From the NCBI GenBank assembly GCA_958009085.1, contig OY253676.1, forward strand, positions 744,001 to 808,000: 64,000 bases of DNA, written 5' to 3'. Numbering within the stretch: the first letter of the stretch is position 1; each line of letters opens with the position of its first letter. Positions 1-64,000 of the stretch are shown piece by piece. Made by a program: the position numbers and the translations under genes. A model generated the notes under the pieces. That model was not told the origin of the DNA. It did no database searches and saw nothing but the letters and a program-made list of their open reading frames with translations. Source of the stretch: Protoeuglena noctilucae (lineage: Eukaryota).

Positions 1-1356
1 ACCTCGCTGACGGACGCCGCACCGCTCCAACCGGCGTCGCTGCGTGTCACCGACAGGCTGGATTGTGCGCAGGTGGTGTCTTGCGAGGATGCCACGTCAG
101 CGTCCTCGGCAGTTCCCGGCCGCTCCTGCCCCTCTCTATTGATGCGACTCTCCTCGCCGCGCAAAGACTTGGTCGCCGCAGCCGTCCACGACCATTGCTG
201 CCGACCCGAGCCCGAGCCGCTTGCGCTGTCCCAAGACTGCCCCGGCTGGCTTCTCTCCCCGCTCCTCTCGCCTCCCTCATGCCGCGCGCATGATCGTGGC
301 AGCTCCGGGTTCGTCACCAAGACGGTGGTGTTTACCTCCACGTCCTTCGCAAATCCGCACGTGCCGTGCCAGTTTGCAGACGCCCCAGGGCCATCCAGGG
401 CGCTCAGGGGGATTTCCAAAGGCTCGTGGGGTCCGGCAAAGCGCGCCCCTGCGGCCGGTGCACGAACACGTCTCTTTCTGCAGCCGTACGGCTCCGATGC
501 GCGGCAGGACGAATGATTTCTCACCCTTGGGCATTGTGAAAGAGATGCTTGCTTGATAGGGCCGGGCATTCGCACCCTCTTCTCTGCTGGAGATGTAGCC
601 ATCGTCGTACGCCCAGCGGAGTAGCGCGGCCTCCCTGCACGTCCAGGACGCCAGGTGCATTTTACAGTTTGCGCTTCAGCAGGAACGCACAGCCTGCGAC
701 AGTCAGATAGGGCCACCCACCTCGCTTGGGCCGGCCATGCGAGCTCTCCAGCCGCGATGGGCTCGAGCACGGGCCGATTCGTGCCCATATCGGCAAGTAC
801 ATGGTTTGAGCTACATCCGGTCGCTCGGTTACATCGCAGGAGGCTGAGCGAACCCAAGCAGCCAGCCCCCTCGTGCCAGTGGTACGCCCCTGCGCAAGCC
901 CATCTCCTGTGACGCGCGGCCCATGACGGCGTGAGATATTATTGTGGATGCTAAAGTAAACCATCGCTGCGTTAGTAGCCATTTTCGTTGTCCCCGCGGG
1001 ACAGGGGAGGCGAAAACACTTCCCGTTGTTGCTTCTTAGCATTTTTACGAATCGCAGGCGGAGGCCTGATTATGTCGTGCGCCAGCCTCGCCCCGATGAC
1101 GGCTTCATGTGCGACGGGGACTCCGCCCGGCACGGCACTCGGGTGCGCGGCCTCGGCGCTGCAGTAGGGGCAGTCGCACGCATACCAGCATTGCAAGCTT
1201 CATGACCCAATCCTGGTCGGTCATATCTCGCGCTGCAAAGCACATCCATTCTATATTTGTGGCGCAACCAAACCTTCTGCATGTTCTCATCACCTCCCGG
1301 CTGACTGACGGTGAGCCCTCCGTCCTGCCTGCAGTGTCGGCGCGCCATGCCCAGCC

Positions 1357-4052
1357 ATGGCGGAACGAGTGGCCCGCACGATCGCCGAGTATCGCGCGGC
1401 CGCGCAGAATCCCTCGAAGGACGCCGCTAGCCCCGCTGTGCAGCGCGCGCTGACGATGCTCACGAGGAAGGTCGCCGAGTTGGAGTCGGCTCTGCGACAG
1501 AGCAACCAGGTGCCTGAAGCGAGATGCCACATGCCGTTGCACTCTGAGAGACCCGACAGGAACCTCATTCTCCGCCCAAGTCACCTACACGATCGCAGGA
1601 GCGGGACGCTGCACTTGCGCAGGCATCGACAGCGCAGCACGACTTAAAGAGCGCAGTTGAGGAGTCCGCGCGGCTGCGGGAGTCGGAGGCCCGTCGCGCT
1701 GCCGAGGAGGTGGCGCTGCGGGCGGAGTTGCGGGAGGCGGGGCGCGTGGCGGCAGCGGGGAGGGAGGCAGCAGAGAGAGTACAGGCACTGGAGGCAGGGG
1801 CAGCAGAGTCCCGGGCCGCGCTGGGGAAAGCGGAGGCCGAACTAGCGCGGTCCAAGGAGGCGGCGGGTGCGCTGGAGGCGGAGCTGCGGACCTTGCGTGC
1901 GGAGCGTGAGGCGGGACGCGATGCCGAGCTGGAGCTGGTGCAGGTGTGACGCAGTGCCAGGCACAGGACATGCGATGCGGCGCAAGGCAATTCGCGTACA
2001 TTCTTTGATTCGCCGGTACCGACATCGTTCTCTCAGGTCCGGTGCGAGCGAGACGACGCCGAGCGGCGGTGCCGGGGGCTGGAGGAGCGGCTGGAGGAGC
2101 TGCTGAGGGAGAGGGAGCGGGAGCGGGAGCGGAAGGAACGCGAGGTAGTCCCGGTGGCCACGGATTCGGCCCCGCCGGGCGTCGAGGAGCGGCTGCGTAA
2201 GGCGGAGGCGGCAGTGACGCTGCTCGAGGGGGCCGTGGAGACGGAGCGAGCGTCCGGGAAGGCTGGGTGGGACAAGGTCGAGGCACTGGAGCGGTCATTG
2301 GCAGAGCTGCGCATCCAGGTGTGGAAGCATTGGGCTGATGGGGCTGCAGGGATGCGCGCCGGGGCTGTCGTGCGCGCCCTCAACGCGCCTTACTCATCCT
2401 GTGGATGTGTGGCCTTGGCTCGTACTGAGATCCACTAGGAGCTTTCTTCTGTGGGCTCTCTGCTTTGTTGATTGCAAATTGCGTCCTGGCACCCTGGCTG
2501 CAACCCTCGGTGCCCCCAGATGGGCGAGGTGACGGCGCAGCGTGACGCGGCAGAGCGCGAGAGGAGCCGTGCAGTGCGGCAACTCGACGAGGCCATGGCG
2601 GCACGCGACGTGCTGATGGCAACGAACGCGCGGCTGGTGGCGCGGCTTGAGCGACTGACTGAGATGCGGGACGGGGAGGGCGGCAATGCGACGTCATCAA
2701 AACCGGCGGCGGCTGCCAGGTGAGACGCAGTAACGGGTTCTCTCTGTGCCTCAGCTTCGGCGTCCTGTGTGCGTTCATATGTAAGACTCGCTGCTCACCT
2801 CTGTGACCACATCCAGCCTCATTTGATGTCACGACGTGCCTGTCCCCACTTACGTCCCCTCCATGTCACCGCAGGGCCCCGCCGCGCCCCAGCAGTGCCC
2901 GCGTGTCCCGCCCCGTCGCGAACGCACCGCGTGGGAACAAGGGGCCCTGCCGGGACCACCGGGCGTTGTCTGCCGGTCACGCGGCGCGCACCGTGGTCCG
3001 TGGGCCCTCCGAGTCCCTGATGCAGCCGACGGCGAGCCAGCTGGCCGGGGAGGGCGTGACGGGCGCGGACCGGCGCTGGGTCCGGTCCCTGCGCAAGGGC
3101 GGCAACACGCACGAAGACCGGTGCGGGTGCCCTGAGTGCCGCGTCGACACGATCGTGGCCAGGGAGGCTGCCCAGAAGCGCTCTGCGGAGGCCGTCGAGG
3201 CGTTTCAAGAACGCATGGAGCGCGCCAGGACCATCTACGGCGGGTGCTACTGGTGAGGGCCCCGTTGCGTGCGATGCGGACGTACCAGGGGTGATGGTGA
3301 TACCAAAGGGCTGCCCCGTGGCTTCAAAAAGAGACACAGGGGAGGTCACACTGGCTGGCAAGATGTCTTCGTCGCCTCCTCTGCGCCGCAGCCACCCGGC
3401 AGGGAGGGACGCGGGCCTTGCGGCGTCGTGCCGCTGTGGGGCGGTGTTTGCGACCGACCCGCGCGACCCTTCCCTGCGGTCGCCGGGCCGGCGGGGGCGC
3501 AGCAGCAGCCCGGGGCGGGGCGCAGGCGGGTCTCGGGGCGCGACGGGCGCGTCGCAGCTCGGCGGGCTGGCGGCAGGATCGGGAGGGGCCGGGCCTCGGT
3601 CGGCTGTGCCGGAGTGGGCCAGGAGCAGCGCTAACGCAGCGTCGCCCGCATGGTGGGGCTCGCGGCGCACGGAGGACGGCGCGGGGACTAAGGCCGGGGC
3701 GCGTGGGGTGGTGGGGGTGTCGTGGCAACGTGCGGGGTCCGAGGCGGCAGGGATCATCCGTGAGTTGGAGCAGGAGTACGAGGCGCTGCAGACGCGGTAC
3801 CATGTCCTGGCGACGACGATCCAGCGGCAGGGCGCGGGGGAGGCCCTGGCGGAGGGAGCATCGCCTGAGGTGAGCGGGGTTGGCGGGTTGAGTTACCATG
3901 GGCGCACAGTGGGCAGTGGCTGGGAAGAGGCTGTTAGCGACTAACCGGGTTTCTCGACTCTTGACACGCAGGAGCTGGAGGAGGTGACGCTGGCTTTGGA
4001 GCTCAAGGCCCATCAGCTGGCGGCGCTGCAGTCGGCGTTTGGCGTGGCGTGA
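1357..4052 (+). CDS. Multi-exon coiled-coil protein, Cep57/translokin-like centriolar protein
   Basis: Exons joined at GT-AG sites (about 1357-1509, 1623-1943, 2037-2318, 2520-2719, 2875-3252, 3392-3869, 3972-4052). The N-terminal AVQRALTMLTRKVAELE and the C-terminal IIRELEQEYEALQTRYHVL...ELEEVTLALELKAHQLAAL resemble the Cep57 N-terminal motif and microtubule-binding domain. Long heptad coiled coils lie between them. Confidence 0.55.
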
Positions 4053-4216
4053 GACAAAGCGTGTAGCACTTTTCAAGTCTCCTTGTTGCAATTGGTCTTT
4101 CCTGGCCAACATAGGCCTCGCTATGCATCAGTCGTTTATTGATAGCTAGTAGACGATCAGGGGTTAGCTAATCAGGGCTAACAGTCAGCTCCTCGCATCA
4201 TGACGCGCTCATCACT

Positions 4217-6628
4217 TCACCAGAGCGGCCCCCGCGACTGTCGCAGCTCGGTGCTGGATATGTCCCGGCGGAACTCCCTCTCCCCAATCCCCACGAACAT
4301 GTCTAAGGCCTCCAGGCTGTTGGGGATCTCCACGTCGTCCAATGTCAGAAACGCCGTCCCACCCTGGCCTGACCCGATGGACTTGCCCTGCGCGCACCTC
4401 GCTGCTGGGGCTCGTTGCACAACCACCACAGCACCACTGCTGCTAAATGCACCACGTACATCCAGACCCTTCCCGTATGTGCTCATATCACCGTGCACCT
4501 GCCCCATGAAATCATTGAACCATGCAACCCCCGCATGCCACCCACCGCCGCGCACCTGTGCCACGCGCCCCCCCACGACGAACCGACTCCCGCTGGCCCG
4601 TAGCCTCGTAAACTGCCGCACCATCTCCATCTCCGAGTTGCCGTAGTATTTGGGCATGACTAGCCGGACAGCCGTGTCGTGTCCCACCGCAAACCACGCC
4701 CCCGGGAACAGCTCGCCCTTCTGGGTGAAGAGGGGGGCCCGCGTGACCACCACGCTGCGTGCGTGCGGGGAGGAGAGGCAGTGAGCAGCCCGACCACCGT
4801 GACACTAGGGGAGAGGCCAAGCGAGGTCCCTGATTGTGTGTAAGGGTGGCAGCATGGAGCACATACAGTGAACGACATCATACCTATGTAAATAGGAAAG
4901 CGTCCAGGGAGCAAGAGCGAGCAGGAGCGTTCCTGCTCGGCTCATGGGACGTGGCAGTGGTGTGGCACAAGCACCGACACTGCCGCACGCTCTGCCCTCA
5001 CCCGTGGCCGGTTTCCAGTATCCCCTCGACGCGCGACCGGGCCTCCTCGATGGACATCATCCCCTTATCCGCGTTCTGGATGGTGAGCTCAAACACGCCC
5101 CCGACGTCGTCCCCCCGCCTCCGCACCGTCTGCACCGCCGTCCTCAGCAAGTCAATGTGGCCCTGCGTTCCAATAAAATGCAAGAGATTAGATATCGCAG
5201 ATAGCCGGTCTGTCGAGTCGAGTCCCTGCCTTGCAGCGATGGACGTCACAGGGACAGCTTAGCGCCCGTGTGCTGACCCACCCCAGGTGCCGGACCCCGT
5301 CACAGTCTCGCATACGTTCGGCCCCACTTCTCATGGCAGTGGTCACCTGATGGACGGGGTTGAAGCTCCCTGACAGCAGCACCAGGCCACGCCGGGGGGC
5401 ATCCACCACCACCCGCGTCGCACCGTCTTCCCGCCAAAACTCCACGCAACGCACGCGGCCGTCCACAAGAGCCTCCAGCGGATCGCCCAAACTCTGCAGG
5501 CAAAGACGAGCAGACGGGGAGCTGCGTCTTTTACACCCAGCACACCTAGGGCACCACCCATAGTGGCCCACGCTACTCCCACCCCACCCGACCCTCGCCT
5601 CTCTCGCACCTGGCTCCACCATCAATCCAAACAGCCCCGCCCACCCATCGCCTCACCTCTACCCCGCTCTCAACCACCCCGCTCCCCTTGAACTCCTCCT
5701 CCAGGTCGGGTGGCACCGTGACCCCCGACGCTTTTGCCAGGAGCAGCAGGGCGGCCAGGCTCGCGACGGCGTCCTCGTCCGCACGGTCACTGGGGCCAGT
5801 GGGGAGCAGAGCGAGGGGTGTGAAAGGGGGACAGAAAGCGGTGCTTGCTGGCTCGCATGGCAGCGTGGACGTTATCATCGTTGTTGCTGCCGCTGCCTGC
5901 CCCGCACCGTTCGCCCTTGGCAAGCGAGATGCCGAGAACATGCGTGGTGACGTCGTCATGAACTGCGGCCCACGCGCGGTGGTCTCCCTTCTTGGGTTGC
6001 GCAGACACGAGCGCACATGTGGCTGCCACGCCCAACACCGGCGCGGACTCGTCGATGCGCGTCAGCTGCACCGCGCGGCGGTAGGCTTGCCGCGCCATCA
6101 TCAGCACCACGCCGCGGTTGCAGGAACTGACCACGGGCGTCCCGAGAAAGTCGGCCAGGCTCTCGCGGCTGTAGGGCGTGACCGCCTGCGCGTGTGCGGC
6201 GCGAGAGATGTCGATCGCTGGCATGGTACGGTACTATAGTTTGAAAGTCACATCGGAGCGTTGCGAACTCGCGAGGAGATCGCGAGCGTCACCTCGAGGA
6301 CGGTGGAGGACGCGCCAGGCACGGTGAGGAGCCACGCGGGCAGCTGCGCGGCCCCTCCTGTGGTCGCGATGACCGCGAGAGGTGGTCGCGCATGGATGCT
6401 CGCCACCAGAGACTCCACCTCGGCCCTCAGCCGCGTAGCCATCGACATCGAAGCGGACGAGAGAGCGCGAGGAGTCCGGAGGAGCCCTGGAACACCCAGA
6501 GGGGCCCGAGTCGCGCCCGACCGACAGATGCCCGTAAATAGGATGGGACTCAGTCGGCAGCGAGCGCAGATATGCGGCTGCGGCGCGAGAAAGGCCTGCC
6601 TCAGAGCGCCCCGGACCACGCCCGCCAT
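4217..6628 (-). CDS. Nucleotidyltransferase (NMNAT/cytidylyltransferase-like, POF1-like) with an N-terminal CinA-C-like domain and a possible organellar transit peptide
   Basis: N-terminal domain TGGAAQLPAWLLTVPGASSTVLE...TPYSRESL...GVAATCALVSAQPKKGDHRA. The HxGH motif SGSFNPVHQ|GHIDLL is split by an intron. Also VVTRAPLFTQKGELFPG, FAVGHDTAVRLV and C-terminal DISSTELR. Alternative start at 6448. Confidence 0.8.
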
Positions 6629-7001
6629 CCCTGCTGGGCGAAGGCGTCCCGGGCGGGCGCTGAAGCCTGTGCTACGCTGATGCACCGGTCACGGGGAGGC
6701 AGATGCTTCTTTTTGAAGCGAATTGCGGTGCCAGGTGCCATTGCCCAGCGCAAGTCGGTAAAACAGCTTACTACTAAATCTTGAGATGCTGGCCGTGTAT
6801 TGTGGTCACTTTGCCACGTTCTAGGCAACCTAAAGACGACCAAGTCACAACCCTCGCGCCTTGCTTGAACGCAACGAGTGTGCAGGTCGCCCTTGCGTGT
6901 GACGAGTCTTAGAGGCGCCGTTGGGGGGTTTTGGACAAGGCAGCCGTTGGGAAGATGTCAGAGGGGCCGGGGTTGGAGGGCAGGCCTCGACAGGGGAGCC
7001 A

Positions 7002-8237
7002 ATGGCGGGGTCCAGAGGTGACGACCTAGGACGCCGCGCTCTTTGGGGCGCGGAACACTTGTTAAGCGTCGCCTCCGGACGCGGACGCGTGATAGCCTCA
7101 AGCACTCCGCGGTGCGCTGCAACAGTATCGCGCTATCGCGACGGGCCAGCCCCACTTTCCTCGGTCCCTTTGCAGGCCGCGCCCGGGCCGCAGTCGACGG
7201 GGAACAGCGTTGACGACACTCCCCTAATGTACCAGTACTACATGCAGCAGGTGAGGCGTGGGGTGTGACGCCATGGCGCGGGCGCCGAGTACACACCGCC
7301 CTGCATCGCCCGAGCCACGCCGTCCGACCTTCGCCGCGCAGGAGCCCGTCACGGAGACGTGGTATGACAAGGTCTTCGGCAGGCTCTGGCGACGGAGCCA
7401 GCGCCGGTCCGCGAGGCAGCGGATGCAGGGCCAGAGTGCGTACTTCGCTCTTGTGCCGCTCAGCGACGACCGGCTCAGCCCCGCGCGGACGCGCCTCGCC
7501 GTCGCTATCCTTCTTATCCTCGCGGTCGCATTGATAGCGGCCACGTTTGTCCTCGTTCCGCGCGGCGTCTCCATCGGAAAGATCGAGGTGAGTTTGCCAC
7601 CTCGAAATTGCGCGGCGCAGAGTACTATCGCGCCCCGTGGTCAGCCCAGTGTGTTGCTAGGGACATTCGTAACTGCCCTGTGGCTTGGCTTTCCAGGTCG
7701 ACGTGGAGCAGATGGCGTGGAGCTCGGACTCGAAGACGTACGAGCTCCGCCTGAGCATGACGGTCCCGATATACAACCCGAACTACCTGCCCGTCACGCT
7801 GGGGGGCGACCTGCGCACGCTCTTCTACACCTCCGAGGCGGGGGCGACCGCGTTCGCGGGGGAGCGCATCCCGCCGCGCGCGTTGCCGCACAACGTGACG
7901 GTGCACGTCAACGCAGGCCGCCTGGACCAGAATTTCATTTGGACGGTGCTCAACCAGTGCTCCACGTTCCCGCACACGCTCATATTCTTGCTGGAGGGGC
8001 GCCTGGACGTCACGACGCGGCTCGGGGGCACCACGAAGCTCCCAGAAATCGACACCTACTTTTTCGTGCCATGCCAAAACAGGTGCGTCGCACTTGAGTC
8101 GATTTTGAGCTGCGCTGATCTTATGCATCGTTTTTCACGCGCGGCTGGGCGACGTGGTGGGTGCCGTCGCTGAGACTCCCCACTCCAACCCCCCCATCTC
8201 CTGCACTCGCAGCGACTTATTGTTGGCGGAGCGGTGA
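7002..8237 (+). CDS. TMEM106-family (LEA_2-domain) type II membrane protein
   Basis: ALVPLSDDRLSPARTRLAV, then one TM helix, then FVLVPRGVSI, then a beta-rich domain with VPIYNPNYLPV. This matches the TMEM106 ALIPYSDQRLxPxRT...FLFPRS pattern. Start and last exon are inferred. Confidence 0.75.
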
Positions 8238-8708
8238 TGGGAGCGCACGCGCAAGCCTCCCTCATTGACAGTCTCTAAGCAAGCGAATCTTATGATGCAG
8301 GGCGGAGTTTGTGCAGCCTCTCCGCTCATCGCTCGTCGCAGCCCTGCCCAAACTTAGCCTTGCTTTTCTAAAGCCCATAAGGTGCCGCCACAGTGGCTAG
8401 CACTCTTTTCGCCTGGGCCTCTGCATGCCATTCAAACAGGGCCGTGCGCCCTTGCTCGTCTAAGTGCCCATGAAATCGCGTCCAGCCGTGCAGCATTGCT
8501 GTCGCGAAGCGCCACAGCGAGGGCACAGAGCACGTTCGTGCATGGAAAGGGGTCTAGTCATATCATGGGGACACGTGCACAGCCAGAAAATCACAGGGCT
8601 GGGTGACAGATTGCTACTCGCGAGCGGATGCCCGATGCATGCAAAGCGAGGCACGGTGTGGGTGCTACATGTAGAAAACAAGCGTCGTGCTTGCTCCGTT
8701 GCCGCGCC

Positions 8709-11700
8709 TCACGGCGAGGCCCCGATGGTTGCAGGCCCTCCCTCTGCGGCCGGGCCCCCCGTGTTCTCCTCTGGCCGAAGGATGGCCGACCGCACGAAGA
8801 GCCCGCACCCGGGCGCGCACGAGAAGTAGGGCACGCCGCTGACGGTGCCGTCATTCTTGCCATCCGGCCTCTCGAGCTCCATTCCCACGAAGTCGCCCTC
8901 CCCGAACGCCGTGGGCCCAAAGTAGCGGATGACCGCCCTCAGCCGACGACGGTTGCCCACGATCACCTGAGGGCGCGCAAGGTGTGGACATGTGAGATTG
9001 ATTACCCAAACAGAGTCGACCCCAAGCCAGATGCGCCACACCGGGACTGCCCATGGCGCCCAAGCCCGCATCTGCTGGCACCCCCGGTTCGCTCGCACAA
9101 TACAGTCACAATGGGATTGCCAGTGCCAGTGCCGCCGCTGCTACCCGCACAGCCTCGCAGCCGCACCTGGTCCCCCAGCTGAAACAGGCAGTTCTTCCTC
9201 GCTTGGTGGAGATGCTGGAGGCGGGATCCAGGCACGGCGGCGTCCACTCCCTCGGGGTCCGCCATTCCCGTGGACGCGTGCAGCACGTACCCCAGCTCCT
9301 CGAGCCTCCCGGCGTCGAGCAGCCGCGTGCACAGCGCCAGCACCTGCTGCGCGTGCTCCAGGTCGGCGCGGGTGCTGTCCAGCTCGGCCAAAAGCGAGTC
9401 CTCGTCATCGTAACCGTACCCCTCCTCCTCCAGGTCGTCTGCGATCATACACGGCCGAGGCATATGCTTATAACACGATACGATCGTGTGACGAGACACG
9501 AAATGCATATTGCATCTAGCAATCGGCTACGGTTGACGCGAGAGAGAAAAGGGCACGAGCCCACCCACGCGCACAGCTGCCACGCACCGTAGTCCGAATC
9601 GTGCGATGCGCTCGTCTCCTCATCGGGGCTGTAGTCCTCATCCTCCTCATCTTCTGACGCAGACGCGCCATGGCCCACAACCCCACCGCCCTTGGCAAGG
9701 GCCCCCCCAGAGGTCTCCACGCCACGCCCGGACGTCCCCGCGCGCGCGTCGCCCGGTCCCTGTGATCCCACATCCACGCGGCTCTGCGGCGCAGTCTGCA
9801 GGTCGTCCCCCGCTCCGCCCGCCCGCGCCCCGCCCGCCCCTCGGCTGTCCGCCGTGTCGCCGTCCTCCCCGGCCGGCCCGGCGTCGTCGGTGCTCTCCGT
9901 CCGCGCCCCGCCCGGCGCCGTTTTGCCGTCCGCGGGCGACGGGGACGCCGATCCACGCGCACCGTCGCCCGCCGCATGCGGCCCTGCCTCCCGGCCCGCG
10001 CTGCTCTCGGCGCCCGCTGAGCTCGGCGCCTCCGCGCTGGGCCCGCGCCCCGGCCCCGGCGTCTCCGAGGTCGCGTATCGGTACCCGGTCGCCAGGGGCG
10101 TGGGGGAGATGGGGAACGACGCAATGCGGTGACCGGCGGGGGTCTCAAACGCAGCCGCCCCCGCGTCGCTCGACGCGCGGGGCAGGGCCGGGGTGGCGGG
10201 CGCGGCGTCTCCGGACGCGCGCGGCTGGCCCGGGTGGCGCGGGACGGGCGCGGGGGTGCGGCCGGTCGCGATGGCGTCGTCGGGGGTTGCTGTGGTGGGT
10301 GGCCAGGCGGCGTCCTCTCGGCCCGGCCCCGTCTCCCGGATGCGCCGGGCGGCGTCCGCCGTGCGCGGCGACCAGGACGTGAGGATGGGCGTGGCGGAGG
10401 CCTTGATGGCGGAGGCAGTGGCGCGAGGGCCGACGTTGGCGCGCGTGCCGCGTGCCTTCCCCGCGCGGTCCCGGCGGGCGGCCTGGGTGCGGCGCGGCGC
10501 AGATGCGGGCGCGTCGGCCTCCCCTTTCCGCCGCCCCAGGCAGCCCTCGGCCCTGGCGTGGTCGTCGTCTGCGGGGGGCGTGGCGTTAACACCGCATGTC
10601 ATGACCATGGGTTGCTGTTATCAAACAGTCAGCCTTTAAAGCACGGCAGACACGGCACGGCCATAAGTAATACTAATCAACCAATGTCCACCCCATCTCG
10701 TTGCCAGCAACCCACCTGAGCCCCCTCGCACCCAGCCCCAAAAATGCACCCACACCCATCGCATCATCACCGTGTCCCTCACCGCGGTGCTCGTCTCTCG
10801 AATCGTACCCCGCGCCCTCCCAGTCCGTCCGCAGCCCCTCGCCCTCCTCATCCTCTCCAGCAAGGTTCTCCCTAGGGATGCGCTGCGCCACGCTGCCGTC
10901 GAAGTCACCCACAGGGCCTGCGCCAGGCACCCCACCCAACCGGGGCGTGCCCAGCGCCTGCCCGCCAGCCCGCCGCGCCCGGCTGCGCTGCCGGATGGCC
11001 GCCGCGGACGGCAGCGACCCCACCGCCGCGCCGCCGCCCTCCCGCGGCCCTTCTTCTGATGCCACCCTCTTCCGCGCCGCGCTCGCCCCCTCGCTCTTGG
11101 CCCGCCGCAGCTTGCCGCCCGCCTCCGCCGCCGCGTCGCCGTTCAAATCCCGATCCCGCCCTTTCTCTCCCTCCCCGCCGTCCTCCTCCGCCCCCTCGCA
11201 GTCCTCCTCGCCGTCCCCGTCCACCTCGTCCTGGGTGAAGGGGTCGGGCGCACCCCGCCGCCGGTAGTACACCGCCAGCTTGCCCGACTGGGACCGCTCG
11301 GGCAGCTGCGGAAGGTCCTCGGGCTCGCGAAGCTCCGGGAGGGTCATGCCCGGGTGCAGGAGCAGGGCGCGTCGGCGGGCTTCCAGGTAGGCGTCCCTGG
11401 GAGCGGAGATGGTGGGGTGGGGTGGGGTGGGGTGGGGTGGGGTGGAGTTGGCTGGGGTGGTGGGTTGGCTAGGGTGGAGATGGGGTGGATGGAAGAGTGA
11501 TAGAGATGGGTGGGGTGGAGTGAGGTCGGAGGAATGGAGTGAAGGTAAGACGATGGCGTTTGCGTGGTATTTGCGCACATCGACTCACCTCAGGCATGGG
11601 GTGTTGAGGAGCTGGGTGGCGGAGGGGCGCTGGTCGGGGGACTTGCGGAGCATGTTGCGGATCAGGTTGGCCCACTCGGGGGTGTAGTTCTGCACAGGCA

Positions 11701-12983
11701 AACAGAAGGGGACCGATGTGTGCCTGTGTCTGACGGCGCGCTCATCTCACACGCGCCATACGGGCCGTTGCACTTGCTGCACAGCGCTCGCACGAGCCAG
11801 GAACAGAACGCCGCAAAAACAACCAACGGATAAGCCCCCCACGCCCCTGGCCTGGCCCAGGCAGGCGACTCACGGGCGGGAGGGCGGGCATGGGCGCCCG
11901 CTTGATCTTGTGGATGAGGCCGTGGATGTTGAAGGCCGTGAAGGGCGGTTTCTGGGCCGACAGCTCGTAGAGGACGACGCCGAGGGAGAAGATGTCGGAT
12001 TTGAAACTGTACGGTCTCTTCGCCAGCAGCTCCGGGGACATGTAGTGCGGCGTGCCCACCAGGGAGTGGTCCTCGTCGCTGCCGCCCTCGCGCACCGTGG
12101 CGAGGCCGAAATCGCCCACCATGACGTTGCCCTCGGCCGTCAGGAAGATGTTTCCCGACTTGATGTCCCGGTGCAGCACTGACCGTGAGTGGCAGTGCTC
12201 CAGGGCCATCAGGCACTGGCACAGCCACAGCTTGAGGTTGGCCTCGGGGATGGGCTGCTTGCGCTGGCGGTAGCGGCCGAGCAGAGAACTCAAGTCGCCA
12301 CGCTCGCAGTAGCCGTACACGATGTTGATCGTGTGGCCGCGGTCCACCCAGGACTCGATGTAAGGCACCACGTAGGGGTGCTCTGCGGCGACGGGCGCAA
12401 AGCACAAAGTTGGCTGGGAGGGTGCATCAGTGGGAGGGAGCGCTGCGGTGAGGCGATGCTGGGGCGGCTGGGTGCTCGCCAGCTGAAGCGGGGGATTGGC
12501 GGGCCCCCGGCTGCCGGCGGTCAGCGCTCACCAAGGCTCATCGTAACCTGCATCTCCTGGAACGAGCTCTTGCGCTGCCAGTCCGTTTGGCGGGCCAGGC
12601 GGATCTTCTTCAGCACATACTGCTTTTTCGAATCCCTGCGGGGACCGGGGCGGCCGAACCAACGTCATTCAGATCATATCTGCGCGATCCGGGGCGCACG
12701 GAGCTGGCGTTCGTTGACCGAGGCGGGCGGGGGCGCCGCATTTGTTGGCGGCATGGGACGCACCGGTGGATGACGACGAAAGCGCTCCCGAAGGCCCCCC
12801 TTCCAATCTGCTCACGGATGTCATAGCGATCCTGCTCGCTGGGAGGCTGCGGGAGGGGCGAGGAACGGAGGCTTCCGACGTCAAACAGCCAAACGGTTGA
12901 AGCAACGTCGCTCGCGAGGCTTTGCGACCCGAAGGCCGTTCGCCGGGGCTCCAAAGCGACATGTGCATAGAATCAAACTGCAT
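8709..12983 (-). CDS. NEK: NIMA-related kinase (plant NEK clade) with a C-terminal CAP-Gly domain
   Basis: Kinase motifs EQIGRGAFG, YVLKKIRLARQT, HRDIKSGNIF, GDFGLA, VGTPHYMSPE and KSDIFSLG. Plant-NEK tail LCTRLLDAGRLEELGYVL. CAP-Gly RYFGPTAFGEGDFVGMELERPDGKNDGTVSGVPYFSCAPGCGLFVR at about 8790-8960. The first exon and start are uncertain. Confidence 0.85.
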
Positions 12984-13481
12984 CAAACTCTCCGCCTCAT
13001 CGCGCGGGCAGCGGCAGGCCGCCCTGAGGCGATGCAGCAAGATGCAGCGGTGCGGCATCCTGCAGGGGTCGCTGTGGGCCGGGGGACTCGTCAATCCCAG
13101 ACGGACACAAGTGTTTTGCATCGTGCTTTCATCTCGCAGCTCCGCCCGTGCCGACGGGACCCGCGCGCGCTTCCCGGCGCCGGGCTCAGAACGAGCCAAA
13201 AGTGACGACGGGGCGAAGTGGCGGTGGGGCCCGGGAGAGCGGTCGCAGCAGGCCGAAACCGTAGCCCATGGCAACCAACGCCGGAATATGACACGAGAGC
13301 GCGGAGGTCGTCCAGCGAAACCGCGCGGAGACTCGCCTGCTTCCCGCCCGTCATGGTGCAGCGGGGCAGAGCACCCTGCGAGAGACGCTCGACGCGGACG
13401 AGGCTTGAGCTGCTCCTTATATTATCCAATGTCCAGGAAAGCTGCTGTTGCGCATGCAGCAGGGGCCAAGCGCGCGCGCAA

Positions 13482-14439
13482 ATGGCACGGCCAGCTGTGG
13501 CGCCGACGCTAACAACCCCGCGGTCGCGGCCAGGCTCATCCGCTGCACTACACCAGCGCGCCAGAATAGCCACAGCGAACGAAGAGTAAGCTTAGACCTC
13601 TTGGCCCGGCGCCTCTTCGACGTTTCCTGCGCCAGGCTCACTGCAGTGCCGGTGCAGCGGGTGCTGGTGAAAGGCTCGGGCCGAAGGGCGTCGCGCTGCA
13701 TTGCGGTTGTGAGGTGTCGAGCATCTTGCGCTCAATCATATAGACACAGGCCCGGAATTAGCTTGGAGACCGGGGTCGGTCCCTTCCGAGATCCTCATCG
13801 CGCGGGGGGCAGCGCAAGCAAGCTTAGGCCGACGAGGGTGTCATCGGCGGTGGCTGCTGAAGTGGCCAAAGCGGGAGGTCAGGGCGCGGGGGGGCCACAG
13901 GGATCGGCAGGGCGCTTTGATGACGAAGTTCCCGCGCCTGGACGCGCGGGCTTACCGACAGGCCCGCCGGCTCCTCAAGAAGTTCCGGTAAGGGTCACTT
14001 GGGTGGGGCGTCGGGTGCCGCTCAAGGCTCGACCGGCGCCCTGGGCTTGGCAGCCAGCCGCGGCGCGTCCCCGCAAAGACGGGGAGCTCGATGCGCCCCT
14101 GCAACCTTGAGACATGCATGCGCTTCGCATCACTTGATGGCTGCAGGGAACTGAAGAACGCCCAGGGCTTGGAGCAGGGCCTGGACCTGCCTACGCACCT
14201 CCAGGGCCTCAAAGACTACTTCACGTACGATGCTCAGCAGGCCAGGTGATTTGTGGGCGGTTCACGTGTTCCCGGGGAAGGGTGCGCGCGAGCCCATGGA
14301 CGCGTGGAGCGAGAACGAGCATCCCCAGGTGTGCACACTGTGCAGCACGAATGTGACACACACGGCCTCTGGCCCCCGCAGGATGGTGCCAGTCCTAAGC
14401 ATCGACAAGCTGAAGACCGTCCTCGCTCCAAAGCAATAG
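13482..14439 (+). CDS. Small spliced hypothetical protein
   Basis: Phase-consistent exons ...LMTKFPRLDARAYRQARRLLKKF|RELKNAQGLEQGLDLPTHLQGLKDYFTYDAQQA|RMVPVLSIDKLKTVLAPKQ* with GT donors (about 13988, 14246) and cag acceptors. The start is a guess. Confidence 0.4.
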
Positions 14440-14946
14440 GCCGTCGTTTTGGAGCCCAAAAGTCGCTGGATGTTGCCTTTGCACGCACCTAGCCCGGGAG
14501 AGAAGTTACTGACCGAGGGTACATAACTTGTTGAAATGCCTGTTCTCTAGTCAGTTGTGGCGCCGTAGAACCGACAGCCCAAGCTAGCTGCTGGCAACTT
14601 GGTAGCCACGAGCCGTTTTGACGGCGCTGCATGCTCGCGGACTGGTGACGAGGATAACAAAAAGGGACGTGGCCCGCCGAGGGCGCTTGCGGTGCGTCGA
14701 CGGGGACGGGAGGGTGGCACACAGGTGGCGCATGCGTGGCGAAGCGCCGCTGATCCTGGCGCTGCCGCAGACGTTGCCGTACTCTGCTGTGGATCGCAGG
14801 TTGGGCCCGGAGCACAGGCGTTGCTGCGCCGGCGCAGGCGCTTGCTGCCCCGTCGTCGGGGGGCGTTGTTGCATCGACAGCATGGGCTACCCGCTCCGGC
14901 ACAGCGCCCGCAGCCAGCCTTGAGCCGTGAGCGGTCGTGAGTGACT

Positions 14947-17900
14947 ATGGAGGAGCGAGCGAAGAAGTCCACGGGCAGAACCGGCCCCCAGCCGGGTGAG
15001 GGACACATCTGTCATGCGCGCATCCCGTCCTGGCTTTTGGGTGCCGCCGGGCTCGTCCTGAGGACCCGTCTGCCTCCGGCTGCAGCGTCTCGTCTACCGG
15101 CCCATGATAGGCGCGCGATACGCCTGGTGCGCGAGGCGGACGTGATCCTGGACGCCGCGGCAAAGGCCGCGAGCGAGTCGCAGACGCACTATCAGCGCAT
15201 GGCCGCGGCGACCGAGGAGCTCGCCGACGCACTGGACGCTATCATGGAGCCTCTCCTCGCCGTGGTCATGCCGGACAAGGCCGCCTTGGAGCGCGGTGCC
15301 CTCGCAGTCAAGGCCTTCCTGGAAGCCGTCGAGGTGAGGACACGGCAGTCGCGGCTCTCCCCACCGGCGCCTGGCTGCACCGAGGACGAGGTTCTGTTAT
15401 CAACATCATAATTGGTTGCCTTGAACCTCGCCCATGCTATCGGATTGCTCTCTCCGTGCAGAAGGACGGCCCCAAGCTCTCCGGCTGCGTACGCCGCTGT
15501 GTGCTGGAGCTGACCAAGCTCACCGGCGAGCGCGAGGTGCCCGGCCTGGACGCCAGCGTCACCAAGCGCGCCCGGACGGCCAGCCAGGCCCTCCACGGGC
15601 TGCGCCTGCCGGACGACCTCCGTGCGCAGTGCGAGGTGGTCCTGGCCCGGATGCGCACCGTGTACGACCTGGTGTCCGCGGGAGTTGATCCCTGGCCCGA
15701 TCGCATGGCGGGGCTGCTGCTGGGGAATTTGGAGTCCATGGGACCTCAGGCCCACTTCCCCAAAGAGCTCATGCAGCGCATCGAGGCGATCAAGGCATCC
15801 CTGCAGCGCATCCCAGAGCCTCGCGGGGCCGGGGGCGGGCTACTCCGAGACCAGGCGAAGCGCGAGATGGTGAGCGTGCCTGGCGCGGGGCTGGGGGCGA
15901 CGCCTGTGGGTGGGGAGTATGCTTAGCGGCTGGGAGGTACCATGTGTGCTTGCAGGCAGGCGCAGTGCATGCTGGGAGAGCTGACTCGGGCATCTGATGA
16001 GGCGAATAAAGAAATCATTTTAGGATCTCTTCATGCCCATTTGTTCCCGCAGCGGTACGAGGGCCTGCCCGCCCTGGCGGTGGAGACGGACAAGGTGGTG
16101 GCGTTGGTGTGGCAGCTGGCGTCCACGGGGCGCGTGACCCTGCCGAGCGACACGGCGGCGATGCTGCGGTCGGTCCAGGAGGGCTACAGCTCCATGCTGG
16201 ATGCGGCGTTTGCGGCGCTCGAGGCGTGCGACGGGCTGTCGCCGATCGTGGGGGAGGCGAAGCAGGCGATGGCGCGAGGTCTCAGTGCTGCCAAGGAGGT
16301 GGCAGAGGTGGTGCTGCCCCTGGCACACTTCCGGACGGGTTTGGATCTCGAGGAGCCAAACGGCGCCCCTGGGGCCGAGGCTGGGGACAAGGAGGTGAGG
16401 GGCAGCTGGGCAGACGAAACGCCCAGGGGTCGTTGTCGCCTGCTTGGATGCTGAGTGACCGACAGCATGTGTGTATGCGTCTCTTGACTGCAGCCGTCCA
16501 CAGCGGGGTACCAGGGTGGCGAAAGGGACGACGATGCGGGCTCTCCAAAGGGATTGACACAGACGAGGGCCCAGCACAACGGCTCCCTGATGCGCACGGT
16601 CAAGTCGACTGCGACGACCTCGGGACGCGAGGTGAGGCCTCACCTCGTTTAAACATGACTCGAGAGTCTCTTGGCTACAGTTCAAGGTGGTGTAGTGGCA
16701 ATATGTGCGCCAGCTGCGCCGCTGGGCCGCGCTGGGCGGGCAGTAAGGGAGCGATGCTATCGCTTGGCTGCGTGGCGACAAGCTCGTTGTTGACATGCAT
16801 CCAAATGATCTCATCGGAACAAGACACGACACGATCCGCCCCTCTGCCACCCACACGCAGGGGCGCCCCAAGGACCCCGCACCATCTCGCCCCACCTCGC
16901 GCCCCCGCCTGTCGCGACAGTTCCTGGACCTCCCGGCCCACCTGCACCCCAAGCGCATCCGCTGGACCCGCGCGGGGGCCGCGGCGATCGGCACGGGCGC
17001 CTGCGCGGGTGTCCTGTTGGCCGGCGGGGTCGGACTGGTCGTCTACTTTGTCGTGGGTGTGGGCGAGCGTGCGTCGGACATAATCGGTGTCCCGGGCATC
17101 GGCTATGCTGCCATGATCCTCGGCCTGGCGTTGCTGGCGGTCAGCCTGGCGTTAGTCTACATGCACCGACGTGTCGTGGCCAATCGGGAGGCCGAGTGGG
17201 ACGCATGGCAGGAGTACGCAGCGCACTTGCGAGAGAAGAACGCAGCGGGCGCAAAGGGGCAGCAGGGAGGCCAGGCGTCGAGGGGGGTGTCGGGGGCGAT
17301 GGGGACGGGGCGTGGGCGGCTGTCTGGGGCGCGGTCGAAGGGCCCGGGAGGGCCGGGGGTGCAGGCGAGCGACGCGACGGCGGGGTGGGAGCCGGCGGCG
17401 GGCGAGGGGCACCGCGCGCGTGCCGAGACCGGGGTGGTTGTGCTCGAGTCGGGGGACGTGGGGGAGGAGGTGTTGGAGGTGGATGGCGCTGGGGATAGCG
17501 GCGGGGAGGGCGCGAGGGCGTCTGGGGGCAGCAGGAGGCGCGGGTCCGATGCGGGTGGTGACGATAACAACGATGCTGGGTTTTGGCGCGGCATTCCGGA
17601 GCCTCCGCCACCGCTGCGTCGCCACGAGCATTTCGACGCCGAGCTGTCGTCGCTGGCCATGACGCTGGGCGTGGGGCGGATGACGGAGCCGGACTTGGTG
17701 TGGATTGTGGAGGAGCTGGCGGGGTCCCCGCTGCCCAGGGATGGGACCGACGCATGGACGCGGATGGCTACGTGTTTTACTTCCACGAGAAGGCGAGAGA
17801 TGAGGATGTTTGTTGAGAGTGAATCGAGGCTGTGTGAACGCGCATGTCTTGATGTACATGTCAACTTGTCCCAATTCTCCTGCCCTCTGCGCAGACTGGG

Positions 17901-18695
17901 GAAAGCCGCTGGGAGCCGCCGCCGCCGCTTAACGACATCTACGCGCACGAGCTCGAGCTCTGCAGGGAAGACCCCCAGCACCGGGCATTCCGGTCGCAGC
18001 AGCGGGGCGGGCGGGCCGGACCCGCACCGGGTGCCAATCTGTCAACCACCCTCCCTGCCACAACGGGGGCTGCTTCCATGCAAGCCTCTCCACCACAAGC
18101 TCCTCCCATGCAAGCCCACCACGCGACGATGGGCACTATGCCTCACAGCCACTTCGCACCGCCTGCACCCAACCTCTCGCCGCCGCCAGCCGGGCCGCAG
18201 GGGCACCCTGGCCGGTTTGGCGGGCCCCCTCCAGCCATGTCGACATCGACGTCCCACCCTACCCAGCAGCCCCCGCCCTGGGCGTCGCAAGGCCCGCCCT
18301 CGATGCATCGCAATGCGCCTGCGGGCCCCGGGCCCGGCGGATGGCAGCCGCAGGCAGGGTGGGGTCCACCGGGGGTTGCACGACCGCAAGGGTGGCAAGG
18401 CAGTCCCGGGTACGCACTGGGCATGCAGGGCCCTCCTGGATCCATGCCGCGAGGGCCGCCGGGTCCAGGCGCGATGAACCCATCGGCGCCGAGCATGGGC
18501 CGCGTGGGTCAACCAAACGGGGGCAGTGCGGTGGGGGGCTACGGCGGCCCTCCGCCCCCATGGCAGGCGCGGGGGCCACCCCACTGGCCGCCGGGAAATT
18601 ACCTCAATCCTAATGGGGGATACCCTAACGGGGGATACTATGCGCCGCCCCAGGGGCCCTCTAGGTCGATGGGGCGCCCACCTGGCCCTTCCTGA
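14947..18695 (+). CDS. Helical N-terminal region, two TM helices, CEP164-like WW module and Pro/Gly-rich tail; one apparent 1-nt frameshift at about 17736
   Basis: In-phase exons run through 16861. TM segments at about 16975-17165. EPDLVWIVEELAGSPLP/QGWDRRMDADGYVFYFHEK|TGESRWEPP is a WW domain, which then joins the Pro-rich ORF 18078-18695. Confidence 0.6.
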
Positions 18696-18885
18696 CACGC
18701 TTAGGCAATTTCTTAGATAGAGCTTGGCCTCTCAGCATGCCCAAGACACACAAGCCCTTTGATGTCATAGACCCAGCTCAGCCTGTTTTCAACCTGTTTC
18801 ACGCCTAGGGCTGACCGCTGCGCTACGGTTTGAATGACGCTGCTGAAGTACTGCTGCCCTAGTCAATGCGCTGAGAGCCATGTTC

Positions 18886-20248
18886 TCAAACAGCGCCCAT
18901 TGCAGCGGGCTTGGACGTCGGGCCTTCGTCCATCATATCGGCATCCTCCTCCGTCAGGAGCTTGCCGCTCTTGGATTTGAATAACATGGCGCTGAGCGGG
19001 CGGACAGTGACCATTGCCGTGCAGCATTACCACACAAGATGACCACCACAGACCAAGCCCAGCACAGCACAGCGCAGCAGAGTATGTCAGAGTATTGGCG
19101 AAGGAACACAGAGAATCGCGGTATCCATCTCACCGGAGGTGGCCGTGGGAGTCGACGCGCAGAGACGCCTCGAGCGTGCGCAGCGACGGCAGGGGCTTGT
19201 TGAACGCCAAAATCGTGCTGTCGCCCTGCCCCTCAACCAGCTGGCTCTGCACATGGCGGCACAGTCGAGCTACTGAGCCAGCAGTAATGCACTATGAATC
19301 CATCGTCAGCAGATGCAGCCCACAGCATACTTGGGCAACCCTCTGCATGCTTGGACCCCACATGTCACATGTCAGACTCGCCTCAAAGAAGCACCCTCGT
19401 GGGAAGTCACTGAGGCGCCCAACGGCCTCGGGGCGGTGCGTGGCGAAGACGAGGGCGTGCTCGTCGGCGTCGAGACCCCAGTAGAAGTGCGTCTTGCCCT
19501 GAGAGCTGCGTGCGGCCAGGACGTACCCCGCCCCCGCGTCGTAAAGCACGAAAGCGAAGTCGCCCTGCATGGCGGACAGCACGGTCGCCGGCTGATCCGT
19601 GGAGTCCCCTTCCGTGTCCGAAAACCCGCTCCAGTAGAGGTGCTGGACCAGCGCGGCGCCCGTCAGGTCCTGACCGGGCGGGACGTCAGAAATGTCCACG
19701 TCGTAGAGGTCCAGCAGCTCGGGGCCATTCTCAATGCGGCCCTGCGACGCGAGCGTCGGAAGCAGCTCCCGCTCGTGTCATTGCAAGTGAGGGTTAGGGT
19801 AGGCCCTCTCCCAAGTGATGCCGCCGGGAGCCGCAGATGCGGGGAAACCCTAAAACTGCCCGCACCTCCATCAAGACCACGAACTGGTCCCCGCCCTCCT
19901 CGCGGGCGCCCGTCACGAGCTCGTACTGATTGTCCGTGACGGCAAAGGAGGCGTCCGCGAAGTGAACCTCGCGGAGTGGGCGACGATGGGCGATCAGCTC
20001 GGCCAGCTGCGTGGCGACGTCCCGAGGCTCCAAATACTCCTTGAACCCGACGCCCGCGTGAGGACCCTCCTCAGCCTCCATGTCATCCTCCTGACCCTGC
20101 GCCCGGACCGCTCAGCGGGGCTTGGGGCACCAGCGTTGATCGCAAGGTAAAATAACACCCTCCTGGCCGCTGCTCTCACCCAGATGTCCCTGGCCAGATT
20201 TACCGCATGAGGCGGCACCACGGCGGCCTTCCGGACGACACCAAACAT
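18886..20248 (-). CDS. Wali7/TSJT1 (aluminium-induced, DUF3700, Ntn-fold asparagine-synthetase-like) protein
   Basis: LSAMQGDFAFVLYDAGAGYVLAARSSQGKTHFYWG, FPRGCFFE and LRVDSHGHL are family motifs. There is no N-terminal catalytic Cys (starts MFGVV). Confidence 0.75.
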
Positions 20249-21196
20249 CGCTGCGAGGAAACGCCGGGTGGGGTGAGCTGGCGCCAAAGAGCTATTTCAC
20301 CGCAAAACGCGCGCGTGGTCAGGCGTCGCGGATGTGCATGATAAATATATACTATCTGTCTCCGAATCGGCTGGCGCACGGCCTCGATACGCATGGATGT
20401 CGTTTTTTGTGGGGCGTCATGCTTGTTTGTTTGTTGGCGAAGCGCCGATCCGGCCAGCCACTCCGGCGCCCCGTGAATCTCACGGCGTATCCATCAACAG
20501 CAGATCTATCAGAACAGCAGTCTCTCGCCTGCTCCCGCGGCCCTGTCTCGCAGGGCCCGTCCTTGGTTACTGCGCTTCGCGACCCCTCTCGGTCGACGGC
20601 CAGGCGCTGACTCTCGGTCTCGCAAGGGTCTTGATGTTCTTCAGAGAGGCGAGAATTCTGCAAAACATGGTAAGTTTCACAGGCCATTGCACCAGCCGTG
20701 CCAGGTGCAGAAACAGCACGTTGCGACAGCGTTCCATCAGACTTCAACTATCTACGTCTCGCCTATTGCATTGACTATATGTGTTGCGTATGTGCACCGT
20801 GGCACGAAAACGACGAAAACGCCGAAAACGCCGTTCACTGTTGGGCTCCGGCTGTCGGCAAAAAGGTTCCACGGTCCGGGCTCAAACGCCTGGGTGGGTA
20901 GGGTAGGCTGCGAACTGCGAACAGCTCTACGGTAGTTTACGCATGAACTGATCCGTGAGATCTCATGCCAAATGCGTGAGTGCGTGCGTGGGTGGGAAAG
21001 GCTGCACTTGCCGGCTTGCCGATTGCTGGCCAAGAGAAAGGAGCATGTGTTGGATGCCTGTGTTGGATGCCTGTATTGGAGGAACGAGGATACAGCTGCC
21101 GTGCTGCGTGGGGCTGCCAGCACTAGTGTGGAAGTTGGAAAGTGGGGAGTGAGTCACCAGGCAACAACAGGGGAGTCGCGGAAAGTCACGGGATGC

Positions 21197-24100
21197 TCAG
21201 ATGGGTAAAACTCTGCTCGATGCCATCCTCTTGCCCGAAGCTGACGCGCCCTCGCGCACCGACGCCATGGCCGTGCTCTTGGACTTGCGCCCGGCCACCT
21301 GCGGCCCCGAAGGTGCAGGCCGGGCAGGAAACACCCTCGCTCCGTCCACGGCGTTGTGCGAGAGCCACCGCCGGCCACGGCTCGACCCGCTCGCCAGCGC
21401 CTGGGCCTCCAGCTTGATCTCGTGCCTCGACTGGAAGTCACGCATCCGCGCGATGTCTACCGACACGCGCCTGCGCTCCGGCGTCGACGTCGCGGTGGCC
21501 CGCGACCTCCGGCTGCCGCTGACCATGCGCGTCAGCACCCCCGGGGTCGCATGGCTCGAGTCCCGCAGCAGGCTGGCCTGCCGACCAGACCTGCTCGGGT
21601 CCGCCGCGCCCTGGTCCAGCATCCGCTGCGCCGCGCCCCGCGCCCGCTCGCGCACCGGCCCCTTCGGCAGCCGCGTCTCGCACAGCCGCCGGGAGAGCTC
21701 GAACAGCGTGGCCTGGAATGACACGCGCCCGCCCGGCAGCACGGGGATGTGGAGCGCAGCGACGAACTCGAGCATTTCGTGCGGCGGGGCGCCGCGCGGG
21801 ACCCCCAGGGGCGGTCCCAGAGTCACCAGGAGCTCCTCGAGTTCCTGCGTGCCAACGTAGCCCGAGCCGTCGTCGAGCGCGGCCCAGCGGTCGCGGAACC
21901 GCTCCACGGCGGCGTCCGTGACGACCCACGCCTCGCGCTTGAGCGTGAGCTCGTACGTCTCGATGATGACCGACGGCAGGAGCTGCAGGAGGACCATGGA
22001 CACGCACACCACGAAGGCGCAGAGGAAGGGCGCGGCCCAGGGGCTGCCGCACCGGGGCTGGCCGCGGCAGCCGTTCCCGTGCGTCATGTCGCGCATGAGC
22101 GTGCTCCACTCGTCGGCGGTGGCGACGCGCAGCAGGGTCACGAGTGCGATGCCCAGGTGCTCGAAGTTGGCGTGCTCGTTGAGGTCGCCCCCGCGGGCCT
22201 GGAGGCCGAACGCCTGGACTGCCACGTACGCAAACGCGAAGAAGACCACCGCGAGCACCGCCGCCACGTTGCCGAGGGCGGGGAGGGACGACCCCAGCGT
22301 GGCGAAGAGCATGTGCAGGCCACGCACGCGGCGCACCACGCGCAGCACGCGCAGCAGGCGGAGCAGGCGGATGGCCTGCAGGACGCCCTGCGCGCCGCCG
22401 GTCGACAGAGACAGCGTCAGAGCGCCGTCAATCACGGACACGGCAACCACGGCCACGTCGAACACGTTCCATCGCGATCGGAAAAACGGGACCCAGCCAT
22501 ACGCCGTCAGCTGCGCGACAGGGAGAGGTGGAGTTGACGTAAGTGGGTGAGCGGGGGCGGCTTAGCGAGGATAGGAAAGCGGGGGGTGGCACAGCGGGGT
22601 TGGCGCAGCAGACGGGAGATTGCATATGACACAGGTCGTAAGCACCATCCATCCAGCACAGGACAGAACCCGTGGCCTGACACCGGCAGAGTAGACAACA
22701 AGGTGATCAGGCTCACCTTGAGCGCCAGCTCTGCCAGATACACAGCGGTGAAGGCCATGTTGAGGCGGTCCAGCAGCGTCTGCCGTGCCGCGCCCATGCC
22801 CCAGGTGGCCGACGCCATGACGGCCACGTTTGCCAGAATGGCGACGAGCATGAACGTCTCGGTCCATGGCGACAGCACGACGCGGCCCACCCACCGCACG
22901 AACGGCGACTTGGACTTGCGGGGCGCCACCTGCGGTACGGGGGAGGGATGTGCAGATGGTCGAAACGCGCCGTGCTACAGACATGCTATGTGCGTATCAA
23001 CGACGGACCCACGGTGGTGAACGATCGCGCAATAACGATGCTGTCAGGCCTGGCGGCATGTCTGCACCCGCACCACTCTCTGTTACATCACTCGTTACCG
23101 TCAGCCCAGACATTCCGGTCCACGCGAGCGCACCTTGGGCCCCGTGGCATGGAGCACTGCGATGGTCTGGACCCACTCATGCTGTCGGGCCGAGAGCGCG
23201 CCAACCCCGGTGGCGTTGGCCTTGAGTTGCAAAAAGGACGAGAAGACGACACCCACGAAGAGGTTGAGCAGCGTGATGGTCACGACCATGGAAAACGCGA
23301 TGAAGAACACCAGGCCCATATGGTTGGACCCCGGTTGGGGCTGGATGCCCACGCCCCTCGCCGCCATGAGGTTATCGAGCGTGTCGCTGTACCCATCAAA
23401 CGTCGACATGACGAACAGCGACAGCACCGCCTGGAGCACGTTGTCGAAGTTGAACTGGGCGTTGGTCCACTCCCGCGGCAGCACGTTGCCCGTTGCGGGG
23501 TCTTGGTAGGCGCCCGTGCACTCGGATTGGGTGGACACGGAGGCGTCGTTGCAGCTGTAAAACTGGCCGCCGAAGAGCTCCACGCCCACCTGGGGTCGAG
23601 ACAGGGTGAGGGGCGATGAGCGGGGTTCGGATATCGTTGGGTTACGGTAGCGACATGCACATGCAGGACTGGGGCAAGCGTTGAGATGGATTTGCAAAGC
23701 CATTAAGGCGCGGCACCGGGATGGATATGGCAAGCACAGCTGGTAGCGCGGGCGTGGGTCGCGGGTCGGCGCAGTAAGACAAAGGCCGGCGGCGGCGGCA
23801 GGGGCGTGACTCACGATGGCGAATATGGCGAAGAACATGGCCAAGACAAGCGTGACATGGGACATGGCCGCGATGGACTGCACCACGCTCTTGAGCACCA
23901 GTTGCATTCCGGGGCTCAGCGCCAGCAGCCGCACGGGCCGCAGGGCCCGGAAGGCCCTCAGCACGCGCACGGCGGGCGAGTGGGGTGCGACAGCCTCCGC
24001 AGCCACGCTCACGGCGGAGGTGAGGACGACCGTGAGATCCATTACGTTCAGCCCGCTGCTGAGGTACCCCCGGAGGGTGAGGGCGATGATCTTGATGGCC

Positions 24101-27100
24101 GCCTCTGCTGCGAAGACCGCCGTGACGACACAATCGGCCCACCGCAGGGCCACATAGAGGGTCGACAGGGGAGACAGCGAGGGGCGGTCGAGCGCCATCA
24201 GAACGCAGTTGCCTGCGGGAGGTGACGGAGATGACGGGGAGTCAAGTGGCGGCACATGTGGTGCGGGCGGCAGGGCCGGTGGCGACTGCGGCCATGCACA
24301 CTGCGGGGCTGGGAGCTAGTAGCTGCGCAACGCTCACCAACGATGACGACGGCGATGGATGCCGTGAAGGTCGGGCTTTGGGCGATCGCCGCGCATGCCC
24401 TCCGCACCCAGCTGTGGGGCCCCAGGCAAAGGCACGAGTTGGCCAGCTCTGCCACCGACGCCGTGGGGCCGGACATCGGGCCTGGGCTGCCCTCGCCGTC
24501 GTCAAACGCCTCAGCCTCTGCCTCCGCCGGGCTCAGCAGGTCCTTGGTGGCCAAACCGCGCCTCTTGTTCACGACTGTCGCGTTGTGCTCGCTCGCACCT
24601 TGAAAGCGCGCCTGCTTGGACCACGCCTTGCGCGCCTCCTGGAGCCGCTGCCTCTGCAACGCGGACGAGGGTGACGGTGTGGGTGCGCGGGTGACAAGAC
24701 GGCGTGGGCTGGGCAACATGAACGCGTGGGCACAAGGGCGATGTGGGCCAGGGCCGTGACTGACATGACATCGTATAGCACGACTGATGTGCTGGGCCCC
24801 TTAGTGCCACGCCTCACCTCTCTCCGCAGCCGCTGAAGCTCTTCCTCGATCCGCGGCAGCCCCTTCTCATGACCCCGGGCCACCGCCTCGCGCAGCTTCA
24901 GCGCCTGGGCCTCTGCCCCGAACGCCAACGACATGCTCCGCGGCTCCACCAGCCTCGCTGGGCCCGGCTCCGGTCTTGGCGAGGCTGTGGGGCGGGCCCG
25001 CACGCCCGCGTTGGCACGCGGGTGGTCGACCGCAGCTGCACCCGGGCCGCCCCTCTCCACGGTGTGAAGGTTCGTGTGGGCTGAGGCAGTGCCAGGCTGC
25101 CTCGCCCTTGCCCTCATGACCTGGGCCACCGTGACGCTGGCCGACCGGGGAGCTTCCACGCGCGCCGCTAGCGCTACGAGGGTCCGTTCCCGGTGTCTGT
25201 GCGGCAGGAGGTCCGCGTCGGGAGTCGCGAGGTGGGGGGCGTCAGCGGGCGGCGCGTGGGCCGTGGCGGCGTGGGGCGATCGCAGACGCTGAGGGTCCAG
25301 GGCGCTGTCCCGGCGCTCGGGCTGAAGGAACGAGCCCAGCCTCGTGGCTCTCGTGAGGGCGAGGGTCATGGAGGCCAGCCGGTCGATGTGCAGGTGCATG
25401 GAGGGCGGTGCGGGGTAGGCAGCATCGAGAGCAGCCCCGTCGTGGTCGGCCGGGAGAGCGGCAGGCGGGTGGGACGAGCCCCCGTGCGCGCTCGCCGCCG
25501 CAGAGCGTGAGTGCGCGGAGCGAGGTCTCGGCGAGGCCCGGGACTCTGCCACAGGGCCGGCGGGGTGCATGCGAGGCGCATCAGTATCGGTGGCAGCGGT
25601 GGCGGTGGCGGCTGTCGCAGCCACCATCGTATCGGCAGCTGTCGCATCTGCAACGTCCGTGGCGTCCGTCACCGTGGCCGTGGGCCCATGACGATTCGCC
25701 TCCATCAGCTTTGCTGCGCCCAATGCCGGGTCCGGAGAGTCGCCATTGCATGGCCAGGCCTCGTGGGCGGGAGTCTGGACCGACATCGTCCTGCTGGCGG
25801 CCGTGGCGCGTGGCTGGTCGGTGAACGACACGCGGCTCAGTCCGCTGGGGTGCGTAGCGCGGGTAGGGGCGATGCGAGAGGGGTTCCGGGAGGGTGCGAT
25901 CGGCGCCTGGGCCCCACTGGACACGGTGGGTGAGCTACGGAAGACCGGCTGCACTGCACTCTCGCGCCGCTTGGTCACGGACTTCGCGATGGCAGAGTCG
26001 GTGACGGGCTCGACCCCGGCACCTTGCGTGTACGAGGGATGCTCGACTTTGGTGGACCGGCTTTCGCCAGGGTCAGTGGACCTGCCGGGTCCCTGCAAGC
26101 AGTGTAAGGCGATGGGAGGGGCGATGGCGGGGAGATTGGTAACATTGATGGACATGGGTGTCCCATGTGTGAGGAGATGGCAAGGTGGCATCGGTGGGAA
26201 ATCAGCTAACGCCGTCTGGGTATGTACGTCCCCTGCGCCGTGCAATCGGATCGACGCTGTCACAGGCAGTCGTGTGCATCGTACTATTGGCGCTGTCTGT
26301 CGGCATGCTGCGTCTCGCCTGCAGGAGCGCCTGGAAGGAGTGGAGGATGACGGCGACGAAGAGTGTGAGGCATACGATGTGCCCGAGAGTCACCCAAGCC
26401 ACGAAGAAGGCGGCGGCCCACCACCCCTCGGCCTGGATGTACGCGTGCATCACGTCGTTCCAGTTCTCCAGAGTCATCACCTGCAGAAGCGCAGCATGGG
26501 ACGAAGCGATAGCCAGGCAGCTTGATCGCTTGCGTGCGCCACGGTCCTCGCAGTTATGTGCCGCCGCTCGCCTGGAAGGTGGTCCGGAGTGCCGAGAGGA
26601 AGTCGCCATAATTGGTGGAGCTGCCAAGGTCGCCTGCAGGGCCCAGGAGGCGCATCCCGGCAGCCGCGAAGGTCAGCAGGAGAGTGCACAAGAGGACGGC
26701 AGCCGCGGAGAGAGCCCCCAGGGACGTCAGGATCACGTTGCCGATGCGGTGTAGGGCGTCGAGGTAGCTGCGTGCGGGCGGCAGGGGCGCAGGTCATCGA
26801 CTGGTGATACAGATGCTGGCACTCGGTGCGTCGAGGTGGGTCGTTTAAGCAACACAGCTGACGGTCTGTTCATATCGAGAACACGATCCATGACCCTGCA
26901 TGAGCACCCTGCAAGCGGCTCTCCCTGTCCCCAAACACAGCGGCTCTCCCTCTACCCAGTCGCTGCCGAGTTCCGCACACCCCTGCGCTCACCGGAACAT
27001 CTTGAAGACGCGCAGCACCCTGAGGAGCCGCAGGATGCGCACGACGCGCAGGATGGACAGCGAGTGGCCGCCCGTCTGGCTGAGCGTGACGGCCACGTCG

Positions 27101-29821
27101 CAGACCGACAGCGCCACGATGGCCAGGTCGAACACGTTGCCGCCGTCCGTGAAGAACGCGTGCGCGCCCAATCCGTGCAGCTTCAGCGCCGACTCGGCCG
27201 CGAACAGCGCCGTGAAGACCGCGTTGCCGATGAAGATGGCCGTCTCGTATTCCCTCGACATGCCGTAGTGGCTGACGGCCAGAAGCGCCACGTTGCCGAT
27301 CACGAGGGCCAGGAAGGCCACGGGGAACCACGGCTGGTCGATGACGCCCAGCGCCCACACCTGCGACTGCAGCCAGGCCTGGCGCAGCCACAAGGGCACC
27401 CAGCGGGAAGCGGCGAGGTCGGACTGGGACATGGTTTGGTAGAACTGCAGCGACGCGCGCGCGGAGGATGCCCGCTGGCTGGCTGCCTTGACTGCCCTGG
27501 CCTCGACCTGCGCAGGAGACGAGTGGGTGTGGTGGTGAGTGCGTGGGGGCATGCGTGTCGCCATGTGTCCATGCACGCGCGCTTGCTTGTGGCGAGATTG
27601 CAGACGGTGCAATGGTCGGCGGCGACACTGTCCATGGCATGGATTACGCCCCTGTCATCAGCGTGGCTAACCTGTTCCATACTTGGCCGCCATGCTGATG
27701 CATAGGACGCCGAGGCCATCATACGGTCCTTGGTCATCTTGGCTGGCCCCGCCGTCAGGCTCAGGGCCGAGTGGAGAGTGCCAGAAACGTGCACCGCTGG
27801 CGAGGCTGCGGCCTCGGTCGGCGCGATGTCCCCTAGCTTGATCTCCAAGACACCGAGGAGGATGTTGATCACCAAGTAGTACCCCATCAGCACGAGCAGC
27901 ACGAACCACAGCACGATCGCCCAGGACGTGCCGTCCACCACGCGGTACATGATGAAGCTCCACCCCGCGAGCGTGGCCTGGGGGTGCACGAGCAGGGACG
28001 CGTCAGCACCGGCATTGTTACACGAGCCGAGCACCCACGCGTCATCCAGGGTCCACTCCCTCACCATCTGAAAGGTCGTGAGCATGGCGACGCCCAGGTT
28101 GTCGAAGCTGGGGCCCGCTTTGGGGTCGTCGGCGCGGAGGGCGCACACGGGGAAGTCTGCGGGACACTTGCGCGCGCCCCCGCATCCGAATTCCAGCGGG
28201 TGCGGGAGCTGGTTTGTTTGTTCGAAGGTGAGCGTGATGGGATCGTAGCAGTGGCGGTGGAAGGCGCTCTGGAAGACGTCGCTGAGCGAGCTGACGGAGA
28301 AGAGCAGAAGCACGAAGGCGAGGAGCGTGAAAACGTGGCCGATGAGCGACAGGCCCCGGGTGCACGCGCTCAGGATGAAGTGCATGGCGGGGATGCGGGA
28401 GCCGAGGCGGAGCACGCGGAGGATCCTAAGAGCCTGCAGGGCCGACACCACGCGCGCGGCCGACGAGTCGCGGTCGGCGATCGCGAGCGGCAGGTAGCCC
28501 AGGACCACGAGGGCCACGTCCAGGGCATCGGCTGGGCTGCGAAGGTAGGGTAAGGGCCCTCCGCGCCAGACGAGCAGTGCGAGGAGCTCGGCGGTGAAGG
28601 CAGCGTTGGCGGCCACGTTCGCCCAGAAGAGAGACCTGTGGGGGTGGCGGTGTGGGTGGCGGCGAGGGTGGCGGCGAGGGTATGCAATTATGGCATCATG
28701 GGCCTCCAAGCAACGCGTCCGCCTTAGCAAGAAAAGCGAGCATGCGGGAGATGTGAGAGCAACTCACTCGTTCCACGGCGAAGCCGACGGCTCTGAGGGA
28801 CGGTACATGCACAGAGCGCAGCAGTTGCCAAGAATGACGATCGCCATGGCCCCTTGGACCGCCCCCTGGACCCAGGGGTGGGCCAACACCGCACCGGGAC
28901 CGTGGACGGACGCCCACGCAGAGTCCGCCCCGACCCGGGACGCCGCAAGCGTCGAGGCGCCCTCCCCGGGAGTCGGCCCGTCCGACGATTTGCGGGGGTC
29001 GCTGACGGTGCGGCGGACCAGAGGCCCAATCATCAGGATGGACCCCAGATCGGCGCCCCCACCGTCACGCCCACCCTCGGGATGCTGCGCCCCGTCCCCC
29101 ACCCCTTCCTGGCTCCTCCGCGCCTGGGGCGTGCCCGTACCTTCCCCCTCCGCGTCTGTTTCTGGCACGCAAGAGGGGATGCCCGCAGGCACGCGCACAC
29201 GCCCCGCTAACGGCCGCTGGTCGAACACGATCTTGCTCCTGGTCACCCGCACGAGCTGCCTGCCGCTGGCGTTGCCCGGCGCGGTGCCGGGGGCGGCGTC
29301 GCTGCCCCTCATGGTGTCCGCCGACGCGGCACTGGGGCGGTCCAGTCGTATCGCTCTCGCGACCGGGTCGGCAAAGATGTCCTGGATAAAAACGCCCTTC
29401 TCTATCAGTCGCAGCGAGGCGCGGCGGACGGTCTGGAGCCCTCCCAGGGATTCGACCAAGGGACCATCCGCGGACACGAGGAAGCGCGGCGCTCGGTGCG
29501 ACCGCGCCTCGGGCCTGCGGGAGAAAGACGCGATGCCAATGATCGTGAGACGCGGTCGTGTGCGCGCGATCGTGAATGCGCAGTTCATGTATGCGGCGTG
29601 ATTTTGGATTGTGAGAGAGGGCGCAGCTGCGTGGCACACCTGTGCTGCCCGGATGGCATGGGGCTGCTCGACCAGGGCTCGATGCGCCCATCGCTGCCCG
29701 TGTTCGGCACATCGGCATCGCCATGGCGGGCGCTTGGCTCGGCGCCGCGCTCGTTGTCCTCCCACGCCTGCATCTGGGTGCGCAAGGCCTTGCCGGGAAG
29801 GACGCCTGACGACGTGGGCAT
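21197..29821 (-). CDS. Four-domain voltage-gated cation channel alpha subunit (Cav/Nav-like)
   Basis: Four S4 segments (ALRILRVLRL, LRVVRILRLLRVLRVFK, LRAFRALRPVRLL, IRLLRLLRVLRVVRR). Four P-loops (TLAGW, TLENW, TFDGY, TADEW). EF-hand-like C-terminus WAALDDGSGYV...LGPPLG. Long II-III linker. Start uncertain. Confidence 0.92.
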
Positions 29822-30642
29822 CAGCGCGTCATCAGGCGTGGGGCGCCCGGGCTCGCCCCCTGCACAAACGAGCCGTGCGGAGCAGGTGTTGTTATCCCGC
29901 CGCGTGCACGCATCGCGAGCACCCGCAACTCAGGTCAAGAGCATAACTGCCCTGGTGATCACCTGGCCCGGCTTCTGTCATCGTGGCAGTCCTCTATCCA
30001 TCAATCCAATAGTCGACTTGGGCCCGGTAATGCTCGGGCAGTGGGACGGCACCCAGTGACGGGGTGCCCGTCACGTGGCAGGGGCAAATCCCTGCCACCT
30101 CGCCTGCAGGACACGACACGGTCGACCGCTTCGATCACGATCTGCCAACAATACTAGGAAACGGCTCCACACCCAGGCGCGCGCAATGGCGTGCTGGGCG
30201 AGGGCCCTCGCGTGAGAGGTCTTCGAGGCGTGGTGGTCCCAAGCGATGACGGCTCGGTTGACCCTCCCCACCCGAACTCCGTACACCATTTGATCGTTTT
30301 CGTCCACTCCGCCGGAAGCGCGGATGCGAGGGGCCTCGGGACGCAAGCGGCCAAACACTCACCGTCAAACGCGCCCGCACGGTCCTCCCGACCAGCACCC
30401 AATAATTTTAGTCACTTAAACCCATAGACCTTGCGCGCAACGGGTCGCCGTGATCCGCTTTGCTCGGTCGGCCCGACGCCACTGACACAATTCGGGCATC
30501 AGGGCAATCGGCCGGATCGTCCTCCTGTGCCCATCCTCGTGCGTTCCAGTTCGGCACGTAGAGAGGCACCGGTCGGTAGTCGGACGATGATGGTGTAGGA
30601 CCCTGGGCCCGCCGGCCACCAAGCGATACCTGCCGCGCAATC

Positions 30643-33600
30643 ATGTGCCGCCTTATGTGCTACACGGGCTCCCCCATCCTGCTGGCGGAGGTGCTCACTT
30701 GGCCAAAACGGTCGATCATCAAGCAGAGCTACGATGCGCGAGAGCGTCTGCTCGACCCCACGCTGCCCCAGCACCTGGGGCACGGCAACCTCAACGGCGA
30801 CGGCTTTGGGATCGGGTGGTACGGCGAGGTCATGCATTGCAAGCATCAGGTGAAGGTTCCGGCGCGCGCGTCGGCCGCCGGGAGCCAGGCTGGGCGAACG
30901 CACGGCCCCATGAGTGCTGCGCCAGCGCTGCTCCCTGCGCTGCGGTGCACCCACAGGCGTCCGGATGTACGCTTGTCGTAGCTTTCTGTTATAATGTCAC
31001 TGCGGCTGTGAGAGTCGAGGCGGAGGGGGACGCATCGTCGCGCACTTTCCACCCTCCTGACGTGCCGCAGAGCATCAACCCCTGCGTGTTCACCTCGGTG
31101 ACTCCCGCGTGGAACAACCTTAACCTGGATCGTCTCGCGAGGAAAATTGTGTCGCCTCTGATCTTCGCGCACGTCCGGGCCGCCTACCCGGGCATGCCCG
31201 TCTCGGAGCAGAACTGCCACCCCTTCCAAGGTGCGCGCGCGCGACCCCGCCCCACCGCCGGCGCGCGGTCCTGCAGACGTCATGCATGCGCTCAGCCCTA
31301 CTCGGGGAAATTGCCACGGAATTCTGCGCCGCGTCGAGGCGCGCGTTCTCCGTGCGCACGTTGGGCTCGTGTCCCCGGCGCGCAGTGGGCCCCTACATGT
31401 TCATGCACAACGGCGTCGTGGGCGGGTTTGCGAAAATAAAGCGCGCGATTCTCGGGGAGCTCTCCCCCGCGGCTTTCGACACCGTACAGAGCTTCCATTC
31501 CGACTCCGCGGTCGTCTTCTCCCTCTTCCTCCACCATCTCGGCATCTCGCCGGGCGGCGACGTCCCCCGGCGGCCTGCAAAGGAGGCGAGTCGCGCACGC
31601 CAGCCGCCGCTGCTGCGATCGGCCTCCGCGGCGCGCCCTGTTCGGCTTGCAAAGTGCTTGCGTCGCTTCACGCGCCCGCCCCGCCCCCGCAGATGCTGCG
31701 GGCGATGGAGGACACCATCGCGTGCCTTTTGCGCATCCAGCGCGAACACGGCGTGGCCGACCAGCTCTCCCTGATGAACTTCGTCGTCTCCGACGGAACG
31801 AGCGTGGTTGCCACGCGGTTCGTGTGGCCTGAGGGGTCCGCGGCCTCCTCTCTTTACTACGCGGAGGCGTCCGGGTTCCACCGCATCGATGAGCTCGCCG
31901 AGGGGGCGGGGGAGAGCCCCGCGGGGTGCCGTCCGCCGGACGAGATGGAAGCCGAGGCGAGCGTGCGAGCATGCGTGCGTGGGTCACAGTGGGGCAGCGT
32001 GGGGTATGGGAGCTGAGGCCAGCTAACCACTTTCACAGTAGTATCACATACAACTAGTATGTATTGTCGCGTGCGGTCTTAACTTGCCATCCCCGTCCAG
32101 TCCCGTGTCCGTCACACCTGCTGCCTCACCACCTCCACCACCCCCGGTGTTCCCCACCTGCAGTACTGCATCTTGCGCCACGGCGATAAGTGCTCCCGCA
32201 TGGCCATCATCGCCAGTGAGCCCATCACGGGATCCTCGCTCGATTGGATTCCCGTGCCCACCAACCACGCCCTGGTGGTGACCAAGGATGAGGCGGGCAT
32301 CGTCAATGTCATGCGATCGCCCATCGAAGTGCAGGGTGAGTGACAAGGGGTGGTGGATGGGTGGGTAGGAAGCTGGGCGAAGTGCAGGGTGAGCGACTGC
32401 GGGTGGAGGGTGGGATGCCGGAAGATGTGCAGGGTGAGCGACGAGGGGTAGTGTGGGTGGGATGCGGTTGAAAAGCATGTATGCCGACGATGCCATGCCG
32501 TACAACTCAGGATTCACTCCGAAGTCCCGCAGCCGCATGTGCTCCATCCCCACCTCAAAGCCACCACTTCACTGCCCCCAGAGCCCCACAGCAGCCGGCA
32601 TACCGACACCGCCCTCTGCCTGGACGCACTGGCGGAGGGCAGCTCGACCCCCTCGCACGCCTGGGTGCACCAGCGGGGCGTGGCGGCGCATCTGGGCAGG
32701 CGGGGCCGCGCCAGGGGCAGGGGCGGAGGCGCGGGACGGGGGCGGGGATGCGCGGGCGACGAGGGGGCGTGGGAGGGGCCGGGGAGCCTGGGGGCGGTCA
32801 ATTTGGTGAGGAGAGAGAAGAGTGGCTGTGCGGGGTGCTTGGACCTGAACCCTGGATCGCTGCTTCTCAACTAACTTCCCCTGTGACATCACATGTACAT
32901 TATACATGTGATACTAAAGCAGAGTGCCACTCTCCTCCCGCTTCACTCTCCCCAGGCCTCCTCCTTCCCCACCGAACACATGATGATGAGCAGCAGCGTG
33001 GCGAGTGTGGCCGTGTCTGGCAACCCCAGCCGGCGGACATCCCTGGACTCGTCCCATTCCTACCTCCCGGCCGTGACGCGGACGGGATTCGAACTCGAGA
33101 CCCCTGCGGCGACAGCGGCGGCGCCCGTCCTGCCAGGCGAGCCGGCGAAACGCCAGTGCCACCGTACACACCCCTGCGCCCAAGCAGGCCGACCAGAGCC
33201 GCCGACTCATCAGTCACTCCATCCGTATCTGCTGTTCGTCAGTTTCCATGATTGTAATCCTATAATATGCTCATATTATCGGCCATTCGCATAATGCATA
33301 AAACATCACAAGCTTCCCTTGACCCCACGCAGGCGACCCCACCTGGCCCGACGACCCCAGGGCCTCCCTCTCGCCCCACCTCCCCGACCCCATCCCAGAG
33401 AACGGCGTCCCCGCGGCCCCAACCCTCTCCCACCCCCGCGCCCTCCCTGCCAGCGCCCTCGCCGCGCAACTGGGGGAGCGGTCGCGGTTGGGCCAGGTGC
33501 AACTCCGCCCCTCAGCTCTGGGACCCCCGGGGTCACTTGGCGATGGCTCTCGCCCCGGCAGTGGCTCTATCCCGCCCTGCACGCCGTCGCTGTCGCTGAA

Positions 33601-36600
33601 TGAGGACGCGAGCCTGGAGCGCCACAGCCAGGCCGTGCAGTGCCTGGCGCTGCATGGGTGGTGCCTGTTCTCCAGCAGCATGGACTGCACCATCCAGGCG
33701 AGTGGTCGTGTCGTGTGTGAAATGATCCACTCATCATAAGAGCTGTCTTTTGTCAAGTGGCATGGGCTGTACGATGCAGGTGTGTCTACTGCATTCGCAG
33801 CACGTTCTCTCTTTCCTGCAACCCCTCAACCCCACCCTCCACACACAGGTCTGGGACCTGCGCACCCTGTCTCACGTGGCTGAGCTTCGTGGTCACTCCA
33901 TGCCCGTGCTTGCGCTGCTGGTGCGGGACCCCGTGCTGCTGTCGTGTGCTGGGCGCACCGTACGGCTGTGGTGCCTCGACACCTTCCAGTGCCTCAAGGC
34001 AGTGGTGAGTGCGTGGGTGATTGGGGCTGTGATTGCGAGTTTGGTGAGTGCTTGAATGGGCGTGACTGTGGCTGCTGTGGCTCGAGTCCCATCAGCTCCG
34101 CCCACGTTACGCCTCTCCCATCCCCTCCGCAGTCCCTCGAGCAGCCCAAGTCGCGTTCCATGGCCATGTCGATGGCGCTGGGCGAGGACGGGACCCTGTG
34201 GGTGGCCCGTGCTGATTCGAAACTGGAGAGGTACGCGTTTGAAGTCGGCAACGACCAGGGCGGGGAGTCGCTGGACAACGAGGCGACGGACGTCCGGAAG
34301 CCGGAGGTGAGGCGGTGTTGGGAGGGGTGGGGTGGTAGGAGGGGTGGGGTGCGAGGGGTGGTGCGAGAGGGAGGGGTGAGAGGGGTGGGGTGGTAGGGGG
34401 AGTGGGGTGAGAGGGGTGGGGTCGGTGATCACTGTGCGGAAGCCGGAGGTAAGAGGTTTGGGTCTGAAGTGGTGGGATGAGAGGGGTGGGGTGTCGGGTG
34501 CGATGAGCAATGCGAGAGAGGGTGACCGATACAGAAACTAGCAATCCACTTTTGACCCACGTCAGCTTAGTTGTCAGCTTAGTTGCTACTTTCAATTTTC
34601 TCATCTCTTTCCCTCTCTCTCCACCGCAGTGCTTCACGTCCCACTCTTCCCCGGAGTCTCACGCGGGGGCGGTCATGTGCGTGCGTGAGGTGGGGGCGCA
34701 CGTAGTGACTGCCAGCACCGACTCGACGGTCCGGGTGTGGGACAAGGCGACGCTGGAGCACGTCAAGACGCTCAGGGGCCACCGGGGGGCGGTGCTGGCG
34801 CTGGCATGCGTGGGGCCGTACGTGCTGAGCGGAGGGAGGGACAACGCGATACGGGTGTGGGACATGGAGGCGCTGTGCTGCCGGAGGACGCTGGTGAGGG
34901 AACGGAGGGCGAATGTTGTGCATGATGAAAGTCTCATCATCAACAGTGTCCATGGTGTAACGTCCTAAGGTCCTATCCCTACCCTAACCCTAACACCGCC
35001 CACCTCACCACCACCACCACCACCACCACTCTCTCTCCCCCCCACCGCCCACACACCACCACCACCACCCACTCTCTCTCCCTCCCCCGCAGCTCGGCCA
35101 CCGCAACGACGTCCTCCACCTCTCCGGCACCCCCTCCCCGAATGGCCCCTCGCGCATGTCGGACGGCTGGCTGGCGAGCTCCGGCGTACCGTGCGCCTCG
35201 CCCACCACGCCCACCTCCCCAGCCCGCCTGGGCGACGCGTCGTTGTGGGAAGAGGAGCCCGCGCACCTCTCGTGGCTGTTCACGTCCACGTCTGCCGATG
35301 GCACGGTGCGGCTGTGGAGCGCACGCGACTGGACCACTTTGCACGTCTTCGCCTTCGACGAGCCCAACCCGCAGGACGTCGGTGAGTGGGGGTGGGGGTG
35401 GGGGTGCGGGTGCGGGCGTGGGTAGTAAGTGTGGGTAGTGAACGTGTCTGTTGACTCAGTCCTACCTTCCAAGTCCACATCTCTCCACATCTCTCCACAT
35501 CTCAACCCCTCCCTGCACCCTCCTCCAACCCCATCCCCTCTCTCCTCATCCCCAGGCCTCTTCCTGTCCGCCATCGTCGGCCCCACCTCCGTCATCACCG
35601 CATCTCACGACGGCACCATCCGGCTCTTCCACTCCCACGCCCTCATCGCACCCGCGGAGCCCGGCCCGCAACATCCCCACGCCCACGCCCATGCTCATGC
35701 TGCCCACACCCACGCTGCCCACGCCAGCGCGGCTCAGCCTGCCACCAACTCAGCTCAGCTCGCCAACGGCACTGCAACGGCCACCACCACTGCCACCGCC
35801 CGCCGCCCCCGCACCAATGCCTCCCAGAGCCCCGCGGCCTCCCCCCGCGTCCCGACCGGCGCCGCGCTCCCTCAGCCGACCGGCGACATGCGCCTGTCCG
35901 GTGCGGCACGCGATATGCGCCTGCAGCAGGTCCTAAAACAGCTGGTGCGCATCCGGTCGGTGTCCCCGGACCCCGCCGCCCGCGACGAGTGTTTTCGTGC
36001 CGCCAAGTTCCTCACGCGGCTGCTGGAGGTGGAGTTGGGTGCGGAAGTGGCGCTGGCCACGCCCAGGGACCCGGTGCACGACGAGGATTTGAATCCGGTG
36101 GTCATTGGGCGCGTGGGGAACTTCGCCAGGAAGGGGGTGCCCACGGGTGAGGGAGGGATGGGGCGGGGGTGGGGTTGCTTAAGGGTGAGGGGTGGGGTTG
36201 CCCATGGGTGAGGGACTGATGGGGTTGTGGGTGGTATGGGGGTGTCGGGTGTCTAAGCATGAGGGATGGGAGATGTTCTGTGGAGTGGGGTTGCGGTCGG
36301 GACGCTTCACAACTACTGCACCATTGTCACTCCTCTCCCCCACCCTTTATTCCTCCTCTCTACTCTCTCATATTCCCCCAGTGTGTTTCTACGGCCACTA
36401 CGACGTGCAGCCCACACACAACTTACCTACTCTCTTCTCCCACCCCTCCAGTGTGTTTCTACGGCCACTACGACGTCCAGCCCGCCCACAGCTCCGAGGG
36501 CTGGCGCCACGCCCCCTTCGACACAACATTGGTGAATGGCTACCTGTACGGTCGCGGCGTGAGCGACAACAAGGGGCCGGTGCTGGGGTTCGTGTACGCG

Positions 36601-39283
36601 GTGAAGGACCTCTTGGATTCCGTGGACGACATCGATGACCTCCCCGTCAACGTGCTGTTCATACTCGAGGTGAGTGAGATGATGGTGGGTTGTTGATAGG
36701 GAAGACGTGTTGTGTATTGGTGGCAGTCATTTGTTTGGCACGTTAGGTGGTCATGAATTGTCATTTTCATCGTATTTCTCCTCTTCATCACCTGTCTCAC
36801 CCCTTCTTACCCCCTGCTAGCTCACCCAATCTCTCATCCCTCTCAACCCCACTCACTTAGTCACTATCCACTCACCGCCTTCCTTCCCTCTCTCCACCAG
36901 GGCGAAGAGGAGACGGGCTCCCGCGGCTTCTCCGCCGCCTTCCAGCGATACCAGCACTGGATGGAGGGCGTGACGATGGTCGTGGTGTCCAACACTTTCT
37001 GGATGGGGGAGCGTGTGCCGTGCGTCACGGTCGGCATGCGCGGGATGATCAATCTGTCCATCGAGGTGTCCGGGCCAAGGCGCGACGTCCACTCCGGCAA
37101 CGACGGGGGGCTCTTCAATGAGCCATTCGCGGATTTGACTAAGCTACTGGCAAGCCTCGTCGATGCGCAGGTGAGAGGGTCACCAGACACCAGTGGGTGT
37201 GGGTGTGGGTGTGGGTGCGGGTGTGGGTGTGGGTGTGGGTGTGGGTGTGGTGGGTGTTGATGTGAAGTCTGGGTGCGCGGGGGAATTGCGCACAACAACC
37301 CTGTTGTTGTGTGCCAGCCGGCCCCACTCACGCCCCGCCCTTTCACCCAAACCGCAGAGTTACTCCACGATCCCCGGGTTCTACGACGACGTCCGCGACA
37401 TTCCCATCGAGTCGATCCAAGCGGAACTGGACGGGTCAGACGAAGTGACGGTGGCGGGGGTGCTGAGGGACCTGGGGGTGGCGTCACTCACGGTGGCGTC
37501 GGACGAAGCAGCCGCAGTGATGCACCGGCGGTGGTGCTGCCCGACGCTCTCCATCACAGACGTGCGCATCAACCCGCGGCAGGCGGGGGCAGACGGGGCG
37601 AGTGGCGGTGCGGGTGCGGGTGCGGGTGCGGGTGCGGGTGCGGGTGCGGGAGCGGGTGCGGGTGCGGGTGCGGGTGCGGGTGCGGGTGCGGGTGCGGGTG
37701 CGGGAGCGGGTGCGGGTGCGGGTGCGGGTGCGGGTGCGGGTGCGGGTGCGGGTGCGGGTGCGGGTGCGGGTGCGGTTGCGGGTGCGGGTGCGGGTGCGGG
37801 TGCGGGTGCGGGTGCGGGTGCGGGTGCGGGTGCGGGTGCGGGAGCGGGTGTGGGTGGCAGTGGTGGTGGGTGTGCTGGGACGGTGTCTTTCGGTCCCACT
37901 CGCTTCTCCGTCATCCCTCGGAGCGTCGTGGGCCACGTGTCGGTGAGGATTCGCGTTGCAAATGCGCGCTGTTGAAACTGCGATGACATGCGCGCATTTA
38001 TGGATGACGGTCATGGCTGTCAGATAGAGATGCCATCTGTTGTCATACATGCATGGATGGTGGTGGTATTAAAACTTATATCTAATTTGACTCACGTCGT
38101 CTGCAGATCCGCTACGTGCCTGACCAGTCCAGCTCCCGCATCATCTCCCGCCTCCACCAGCACATCCAGCACGAGTTCTACAAGCTGCGGTCGCCCAACC
38201 ACGGTGCGTGCATCATGCTTAAGAACGGAGTCCCAATCCACCCGCCCGCTCTCTTCCAGCTCATCAAACACCATCAACCCCACCCCACGGTGCGCGTCAC
38301 ACTCCACCACCCCCACCCCCACCCCCACCACCACCACCCCCATCGCAGTGTGCATCGCACTCCACCACCACCCACCCCCAATCGCCCCCATTGCAATACG
38401 CATCAGTCCACCACTACCGCCCTCACCGTCACCCCCAATCGCCCCCATCGCAGTGCGCATCACCGTGCGGTCGTCCGGGTCCTGGTGGGAGGCCGACGTG
38501 GAGTCTGAGCTGGTGCATTGCGTGGATGCCGCGATTGAGCGCGTATGGGGCCAGCGGCCCAGGCACGTGAGAGAGGGTGGTACCATGCCAGTCACCAGCG
38601 AATTGGAGAACCTGCTCAAGGCACCTGCGGTCCTGGTGCCGTTTGGGCAGGCCAGCGACAGGTGAGAGGGTGTGGGTGTGAGTTGGGGTGTGATTGTGAG
38701 TCTGAGTGTGGGTTAGCCCTGACCCTGCCCACCGCCTCACCAGTCCAACACCTCACCGCGACCCCTCCCTGTCACCCGTCACCGTTACCTCCCCGCCCCC
38801 CGCACCCCTGCAGCACCGCCACCCTCACCGTCACCCCTCACTCTCACCTCCCTGCCTTTGCCTCCTCGCAGCACCCACCTCCCGAACGAGCGCCTGCGTC
38901 TGGTGAACCTCCTCCGCGGCCGCGACGTGATCCGCGAGATGCTCGAGGGCGTTGGGCGACTGGCCCAGGAAGGCGCATTACCCGACCCCCAGCGAAGGGA
39001 CTTCCGGCCACGAGGGGACCTCACCACGCAGTCCGTGATGACGCTGGGGAAGGTAGTAGGGCCCGCGAAGGCAGAGGCGGTGTCGGGGATCTGCGGAGTC
39101 ATTGCGAACGGGTGCGGGGAGGAGTGCGTGGGGAACGGGGCGGGGCGGGGCGGGGTGCGGGGTGCAGGCGCGGGGATAGGCGAGGGAAAGGGCTTGAGTC
39201 GGGGTGGCCACGGGCACGGGTCCGTGGAGCTGGTGTACCAGTGGAATGCGGGGGTGGGCTGCGGGGGTGGCGCACATACATAG
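30643..39283 (+). CDS. Fusion protein: Dug3-like class II glutamine amidotransferase, WD40 repeats and Dug2-like M20 peptidase domain
   Basis: GATase: MCRL (Cys2 nucleophile), NGDGFGIGWY, TPAWNNLNL, FAHVRAA, NCHPF, FMHNG, IASEPIT. WD40: SSSMDCTIQ|VWD, TASTDSTVRVWD, SGGRDNAIRVWD. M20: YGHYDVQPA, GRGVSDNKGP, EGEEETGS, HSG, REGGTMP, GQASD|STHLPNER. About 18 exons join in phase. Confidence 0.88.
37607..37846 (+). repeat. (GGTGCG)n hexamer tandem repeat, 40 units, encoding poly(Gly-Ala)
   Basis: 240 bp near-perfect tandem array with a few GGAGCG/GTTGCG variants, in frame within the M20 exon. Confidence 0.95.
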
Positions 39284-41444
39284 GTGGCGAACGTGGGCGG
39301 GAGCGTGTGGGTTGCGGTGTCAGCAGCAAATGCTGGGGCTGGGTGCCTGGGTCGGGGTGCGGGAGCGTCGTGGGGTGATCCAATATGCGGCAGGCGCTGG
39401 CTACACCTCGGTTGCACGGATCTGACGTTTCATACTGGCGTTTCGATCAGGGCGCTCTTGGCACCCTGCCCAATGTTAACCGACCATAGCGCGTTCTATC
39501 TTCCCATGCTTCTGTCCTTCTGCTCTCGTGTGCTCATCCCATGACACGTCGCAGCCCTGTCGCATGCGTTTTCTGACGCGGCCTCCCTCGATGTTCACAC
39601 TCCTGTTTCACAGCAAGCGCGCCGCACTCTTTGTGAGTTCGAACTCTCTTTCTTCTGAAGCGCGTTGCGAAGGGCCCTCGGCCACCCGCACGTTGTCTTA
39701 CTTGCCGACTCATCGCCGTTTGAAACGCACCGACACCAGCACCAGCACTGCAACGGCATTTGACGACACCGTCTTGCGATCTCTCCTGTTCAGCCATGTT
39801 CCGCGCCCCTGGCCCACACCCACGCCTGTGTCACATGACAGTGAACTACTGCCAGCCCCTCATGATGACATCACGACCCCACCAGCCCCATCAGCGCCTG
39901 CAACCGCCCAGCGCACGTCTGCGTTGGTCATGGTAGCCACCTAGACCAGCCATCGAAGCCCCTTGCAACGACGATGCGATCGACGCGTGTCCGGTGTGCC
40001 GCCTGTCCCACCGTGGGTATCCCATACCCACAGGTGCAGCGGTGGCGCTGGGTGGGTGGGTGCGCTGCATGGCTGTCTCTACTGGTGGGTCAGCGTTGCT
40101 GATGGGCATCCCATCGCCAGGTGGCTATTGATATAGACACCCTGCACTGCCTCTTCGCTACCGCGGTCGCTTGGAATGCGAATCCAGTCGCCCGAAGGTC
40201 GACGGTGGCATCCTGGGCCAACGACCCGCGGGCTCGCCCAGCCCTAATAGGAAGGGAGTTTGTTGCTTGTCCCAGATGTAAGCACGACAAGCCACTGGTG
40301 AGCCGGGCCACCCGCCGCGGTGGGCGAGGCCACGAGAGCGCGGAGGGAGGGAAACGGCGAAGGGGCAAGCTTCATGCAGTCCGTACGCGGCCAGAGGCCG
40401 GCGCCGACACCGCGCAAGGGTCCAGGCGCAGACAACACAACAAACTCAAAAGCCTCGTGCGACTTCCGGGGCTCGCTTGTCGCCCACGACGCTGCTCGAG
40501 GCCACAGTAATGCTGCGCTGTTCAGAGGACGATGCCGCGTTGCCGCATGGTCCGCGAAGGCATCGGGATGTGCAACGCACGCAGCTCGTTGCACGGAATG
40601 TGTGCGAGTTCGTAGGTCGTCGCACAGACTTGGATCCGGCGTTGCGTTAGCGACGGTTTCTGGGTAGGTTTCGCCCGACGCAGCCCCATATCCGCCCTTC
40701 GGTGGCCGCGGCGATGGGTAGTTTGGATCCATTCCATCGGCCAGGTACCGCCTCGCTGCATCCCCGACGAACCAGTGGTCCCCACCGTGGCAGTGCTGGG
40801 CCCGTTGCTCCGTGGCGCACACGCGCCTGGTGGGGGCCGTGCGGAGCGCAGCGCGGGGTCCGGTGTAGACTGCGATCGTTTGTCCGCGTATGGATGTGGT
40901 TGTTTGGTCGAGACTTGCCTCTGTATGCTGCGAGGGTCCTTGTAGTGGCCACCGCTGGCATTGGAAAGCTCCGTTGGTTGTGCCAAGCGAGGCATCTTGA
41001 GCACTTGCGTGCGAGTGGGTGGGGCGTCGGTGGATGTGGTGCGTGGCGAGGCTATGCGAGCCCAGCGCACCTGGGGGTCTGGGCGAGGGCGCTGCCACAG
41101 CCTGTGGCCGCCGGCAGCGGGAGTGGCAGGGGCGTCAAGTGCATGCGGATGCCCTGTGAGTAGAGGATGGTCGCGGGCATGGCGTGGCGCGCTTGCATAG
41201 CTTGTCACTAAAACGAACACACATTGAGCATCGTCGCCCATGCAGATGGATGGTGGCCCGCGGTCGGATACAGGCTGCTGGCTGAGCTGGTGGTGTTCAG
41301 TGGTTACCGGCCGGACGAGGCCCTCACTTTGGGGGAGGCAATCACCCTGTACGACGTCCTGGTGAGCGGGTCGTGGGCAGGCGGAGGATGATGGGGGATG
41401 CTCTTTGACTCGTGCCCTAAGTGGTGGCAAGACCTTCCATCCTT

Positions 41445-43621
41445 ATGTCGCCATCGCCGCAGGACACCACGTTGGGCCGGCAGCTGTCGGGGGCCTGGGC
41501 CGACGGCCGTGGGTTTAGTGCCATTTCAAGGGCTAGGGTCAGTCAAAGCTTCAAGGACGCCCTTGCCGCCTGTCTGGTCTCACTCGATCGCCAAGAGGTG
41601 GGCCCGGCCACGGACGAAGAGCGGGCCGCCATCGATGCGGCGGTGGCGGAGGTGCGGCAGTCGGGAGCATATGCGACTGGGCAGGCGGCGGAGGGGGATG
41701 GGAAGGGCGGGGAGGGCAGGGGCGTCATGGACTTGTTCGCAGCGGTCAAGGCGAGTTCCAACGTATGGAAAGATGTGGGGTGCATGGCCCTGCAGGCTTG
41801 TCGCTTCATCACCGCCCATCTACTGCGATGCCGCAGGCGCACCTGGACGGGAAGGGTCTCCTCGGGCCGGGGTGGAGCCCCGGGCGTGTGCGGCTGTGTT
41901 GGGAGGCGGGGCAGGCGGCCAAGCGCCGGGTGTTGGCGGGCCAGATGCGCTTCACCGATGACGAGATCGACGCCGTGGCTCAGGTGCTGCAGAGCGACCC
42001 GGACATCCGCTTTGCGCCCATGGCCGTCAAGGTGAGGGAGCTCACAGCACCCATACACACAAACACACCCACACACACACCGAAGCGTGGTCGACGTGAG
42101 ATGGTGCGTTGTGCGTGTTTGGTCCACAGGCCGCCGCACTGGATTTGTTGCGGGAGCGGGTTTGCACCGTGGGTGATTTGCATCATGCCGGGGTCTCGTC
42201 GATGCGCGAGCTGGTGAAGAGTTTTCGAAAGGGGCGCCGCCAGGTGGGTGGCACCCGTCCTGGCCGCGCCCGTGGTTCCTTGTCGCAACCGTGGACCAAA
42301 GAGGAGGTGGACAAGCTGGTCAAGCTGACGTCGGAGGGAGTATCGAAGGTACGGCTGCTTGCCTCCAAGTCAGCCGACGCGTGGCACTGACTGCAGTGCG
42401 CCTTGCAGACGCACGCTGGCTGTGCGACCCCCGCAGAAGGACATGGTCGGCTTCTTTCCCGGCCGATCTGTGAATTCCATCGAGAACAAAATGCGCGACA
42501 TGACCGTCTACAGCGACTGGAGGCGCCTGAAGGACGCGTGCGGCGACGATTGGGCCGACGAGAGGACCCAGCGCCTCATCCAGGCCATCAAGGGCATCGT
42601 TGGGGGCCTGGAGCAGGGCATGCCAGCGGAGCTGCGGGACAAGGAGGTGCTGTACCGGTTGTCGCAGCGGGCGGACCTCAGGGAGTGCTGGGGTCGCCAG
42701 CGCATCTTGATGGTGAGCGAGCGAGGCCACACAAATCACTGCGCGGGGGCAGGGCGTTGGATGCCACGCCTTGCTCTCTCATCACACAACATGCCCAGCA
42801 TCTCTGCTCGCAGTTTGCGCTGTGGGAGTGCGGCGTGTGCATGGACTACACACTGAAGGCTGCCAGTGATGCGGTCCAGCACAACACACAGCAGGCTCAG
42901 CAGGGGAGGCAGCTTCGTTACGCATTGCCCGAGCTGCGAGATATGATCGACGGGGAGGTGCAGCGGCCTCTTCGGGAGGTCCTGGGACTGGACGAGGGCG
43001 TGGCGCTCCCTGACGCTGAGGAGGTCAGCCGAGTGTTGAAAGAGCTGGGGGACAAGAAAGTGTGGGGCTGGCGCGGCAACGCCACCAGAACCATTGCGGT
43101 GAGTGAGACAGCGGTGTGAGTGGCCTGTGCCAAGGGCGTGCAGCTGGCGCAAGGAACGGCCCTTTTCCATCAGCCGTCGCAGAAGAGCTTCGAGAGGCAG
43201 ATGAGGGAGTGGGACCTGTCTCAAGAGTGGTCGCTTAGAACTCTTCGGGATCTTGCCCGCGAGGATATAACCAAGCACGCGGGCCCGGGACTGGTAATTT
43301 GCAAGCCGAGGAAGGGCGACTGGTCGAGGAAAGAGAACGACGTCTTGCGCGATGTGATGCGCACAGCGCGACCCAACGAGCCCGTCGCTCGACTCGCGGT
43401 GAGTGCCGCGGCTGCGGGGAGCCAGCGGCCAGCAGCCCGGCAGCGCTGGGGACGCGCAGGCACCCATGCACCCACGCACACCCATGCACCCCCGTACAAC
43501 CGGTGCCCCACAGGACAAGGCATCAGAGCGCATCAAAGGGCGCACTTGGAGAGGCATTCAGAGCCGCTTGCTGAAACTCAGAAGGACTGAAGGCGCCAGC
43601 GTTCCCATGCTCGCGGAGTAA
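41445..43621 (+). CDS. Myb/SANT-domain protein
   Basis: QPWTKEEVDKLVKLTSEGVSK|KDMVGFFPGRSVNSIENK and RKGDWSRKENDVLRDVMR...IKGRTWRGIQSRLLKL are two Myb-like repeats. The gene is multi-exon and may extend further upstream. Confidence 0.6.
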
Positions 43622-44713
43622 AGGCTTCCGCCAATGGCATCGCCCTTGCGTGGGCGTGTGCGTTTGTACGTGAGAGCATGTATGCAGCACTGGTTCTGTT
43701 GTGCATGTGATGCGACGATAGGTGTGCATGTCTAGGTATAAGGGAGTCAGGTTTTATGGTATCGCCTCTGAGGGCGCGTTTAGCTTTGGTGCATGCATTA
43801 CGCACCCTGCAGGCTTCGCTGGCGAGGGCAGGATCAGCTGTCAATGCGCTTGAAGGACAAGCTGAGTACGGCACAGCCTTGCAGGGTCAGATCGTGACAA
43901 CGCAAGCAGGCGCCTCACCTGTGAACACCACCAGCCCCATCCGCCCCCATCCGCCGTCGTGACGCCGGCCTGGCATCGCTGCTGTGATGTATTTCTGCTT
44001 ATGCGTCTCGCAACCGCCCACATCGGCCCCGCAACGCTGCGACGCGAACGCGCAAGCTCCCAGCGCAGTGGCATGACACCTGTGGATTCCGGCTCGATCG
44101 GCGCGCGCGATTGCGGGCCGCGGGTCAGCCTCGCACTCGATGGCTTGTGCGATGAGCGCTGCGCCGGGCCCGAGCCCCGCGGTCGGTGCCCGGGGGAGCG
44201 CGGGGGAGGCCCCGTGCCGGTTGCGCGCCAGGCCAGCAATGGTGCTGCTGTCTGCGCCGGTGCCCGCCACTCGGTGCACCACTCGGGTGTGTTTGTCATG
44301 AATGAGGTCCTTGCACCCGAGGAGCGGCCGAAACGACGCGCAGGCAGCCAGCTGCATGTGCGTCGCAGGCGAGCCCTGTTGATCTGGCCAGCCCGCACGG
44401 CAGTGGCGCTGCGCGGGTCGGTCAAGCTAGCCGTCCTCCCATCCATCGCCAGGGTGTGCGAGACGGGCCGTGCGGCGCCTGGCAAGCGGAAATGGCATGT
44501 TTTCTTAGTTGTTGACTCACTCAAGCCCATTCTTTAACAAAGGGTGATTGTGCTGGGCGCTAGCTTTGCGAGGATCGCCGCGTGACGAGTAGCTATCGCG
44601 GGTGCAGGGTATTTCAATATATTAGTGGCGTCCTGTGCGTCTTTTCACATCCATCGCCTGAGGGGATCGACACTGTCCCCACAGCACCCCTATAATTGTC
44701 ATAGTGGTCGCAG

Positions 44714-47700
44714 CTATGGTCCACCGGTAATGGTGACCGCCGGGTGCCACTCGAGCGATGCCAGAATGCCGTCCAGCCCCCTCGGCCCCAGCTGACCGTC
44801 CCTGGCACAGAGAGCCGCTGCGGGGGTCGAGGGCGAAGCAATGTTCGTTTACATTGCAAGTGTATATTCGATACAAAGACGTAGAATTCGATTTTTTGTA
44901 TTACCCATCCACTCAGTCCACCGCAGCTGGGTCCGACATCGCACGCTCCATCAACGCACTGTTAACCAGCCCCATCCCCACATCGCGCGTCAAGCCACCG
45001 CCCCGCCCCTCACCGTTCAGCCCCGCCGCATACAGGCACCACTGCTGCGCGTCCGTGCAAGTGAGGTCCACCTCCCCATGCGCCGTGTGCACGCGAATGC
45101 CCAGCGACCCCTGCCCCCTTAGCGCCCCCGCCGCCAGCTCGCATCCCTGCACGACGTATTCCCTCGCACTCATGCCCAGCATGCCACCCCGATAGGCGAG
45201 GACGATGATGGTGCCACGGCCCGTGTCGCTGGCCTTGAGGACCAGTTGCACACGGCGGTCTGAGCCCTTCTTGTGAGGGGAGCTGCGGCGAGGGTGAGGG
45301 TGAAGGTGAGGGTGGTAGTGAGGGTGGCGGTGAGGGTGGTGGTGAGGTTAGCAGTGAGGGTGAGGGTTAGGGTGGTAGTGAGGGCGCGGGTAGCAGTGAG
45401 GGTGAACATGGCGTGTAAGATCGGAGGCGCGAGTGACGAAGACTCTTGTGCTTTGCGCATGCGCTGCCCACTGCACACCCCTGTCAGCCACCCCTCACCT
45501 GCCGGTCGTGAGCATCTTGTGCTTGTGCATGCGCTGCCCGTCTCTCAGGGTCATGAGCGCGTCCCGCACCCGCAGGGCCAGCACGTTCGGCGCCGACACC
45601 TGCATCCCCTCCCGCAGCATCATCACCACCGCCAGGCGACGGTCCGCCTCGGGGTCCTGCGATTGCGACAGGGATGTCGAGATGAAGTGAGTGTAATATC
45701 ATATACTAATCACTATCATACGGCCCCAATCGATGCGCACTAGCAACCACCCCAGTCATCCCCACCCGCCACCGCTCACCGGCCGGTACGCATTCCAAGC
45801 GCTGTCGTCCTCGGGGGGCCGCCGGGCCCGATCCGAATTACCAGGTCGGAACCCAACCCTCCCACTCCCAGGCCCACCCGGCCCAGCCCCACCCGCCGCA
45901 CCCGCGCCACTCCCCGAACCCGCCCCGCTCGCCGCACCCTTCGCTCCCGCCCCCGCACGCACCGCCGCCTGAACCATCTCTGCCACACCCGGCCCCGCAC
46001 CCACCCCGCCCGCGCGCCCCTCTCGCCCCGCATCCCTCGCCCCGCGATTGGGTGTGGCATCGCCAGCCACCCCGGGTGTACCCGTCCCGCCACGCGCCCC
46101 CGCACCACTCACACCCCCCGCACCCGCACCCGCTGCACCAGCACCCGTACCACCCGCAGTAAACATCGCTCGCAGTCCCCCGCCCGTCGCCGGCCCAGCC
46201 GCGGCTCCCACGGCGGGCAGGCTGCCCACCGGGCTCGCGTCGGCGTCCGACTGCCCCCCGTCTCTCGGCGACAGCAGCTCTTGGTCGATGTGGAAGCGGT
46301 GCACGGCCCCCGTGCCCCGGGAGTCGCTCTCTGCTCTTAAAAGGTCAGCGATGGGGTCGTCCCGGGGAGCGGGGGAGGCCGAGGGGTCGGTGGGGGAGGA
46401 GCGGAGGAGGTTGCCGGCCAGGGAGACTGCGGGGGTGGAGTGGGTGGGTGGATATGGACAGGTAGAGATAATGTGAAACAATAATTCCCAGCCATAAGTG
46501 TGACCCATCCATACGCATCGCCACACCCCCTGTACCCATCTCACACTGGCCCCATCCGTCACCCTCCCGCCCCTCACCGCTCTGCGACACCCCGCTGCTG
46601 TCCTTGGCCCCGCTGACCACCTCGCTCGGCACCGCCACCCTCGGCCAGTCCGCGCCCTTCGCCCCCGCAGCCCCCGCCGCCCCGCTCGCCGCCTGCCCCT
46701 GCCCCTGCGCCTGATCCGACCCCCGGCCTGCCGCCGCCCCTGAGGCAGCCCGACCGGCGCCGACGGGGCTGCCCGGCTCCGGCCGCGATCGCCGGGACTG
46801 GGCCGGCGACGGTCCCCCGTTGCCCGCGTCGCTTTGGATGGATGACAGGCCCTGGGGGCCGTCCTGGGACTCTGCGCCTGCCTTGGTGGCGGCCTCCTCG
46901 GGGAGGCTGCCCACGGCACGGAGCACGCTGCGGGGGGTGGTGGGGTGGGGAGGTGAGGGCAGACTGAGAGGTGAAGAGAGGCGAGGTGGAGAAGTGAGGG
47001 AAAGGCACGTGGCATGTGCAGATGGCGTGCGAGAGAGGCAAATCCGCAGCTCACCGCTCGTTGCGCTGTCGGTTGCCGGGATGCCACGTGGCGCCCCGAC
47101 CTGCGGCAAAGGACATGTATATGATAAGCAAGTGTGTTATACAATGAAACATGACCACATCATCGACCGCAGTTGCCGTTGCACGCCCCCACCTCCCGCT
47201 TGCGCGTCGTCGGCCAACCCGACATCCACGGCCCCACCCGCACCGTTGCCCCCACCTCCCTCCATCTCCTCGGACCCAGACCCGACCTGCGGGGATCGGA
47301 AATGGACGATCCATGTGACATTGATGATCGTTACTGGATAGAAGCGGATGTGATAACCGTGATGGGATTAGATGACATGTGGAGATAGCGTGCAGTCGAG
47401 GTTCCTATAGATGCAAATTAGAGTCTCACCTGGGACAGCGCCACCCCCGAGTTGCGCCGGCTCCCCACCACGCTGCTCTTGGCCGCGCGGCTGCCCTTGC
47501 CCCGCAGCTCCTTGCGCATCGCTTCCCTCGTGGCATACGACCCGCCCCCACCGCCACCCCCGCCGCCCGCGCCCGCCGCACCCCCAGGCCCCGCGGCACT
47601 CACGCTGTCCATGCTCACGTTGCGCTGGTGTCGGGACATGCGCGTGTTGCGGGGGGCACTCGAGGCGCGGCTGTGCAGCGAGTCCGGGCCAGCTGTCATG

Positions 47701-50700
47701 CCCAGCGCGGGCCCGGTCATCTCCAGCGCCCGCAGGTCGGCGCGGAAGTCGGCCCCAGCCGGCAGCGTGCGGTAGTGCTGGTGCTGCGGGGCCGCGGGGC
47801 CGCTCTGGGAGACGGTGGAGGGGGTGCGCACGCGGCCGGGTGACACGGTTGATGACTGGCGGTGGTGGTGCGTCAGGCCGGGCCTGTCGCGCGCGCCCCC
47901 GGTCGCGTTAACGCCCGCGCCGTTCTCGTGCGCTTGCGCAAAGTAAGCAGAGCCCTCGCTCGCCTCCGCCGCCACCCCCCCGCCCGTCGCCCCCTCTGCA
48001 TCCATGCCACGCTGCGCCCTCTCGCCCACATCCCCCAGCACCTCCCGGCTCACCGACCGCGTAGACCCCGTCCTGCGCACCTCCGCCCACTCCGCCACCC
48101 TCCCCTCGCCACCGTGGTGCTCGCCCTGCACCGAAGCCGGGCTGGCGCCGGGCACGGCCACAGCCGCAGTTACACCGCCGCCGGGGGCGCTGCCCGCGCT
48201 GCTGGCGGGCGCGGCGCCGTGGGGCGACCCAGGCACTGCGCGGTCCGCAGCCACCGTCACCCCCGCCGCCCCCGTGGTAGCTCCCACCGCCCCACGCTCC
48301 ACGGTCGGCATGGACCCCTCTCGCTCCGTCGCCGACCTCACCGCCGGCGCGGGCGTGCTCTCCGACACGCTCATCGTCAAGGCACCCGTGAGCAGAGGCG
48401 TCTCCGCCACACCCACACCCGCGCCCGCACCCGCACCCGTGCCCACCCGGCCGCCCGCGCTGCCTGGGGGCGGCGTGGAGTCCACCGATGCCTCCACAAC
48501 CCCTGACTTCCTCGGCGACGCCGCCTCGTCGGCCGCTGCGCTGCTGGGGCCCTTGGAGTGGGCCGCGTCGGTGCTGGTGGGCGCAACGTTCTCGTCCTCT
48601 CCCTCGCCCTCCATCAGGGTGGCCTGCATCATTGCATGAAGGGGACAGACAGTCAGGTAGAGTATCTAAGTGCGCAATCATGGATGCAATACGAGCACAT
48701 CATTAGTGTAACATACGAGGCATGTCAGCACATGCCAGCATCAGCGGACCCATGCTTATCGACATGAATGCAACCGATGGCGAGCCTAGCCTTCGCGTCT
48801 CAGTGTCTCACCAGGGTGTTGAGCGCCATGAGCCCGCTCGCGCTGGCAGGCGGGAGGTAGACCCCCCCATCAGCCGTGGCCGCGTCCGAAGTCACGCTGC
48901 CGTTGTACGCACCGTCACCCTCCCACAGCGACGCCCGCGACGCCGGCCCTGACCCCGCCCCGCCGCTGAGCGCGGGCGCGCGGTGGGCGGAGAGCGCGGG
49001 CGTGGCGGGGGCGAGGGACAGGTCTGGCGCGTCCAGGCCAGCAAAGGGGTCGGAGAGGGAGGGGCGGCCCGGGCGGCCGGTGGTGGGCTCGGTCGCGCTG
49101 ACGGAGCGGCCGCCGGAGCCCCTGCGGAGTGGGGGAGGGTGCGCGATGGGGAATTAAAATAAGTGTTGTAGAGATGTATTTGTGGATAGGATACGACATG
49201 GTTAAAAGTACTGCTGAGACGTGTTTTCTTCTTATCAGCCACCCCCCCTGTCCTCACTTGGGCAGTCTCAAGCATGCTCAGACACGCTTTTCTAACCAAC
49301 AACCACCCCTCCCCTCACCTGGGCAGGCTGCGGCTGAGCGGGGCGCTCCCCTGGCTGGGCGGGCTGGCGGGCCCCGTGATGCCCAAGTGGCCCTGGGAGG
49401 TCGCACGCTCTGGGCCCGCGCGCCGTGACGGCTTGGCGGGCTCCGGGCGGGAGAACTTGAGCGGCGCGACGCCGTTGGGGCGCCAGGCGGGGCGGTGGGG
49501 CGACGCGGCGGGCGAGGTGGCGGCTGCGGGTGACCGCCACCCGTCGGTGGGCGACCGGGCGGTGGGTGGGCCGGCCGAGGGAGCCGCGGCGGACGCGGCG
49601 TCGCTCGCGGGGGCGCCCGAGTGCGCCGGGGTTGCGTCGAACTGCCCGTGGAGGAAGCTGGCGGCCGTGGGGCGGGCGTAGTGCGGCGCGGTGGCTGCGT
49701 AGTGGGGCGCAGCGGTGGTGAAATGGTGCCCGGACGCGGCGTTGGGGCTCTCGGCGCTTGTGGCGAAGGATGAGGAAGGCCAGGGAGGAGAGGTGGTGGC
49801 GGGGACGGGCGTGGGCTGCTCGGTGGCGGTCTTGGCGGCGTGCTTGCGCTCGGCGCGCATTTGCGAGGCGAGGCTCGGGGGCTTGGGGATGAGGCCCAGG
49901 CGCGCGAGGGCCCGGAGGCGGGAGTGCTCGTCCCCGGGGGTGCTGCGGGGGCGACAGGGGTGGGGCGGGTGGGTGGGGATGGTGGTTGATGGTAGAGATT
50001 GGGAAGTGGCGAGGGCGGGAGGGTGAATGTTGGTGGTCAGGATGATCACCAAACATACAGGCCATTTCATAAAGTAATCACCCACTCACTTGGCGAAGAG
50101 CAGCTCGTCGTGGGCCACGGGCGGCATCCCCGCCTCAACCGGCAGCCCCTGCCGTGACGCGGCGCTGGGGGCGGGCCGCCTGGCGGGCGTGGCGAGGCCG
50201 GGGGTGAGCGTCGAAGCGCCCGCGCGACCCGCTGCTGCGTCTGAGGGAGGCTCCTCTAAGCGGCCGCGGTGGGGCGCGTTTGCGTTTGCGTTTGCGGGTG
50301 CTGCGGCGGCCTCCAGGGATCGCAGGACGTCCAGCACAGCGGTGCTGCGATTTGGGAGAGAGGTGGTGGGTGAAGTGGGTTGATGGCCGGGGGTGGTCGG
50401 TGCGAGCGGGACAGGTGAATCTCGGTCATACATACCAAGTCTTACTAATCATTATTAAGCGCATCATCTTGCAATTTGCAACGTTAAGTAAAACCGCAAA
50501 GGCATCACTCTGCCCCAGCCACCCCACCCCACCAAACATCACCACCCACGCCCCCACGTACCTCGACTCCCCCCGCTGTTGCGTCTCCAGAGCCCCCTTA
50601 AGCTGCCCCAGCAGACTGGTGAGCAGACCGACGTCCACGCCGTGCGGCCCCGCGTCGCTTGCCCCGCCGCGCCCCTTGCGTGCTGAAGCTGGGGCGGACG

Positions 50701-53700
50701 CCGCTTTGGGCGCGGGCGCGCGGTGCTTGGGAGCGCGGTGGGGGTTGGCGGGGAGGTCCTTGGGGCCGGGGCTGCTGCGGGGAGGGGGTCGAGGGAGATG
50801 CGCAATCAGTGTGAGGGTGAGATAGGGGGGGGGGGGGGGGGGTAGCAGGAGTGGGAGAGGTGGGCGAGGAAGCGAGCGGTGGGGCGACGGTGGTAGCAAC
50901 GCCTCACACCTAACAACCCCCCATCCCCCCTCACCCCTTCTTGCTCGTCTTCTTCTTGCGGCCCTTCCCCTTCTTGCCCTTGGACCCCCCTGTCCCCCGC
51001 TTGGCCCGGCCCTTGCTGAGCGCGCGGTCGGGCGTGGCCATGCCGTCGTACCCGCCCGGCAATGGGCCCACCGCGGGCGCCGCGGCCCTGCGGGCGCATT
51101 CGAATGCGAGGTGTCGGAGCGGATCAGAGCGTGAGGTGATAGTTAGTAGAAGTGGCAAGTCCCTGTCAGCAGTTGTACAATCAGCAAGGACCGTCTTCGC
51201 AAGCAGTCCCCCCCCACAGACACAGACATCACCCCACCACCCCCGCACCTGCCATCGCCCTTGCGCCGGCCCCTCAGCCCCGGCGACCCCCCAAGTCTCC
51301 TCCCGGGCGTCTCCACCTCACTGAACGACACCCGGGGCCGCGGGGGCCGCTCTGCCCGCGCCCCCGCCTCCCCCGCCGCCCCGGCAAGGGGCGACGTCAC
51401 GCGGCGCTTGCGCCCGCCCCCCTCGCTCCCCTCCCCCACCATCTCGCTCGACATCTGCGGCATCCGAGTGTCCTTCAGACGCGTCCGCACCCCGCCCACC
51501 GCCACCTCCTGCCGCTCCCAGGGCATGCGCCGCCCCACCGCTGTTGCGCTCTCTCTTGACGTCCCGAACCCAGACCGGGACCGGGCGAAGTGGTCCGCCA
51601 GCAGCGCCTGCCCCATCGACTGTGCGGACGCGACCGAGTCGGGCTCGGAGGGCGCCGCGCGGCTGCGAGGGCCCTGCAGGTCGCCATTGGGGACGACGGC
51701 GGCCGGGCCCTTGGCTGCGAGCGAGTAAGGGGGTGGAAGAGTTAGACATTAAGATGGAAACTAAGAGTTGGGTGCGGAGGGAGGTGGTTGCTGCGTTGGA
51801 GGCGCGTCATCCCTGGCTGCACCGCTCGCATCACCCATTCCCATGCACCCCCTCTTCGCTCACCGTGAGCCTGTCGGAACCCCCCCTGCCGCTTGCGCTT
51901 CTCCGCCAGCTCTCCCATGCGCCCGTCCGCGTGCGCAATGTACTGCTTCAGAAGCTGACCGAGGGAATCCAAACTGCCGGGCCCCAGCTCACGCGCCCTC
52001 TGCAGGAGCCAGTGCTCGGGCCGGCGTGGCACGACTGCACTACGGGGTATGCCGATGTCGGGAGCCCTGCGCACGGCCCGCTCGCCGCCCCAGGGGTTGC
52101 GCTGCCACGGTTTGGGGTCCGCGAGCACGGCGCCGAGGTGCGGGTCGGACGGGTGGCGGCGGTGGCTGACGCGGGGTGGCCGCGTGGGGCGCGGGGCGGA
52201 CTGGGGGTGGGCGGGTCTCGAAGGGCCCAGGTCGTCGATGGTCTGCCGGGACTCGTGGGGAAGCGCGGGGCCTGCGTGGGGGGCGAGATGGGCGGTGGTG
52301 GTGGGGGTGAGTGGGTGTGGGAGTTGTGACGGAGTGACGGAGTTTGGGTATCAAAATGATGGCTGGGGTATGTTGGGCGACCAGTGTGATACTGAATGAC
52401 CAGTCACCCACCGACCATTCATCCATCGACCAGCCACCCAACAACCAGTCATCAATTACCGACCACTCACCTTTGACGGGCGTGGTGGCGTCGTCGACGA
52501 TCCGCAGCTCCTCCCGCAGGTTCTGCTTGAACAGGTCGTTCGTCTGGGCCACCCGGAACGTGGGACGCTTGCGGGGCCGCGCGGGGCGGGCGGACGTCAC
52601 CATCTGCCGCCACTGCGCCGCCATAGAGGGCGCCTCGGGGTCCGGCACATCCGCCCCCCACAGCTGCCGCACCACCGTCCGGTGCTCCTGCGAGGTTACA
52701 GATCGAGAGACGGTTCAAATATGGAAAGTTTGGGTGTGCCGGGGACGCCTGGGCGCGCCCGGGCAGGCCCCTATAAACACACGCCGACACGGTCATGTTG
52801 TGACGGTCTGAGGGTTGATCCCCCACCACACACCAGCACTCCCCATCCCCAATCCAAGAATCGCATCTCACCTGCCCGTCGCCGTCGTCGTTGGCAGGGG
52901 TGCTCTCCTCATCGGATGACTCCGCTTCTGCGCTCGCCGTCTCGTCGCTCGCCATGCGCCCGTTCGCCGCCACGGGACGCCCCTTAGCGCGGCCGCTCCC
53001 GCGCGCCTGCGGGGCCAGGACACCGCCACGCGTTCCGTTTTTGACACCGCATTGTCACGAGCGACTGCGACCGTGCAATTATCGCCCCGCACCTGCCCGG
53101 CTTTGCCCGAGCTCTTGGCCATTTGCGACCAGCTCTGCATGAACGCCTCGTCGTTCATGCGGTCCGCTCCGGAGGCCTCCGCGCCGCTGTCCGAGTGCTC
53201 CGAGTCCCTCCTAGCCTTCCAAGCGTGGCGGGCGCGGTCGGCAGAGGATCTCCGGCCAGCGGGGGTGGCGCGCCGGGACGCAGGGCCGTTCGGCGAGGCC
53301 CCGCTCTGCGATTCCGCGCCCGACGCGCTGCCGATGCGCCATGGAGATCGCGGCGAGTGGTCCTCATCGTCGACCTCGGCGGACTGCGCGGAGCTCGAGG
53401 CATCGTCCCCGCCGCGCAGCTTCCCTGGGCCCGCGTTGATCTCGCGCTGCGGACGGGCGAACGGATGACAGCGCGTCAGCGCCAGACTCGCATCACGCGC
53501 GGAGCGGAAAGGTCGCTCGGCGGCAAAGCCCGGGCGGACGAGCAACGGTGGGCGACGCATGGGGGGCCCCACCACGCGCCACAGGCAGCGTCCCGGCGCG
53601 CGGAAAGGGCGCGGATGGAGACAGCGCTGTGAAAGTAACAGCGGTGGACGCAGGGCGCCGTGAACGGAAGCTGCCGGGGCGTGGCGCGTTCAGCCTGGTA

Positions 53701-54137
53701 ACAACAAGGGCCTGGCGCCAGGAGGCGCGATGGAACCGGTCCGCGAGAAACGATGGAGTGGAAACATGAAAAGGGGGTTATGGAGCGGCTGGCCCGCCCG
53801 CGCGGCGCCGCTGCCCCCGCGGATGCCAAGTCACAGGCCCGTCCCTCGCCGGGTTCAACGCCCGCGCGACGTCGGAAGAATGAAAATAAATAATTAAGGA
53901 CACTCGCACTTGTCGGGGACGTGGCTGAGGGCCCCTCTCGCCAATGGCGCGGGACACACTCTTCCCCCCCTCTGCAGCTCTGCACAGCTCGCAGCGGGCG
54001 TACCAGGGGCCGCGCGCAAGTCCCGATGATAACGAACCTACAGAACAATTTTCCGGGCGCCTCACCTGCAGCGTGGCCAGCTCGAGCTGGAGACGCTTGG
54101 CCGCTTCCGCGGCCTCACTCGAGGGCCTGGTGGCCAT
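44714..54137 (-). CDS. Very long low-complexity (Ala/Gly/Ser/Pro) protein with a C-terminal PH-like domain
   Basis: A chain of minus-strand exons bounded by GT/AG starts at MATRPSSEAAEAAKRLQLELATLQ. C-terminus LRDGQRMHKHK...PHKKGSDRRVQLVL...GIRVHTAHGEVDLTCTDAQQWCLYAAGLNAAL. Not every junction was verified, so this could be two genes. Confidence 0.5.
45285..45405. repeat. Degenerate (GAGGGT/GTAGTG)n intronic minisatellite
   Basis: Repeated gagggt units inside the intron of the minus-strand gene. Confidence 0.7.
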
Positions 54138-54944
54138 GCCGCAGAGCCTCGGTTACAGCCAAGAGCGGCGACGACAGACACTCATGCATTATGCGGGGCG
54201 TCCGGCGCGCTCTCAGCGGACACGAGCAGTGGGAACCCAACACGCGTGTGTTTGTGGGGAGCCACAGCGACGCCAGGGACGCCCCTCGCGGACGTGGTCG
54301 GCAAGCGCGACAAGCATGCAGACGGTGGTGCGCGCGGGGCCCTCGGGAGCTGCCTTCACGCGGCCGAGGGCAGGTTGCTGTCGCTGCCCTTCTGACGCGC
54401 GACGCGGGGGCCAGCGCTGAAAGCGGCCGCAGCGCTGACCTCGACACGACACCTCGGTGCACTCTCCGCGACTTTCTTTTCCCGGGAACCTCGACCCCCG
54501 TGGTGGACCTCAGGTGAGTGCAGGGGCCAGGCCGTCGAGGGCGGAGCAATGGATGGATGCGCCTGTTGGCTGGCCAGACGTGTTGAATTCGTATAATTGT
54601 ACGCGATAGTGCTCTGGGGAGGGCCACTCAGGGCCCTGGTGGCGCGCTATCGGCCGACCTCCGGGACGGTCTTTCTTTCGCCCGCTGCGCGTCGGGGGGC
54701 GCTGATTTCGCAAACCTTTCGCAACCCACCGCCTGATTGGCTCGCAACGAGGTCTAGGGAAGCGCGGCTCGCCCGTGTTCGCCCCTCAGCGCGCAGCTGA
54801 CGTGGCCCTCCGAACCCTGACTGATGGCGAGGCCCCTCCGTGCCTGCAGGCCCTCGGACGTGCGACTCCCCGCGTCTTTCGCACCCAAATAGCTCATCGC
54901 GCCCATCATCCGCCGCCCTCGGCGTATACCGGGCGAGTCCCATC

Positions 54945-57561
<2,617 letters not shown>

Positions 57562-58255
57562 AAGAATGCAATCATGAGGGTGACGAGATCGTCGCTCAAC
57601 AGGGGATTCGACTGAGAGTCATGGGGCTTCAATCGAGCTCAATTATGCGAGGCGTCACCTGTTCGGTCGTCGCCCCACAGTTCCCTTAACTGAGCAGCGA
57701 CAGGCCGGTAGGGTCTCGCGCCCTCCCATCGGCGACTCGTGCGCTGTGTTCCATGCGCTCTCGCGACGCTGATTATCGACTTTTGCTCACTGATGCCCTA
57801 CCAATGGTGGGGCGGGTGCCCCTCCCATGTTACACGTCTAGACCACCATAGAGATCCTAGTCAAAATTCAAACGTGGGGCCAGCGCCGACTCAAGCGCAA
57901 CCAAGGAGTAAGCAGTACAAACGAAAGGTTTGTAAGAAAGGGAGCTTCTCAGCCTCAGCAAGCCACGCATCGCTTACTCAGCACCCACCCACCGCCGCCC
58001 CGATCCCGCCAACCACCCCTGTCCCCACTGCCCCGTATGGCGCCCACCGGCACTGCCAGACACATGCAAGTTCCCTGGGTGGGTAACTGCCCCACATCCG
58101 CGCCCACCGTACCCCCACCACCTCGCCACCCCCCCTCACCCCTCTCCCTCAACTCAACCGACCCCGGAGACAAATGTTGTCTCCCTCACCGCCACCCCAA
58201 CTCCTTCCTCAGTCCATCCCAACTCCATCGCCCATCTCCCCTCAGCCCTCCTCCC

Positions 58256-61200
58256 TTAATCAATCTTGACCGCCGCGTACACCTGCCTGACAAACGCATA
58301 GCACGTGAGGAACCCCACGGTGCCCGTGAGCACGAAGAAGCAATAGGAGAAGGCAGCCATGGTGGCGAAGTAGACGAGGGAGGGCACGAAGCGGTCGATC
58401 TGGAGGCGGGCGGTGTAGTAATACACGCTGTAGCCAAATACGTAGAAGGCCGAGGCGCCTGGGGGTATGGGTGAGTGGGGTCTCGATAATAAAATATTGT
58501 TCTTCAGTATAAGATTGGCAGTGATTGAAAGTAATACAGCTTTTTGACCCGTGCATCAGCAGCCATCTCTCACCCGACACGAACAGGCTCCTCCACCACC
58601 ACCGGTAGTCCTCGGCGCTGAGCTGGAAGTAGGTGAGCACGACCGCGATCTCCGCGACCGTCACGAGCAGGATGGCGATGACCAGGGCCAGGAACCCAAA
58701 CACATAGTAGAACTGCTGGAGCCACAGGCTCGACATGATGAAGTAGAGCTCCACGAACACCGCGCTGCGGGGTGAAGAGGGGGTAGAGAGTGGGAGTGAT
58801 GTGTCGATATGATATGATATGAAAAGATATGATATGATATGATACATGTATTATCAATATTTATAACATCGCACCGACGACAACAACAACGACCATCACC
58901 CCATGCCCCCTTTGGCGGCTCTCACCCGAACGGCAGCAGTCCCCCCACGGCCATGACGGACCACGCGTGGAGGTACCAGGGCTGTGCAGGGATCTGGCGG
59001 GGGATCTTGTTGGTGCGGACGGGGTCCTGGGGGGGTGGTGAGAGAGAGAGGTGGAGTGGGTGAGTGAGTGAATGTGAGTGAATGTGTGTGTGTGGGGATC
59101 TTGTGGGTGCGGACGGGGTCCTGGGGCAGTGAGAGAGAGGTGGGGTGAGTGTGAGAGAGCGTGTGTGTGGGGGGGGGGGGGGGGATGGGTGTGAGGGAGG
59201 TGGAGTGGGTGTGAGGGGATCTTGGTGGTGCGGACAGGAAGATGAAATGGTGTGAGTGAGGTTGAATAGTACTAACCACCACCAGCCGCAACTCGCCTCA
59301 TAGGGCGCCGCGTTGAACCCCGCGTATACCACAATTGATCATCCCATATACCATAATAATAACAACAACCACCACTCATCACTCGCCTCGTACGGCGCCG
59401 CCTTGAACCCCGCGCATACAATACACCATACAATCATTACTGATAACAACCACCACCACCACTCATCACTCATCACTCGCCTCGTACGGCGCCGCCTTGA
59501 ACCCCGTGTAGCTCCCCAGGAAGACCAGGGGCAGCGACACGCCCACCCACAGAAACGCGATCGTCAGCAGCGTCCCAAAGGGGATAGCCGAGGACGACCC
59601 CGCTGCCCTCACGAACAGATTGACCACGAACAGAGGCACGAACACGGCAGCTGGCAGCGTGGCTCCCATCTTGAGCGTCATCTTGCGCCACTCGTCGCCC
59701 TTCATCTGTCGGTACACGCGCGCGGCCGCGTATCCCCCCACCAGCCCCATAAAGACGAACAGGAGGATCATGGCGGTTTGCAGGCCGCCGCGGTTGGCGG
59801 GGGAGAGGAAGCCTGGGGGGTGGGGGTGGGGGTTGAGATGGGTGGTGGGGGTGGGGTGGGAGTGGGGTGGGGGTTGAGATGGGTGGTGGGGGTGGGGTTG
59901 GGGTTGAGGTGGGGAGGTTAAGAGGGGGGATGTGGGGTGGGGTGGGAGTGGGGGTGGGGAGTGATGATGGGAGTGGAGATGGGTGGGTTGAAGTGACGGT
60001 GGTGGCCCACACACTCACACACCCACGCTCACCCATGACGGCGAACAGCATGGTGATGAGGGTGGCCGACAGCAGCTGCACCCCCGTGCCCACGTACGCC
60101 GCCAGGGAACTGGCGTTTCGCGGGGGGCGGAACACATCTCCATGAATCAGCTTCCACCCGCTCTCCTCGATCGTCGTCTCCTCGTCCGCTGAGACCTCGT
60201 TGTAGTTGCTGGGGGGAGGGAGAGGGAGAGGGTGGGGTGAGTGGGGACGGTGGTGGGGCTTGTTGTAAGGTACACGTTCCCCCCCCCCCCCTCGCCTGAT
60301 CTCCCTCCGCAGGGTGCGCAGGAGGATGATGGCGACCATGCCAGTGAGAAAGAGCACGATCATCAGCGAGTTGATGATGCTGAACCAGTGGATGTCGGCC
60401 GTGCCGTCTGCGATGAATGGAAATGACGAGCGCCGAATGAGTATAAAGCAAGCATGATTAATGATGCTTCCAAATTGATATCGGCAGTGCCTTAACCAGA
60501 GCACATTCGAGGCTTCGAGTCTCACCGCTGTTGAAAAAGTCCTCCCACCGCGTGGCCCACTCCTTGTCGCTCAGGCGGAACTGGACATCGTACGTGAAGA
60601 TTACCTCCTCGCCCTCCCTGAGATGTGATGGGTGGGAGAGAGATGAGATCACACCAAGATTACACCAAGAGCAGCGATGCATGTGGACGAGCCTACTGCC
60701 ACCCGCACCCGCACTTGCACTGCCACCCTTATCACCACCCTCACTGCCACCCCCACTGCCACCCTACTCCCCATCATCCCCTCACCTGAGCCCCTGCTTC
60801 TGTTCGCTGTACATCCCGAAGACCGACACGGTGTCCCTGGACATGAGGCAGGTCTTGAGATCGATCCCCGCCGGGTTCAGTGGAGATGGCGAGATGGGAG
60901 AGGTTGCATCCACGGAGTGCTTGCGTGACAGCGCCACGACCTCGAAACCCACCACGCGGTACGTCGTCTCTGATGGTCGAGGAATGGGAACATATGTAAT
61001 ATATATGTCGTATATCGAATAATGACAGCAGCCCACACGTTCCGTCCATGTCTCTCGCCTGCGAGCCCGTCGCCGTTGGCGTGCGTGTAGGGGTGCATCA
61101 GGATGGTGAGGCGCAGGTGGTTGTTGAGGTAGTAGCGGGTCTTGCCCTGGTCGTCCTTACTGGCGAAACCGACGGGGAAGCCCCGGGTGTACTGGTACGA

Positions 61201-62109
61201 CAGGCTGCCGTCCGCGTTCTGCACCTCGTACACTGCGTGAGAGGCGACGCGGGGATCAATGTTATATCGCGCATTAGGTTAGAACTTGCTTGCAAGATGA
61301 CCCATGCTGCATGCACGGTCGCCACTGTGCATGGCAACATCCGCGGCCACATTCTCGCCTGTCGCCAGCGGGAGGTTGTCGAGGATCATGTACGCGCGGT
61401 ACTCGTCCTGGATCTTCTCGACGAAGGCCTGCATCTGGTCCGCGCTGAGGCTGTCGATGCGGCAAAGCACGTTGCAGTAGTGGTCCTCCATCGCATACGC
61501 CACGTATGGAGACGTCTTGATGCGGTCGCCGCGCAAAATCTCCCCGATGTTCTCCGGCTTCTGGCGGATCACGTCGGGACTGCGCGGGCGGGGCGCGCGG
61601 GCGCGATTTTTCGCTATGGAGCACTGAAATGTCCGCGCCATGCCGCCAATGCGGGGGCGCGGAGCGCTGACGAGCTATTCCGAGCGCACACAAGCTCCAG
61701 ACCCGACTCACCGGCAGTAGGGTATCGAGTAGTAGTCGTACGGCAGGTTGTTGCGCGTCGACGCGAGCTTGTTCACCTGCGGGCGCGAGGGGACGTTATA
61801 AGTGGCGATCCCATGTAACGCATGTCATCATCTGGCGCGAGAACGCGCGGCCGCGATCCCAGGCGGGCGGGGGGCCAGTCAGCGGGACCCATGAGGCGCT
61901 TCGAGCTTGTTCGCCGTGTCCCCCGTCGCCGCGCGCAGCGAGCGATCCTTGCGACGATACGGCTGCGTCCTCACCTTGATGTCCATGGCCTCTCCCTTGA
62001 CAAAGTCCTTCGGCGCCACGCCAGGCAAGTAGAATCCCACGCCGGGGCGCGCCAGCAGGGCCACCGCGCTCCCTAGGAGAAGCGCGGCCGGCCACAAGCG
62101 CCTCCACAT
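58256..62109 (-). CDS. TM9SF: Transmembrane 9 superfamily (nonaspanin/EMP70) protein
   Basis: Signal peptide followed by FYLPGVAP, ENIGEILRGDRI, IHWFSIINSLMIVLFLTG, ESGWKLIHGDVFRPP, PVRTNKIPRQIP, GGLLPFG and EDYRWWWRS. C-terminal VKID* is a KxD/E Golgi motif. Confidence 0.97.
58805..58850. repeat. (GATAT)n microsatellite in an intron
   Basis: gatatgatatgatatgaaaagatatgatatgatatgatac. Confidence 0.8.
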
Positions 62110-62491
62110 GGCGTCACTGCCCGATGTCCTTCGCGTCTCCGCTCCTCAGTCGCAGTGCCCAATCCTCATCCCGCGGCTCCTCGACAGCGACGACTGGGCG
62201 CCAAGAACGACCGCACTAAAAGCCCCAGGCGAGGGATCTCGAGCACACGAAGCTGCGGATGCGAGGAGATGCGTTGGGAGCGATTAGGGGCCCCGCTGGC
62301 AGTGCCAGCCGCGCGGTGCCAGCGCAGGAGCTGCGCGGGAGCCTTCTCTCCGGCTCTCTCTGGCTCCCAGGACAACCTGAAGAACTGACGGAGCGCCTGG
62401 GCTACAAGGTCTTCGTTGTTTGGCTTCCGTCGCTCCCGCCTCGAGCTCTGCGTGTCAACTGCTGAACGCAGGCCGCTGCGCGAGATCTCCC

Positions 62492-63234
62492 ATGGCGGAG
62501 GACCGGACGACGGCCTCCACGGAGGCTTCATCGTCGAAAGTGCAGGTTGGCAACGCGCGCGCACGTGTTGGCTCATGCGCTGGGCTGCTCGGGGCTCTTG
62601 CCCAGGGCGCCACGCTGGATGCTCGGCGCTGAACACGTCTGCCGTCCTCCGCAGCTCTACGTGTACGACTTGACGCACGGCATGGCGAAGCAGCTCTCTC
62701 CGGCGCTTATGGGCAAGCAGATAGACGGCGTGTGGCACACGGGCGTGGTCTTTTGGGACCCGTCGGGCAAGAAGGCCACGGAGTACTTTTTCTCCGCGGG
62801 CGTCCAGCGTCTTCCCGCCGGGACGACGCCTTTCGGCATTCCGCACGAGGTCATCGACCTCGGTCGCACGGAGATACCACAGGTACTAATACGCGGGGCT
62901 GCATGAGACCATCAGGTCCAGAGTGTGCGCCGATGAACGTTTGCTGTATCATCTCACATGTCTTACTCACACCTCCTGCGCGGCGCAGGATATTGCCGAG
63001 GAGTACCTGCACGAGATATCCCCGCGATACACGGCCAGGACGTACAACCTGCTGAGCCACAACTGCAACCACTTCTCCGACGAGTTTGCGACCTTCTTGG
63101 TCGGCCAGGGCGTGCCGGAGCGTATCATGAGCATCCCCCAAGAGGTCATGGCAAGTCCCCTGGGCCCTCTCCTGGGCCCCGTCATTGATCAGATGCAGGC
63201 GCAACTGGGCAGCGTGGGCGGCGGTGGGTTTTGA
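62492..63234 (+). CDS. DESI1: DeSI/PPPDE desumoylating isopeptidase
   Basis: KVQ|LYVYDLTHGMAKQLS, GVWHTGVV (catalytic His), FG.P..VIDLG, YNLLSHNCNHFSDE (catalytic Cys). Three exons. Confidence 0.93.
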
Positions 63235-63542
63235 CTTGCCCGGTCGTGCTGTGGCCGCTACTGCAGCCGCTGTGGCATCCGCCCAGCTGGGTCGTCGCCA
63301 TTCACAGCGTTGACGGCCTGCTGGCCACCCTCGCAGCGCCACCAGCGGCACTGCTCGTTGCAGAGCCACGCTGGGGATGAGGCTAGGGGTGGCGCCTGCC
63401 ATCAGCAACAGTCCGTAGGCCAGCCAGCCGTACACAGACCTTCCCTCGTCTAACTCGACTGGCTTTTTCAGACGAACCCCTCCCTTGTCCACTCAACTGG
63501 CGGCTTTGTCACAAGAGCCCCACTTTAACTCGACTGGCTCTG

Positions 63543-64000
63543 TCAGAAGAACCGCCAAGGGTCGCGGTCGGGCGCCACGTAGTCCCTCGTCTCGGGAATC
63601 AGTTCGAAACTCAGCGCTGTCTCTTTGAACTTGGCCTCCACGTCCGCCCACAGCGCCTGCATGACAGAGCGAGACCCGGGGTCACATGTTAAGACAGCGT
63701 CGAGGTGCAAAGGGGCCCCTGCAGTTGTGCAAAGGGGTTCATGCAGCGGTGCAAAGGGCAAGATCGCATCGGCTGTGCCACATGGACACCCCAGGCGCCC
63801 AAGGCTCACCTGGGGGCTCTGCACGGTCAACGTGTACAGGTAGGGCTCACCTGGGGGCTCTGCACGGTCAGGGTGTAGAGGTAGGGCGTGCCGTCCTGTC
63901 CGTTGCGGACCGCCGTCATTGAGAAGGCGTGGCGGTAGGTCTCCTTCCCCGGATCCGTCAGCGTCGGCGATCCCCTCGAGACGTGCTCGTAGAGGATGTA
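63543..64000 (-). CDS. 3' end of a PsbP-domain thylakoid protein (PPD7-like), partial
   Basis: YILYEHVSRGSP...YRHAFSMTAVR...YLYTLTVQSPQ|ALWADVEAKFKETALSFELIPETRDYVAPDRDPWRFF* matches the PsbP-fold C-terminus with a DPWRF end. The gene runs off the window. Confidence 0.7.
   Translation of the reverse strand, partial: HPLRARLEGIADADGSGEGDLPPRLLNDGGPQRTGRHALPLHPDRAEPPGEPYLYTLTVQSPQVSLGRLGCPCGTADAILPFAPLHEPLCTTAGAPLHLDAVLTCDPGSRSVMQALWADVEAKFKETALSFELIPETRDYVAPDRDPWRFF

What the first reader, a model, noticed from the sequence alone, without database searches (positions are those of the whole stretch)
30643..39283. Single-chain Dug3-WD40-Dug2 'glutathione degradosome' fusion in a green-lineage organism
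Seen: one in-phase spliced ORF links an N-terminal Ntn amidotransferase (Met-Cys start, NGDGFG, TPAWNN, FAHVRA, NCHPF, MHNG) through a linker to WD40 repeats and an M20 peptidase-like domain. The linker exons are 32582-32805, 32957-33136 and 33332-33697, all phase-consistent with no stops. Known: in S. cerevisiae, Dug3 (GATase II) and Dug2 (WD40 plus M20) are separate proteins forming a (Dug2-Dug3)2 complex that cleaves the gamma-Glu bond of glutathione, and the DUG pathway is usually described as fungal. Inference: this alga encodes the whole complex as one polypeptide. That implies a GGT/GGCT-independent cytosolic route for glutathione or other gamma-glutamyl turnover, and the order keeps the catalytic Cys free at the N-terminus.
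Basis: partly seen in the sequence, partly recalled or inferred. Interest (0 to 1): 0.9.

Follow-up and report, generated by a model that had tools for sequence, protein, structure and literature searches.

The report
Single-chain Dug3-Dug2 glutathione-degrading enzyme gene
This green alga makes, as one long protein, the two partners that yeast uses as separate subunits to break down glutathione, and the same joined form is common in algae and protists although the pathway is described in the literature as fungal.

Summary
RNA contigs from four metatranscriptome runs (one study), laid at 99% identity or more, give 18 splice junctions. Each resolves to one GT/GC-AG intron. Joined, they yield a single 19-exon, 5037-nt, 1678-aa reading frame from the Met-Cys start at 30643 to the stop at 39283.

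The protein runs in this order:
- a Dug3-type class II (N-terminal Cys) amidotransferase;
- a roughly 190-aa low-complexity linker;
- a WD40 propeller;
- an M20 domain.

In a maximum-likelihood tree the M20 domain groups with fungal Dug2-type proteins (support 99/98), apart from Dug1/CNDP2 dipeptidases. It keeps four of five metal ligands; the fifth (Asp in the solved enzymes) is Asn, as across the Dug2-type clade.

The fusion is not peculiar to this alga. The same architecture is annotated or transcribed in many chlorophytes, streptophyte algae, euglenozoans, an amoebozoan, a dinoflagellate, an apusozoan and a choanoflagellate. Split Dug2-type proteins were seen in fungi and two protist transcriptome or gene sets. 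My searches found no paper describing the fused form, and papers call the pathway fungal-specific. This scan noted the same fusion earlier in a red alga (e1-559300).

Enzyme activity is inferred, not shown.

The parts
30569..30642 (+). 5' untranslated leader (minimum extent)
   Evidence: RNA contig X1 record 1 starts at 30569. An in-frame stop lies at 30577-30579.
30643..30849 (+). Exon 1: Met-Cys start and NGDGFG motif of the class II amidotransferase
   Evidence: Joint 30846>31068 in X1 and X2, resolved to a GT-AG intron. Translation.
31071..31230 (+). Exon 2: GATase core (TPAWNN, FAHVRA, NCHPF)
   Evidence: As a query it returned 155 of 156 candidates at E<=0.001.
31386..31585 (+). Exon 3: GATase (MHNG oxyanion motif, SDS)
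   Evidence: Pieces of X1 record 1. Followed by a GC-AG intron, 31586-31692.
31693..31956 (+). Exon 4: GATase
   Evidence: Joints 31583>31691 and 31954>32162 in X1 and X2. Followed by a GC-AG intron.
32164..32335 (+). Exon 5: end of the GATase domain (ASEPIT...DW..VP.N motif)
   Evidence: The motif is conserved across the whole subfamily.
32582..32805 (+). Exon 6: linker exon 1, with an Arg/Gly-rich stretch
   Evidence: Acceptor joint 32334>32581 (X1, X2) and donor joint 32804>32955 (X1). GC3 0.91. P0016 aligns at 45.8%. Spliced contigs break at 32711-32772.
32956..33136 (+). Exon 7: linker exon 2
   Evidence: Joints 32804>32955 (X1) and 33133>33330 (X1, X2, X3). GC-AG donor at 33137. GC3 0.83.
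33333..33697 (+). Exon 8: linker exon 3, running into the first WD40 blade from about 33596
   Evidence: The fused-family profile picks up again at aa 558. P0016 aligns at 36.2%.
33849..34004 (+). Exon 9: WD40 repeat
   Evidence: Joints in X1 and X2. Weak WD40 match to the open frame that holds this exon (17.7 bits, below the 27-bit cutoff).
34133..34306 (+). Exon 10: WD40 region
   Evidence: Joints 34003>34132 and 34304>34628.
34630..34893 (+). Exon 11: two clear WD40 repeats
   Evidence: Pfam WD40 at 52.9 bits (cutoff 27) on window:34507-34965. Exon limits from contig piece lengths.
35093..35381 (+). Exon 12: WD40 region
   Evidence: RNA pieces 35092-35376 plus 4 letters. The donor GTGAGT at 35382 is the only frame-keeping choice.
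35556..36146 (+). Exon 13: last WD40 blade, a His/Ala/Thr-rich spacer, and the start of the M20 domain (from about 35921)
   Evidence: RNA pieces 35555-36145 in X1, X2 and X3. Domain limits.
36452..36669 (+). Exon 14: M20 catalytic core (GHYD, SDNKG)
   Evidence: Pfam Peptidase_M20 at 51.9 bits (cutoff 24.6). Residue alignment to CNDP1/CNDP2/Dug1 chains.
36901..37170 (+). Exon 15: M20 (GEEE; SNTFW with Asn in place of the ligand Asp; HSG)
   Evidence: Alignment to 4ruh, 3dlj, 2zof and 4g1p. Column counts.
37358..37942 (+). Exon 16: M20 lid region. Holds an in-frame microsatellite at about 37580-37870 that encodes a Gly-Ala run of about 90 aa.
   Evidence: Joints 37165>37353 and 37941>38106; open frame. 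RNA contigs stop at about 37577 and restart at about 37871, so the repeat itself is not shown in RNA.
38107..38203 (+). Exon 17: M20
   Evidence: Joints in X1, X2 and X3.
38454..38661 (+). Exon 18: M20
   Evidence: Joints in X1, X2 and X3. 76.8% identical to P0016.
38872..39283 (+). Exon 19: end of M20 (His ligand in THLPNE, to about 38968), a Gly-rich tail, and the stop at 39281-39283
   Evidence: Joint 38658>38869 in X1-X3. P0016 aligns to 38831-39268. Translation.
39284..39738 (+). 3' untranslated region (approximate)
   Evidence: RNA contigs 39269-39730/39738 in X1, X2 and X3. Zero depth at 39776-40142. Contigs cannot prove a transcript end.

Best explanation
One nuclear gene (30643-39283, + strand, 19 exons) encodes a 1678-aa single-chain counterpart of the yeast (Dug2p-Dug3p)2 enzyme.

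Parts of the protein.
- An N-terminal Dug3-type class II (Ntn) glutamine amidotransferase. Its Cys becomes residue 1 after the initiator Met is removed and serves as the nucleophile.
- A disordered, lineage-specific linker of about 190 aa.
- A WD40 propeller.
- A Dug2-type M20 domain.

Proposed mechanism, all inferred.
- The amidotransferase docks on a face of the propeller, which takes the activating role that separate Dug2p has for Dug3p in yeast.
- The M20 part mainly provides the scaffold and dimer interface rather than peptidase chemistry.
- The enzyme hydrolyses the gamma-glutamyl bond of glutathione and similar gamma-glutamyl peptides to Glu plus Cys-Gly.
- It works in the cytosol, because an N-terminal targeting peptide would be incompatible with the free N-terminal Cys.

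Shown here: the transcript structure, the open frame, the domain families, the conserved catalytic motifs, and the phylogenetic placement of the M20 domain. Inferred: substrate, activation, dimerisation and location.
For: Gene and transcript. 18 RNA-supported GT/GC-AG introns give one open 1678-aa frame.

Family.
- The model matches a profile of 32 fused proteins almost end to end. The score is 1352.7 bits: profile positions 1-346 on aa 1-368 and 383-1187 (of 1194) on aa 558-1573.
- It is collinear with annotated fused proteins of many green algae.

GATase part.
- All 34 rows of the set except one annotated N-terminus start MCR.
- Across the 32 fused proteins of alignment A1, D51 G52 G54, H97 R99 A101, H124 N125 G126 and D156 are invariant. 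The invariance of M1 and C2 in A1 is by my own selection and does not count.
- Pfam GATase_4 scores 52.5 bits (cutoff 23) on the relative P0055 and 60.1 bits on the fungal DUG3-named P0141.
- The model is 38.7% identical to P0141 over aa 1-344.
- EgtC chains score only 42 bits for an algal relative and 34 bits for the fungal DUG3. Both hit 3mdn best, at 103 and 131 bits.

M20 part.
- In the careful maximum-likelihood tree of 34 rows, the 20 fused and 7 Dug2-type rows sit on one side of a 99/98 branch. Fungal Dug1/CNDP2-type and bacterial M20 rows are on the other side.
- The stand-alone fungal group is truly Dug1-type: P0423 scores 560 bits against the solved yeast Dug1 chain 4g1p.

Docking. 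ESMFold2 placed P0055 residues 1-320 against residues 340-686 with score 0.80; the best of 3 controls scored 0.00. That mark was reached by 51 of 78 solved complexes and 2 of 108 mismatched pairs. On eukaryotes it was reached by 39 of 65 solved pairs with no like older complex and by 2 of 126 unrelated pairs. The three runs agree in at least 95% of contacts, and the partner's pLDDT is at least 81. The tool's verdict is that the model supports binding but does not show it.

Fold. The AlphaFold2 model of P0055 has mean pLDDT 84.7 and pTM 0.59. It shows three folded domains joined by low-confidence segments at 332-345 and 648-679.

Yeast biology, read as passages only.
- Dug3p is inactive unless bound to Dug2p (bioRxiv 10.1101/2023.02.02.526638).
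- The complex cleaves GSH to Glu + Cys-Gly (PMC9804317, PMC6508711).
- It also cleaves gamma-Glu-Met and is cytosolic (PMC7617739).
Against: - No enzyme assay, and no expression data beyond presence in RNA contigs. Contigs cannot show transcript ends or levels.
- No listed spliced contig crosses 32711-32772 inside linker exon 6.
- Pfam found nothing on the five GATase pieces taken singly (0 families each). On the nearest relative P0016, GATase_6 scored 26.8 bits, just under its 27-bit cutoff.
- The GATase domain is about as similar to stand-alone homologues from a Planctomycetes metagenome bin and from unnamed metagenome contigs (37-44% identity) as to fungal Dug3-type proteins (39-41%).
- In the unrooted quick GATase tree, the fungal Dug3-type rows sit with those rows across a 97 branch from 18 of the 19 fused rows. 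The GATase tree alone therefore does not prove Dug3 orthology.
- The docking prediction and the fold were run on the Chloropicon relative P0055, not on the window's protein. They were run without the alignment and on two parts of one natural chain.
- S. cerevisiae Dug2p and Dug3p themselves were not available for direct comparison. The two primary yeast papers are not held.
Confidence: 0.75

Rival explanations
1. Two products, not one. The GATase part and the WD40-M20 part are made as separate mRNAs or proteins from adjacent genes, and the apparent fusion is a joining artefact.
For: - No listed spliced contig bridges 32711-32772, and contigs cannot show ends.
- Some public annotations give separate GATase and M20 models whose contigs have the same length, so probably the same contig. 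Examples are Haematococcus P0026 and P0385, Monoraphidium minutum P0031 and P0387, and Volvox carteri P0002 and P0389.
Against: - The gap is 62 nt, inside an exon whose acceptor is spliced to the last GATase exon (X1, X2) and whose donor is spliced onward toward the WD40 exons (X1). An unspliced contig covers it.
- The frame stays open across all three linker exons, with coding-like GC3.
- Single Trinity transcripts in other lineages encode the full fusion: Salpingoeca, Diplonema, Soliformovum, Entosiphon, Lacrimia, Namystynia and Gymnodinium.
- 88 fetched proteins carry both domains.
Confidence: 0.04
2. Bifunctional enzyme. The M20 domain is a working metallodipeptidase, so one chain converts glutathione all the way to Glu + Cys + Gly, with Cys-Gly passed from the GATase site to the M20 site.
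For: - The window keeps the residues equivalent to His99, Asp101, Asp132, Glu166 and Glu167 of CNDP2 (the alignments give the numbering). It also keeps the C-terminal His (MAFFT column) and the HSG motif.
- Its full M20 domain aligns to CNDP2 and Dug1 over about 455 residues in the relative P0018, at 264 and 229 bits.
Against: - The residue aligned with Asp195 of CNDP2 is Asn1186. That column is Asn in 70 and Ser in 5 of 75 fused proteins, and Asn in 45 of 45 Dug2-type proteins.
- That column is Asp in the four solved enzymes. Among the 89 stand-alone M20 rows it is Asp in 21, the Dug1/CNDP-like and bacterial ones. The other 68 have Asn; they are algal fragments plus a large unnamed group.
- The general-base Glu column is replaced in 15 of 75 fused and 7 of 45 Dug2-type proteins, which suggests relaxed constraint on peptidase chemistry in this clade.
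- That yeast Dug2p lacks peptidase activity, and which residues are the metal ligands, are recalled by me and come from no call.
Confidence: 0.18
3. Same architecture, different substrate. The amidotransferase acts mainly on another gamma-glutamyl or amide compound (for example an ergothioneine-type intermediate, as EgtC does, or other gamma-glutamyl peptides) rather than on glutathione.
For: - Close stand-alone homologues occur in a Planctomycetes metagenome bin and in unnamed metagenome contigs, and some carry automatic 'EgtC' labels.
- The yeast complex itself accepts other gamma-glutamyl peptides and can transfer the gamma-glutamyl group (PMC7617739, PMC6508711; passages).
- Substrate-binding residues were not analysed here.
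Against: - Similarity to solved EgtC is weak (42 bits).
- The only characterised enzyme with this pairing of domains degrades glutathione.
- The M20 partner is of the Dug2 type.
Confidence: 0.15

Closest known systems
Saccharomyces cerevisiae (Dug2p-Dug3p)2 complex of the DUG glutathione-degradation pathway
   Same: It has the same three building blocks: a class II GATase with an N-terminal Cys, a WD40 propeller and an M20 domain. The window's M20 domain lies in the clade of fungal WD40+M20 proteins. Its GATase is 38.7% identical to a fungal protein named DUG3 by its source.
   Different: - Here everything is one polypeptide, in the order GATase, linker, WD40, M20. In yeast there are two genes and two subunits.
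- The window adds a linker of about 190 aa, a His/Ala-rich spacer and a Gly-Ala insert of about 90 aa.
- Activity was not tested.
- The comparison used fungal orthologues (Serendipita 'DUG3', Saitoella 'glutathione degradosome'), not the yeast proteins themselves.
Uncharacterised fused GATase-WD40-M20 proteins annotated in other green algae and protists (e.g. P0016, Pedinophyceae sp. P0023, Chloropicon primus P0055, Chara braunii P0083, Thecamonas trahens P0225)
   Same: Same domain order and same catalytic motifs. The window groups with P0016 and the Pedinophyceae protein at 100/100 support, inside a green-lineage clade supported at 98/98.
   Different: The window's protein is among the longer ones: 1678 aa against a median of about 1387 for 56 full-length fused proteins. 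The extra length comes from low-complexity inserts. For this window the exon structure is backed by RNA, whereas most of the others are gene models.
Dug1p / CNDP2 Cys-Gly (cytosolic non-specific) dipeptidases, PDB 4g1p, 4ruh, 2zof
   Same: Same M20A fold family. Relative P0018 aligns over about 455 residues at 229-264 bits. Most catalytic motifs are shared.
   Different: It belongs to a different clade. The position of the ligand Asp195 is Asn. It is preceded by a WD40 propeller and a GATase domain.
Bacterial class II GATase-domain proteins (PDB 3mdn) and EgtC (PDB 4zfj/4zfk/4zfl)
   Same: Ntn class II amidotransferase fold with a Met-Cys start. 3mdn is the best solved match (103 bits).
   Different: EgtC is only distantly similar (42 bits). 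These proteins are stand-alone, with no WD40-M20 partner in the chain.
Arabidopsis gamma-glutamyl peptidase GGP1 and Francisella Cgc1 (class I GATases that cleave glutathione)
   Same: The same proposed reaction, GSH to Glu + Cys-Gly, in the cytosol. GGP1 complements yeast dug2 and dug3 mutants (PMC9804317, passages). Cgc1 is described in bioRxiv 10.1101/2023.02.02.526638 (passages).
   Different: They have an unrelated fold (class I, Cys-His-Glu triad) and no Dug2-like partner. They are analogues, not homologues.

Membership tests
DUG-type glutathione-degrading GATase (Dug3 + Dug2) | Class II (Ntn) amidotransferase domain with the nucleophile Cys directly after the initiator Met | tested here: met
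   The translation starts Met-Cys with an in-frame stop upstream. 33 of 34 family rows start MCR. 53 of the 57 fused proteins whose domain N-terminus is reached start Met-Cys.
DUG-type glutathione-degrading GATase (Dug3 + Dug2) | GATase of the Dug3 subfamily rather than EgtC or another class II GATase | tested here: inconclusive
   The model is 38.7% identical to the fungal DUG3-named P0141 (186 bits), and EgtC scores only 42 bits. However, stand-alone homologues from a Planctomycetes bin and from unnamed metagenome contigs are equally similar (37-44%). In the unrooted quick tree, fungal Dug3-type rows sit with them, across a 97 branch from 18 of 19 fused rows.
DUG-type glutathione-degrading GATase (Dug3 + Dug2) | Dug2 architecture: N-terminal WD40 repeats followed by an M20 peptidase-like domain | tested here: met
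   Pfam WD40 at 52.9 bits and Peptidase_M20 at 51.9 bits on window exons. The fused-family profile covers aa 558-1573.
DUG-type glutathione-degrading GATase (Dug3 + Dug2) | M20 domain orthologous to Dug2, not to Dug1/CNDP2 or ArgE/DapE-like M20 proteins | tested here: met
   Careful maximum-likelihood tree, 34 rows by 447 columns: 20 fused plus 7 Dug2-type rows against 4 Dug1-type plus 3 bacterial or unnamed M20 rows, branch support 99/98. The Dug1-type identity of the comparison group was checked against 4g1p.
DUG-type glutathione-degrading GATase (Dug3 + Dug2) | The GATase and the WD40-M20 part are physically associated | tested here: met
   They are covalently joined in one RNA-supported reading frame. 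In addition, predicted docking of the GATase on the propeller in relative P0055 scored 0.80, against a best of 3 controls of 0.00. That mark was reached by 51 of 78 solved complexes and 2 of 108 mismatched pairs. The tool's verdict is that this supports binding but does not show it.
DUG-type glutathione-degrading GATase (Dug3 + Dug2) | Dimer of heterodimers through the M20 dimerisation domain | not tested
   Precomputed Pfam lists the M20 dimerisation domain PF07687 for many fused relatives. I ran no dimer prediction and did not scan the window's protein for it.
DUG-type glutathione-degrading GATase (Dug3 + Dug2) | Hydrolysis of glutathione to Glu + Cys-Gly, dependent on the N-terminal Cys | not testable with these tools
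   This needs an enzyme assay or yeast complementation.
Active M20A metallodipeptidase (Dug1/CNDP2 type) | Complete set of five metal ligands plus the general-base Glu | tested here: not met
   The equivalents of His99, Asp132, Glu167 and the C-terminal His are kept, as are the Asp101 and Glu166 equivalents. The Asp195 equivalent is Asn1186. Which residues are ligands is recalled from the CNDP2 literature, not from a call.
EgtC (ergothioneine amidohydrolase) | Close sequence relationship to solved EgtC | tested here: not met
   Algal relative P0053 against 4zfk scores 42 bits over residues 1-135 only; 3mdn scores 103 bits.
Pfam GATase_4 / GATase_6 | Score above the curated cutoff | tested here: inconclusive
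   The window's GATase pieces scanned singly gave 0 families. The spliced protein could not be handed to the Pfam tool. Relatives pass or nearly pass: P0055 GATase_4 at 52.5 bits against cutoff 23; P0016 GATase_6 at 26.8 bits against cutoff 27.

The most novel reading that the evidence does not exclude
The single-chain Dug3-WD40-Dug2 enzyme is the ancestral eukaryotic form. On this reading the DUG route is an old, nearly pan-eukaryotic cytosolic pathway for glutathione and gamma-glutamyl peptide turnover. Fungi, and perhaps a few other lines, split it into two genes. Animals and land plants lost it and replaced it with ChaC/GGCT or GGP enzymes. The well-studied two-subunit yeast complex would then be the derived oddity, and the Asn-for-Asp change would mark an early conversion of the M20 domain into a non-catalytic activator and dimerisation scaffold.
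Probability: 0.5. Interest if true: 0.65.

Novelty: new variant of a known kind. Interest (0 to 1): 0.55.

Why it matters
- Papers describe the DUG pathway as fungal-specific (PMC9012958, PMC6508711). This window adds an RNA-verified green-algal gene to evidence that the same machinery exists, as one chain, across much of eukaryotic diversity.
- The natural fusion is a 'Rosetta stone' that independently supports the Dug2-Dug3 partnership.
- It offers a one-gene construct for biochemistry and structure work on an enzyme whose complex did not appear among the 60 best-scoring distinct sequences listed by my sequence search of solved structures, out of 433 matched.
- It points to a route of glutathione and sulfur recycling in algae that pathway models built on GGT and GGCT would miss.
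- It also warns annotators. Some public gene sets appear to split this locus, and others label it 'Cys-Gly metallodipeptidase DUG1'.

Tried and rejected
- Pfam on single GATase pieces found nothing; the exons are too short on their own.
- The window's own genome could not be searched for a separate Dug1, GGT or ChaC, because none is held.
- The primary yeast papers (Kaur 2012, Ganguli 2007) are not held. Their content is cited only through passages in other papers, or marked as recalled.
- Literature searches for a prior description of the fused form found none.
  - Searches returned only fungal, Euglena or unrelated papers.
  - ('glutathione degradosome') returned 0 papers.
  - Searches were badly framed (min_terms 3 of 6) and returned only noise.
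  - The Euglena paper PMC6351624 assigns a single transcript contig to 'GSH degradosome proteins' without comment on architecture (one passage read). Its supplementary figure was not looked at.
- I considered the ASEP..T...DW..VP.N motif, which lies at the predicted GATase-propeller interface, as a Dug2-binding signature. I rejected it because stand-alone homologues from a Planctomycetes bin and from unnamed metagenome contigs carry it too.
- I dropped the taxid look-up for an MMETSP header. It returned a fungus that does not fit that collection.
- Exon 19 alone gave no M20 hit among solved structures. The C-terminal His rests on the MAFFT column only.
- I did not try docking of the GATase against the M20 domain, because only one job is allowed and all three domains together exceed the size limit.
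- The part of exon 16 without spliced RNA cover (about 37578-37870) and the gap at 32711-32772 are assembler breaks at repeats. I take them as no evidence either way.
- Search of earlier scan notes by place and by sequence gave nothing.

Full report
**The observation**

The region is GC-rich eukaryotic DNA (0.56-0.74 GC). Its reading frames carry recognisable pieces of a class II amidotransferase, WD40 repeats and an M20 peptidase on the + strand, broken by introns.

Four RNA metatranscriptome runs hold 0.27-0.49 of the sampled words of window:30500-39500. They come from one study and at most three samples. Four further runs of 'organism A' hold 0.99 and are probably its DNA.

Laid on window:29500-40500, all 36 contigs of the four RNA runs were 99% alike or more. 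They showed 15 listed spliced joints, and three more can be read from the contig pieces. Each of the 18 joints resolved to exactly one GT-AG or GC-AG intron.

With the first set of junctions the frame broke after exon 12. Moving that donor 4 nt, to the consensus GTGAGT at 35382, restored the frame; this also accounts for 4 unassigned letters in the RNA contig. The result is 19 exons, 5037 nt and 1678 codons, with a single stop at the very end.

The ATG at 30643 follows an in-frame stop at 30577-30579, and an RNA contig starts at 30569. Its three linker exons are correct: one exactly, two within one base.

**Is it one transcript?**

- X1 record 1 (1206 nt) runs from the 5' leader through all five GATase exons into linker exon 6, ending at about 32710.
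- X2 has the same exon 5 to exon 6 joint.
- X1 record 2 (2761 nt) begins at about 32773 in exon 6. It continues through exons 7 and 8 and the WD40 exons into the M20 exons.

The only place no listed spliced contig crosses is 62 nt inside exon 6, at a flagged GC-rich repeat. An unspliced contig of run X4 covers it. X4 contigs are unspliced in general, so that library holds pre-mRNA or DNA.

Other support for the linker:
- Linker exons have third-position GC of 0.83-0.91, like the domain exons.
- The nearest relative P0016 aligns collinearly to two of them.

Contigs cannot show transcript ends, so a long cDNA read is still the clean proof. I put the chance of two separate products at about 4%.

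**What the protein is**

Scanned exon by exon, Pfam sees WD40 (52.9 bits) and Peptidase_M20 (51.9 bits), but nothing in the short GATase pieces.

One GATase exon used as a query returned 155 of 156 candidates at E<=0.001. Among them are proteins of 1150-1850 aa that carry GATase, WD40 and M20 families and are named from many green algae: Volvox africanus, Pleodorina, Chlamydomonas eustigma, Raphidocelis, Scenedesmus, Chlorella, Auxenochlorella, Prototheca, Coccomyxa, Trebouxia, Picochlorum, Chloropicon, Cymbomonas, Bryopsis, a pedinophyte and Chara.

The spliced model is collinear with them. It matches a profile built from 32 fused proteins over 1187 of 1194 positions, at 1352.7 bits. The stretch aa 369-557 is left out as a lineage-specific linker.

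An AlphaFold2 model of the compact Chloropicon relative P0055 has mean pLDDT 84.7 and pTM 0.59. It shows three folded domains joined by low-confidence segments.

**GATase part**

- 33 of 34 family rows begin Met-Cys-Arg.
- In 88 of 88 fetched proteins with both domains the GATase comes first. 53 of the 57 whose domain N-terminus is reached start Met-Cys.
- The usual class II motifs are invariant across the 32 fused proteins of A1. The invariance of M1 and C2 there is by my own selection and does not count.
- The model is 38.7% identical over its full length to a fungal protein that its source names DUG3.
- Both an algal relative and that fungal protein hit the solved chain 3mdn best (103 and 131 bits) and true EgtC only weakly (42 and 34 bits).

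Against a strict claim of Dug3 orthology:
- Stand-alone homologues from a Planctomycetes metagenome bin and from unnamed metagenome contigs are just as similar (37-44%).
- In an unrooted quick tree, the fungal Dug3-type rows sit with them, on the other side of a 97 branch from 18 of the 19 fused rows.

The GATase tree alone therefore does not settle orthology.

**M20 part**

The relative P0018 aligns over about 455 residues to CNDP2 (264 bits) and to yeast Dug1 (229 bits).

A search of 1.84 billion cluster representatives with P0055 added 145 new proteins:
- 38 with both GATase and M20;
- 56 with M20 but no GATase, many of them 800-1000 aa with a WD40 front;
- 51 that are WD40-only.

Cluster look-ups named several of the WD40+M20 proteins as fungal: Saitoella ('glutathione degradosome'), Ceraceosorus, Neoconidiobolus and Paraphysoderma. 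One more is from Rhodelphis, and one carries a 'Clim' gene label that I recall as Corallochytrium.

In a careful maximum-likelihood tree of 34 M20 domains, the 20 fused and 7 Dug2-type rows are separated from 4 fungal Dug1/CNDP2-type rows and 3 bacterial or unnamed M20 rows by a 99/98 branch (the quick version is). The comparison group is truly Dug1-type: it scores 560 bits to 4g1p. Green-lineage proteins form one clade (98/98). The window sits with P0016 and a pedinophyte protein (100/100).

Residue alignments to solved CNDP1, CNDP2 and Dug1 show that the window keeps the equivalents of His99, Asp101, Asp132, Glu166 and Glu167, but has Asn where they have Asp195. That column reads as follows:
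- Asn in 70 and Ser in 5 of 75 fused proteins;
- Asn in 45 of 45 Dug2-type proteins;
- among 89 stand-alone M20 rows, Asp in 21 (Dug1/CNDP-like and bacterial) and Asn in 68 (algal fragments plus a large unnamed group).

The general-base Glu column is replaced in 15 of 75 fused and 7 of 45 Dug2-type proteins. Which residues bind metal, and that yeast Dug2p lacks peptidase activity, are recalled by me, not taken from a call.

**How it most likely works**

Passages in papers I could read say the following:
- Dug3p is a class II GATase that is inactive unless bound to Dug2p (bioRxiv 10.1101/2023.02.02.526638).
- The (Dug2-Dug3)2 complex cleaves glutathione to Glu + Cys-Gly (PMC9804317, PMC6508711).
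- It also handles gamma-Glu-Met and is cytosolic (PMC7617739).

The fused protein should do the same in one chain. ESMFold2 placed the GATase domain of P0055 on one face of its propeller with score 0.80, against a best of 3 controls of 0.00. That mark was reached by 51 of 78 solved complexes and 2 of 108 mismatched pairs; on eukaryotes the figures are 39 of 65 and 2 of 126. The runs agree in at least 95% of contacts, and the partner's pLDDT is at least 81. The tool's verdict is that this supports binding but does not show it. The prediction concerns a relative, was run without the alignment, and uses two parts of one natural chain. No Dug2-Dug3 complex appeared among the 60 best-scoring distinct sequences listed, out of 433 matched, in my sequence search of solved structures.

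The motif at the predicted interface is also conserved in stand-alone homologues from the bacterial bin and unnamed contigs, so it is not a binding signature. The free N-terminal Cys argues against an N-terminal transit peptide and so for a cytosolic location; this is inference.

**How widespread it is, and what is new**

Named fused proteins or single assembled transcripts also come from these lineages:
- streptophyte algae: Chlorokybus, Mesostigma;
- a choanoflagellate: Salpingoeca kvevrii;
- an apusozoan: Thecamonas trahens;
- diplonemids and a euglenid: Diplonema, Lacrimia, Namystynia, Entosiphon, and 'Hpha', which carries a KEGG DUG2 label;
- an amoebozoan: Soliformovum;
- a dinoflagellate: Gymnodinium smaydae.

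No land-plant or animal protein appeared among the named hits. Some public gene sets appear to split the locus into separate GATase and M20 models on what is probably one contig (Haematococcus, Monoraphidium, Volvox carteri).

Papers call the pathway fungal-specific (PMC9012958, PMC6508711). My searches found no description of the fused form (two searches were noise). One Euglena paper assigns a single contig to the 'GSH degradosome proteins' without comment (PMC6351624, one passage).

This scan had already noted the same fusion in a red alga (e1-559300). I confirmed its claim of a wide spread among algae and protists, but I did not re-examine the red alga.

**Verdict**

The finding is real and well supported at the level of gene and architecture. 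It is an RNA-verified member of a widespread but apparently undescribed single-chain variant of the Dug2-Dug3 enzyme. It is not unique to this alga. Function rests on homology.

Noticed in passing
window 31586-31692, 31957-32163, 33137-33332, 33698-33848: Four of the 18 RNA-supported introns of this gene use GC-AG rather than GT-AG, all with GCGAG at the donor. That is a high share for one gene.
   Followed up: no
window about 37580-37870 (inside exon 16): An in-frame hexanucleotide microsatellite encodes a Gly-Ala run of about 90 aa in the M20 lid region. P0016 has only about 30 residues there. In the P0055 model the matching place appears to be the low-confidence loop 987-1000. RNA contigs break on both sides, so its presence in the mRNA is not shown.
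   Followed up: partly
window 31692: Run X4's unspliced contig 31300-31929 reads T instead of G at 31692 (depth 4.3). That base is the last base of the AG acceptor of intron 3. It is either a splice-site variant in the sampled population or an assembly error.
   Followed up: no
window 21200-28763, minus strand: Five long high-GC3 open frames all match Pfam Ion_trans (up to 156 bits). Together they look like a large multi-repeat voltage-gated cation channel gene upstream of the finding.
   Followed up: no
window 19295-19777, minus strand: This open frame matches DUF3700 'aluminium induced protein' (52 bits) and GATase_7 (27.5 bits). It is a second, unrelated class II amidotransferase-like gene in the window.
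   Followed up: no
window 35650-35920 (exon 13) and 32680-32760 (exon 6): The coding sequence holds low-complexity stretches: a His/Ala/Thr-rich spacer between the propeller and the M20 domain, and an Arg/Gly-rich stretch in the linker. Both lie outside the conserved family profile.
   Followed up: no
public proteins P0026/P0385, P0031/P0387, P0002/P0389, P0047: Several public annotations seem to split this gene into separate GATase and M20 models on one contig, or name the fused protein 'Cys-Gly metallodipeptidase DUG1'. Both look like annotation errors.
   Followed up: partly
run X4 on window 29500-40500: All listed contigs of RNA run X4 are unspliced across introns (for example 30957-31182, 31300-31929, 32326-32641, 32613-32892). 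That library therefore carries pre-mRNA or genomic DNA of the same organism.
   Followed up: no
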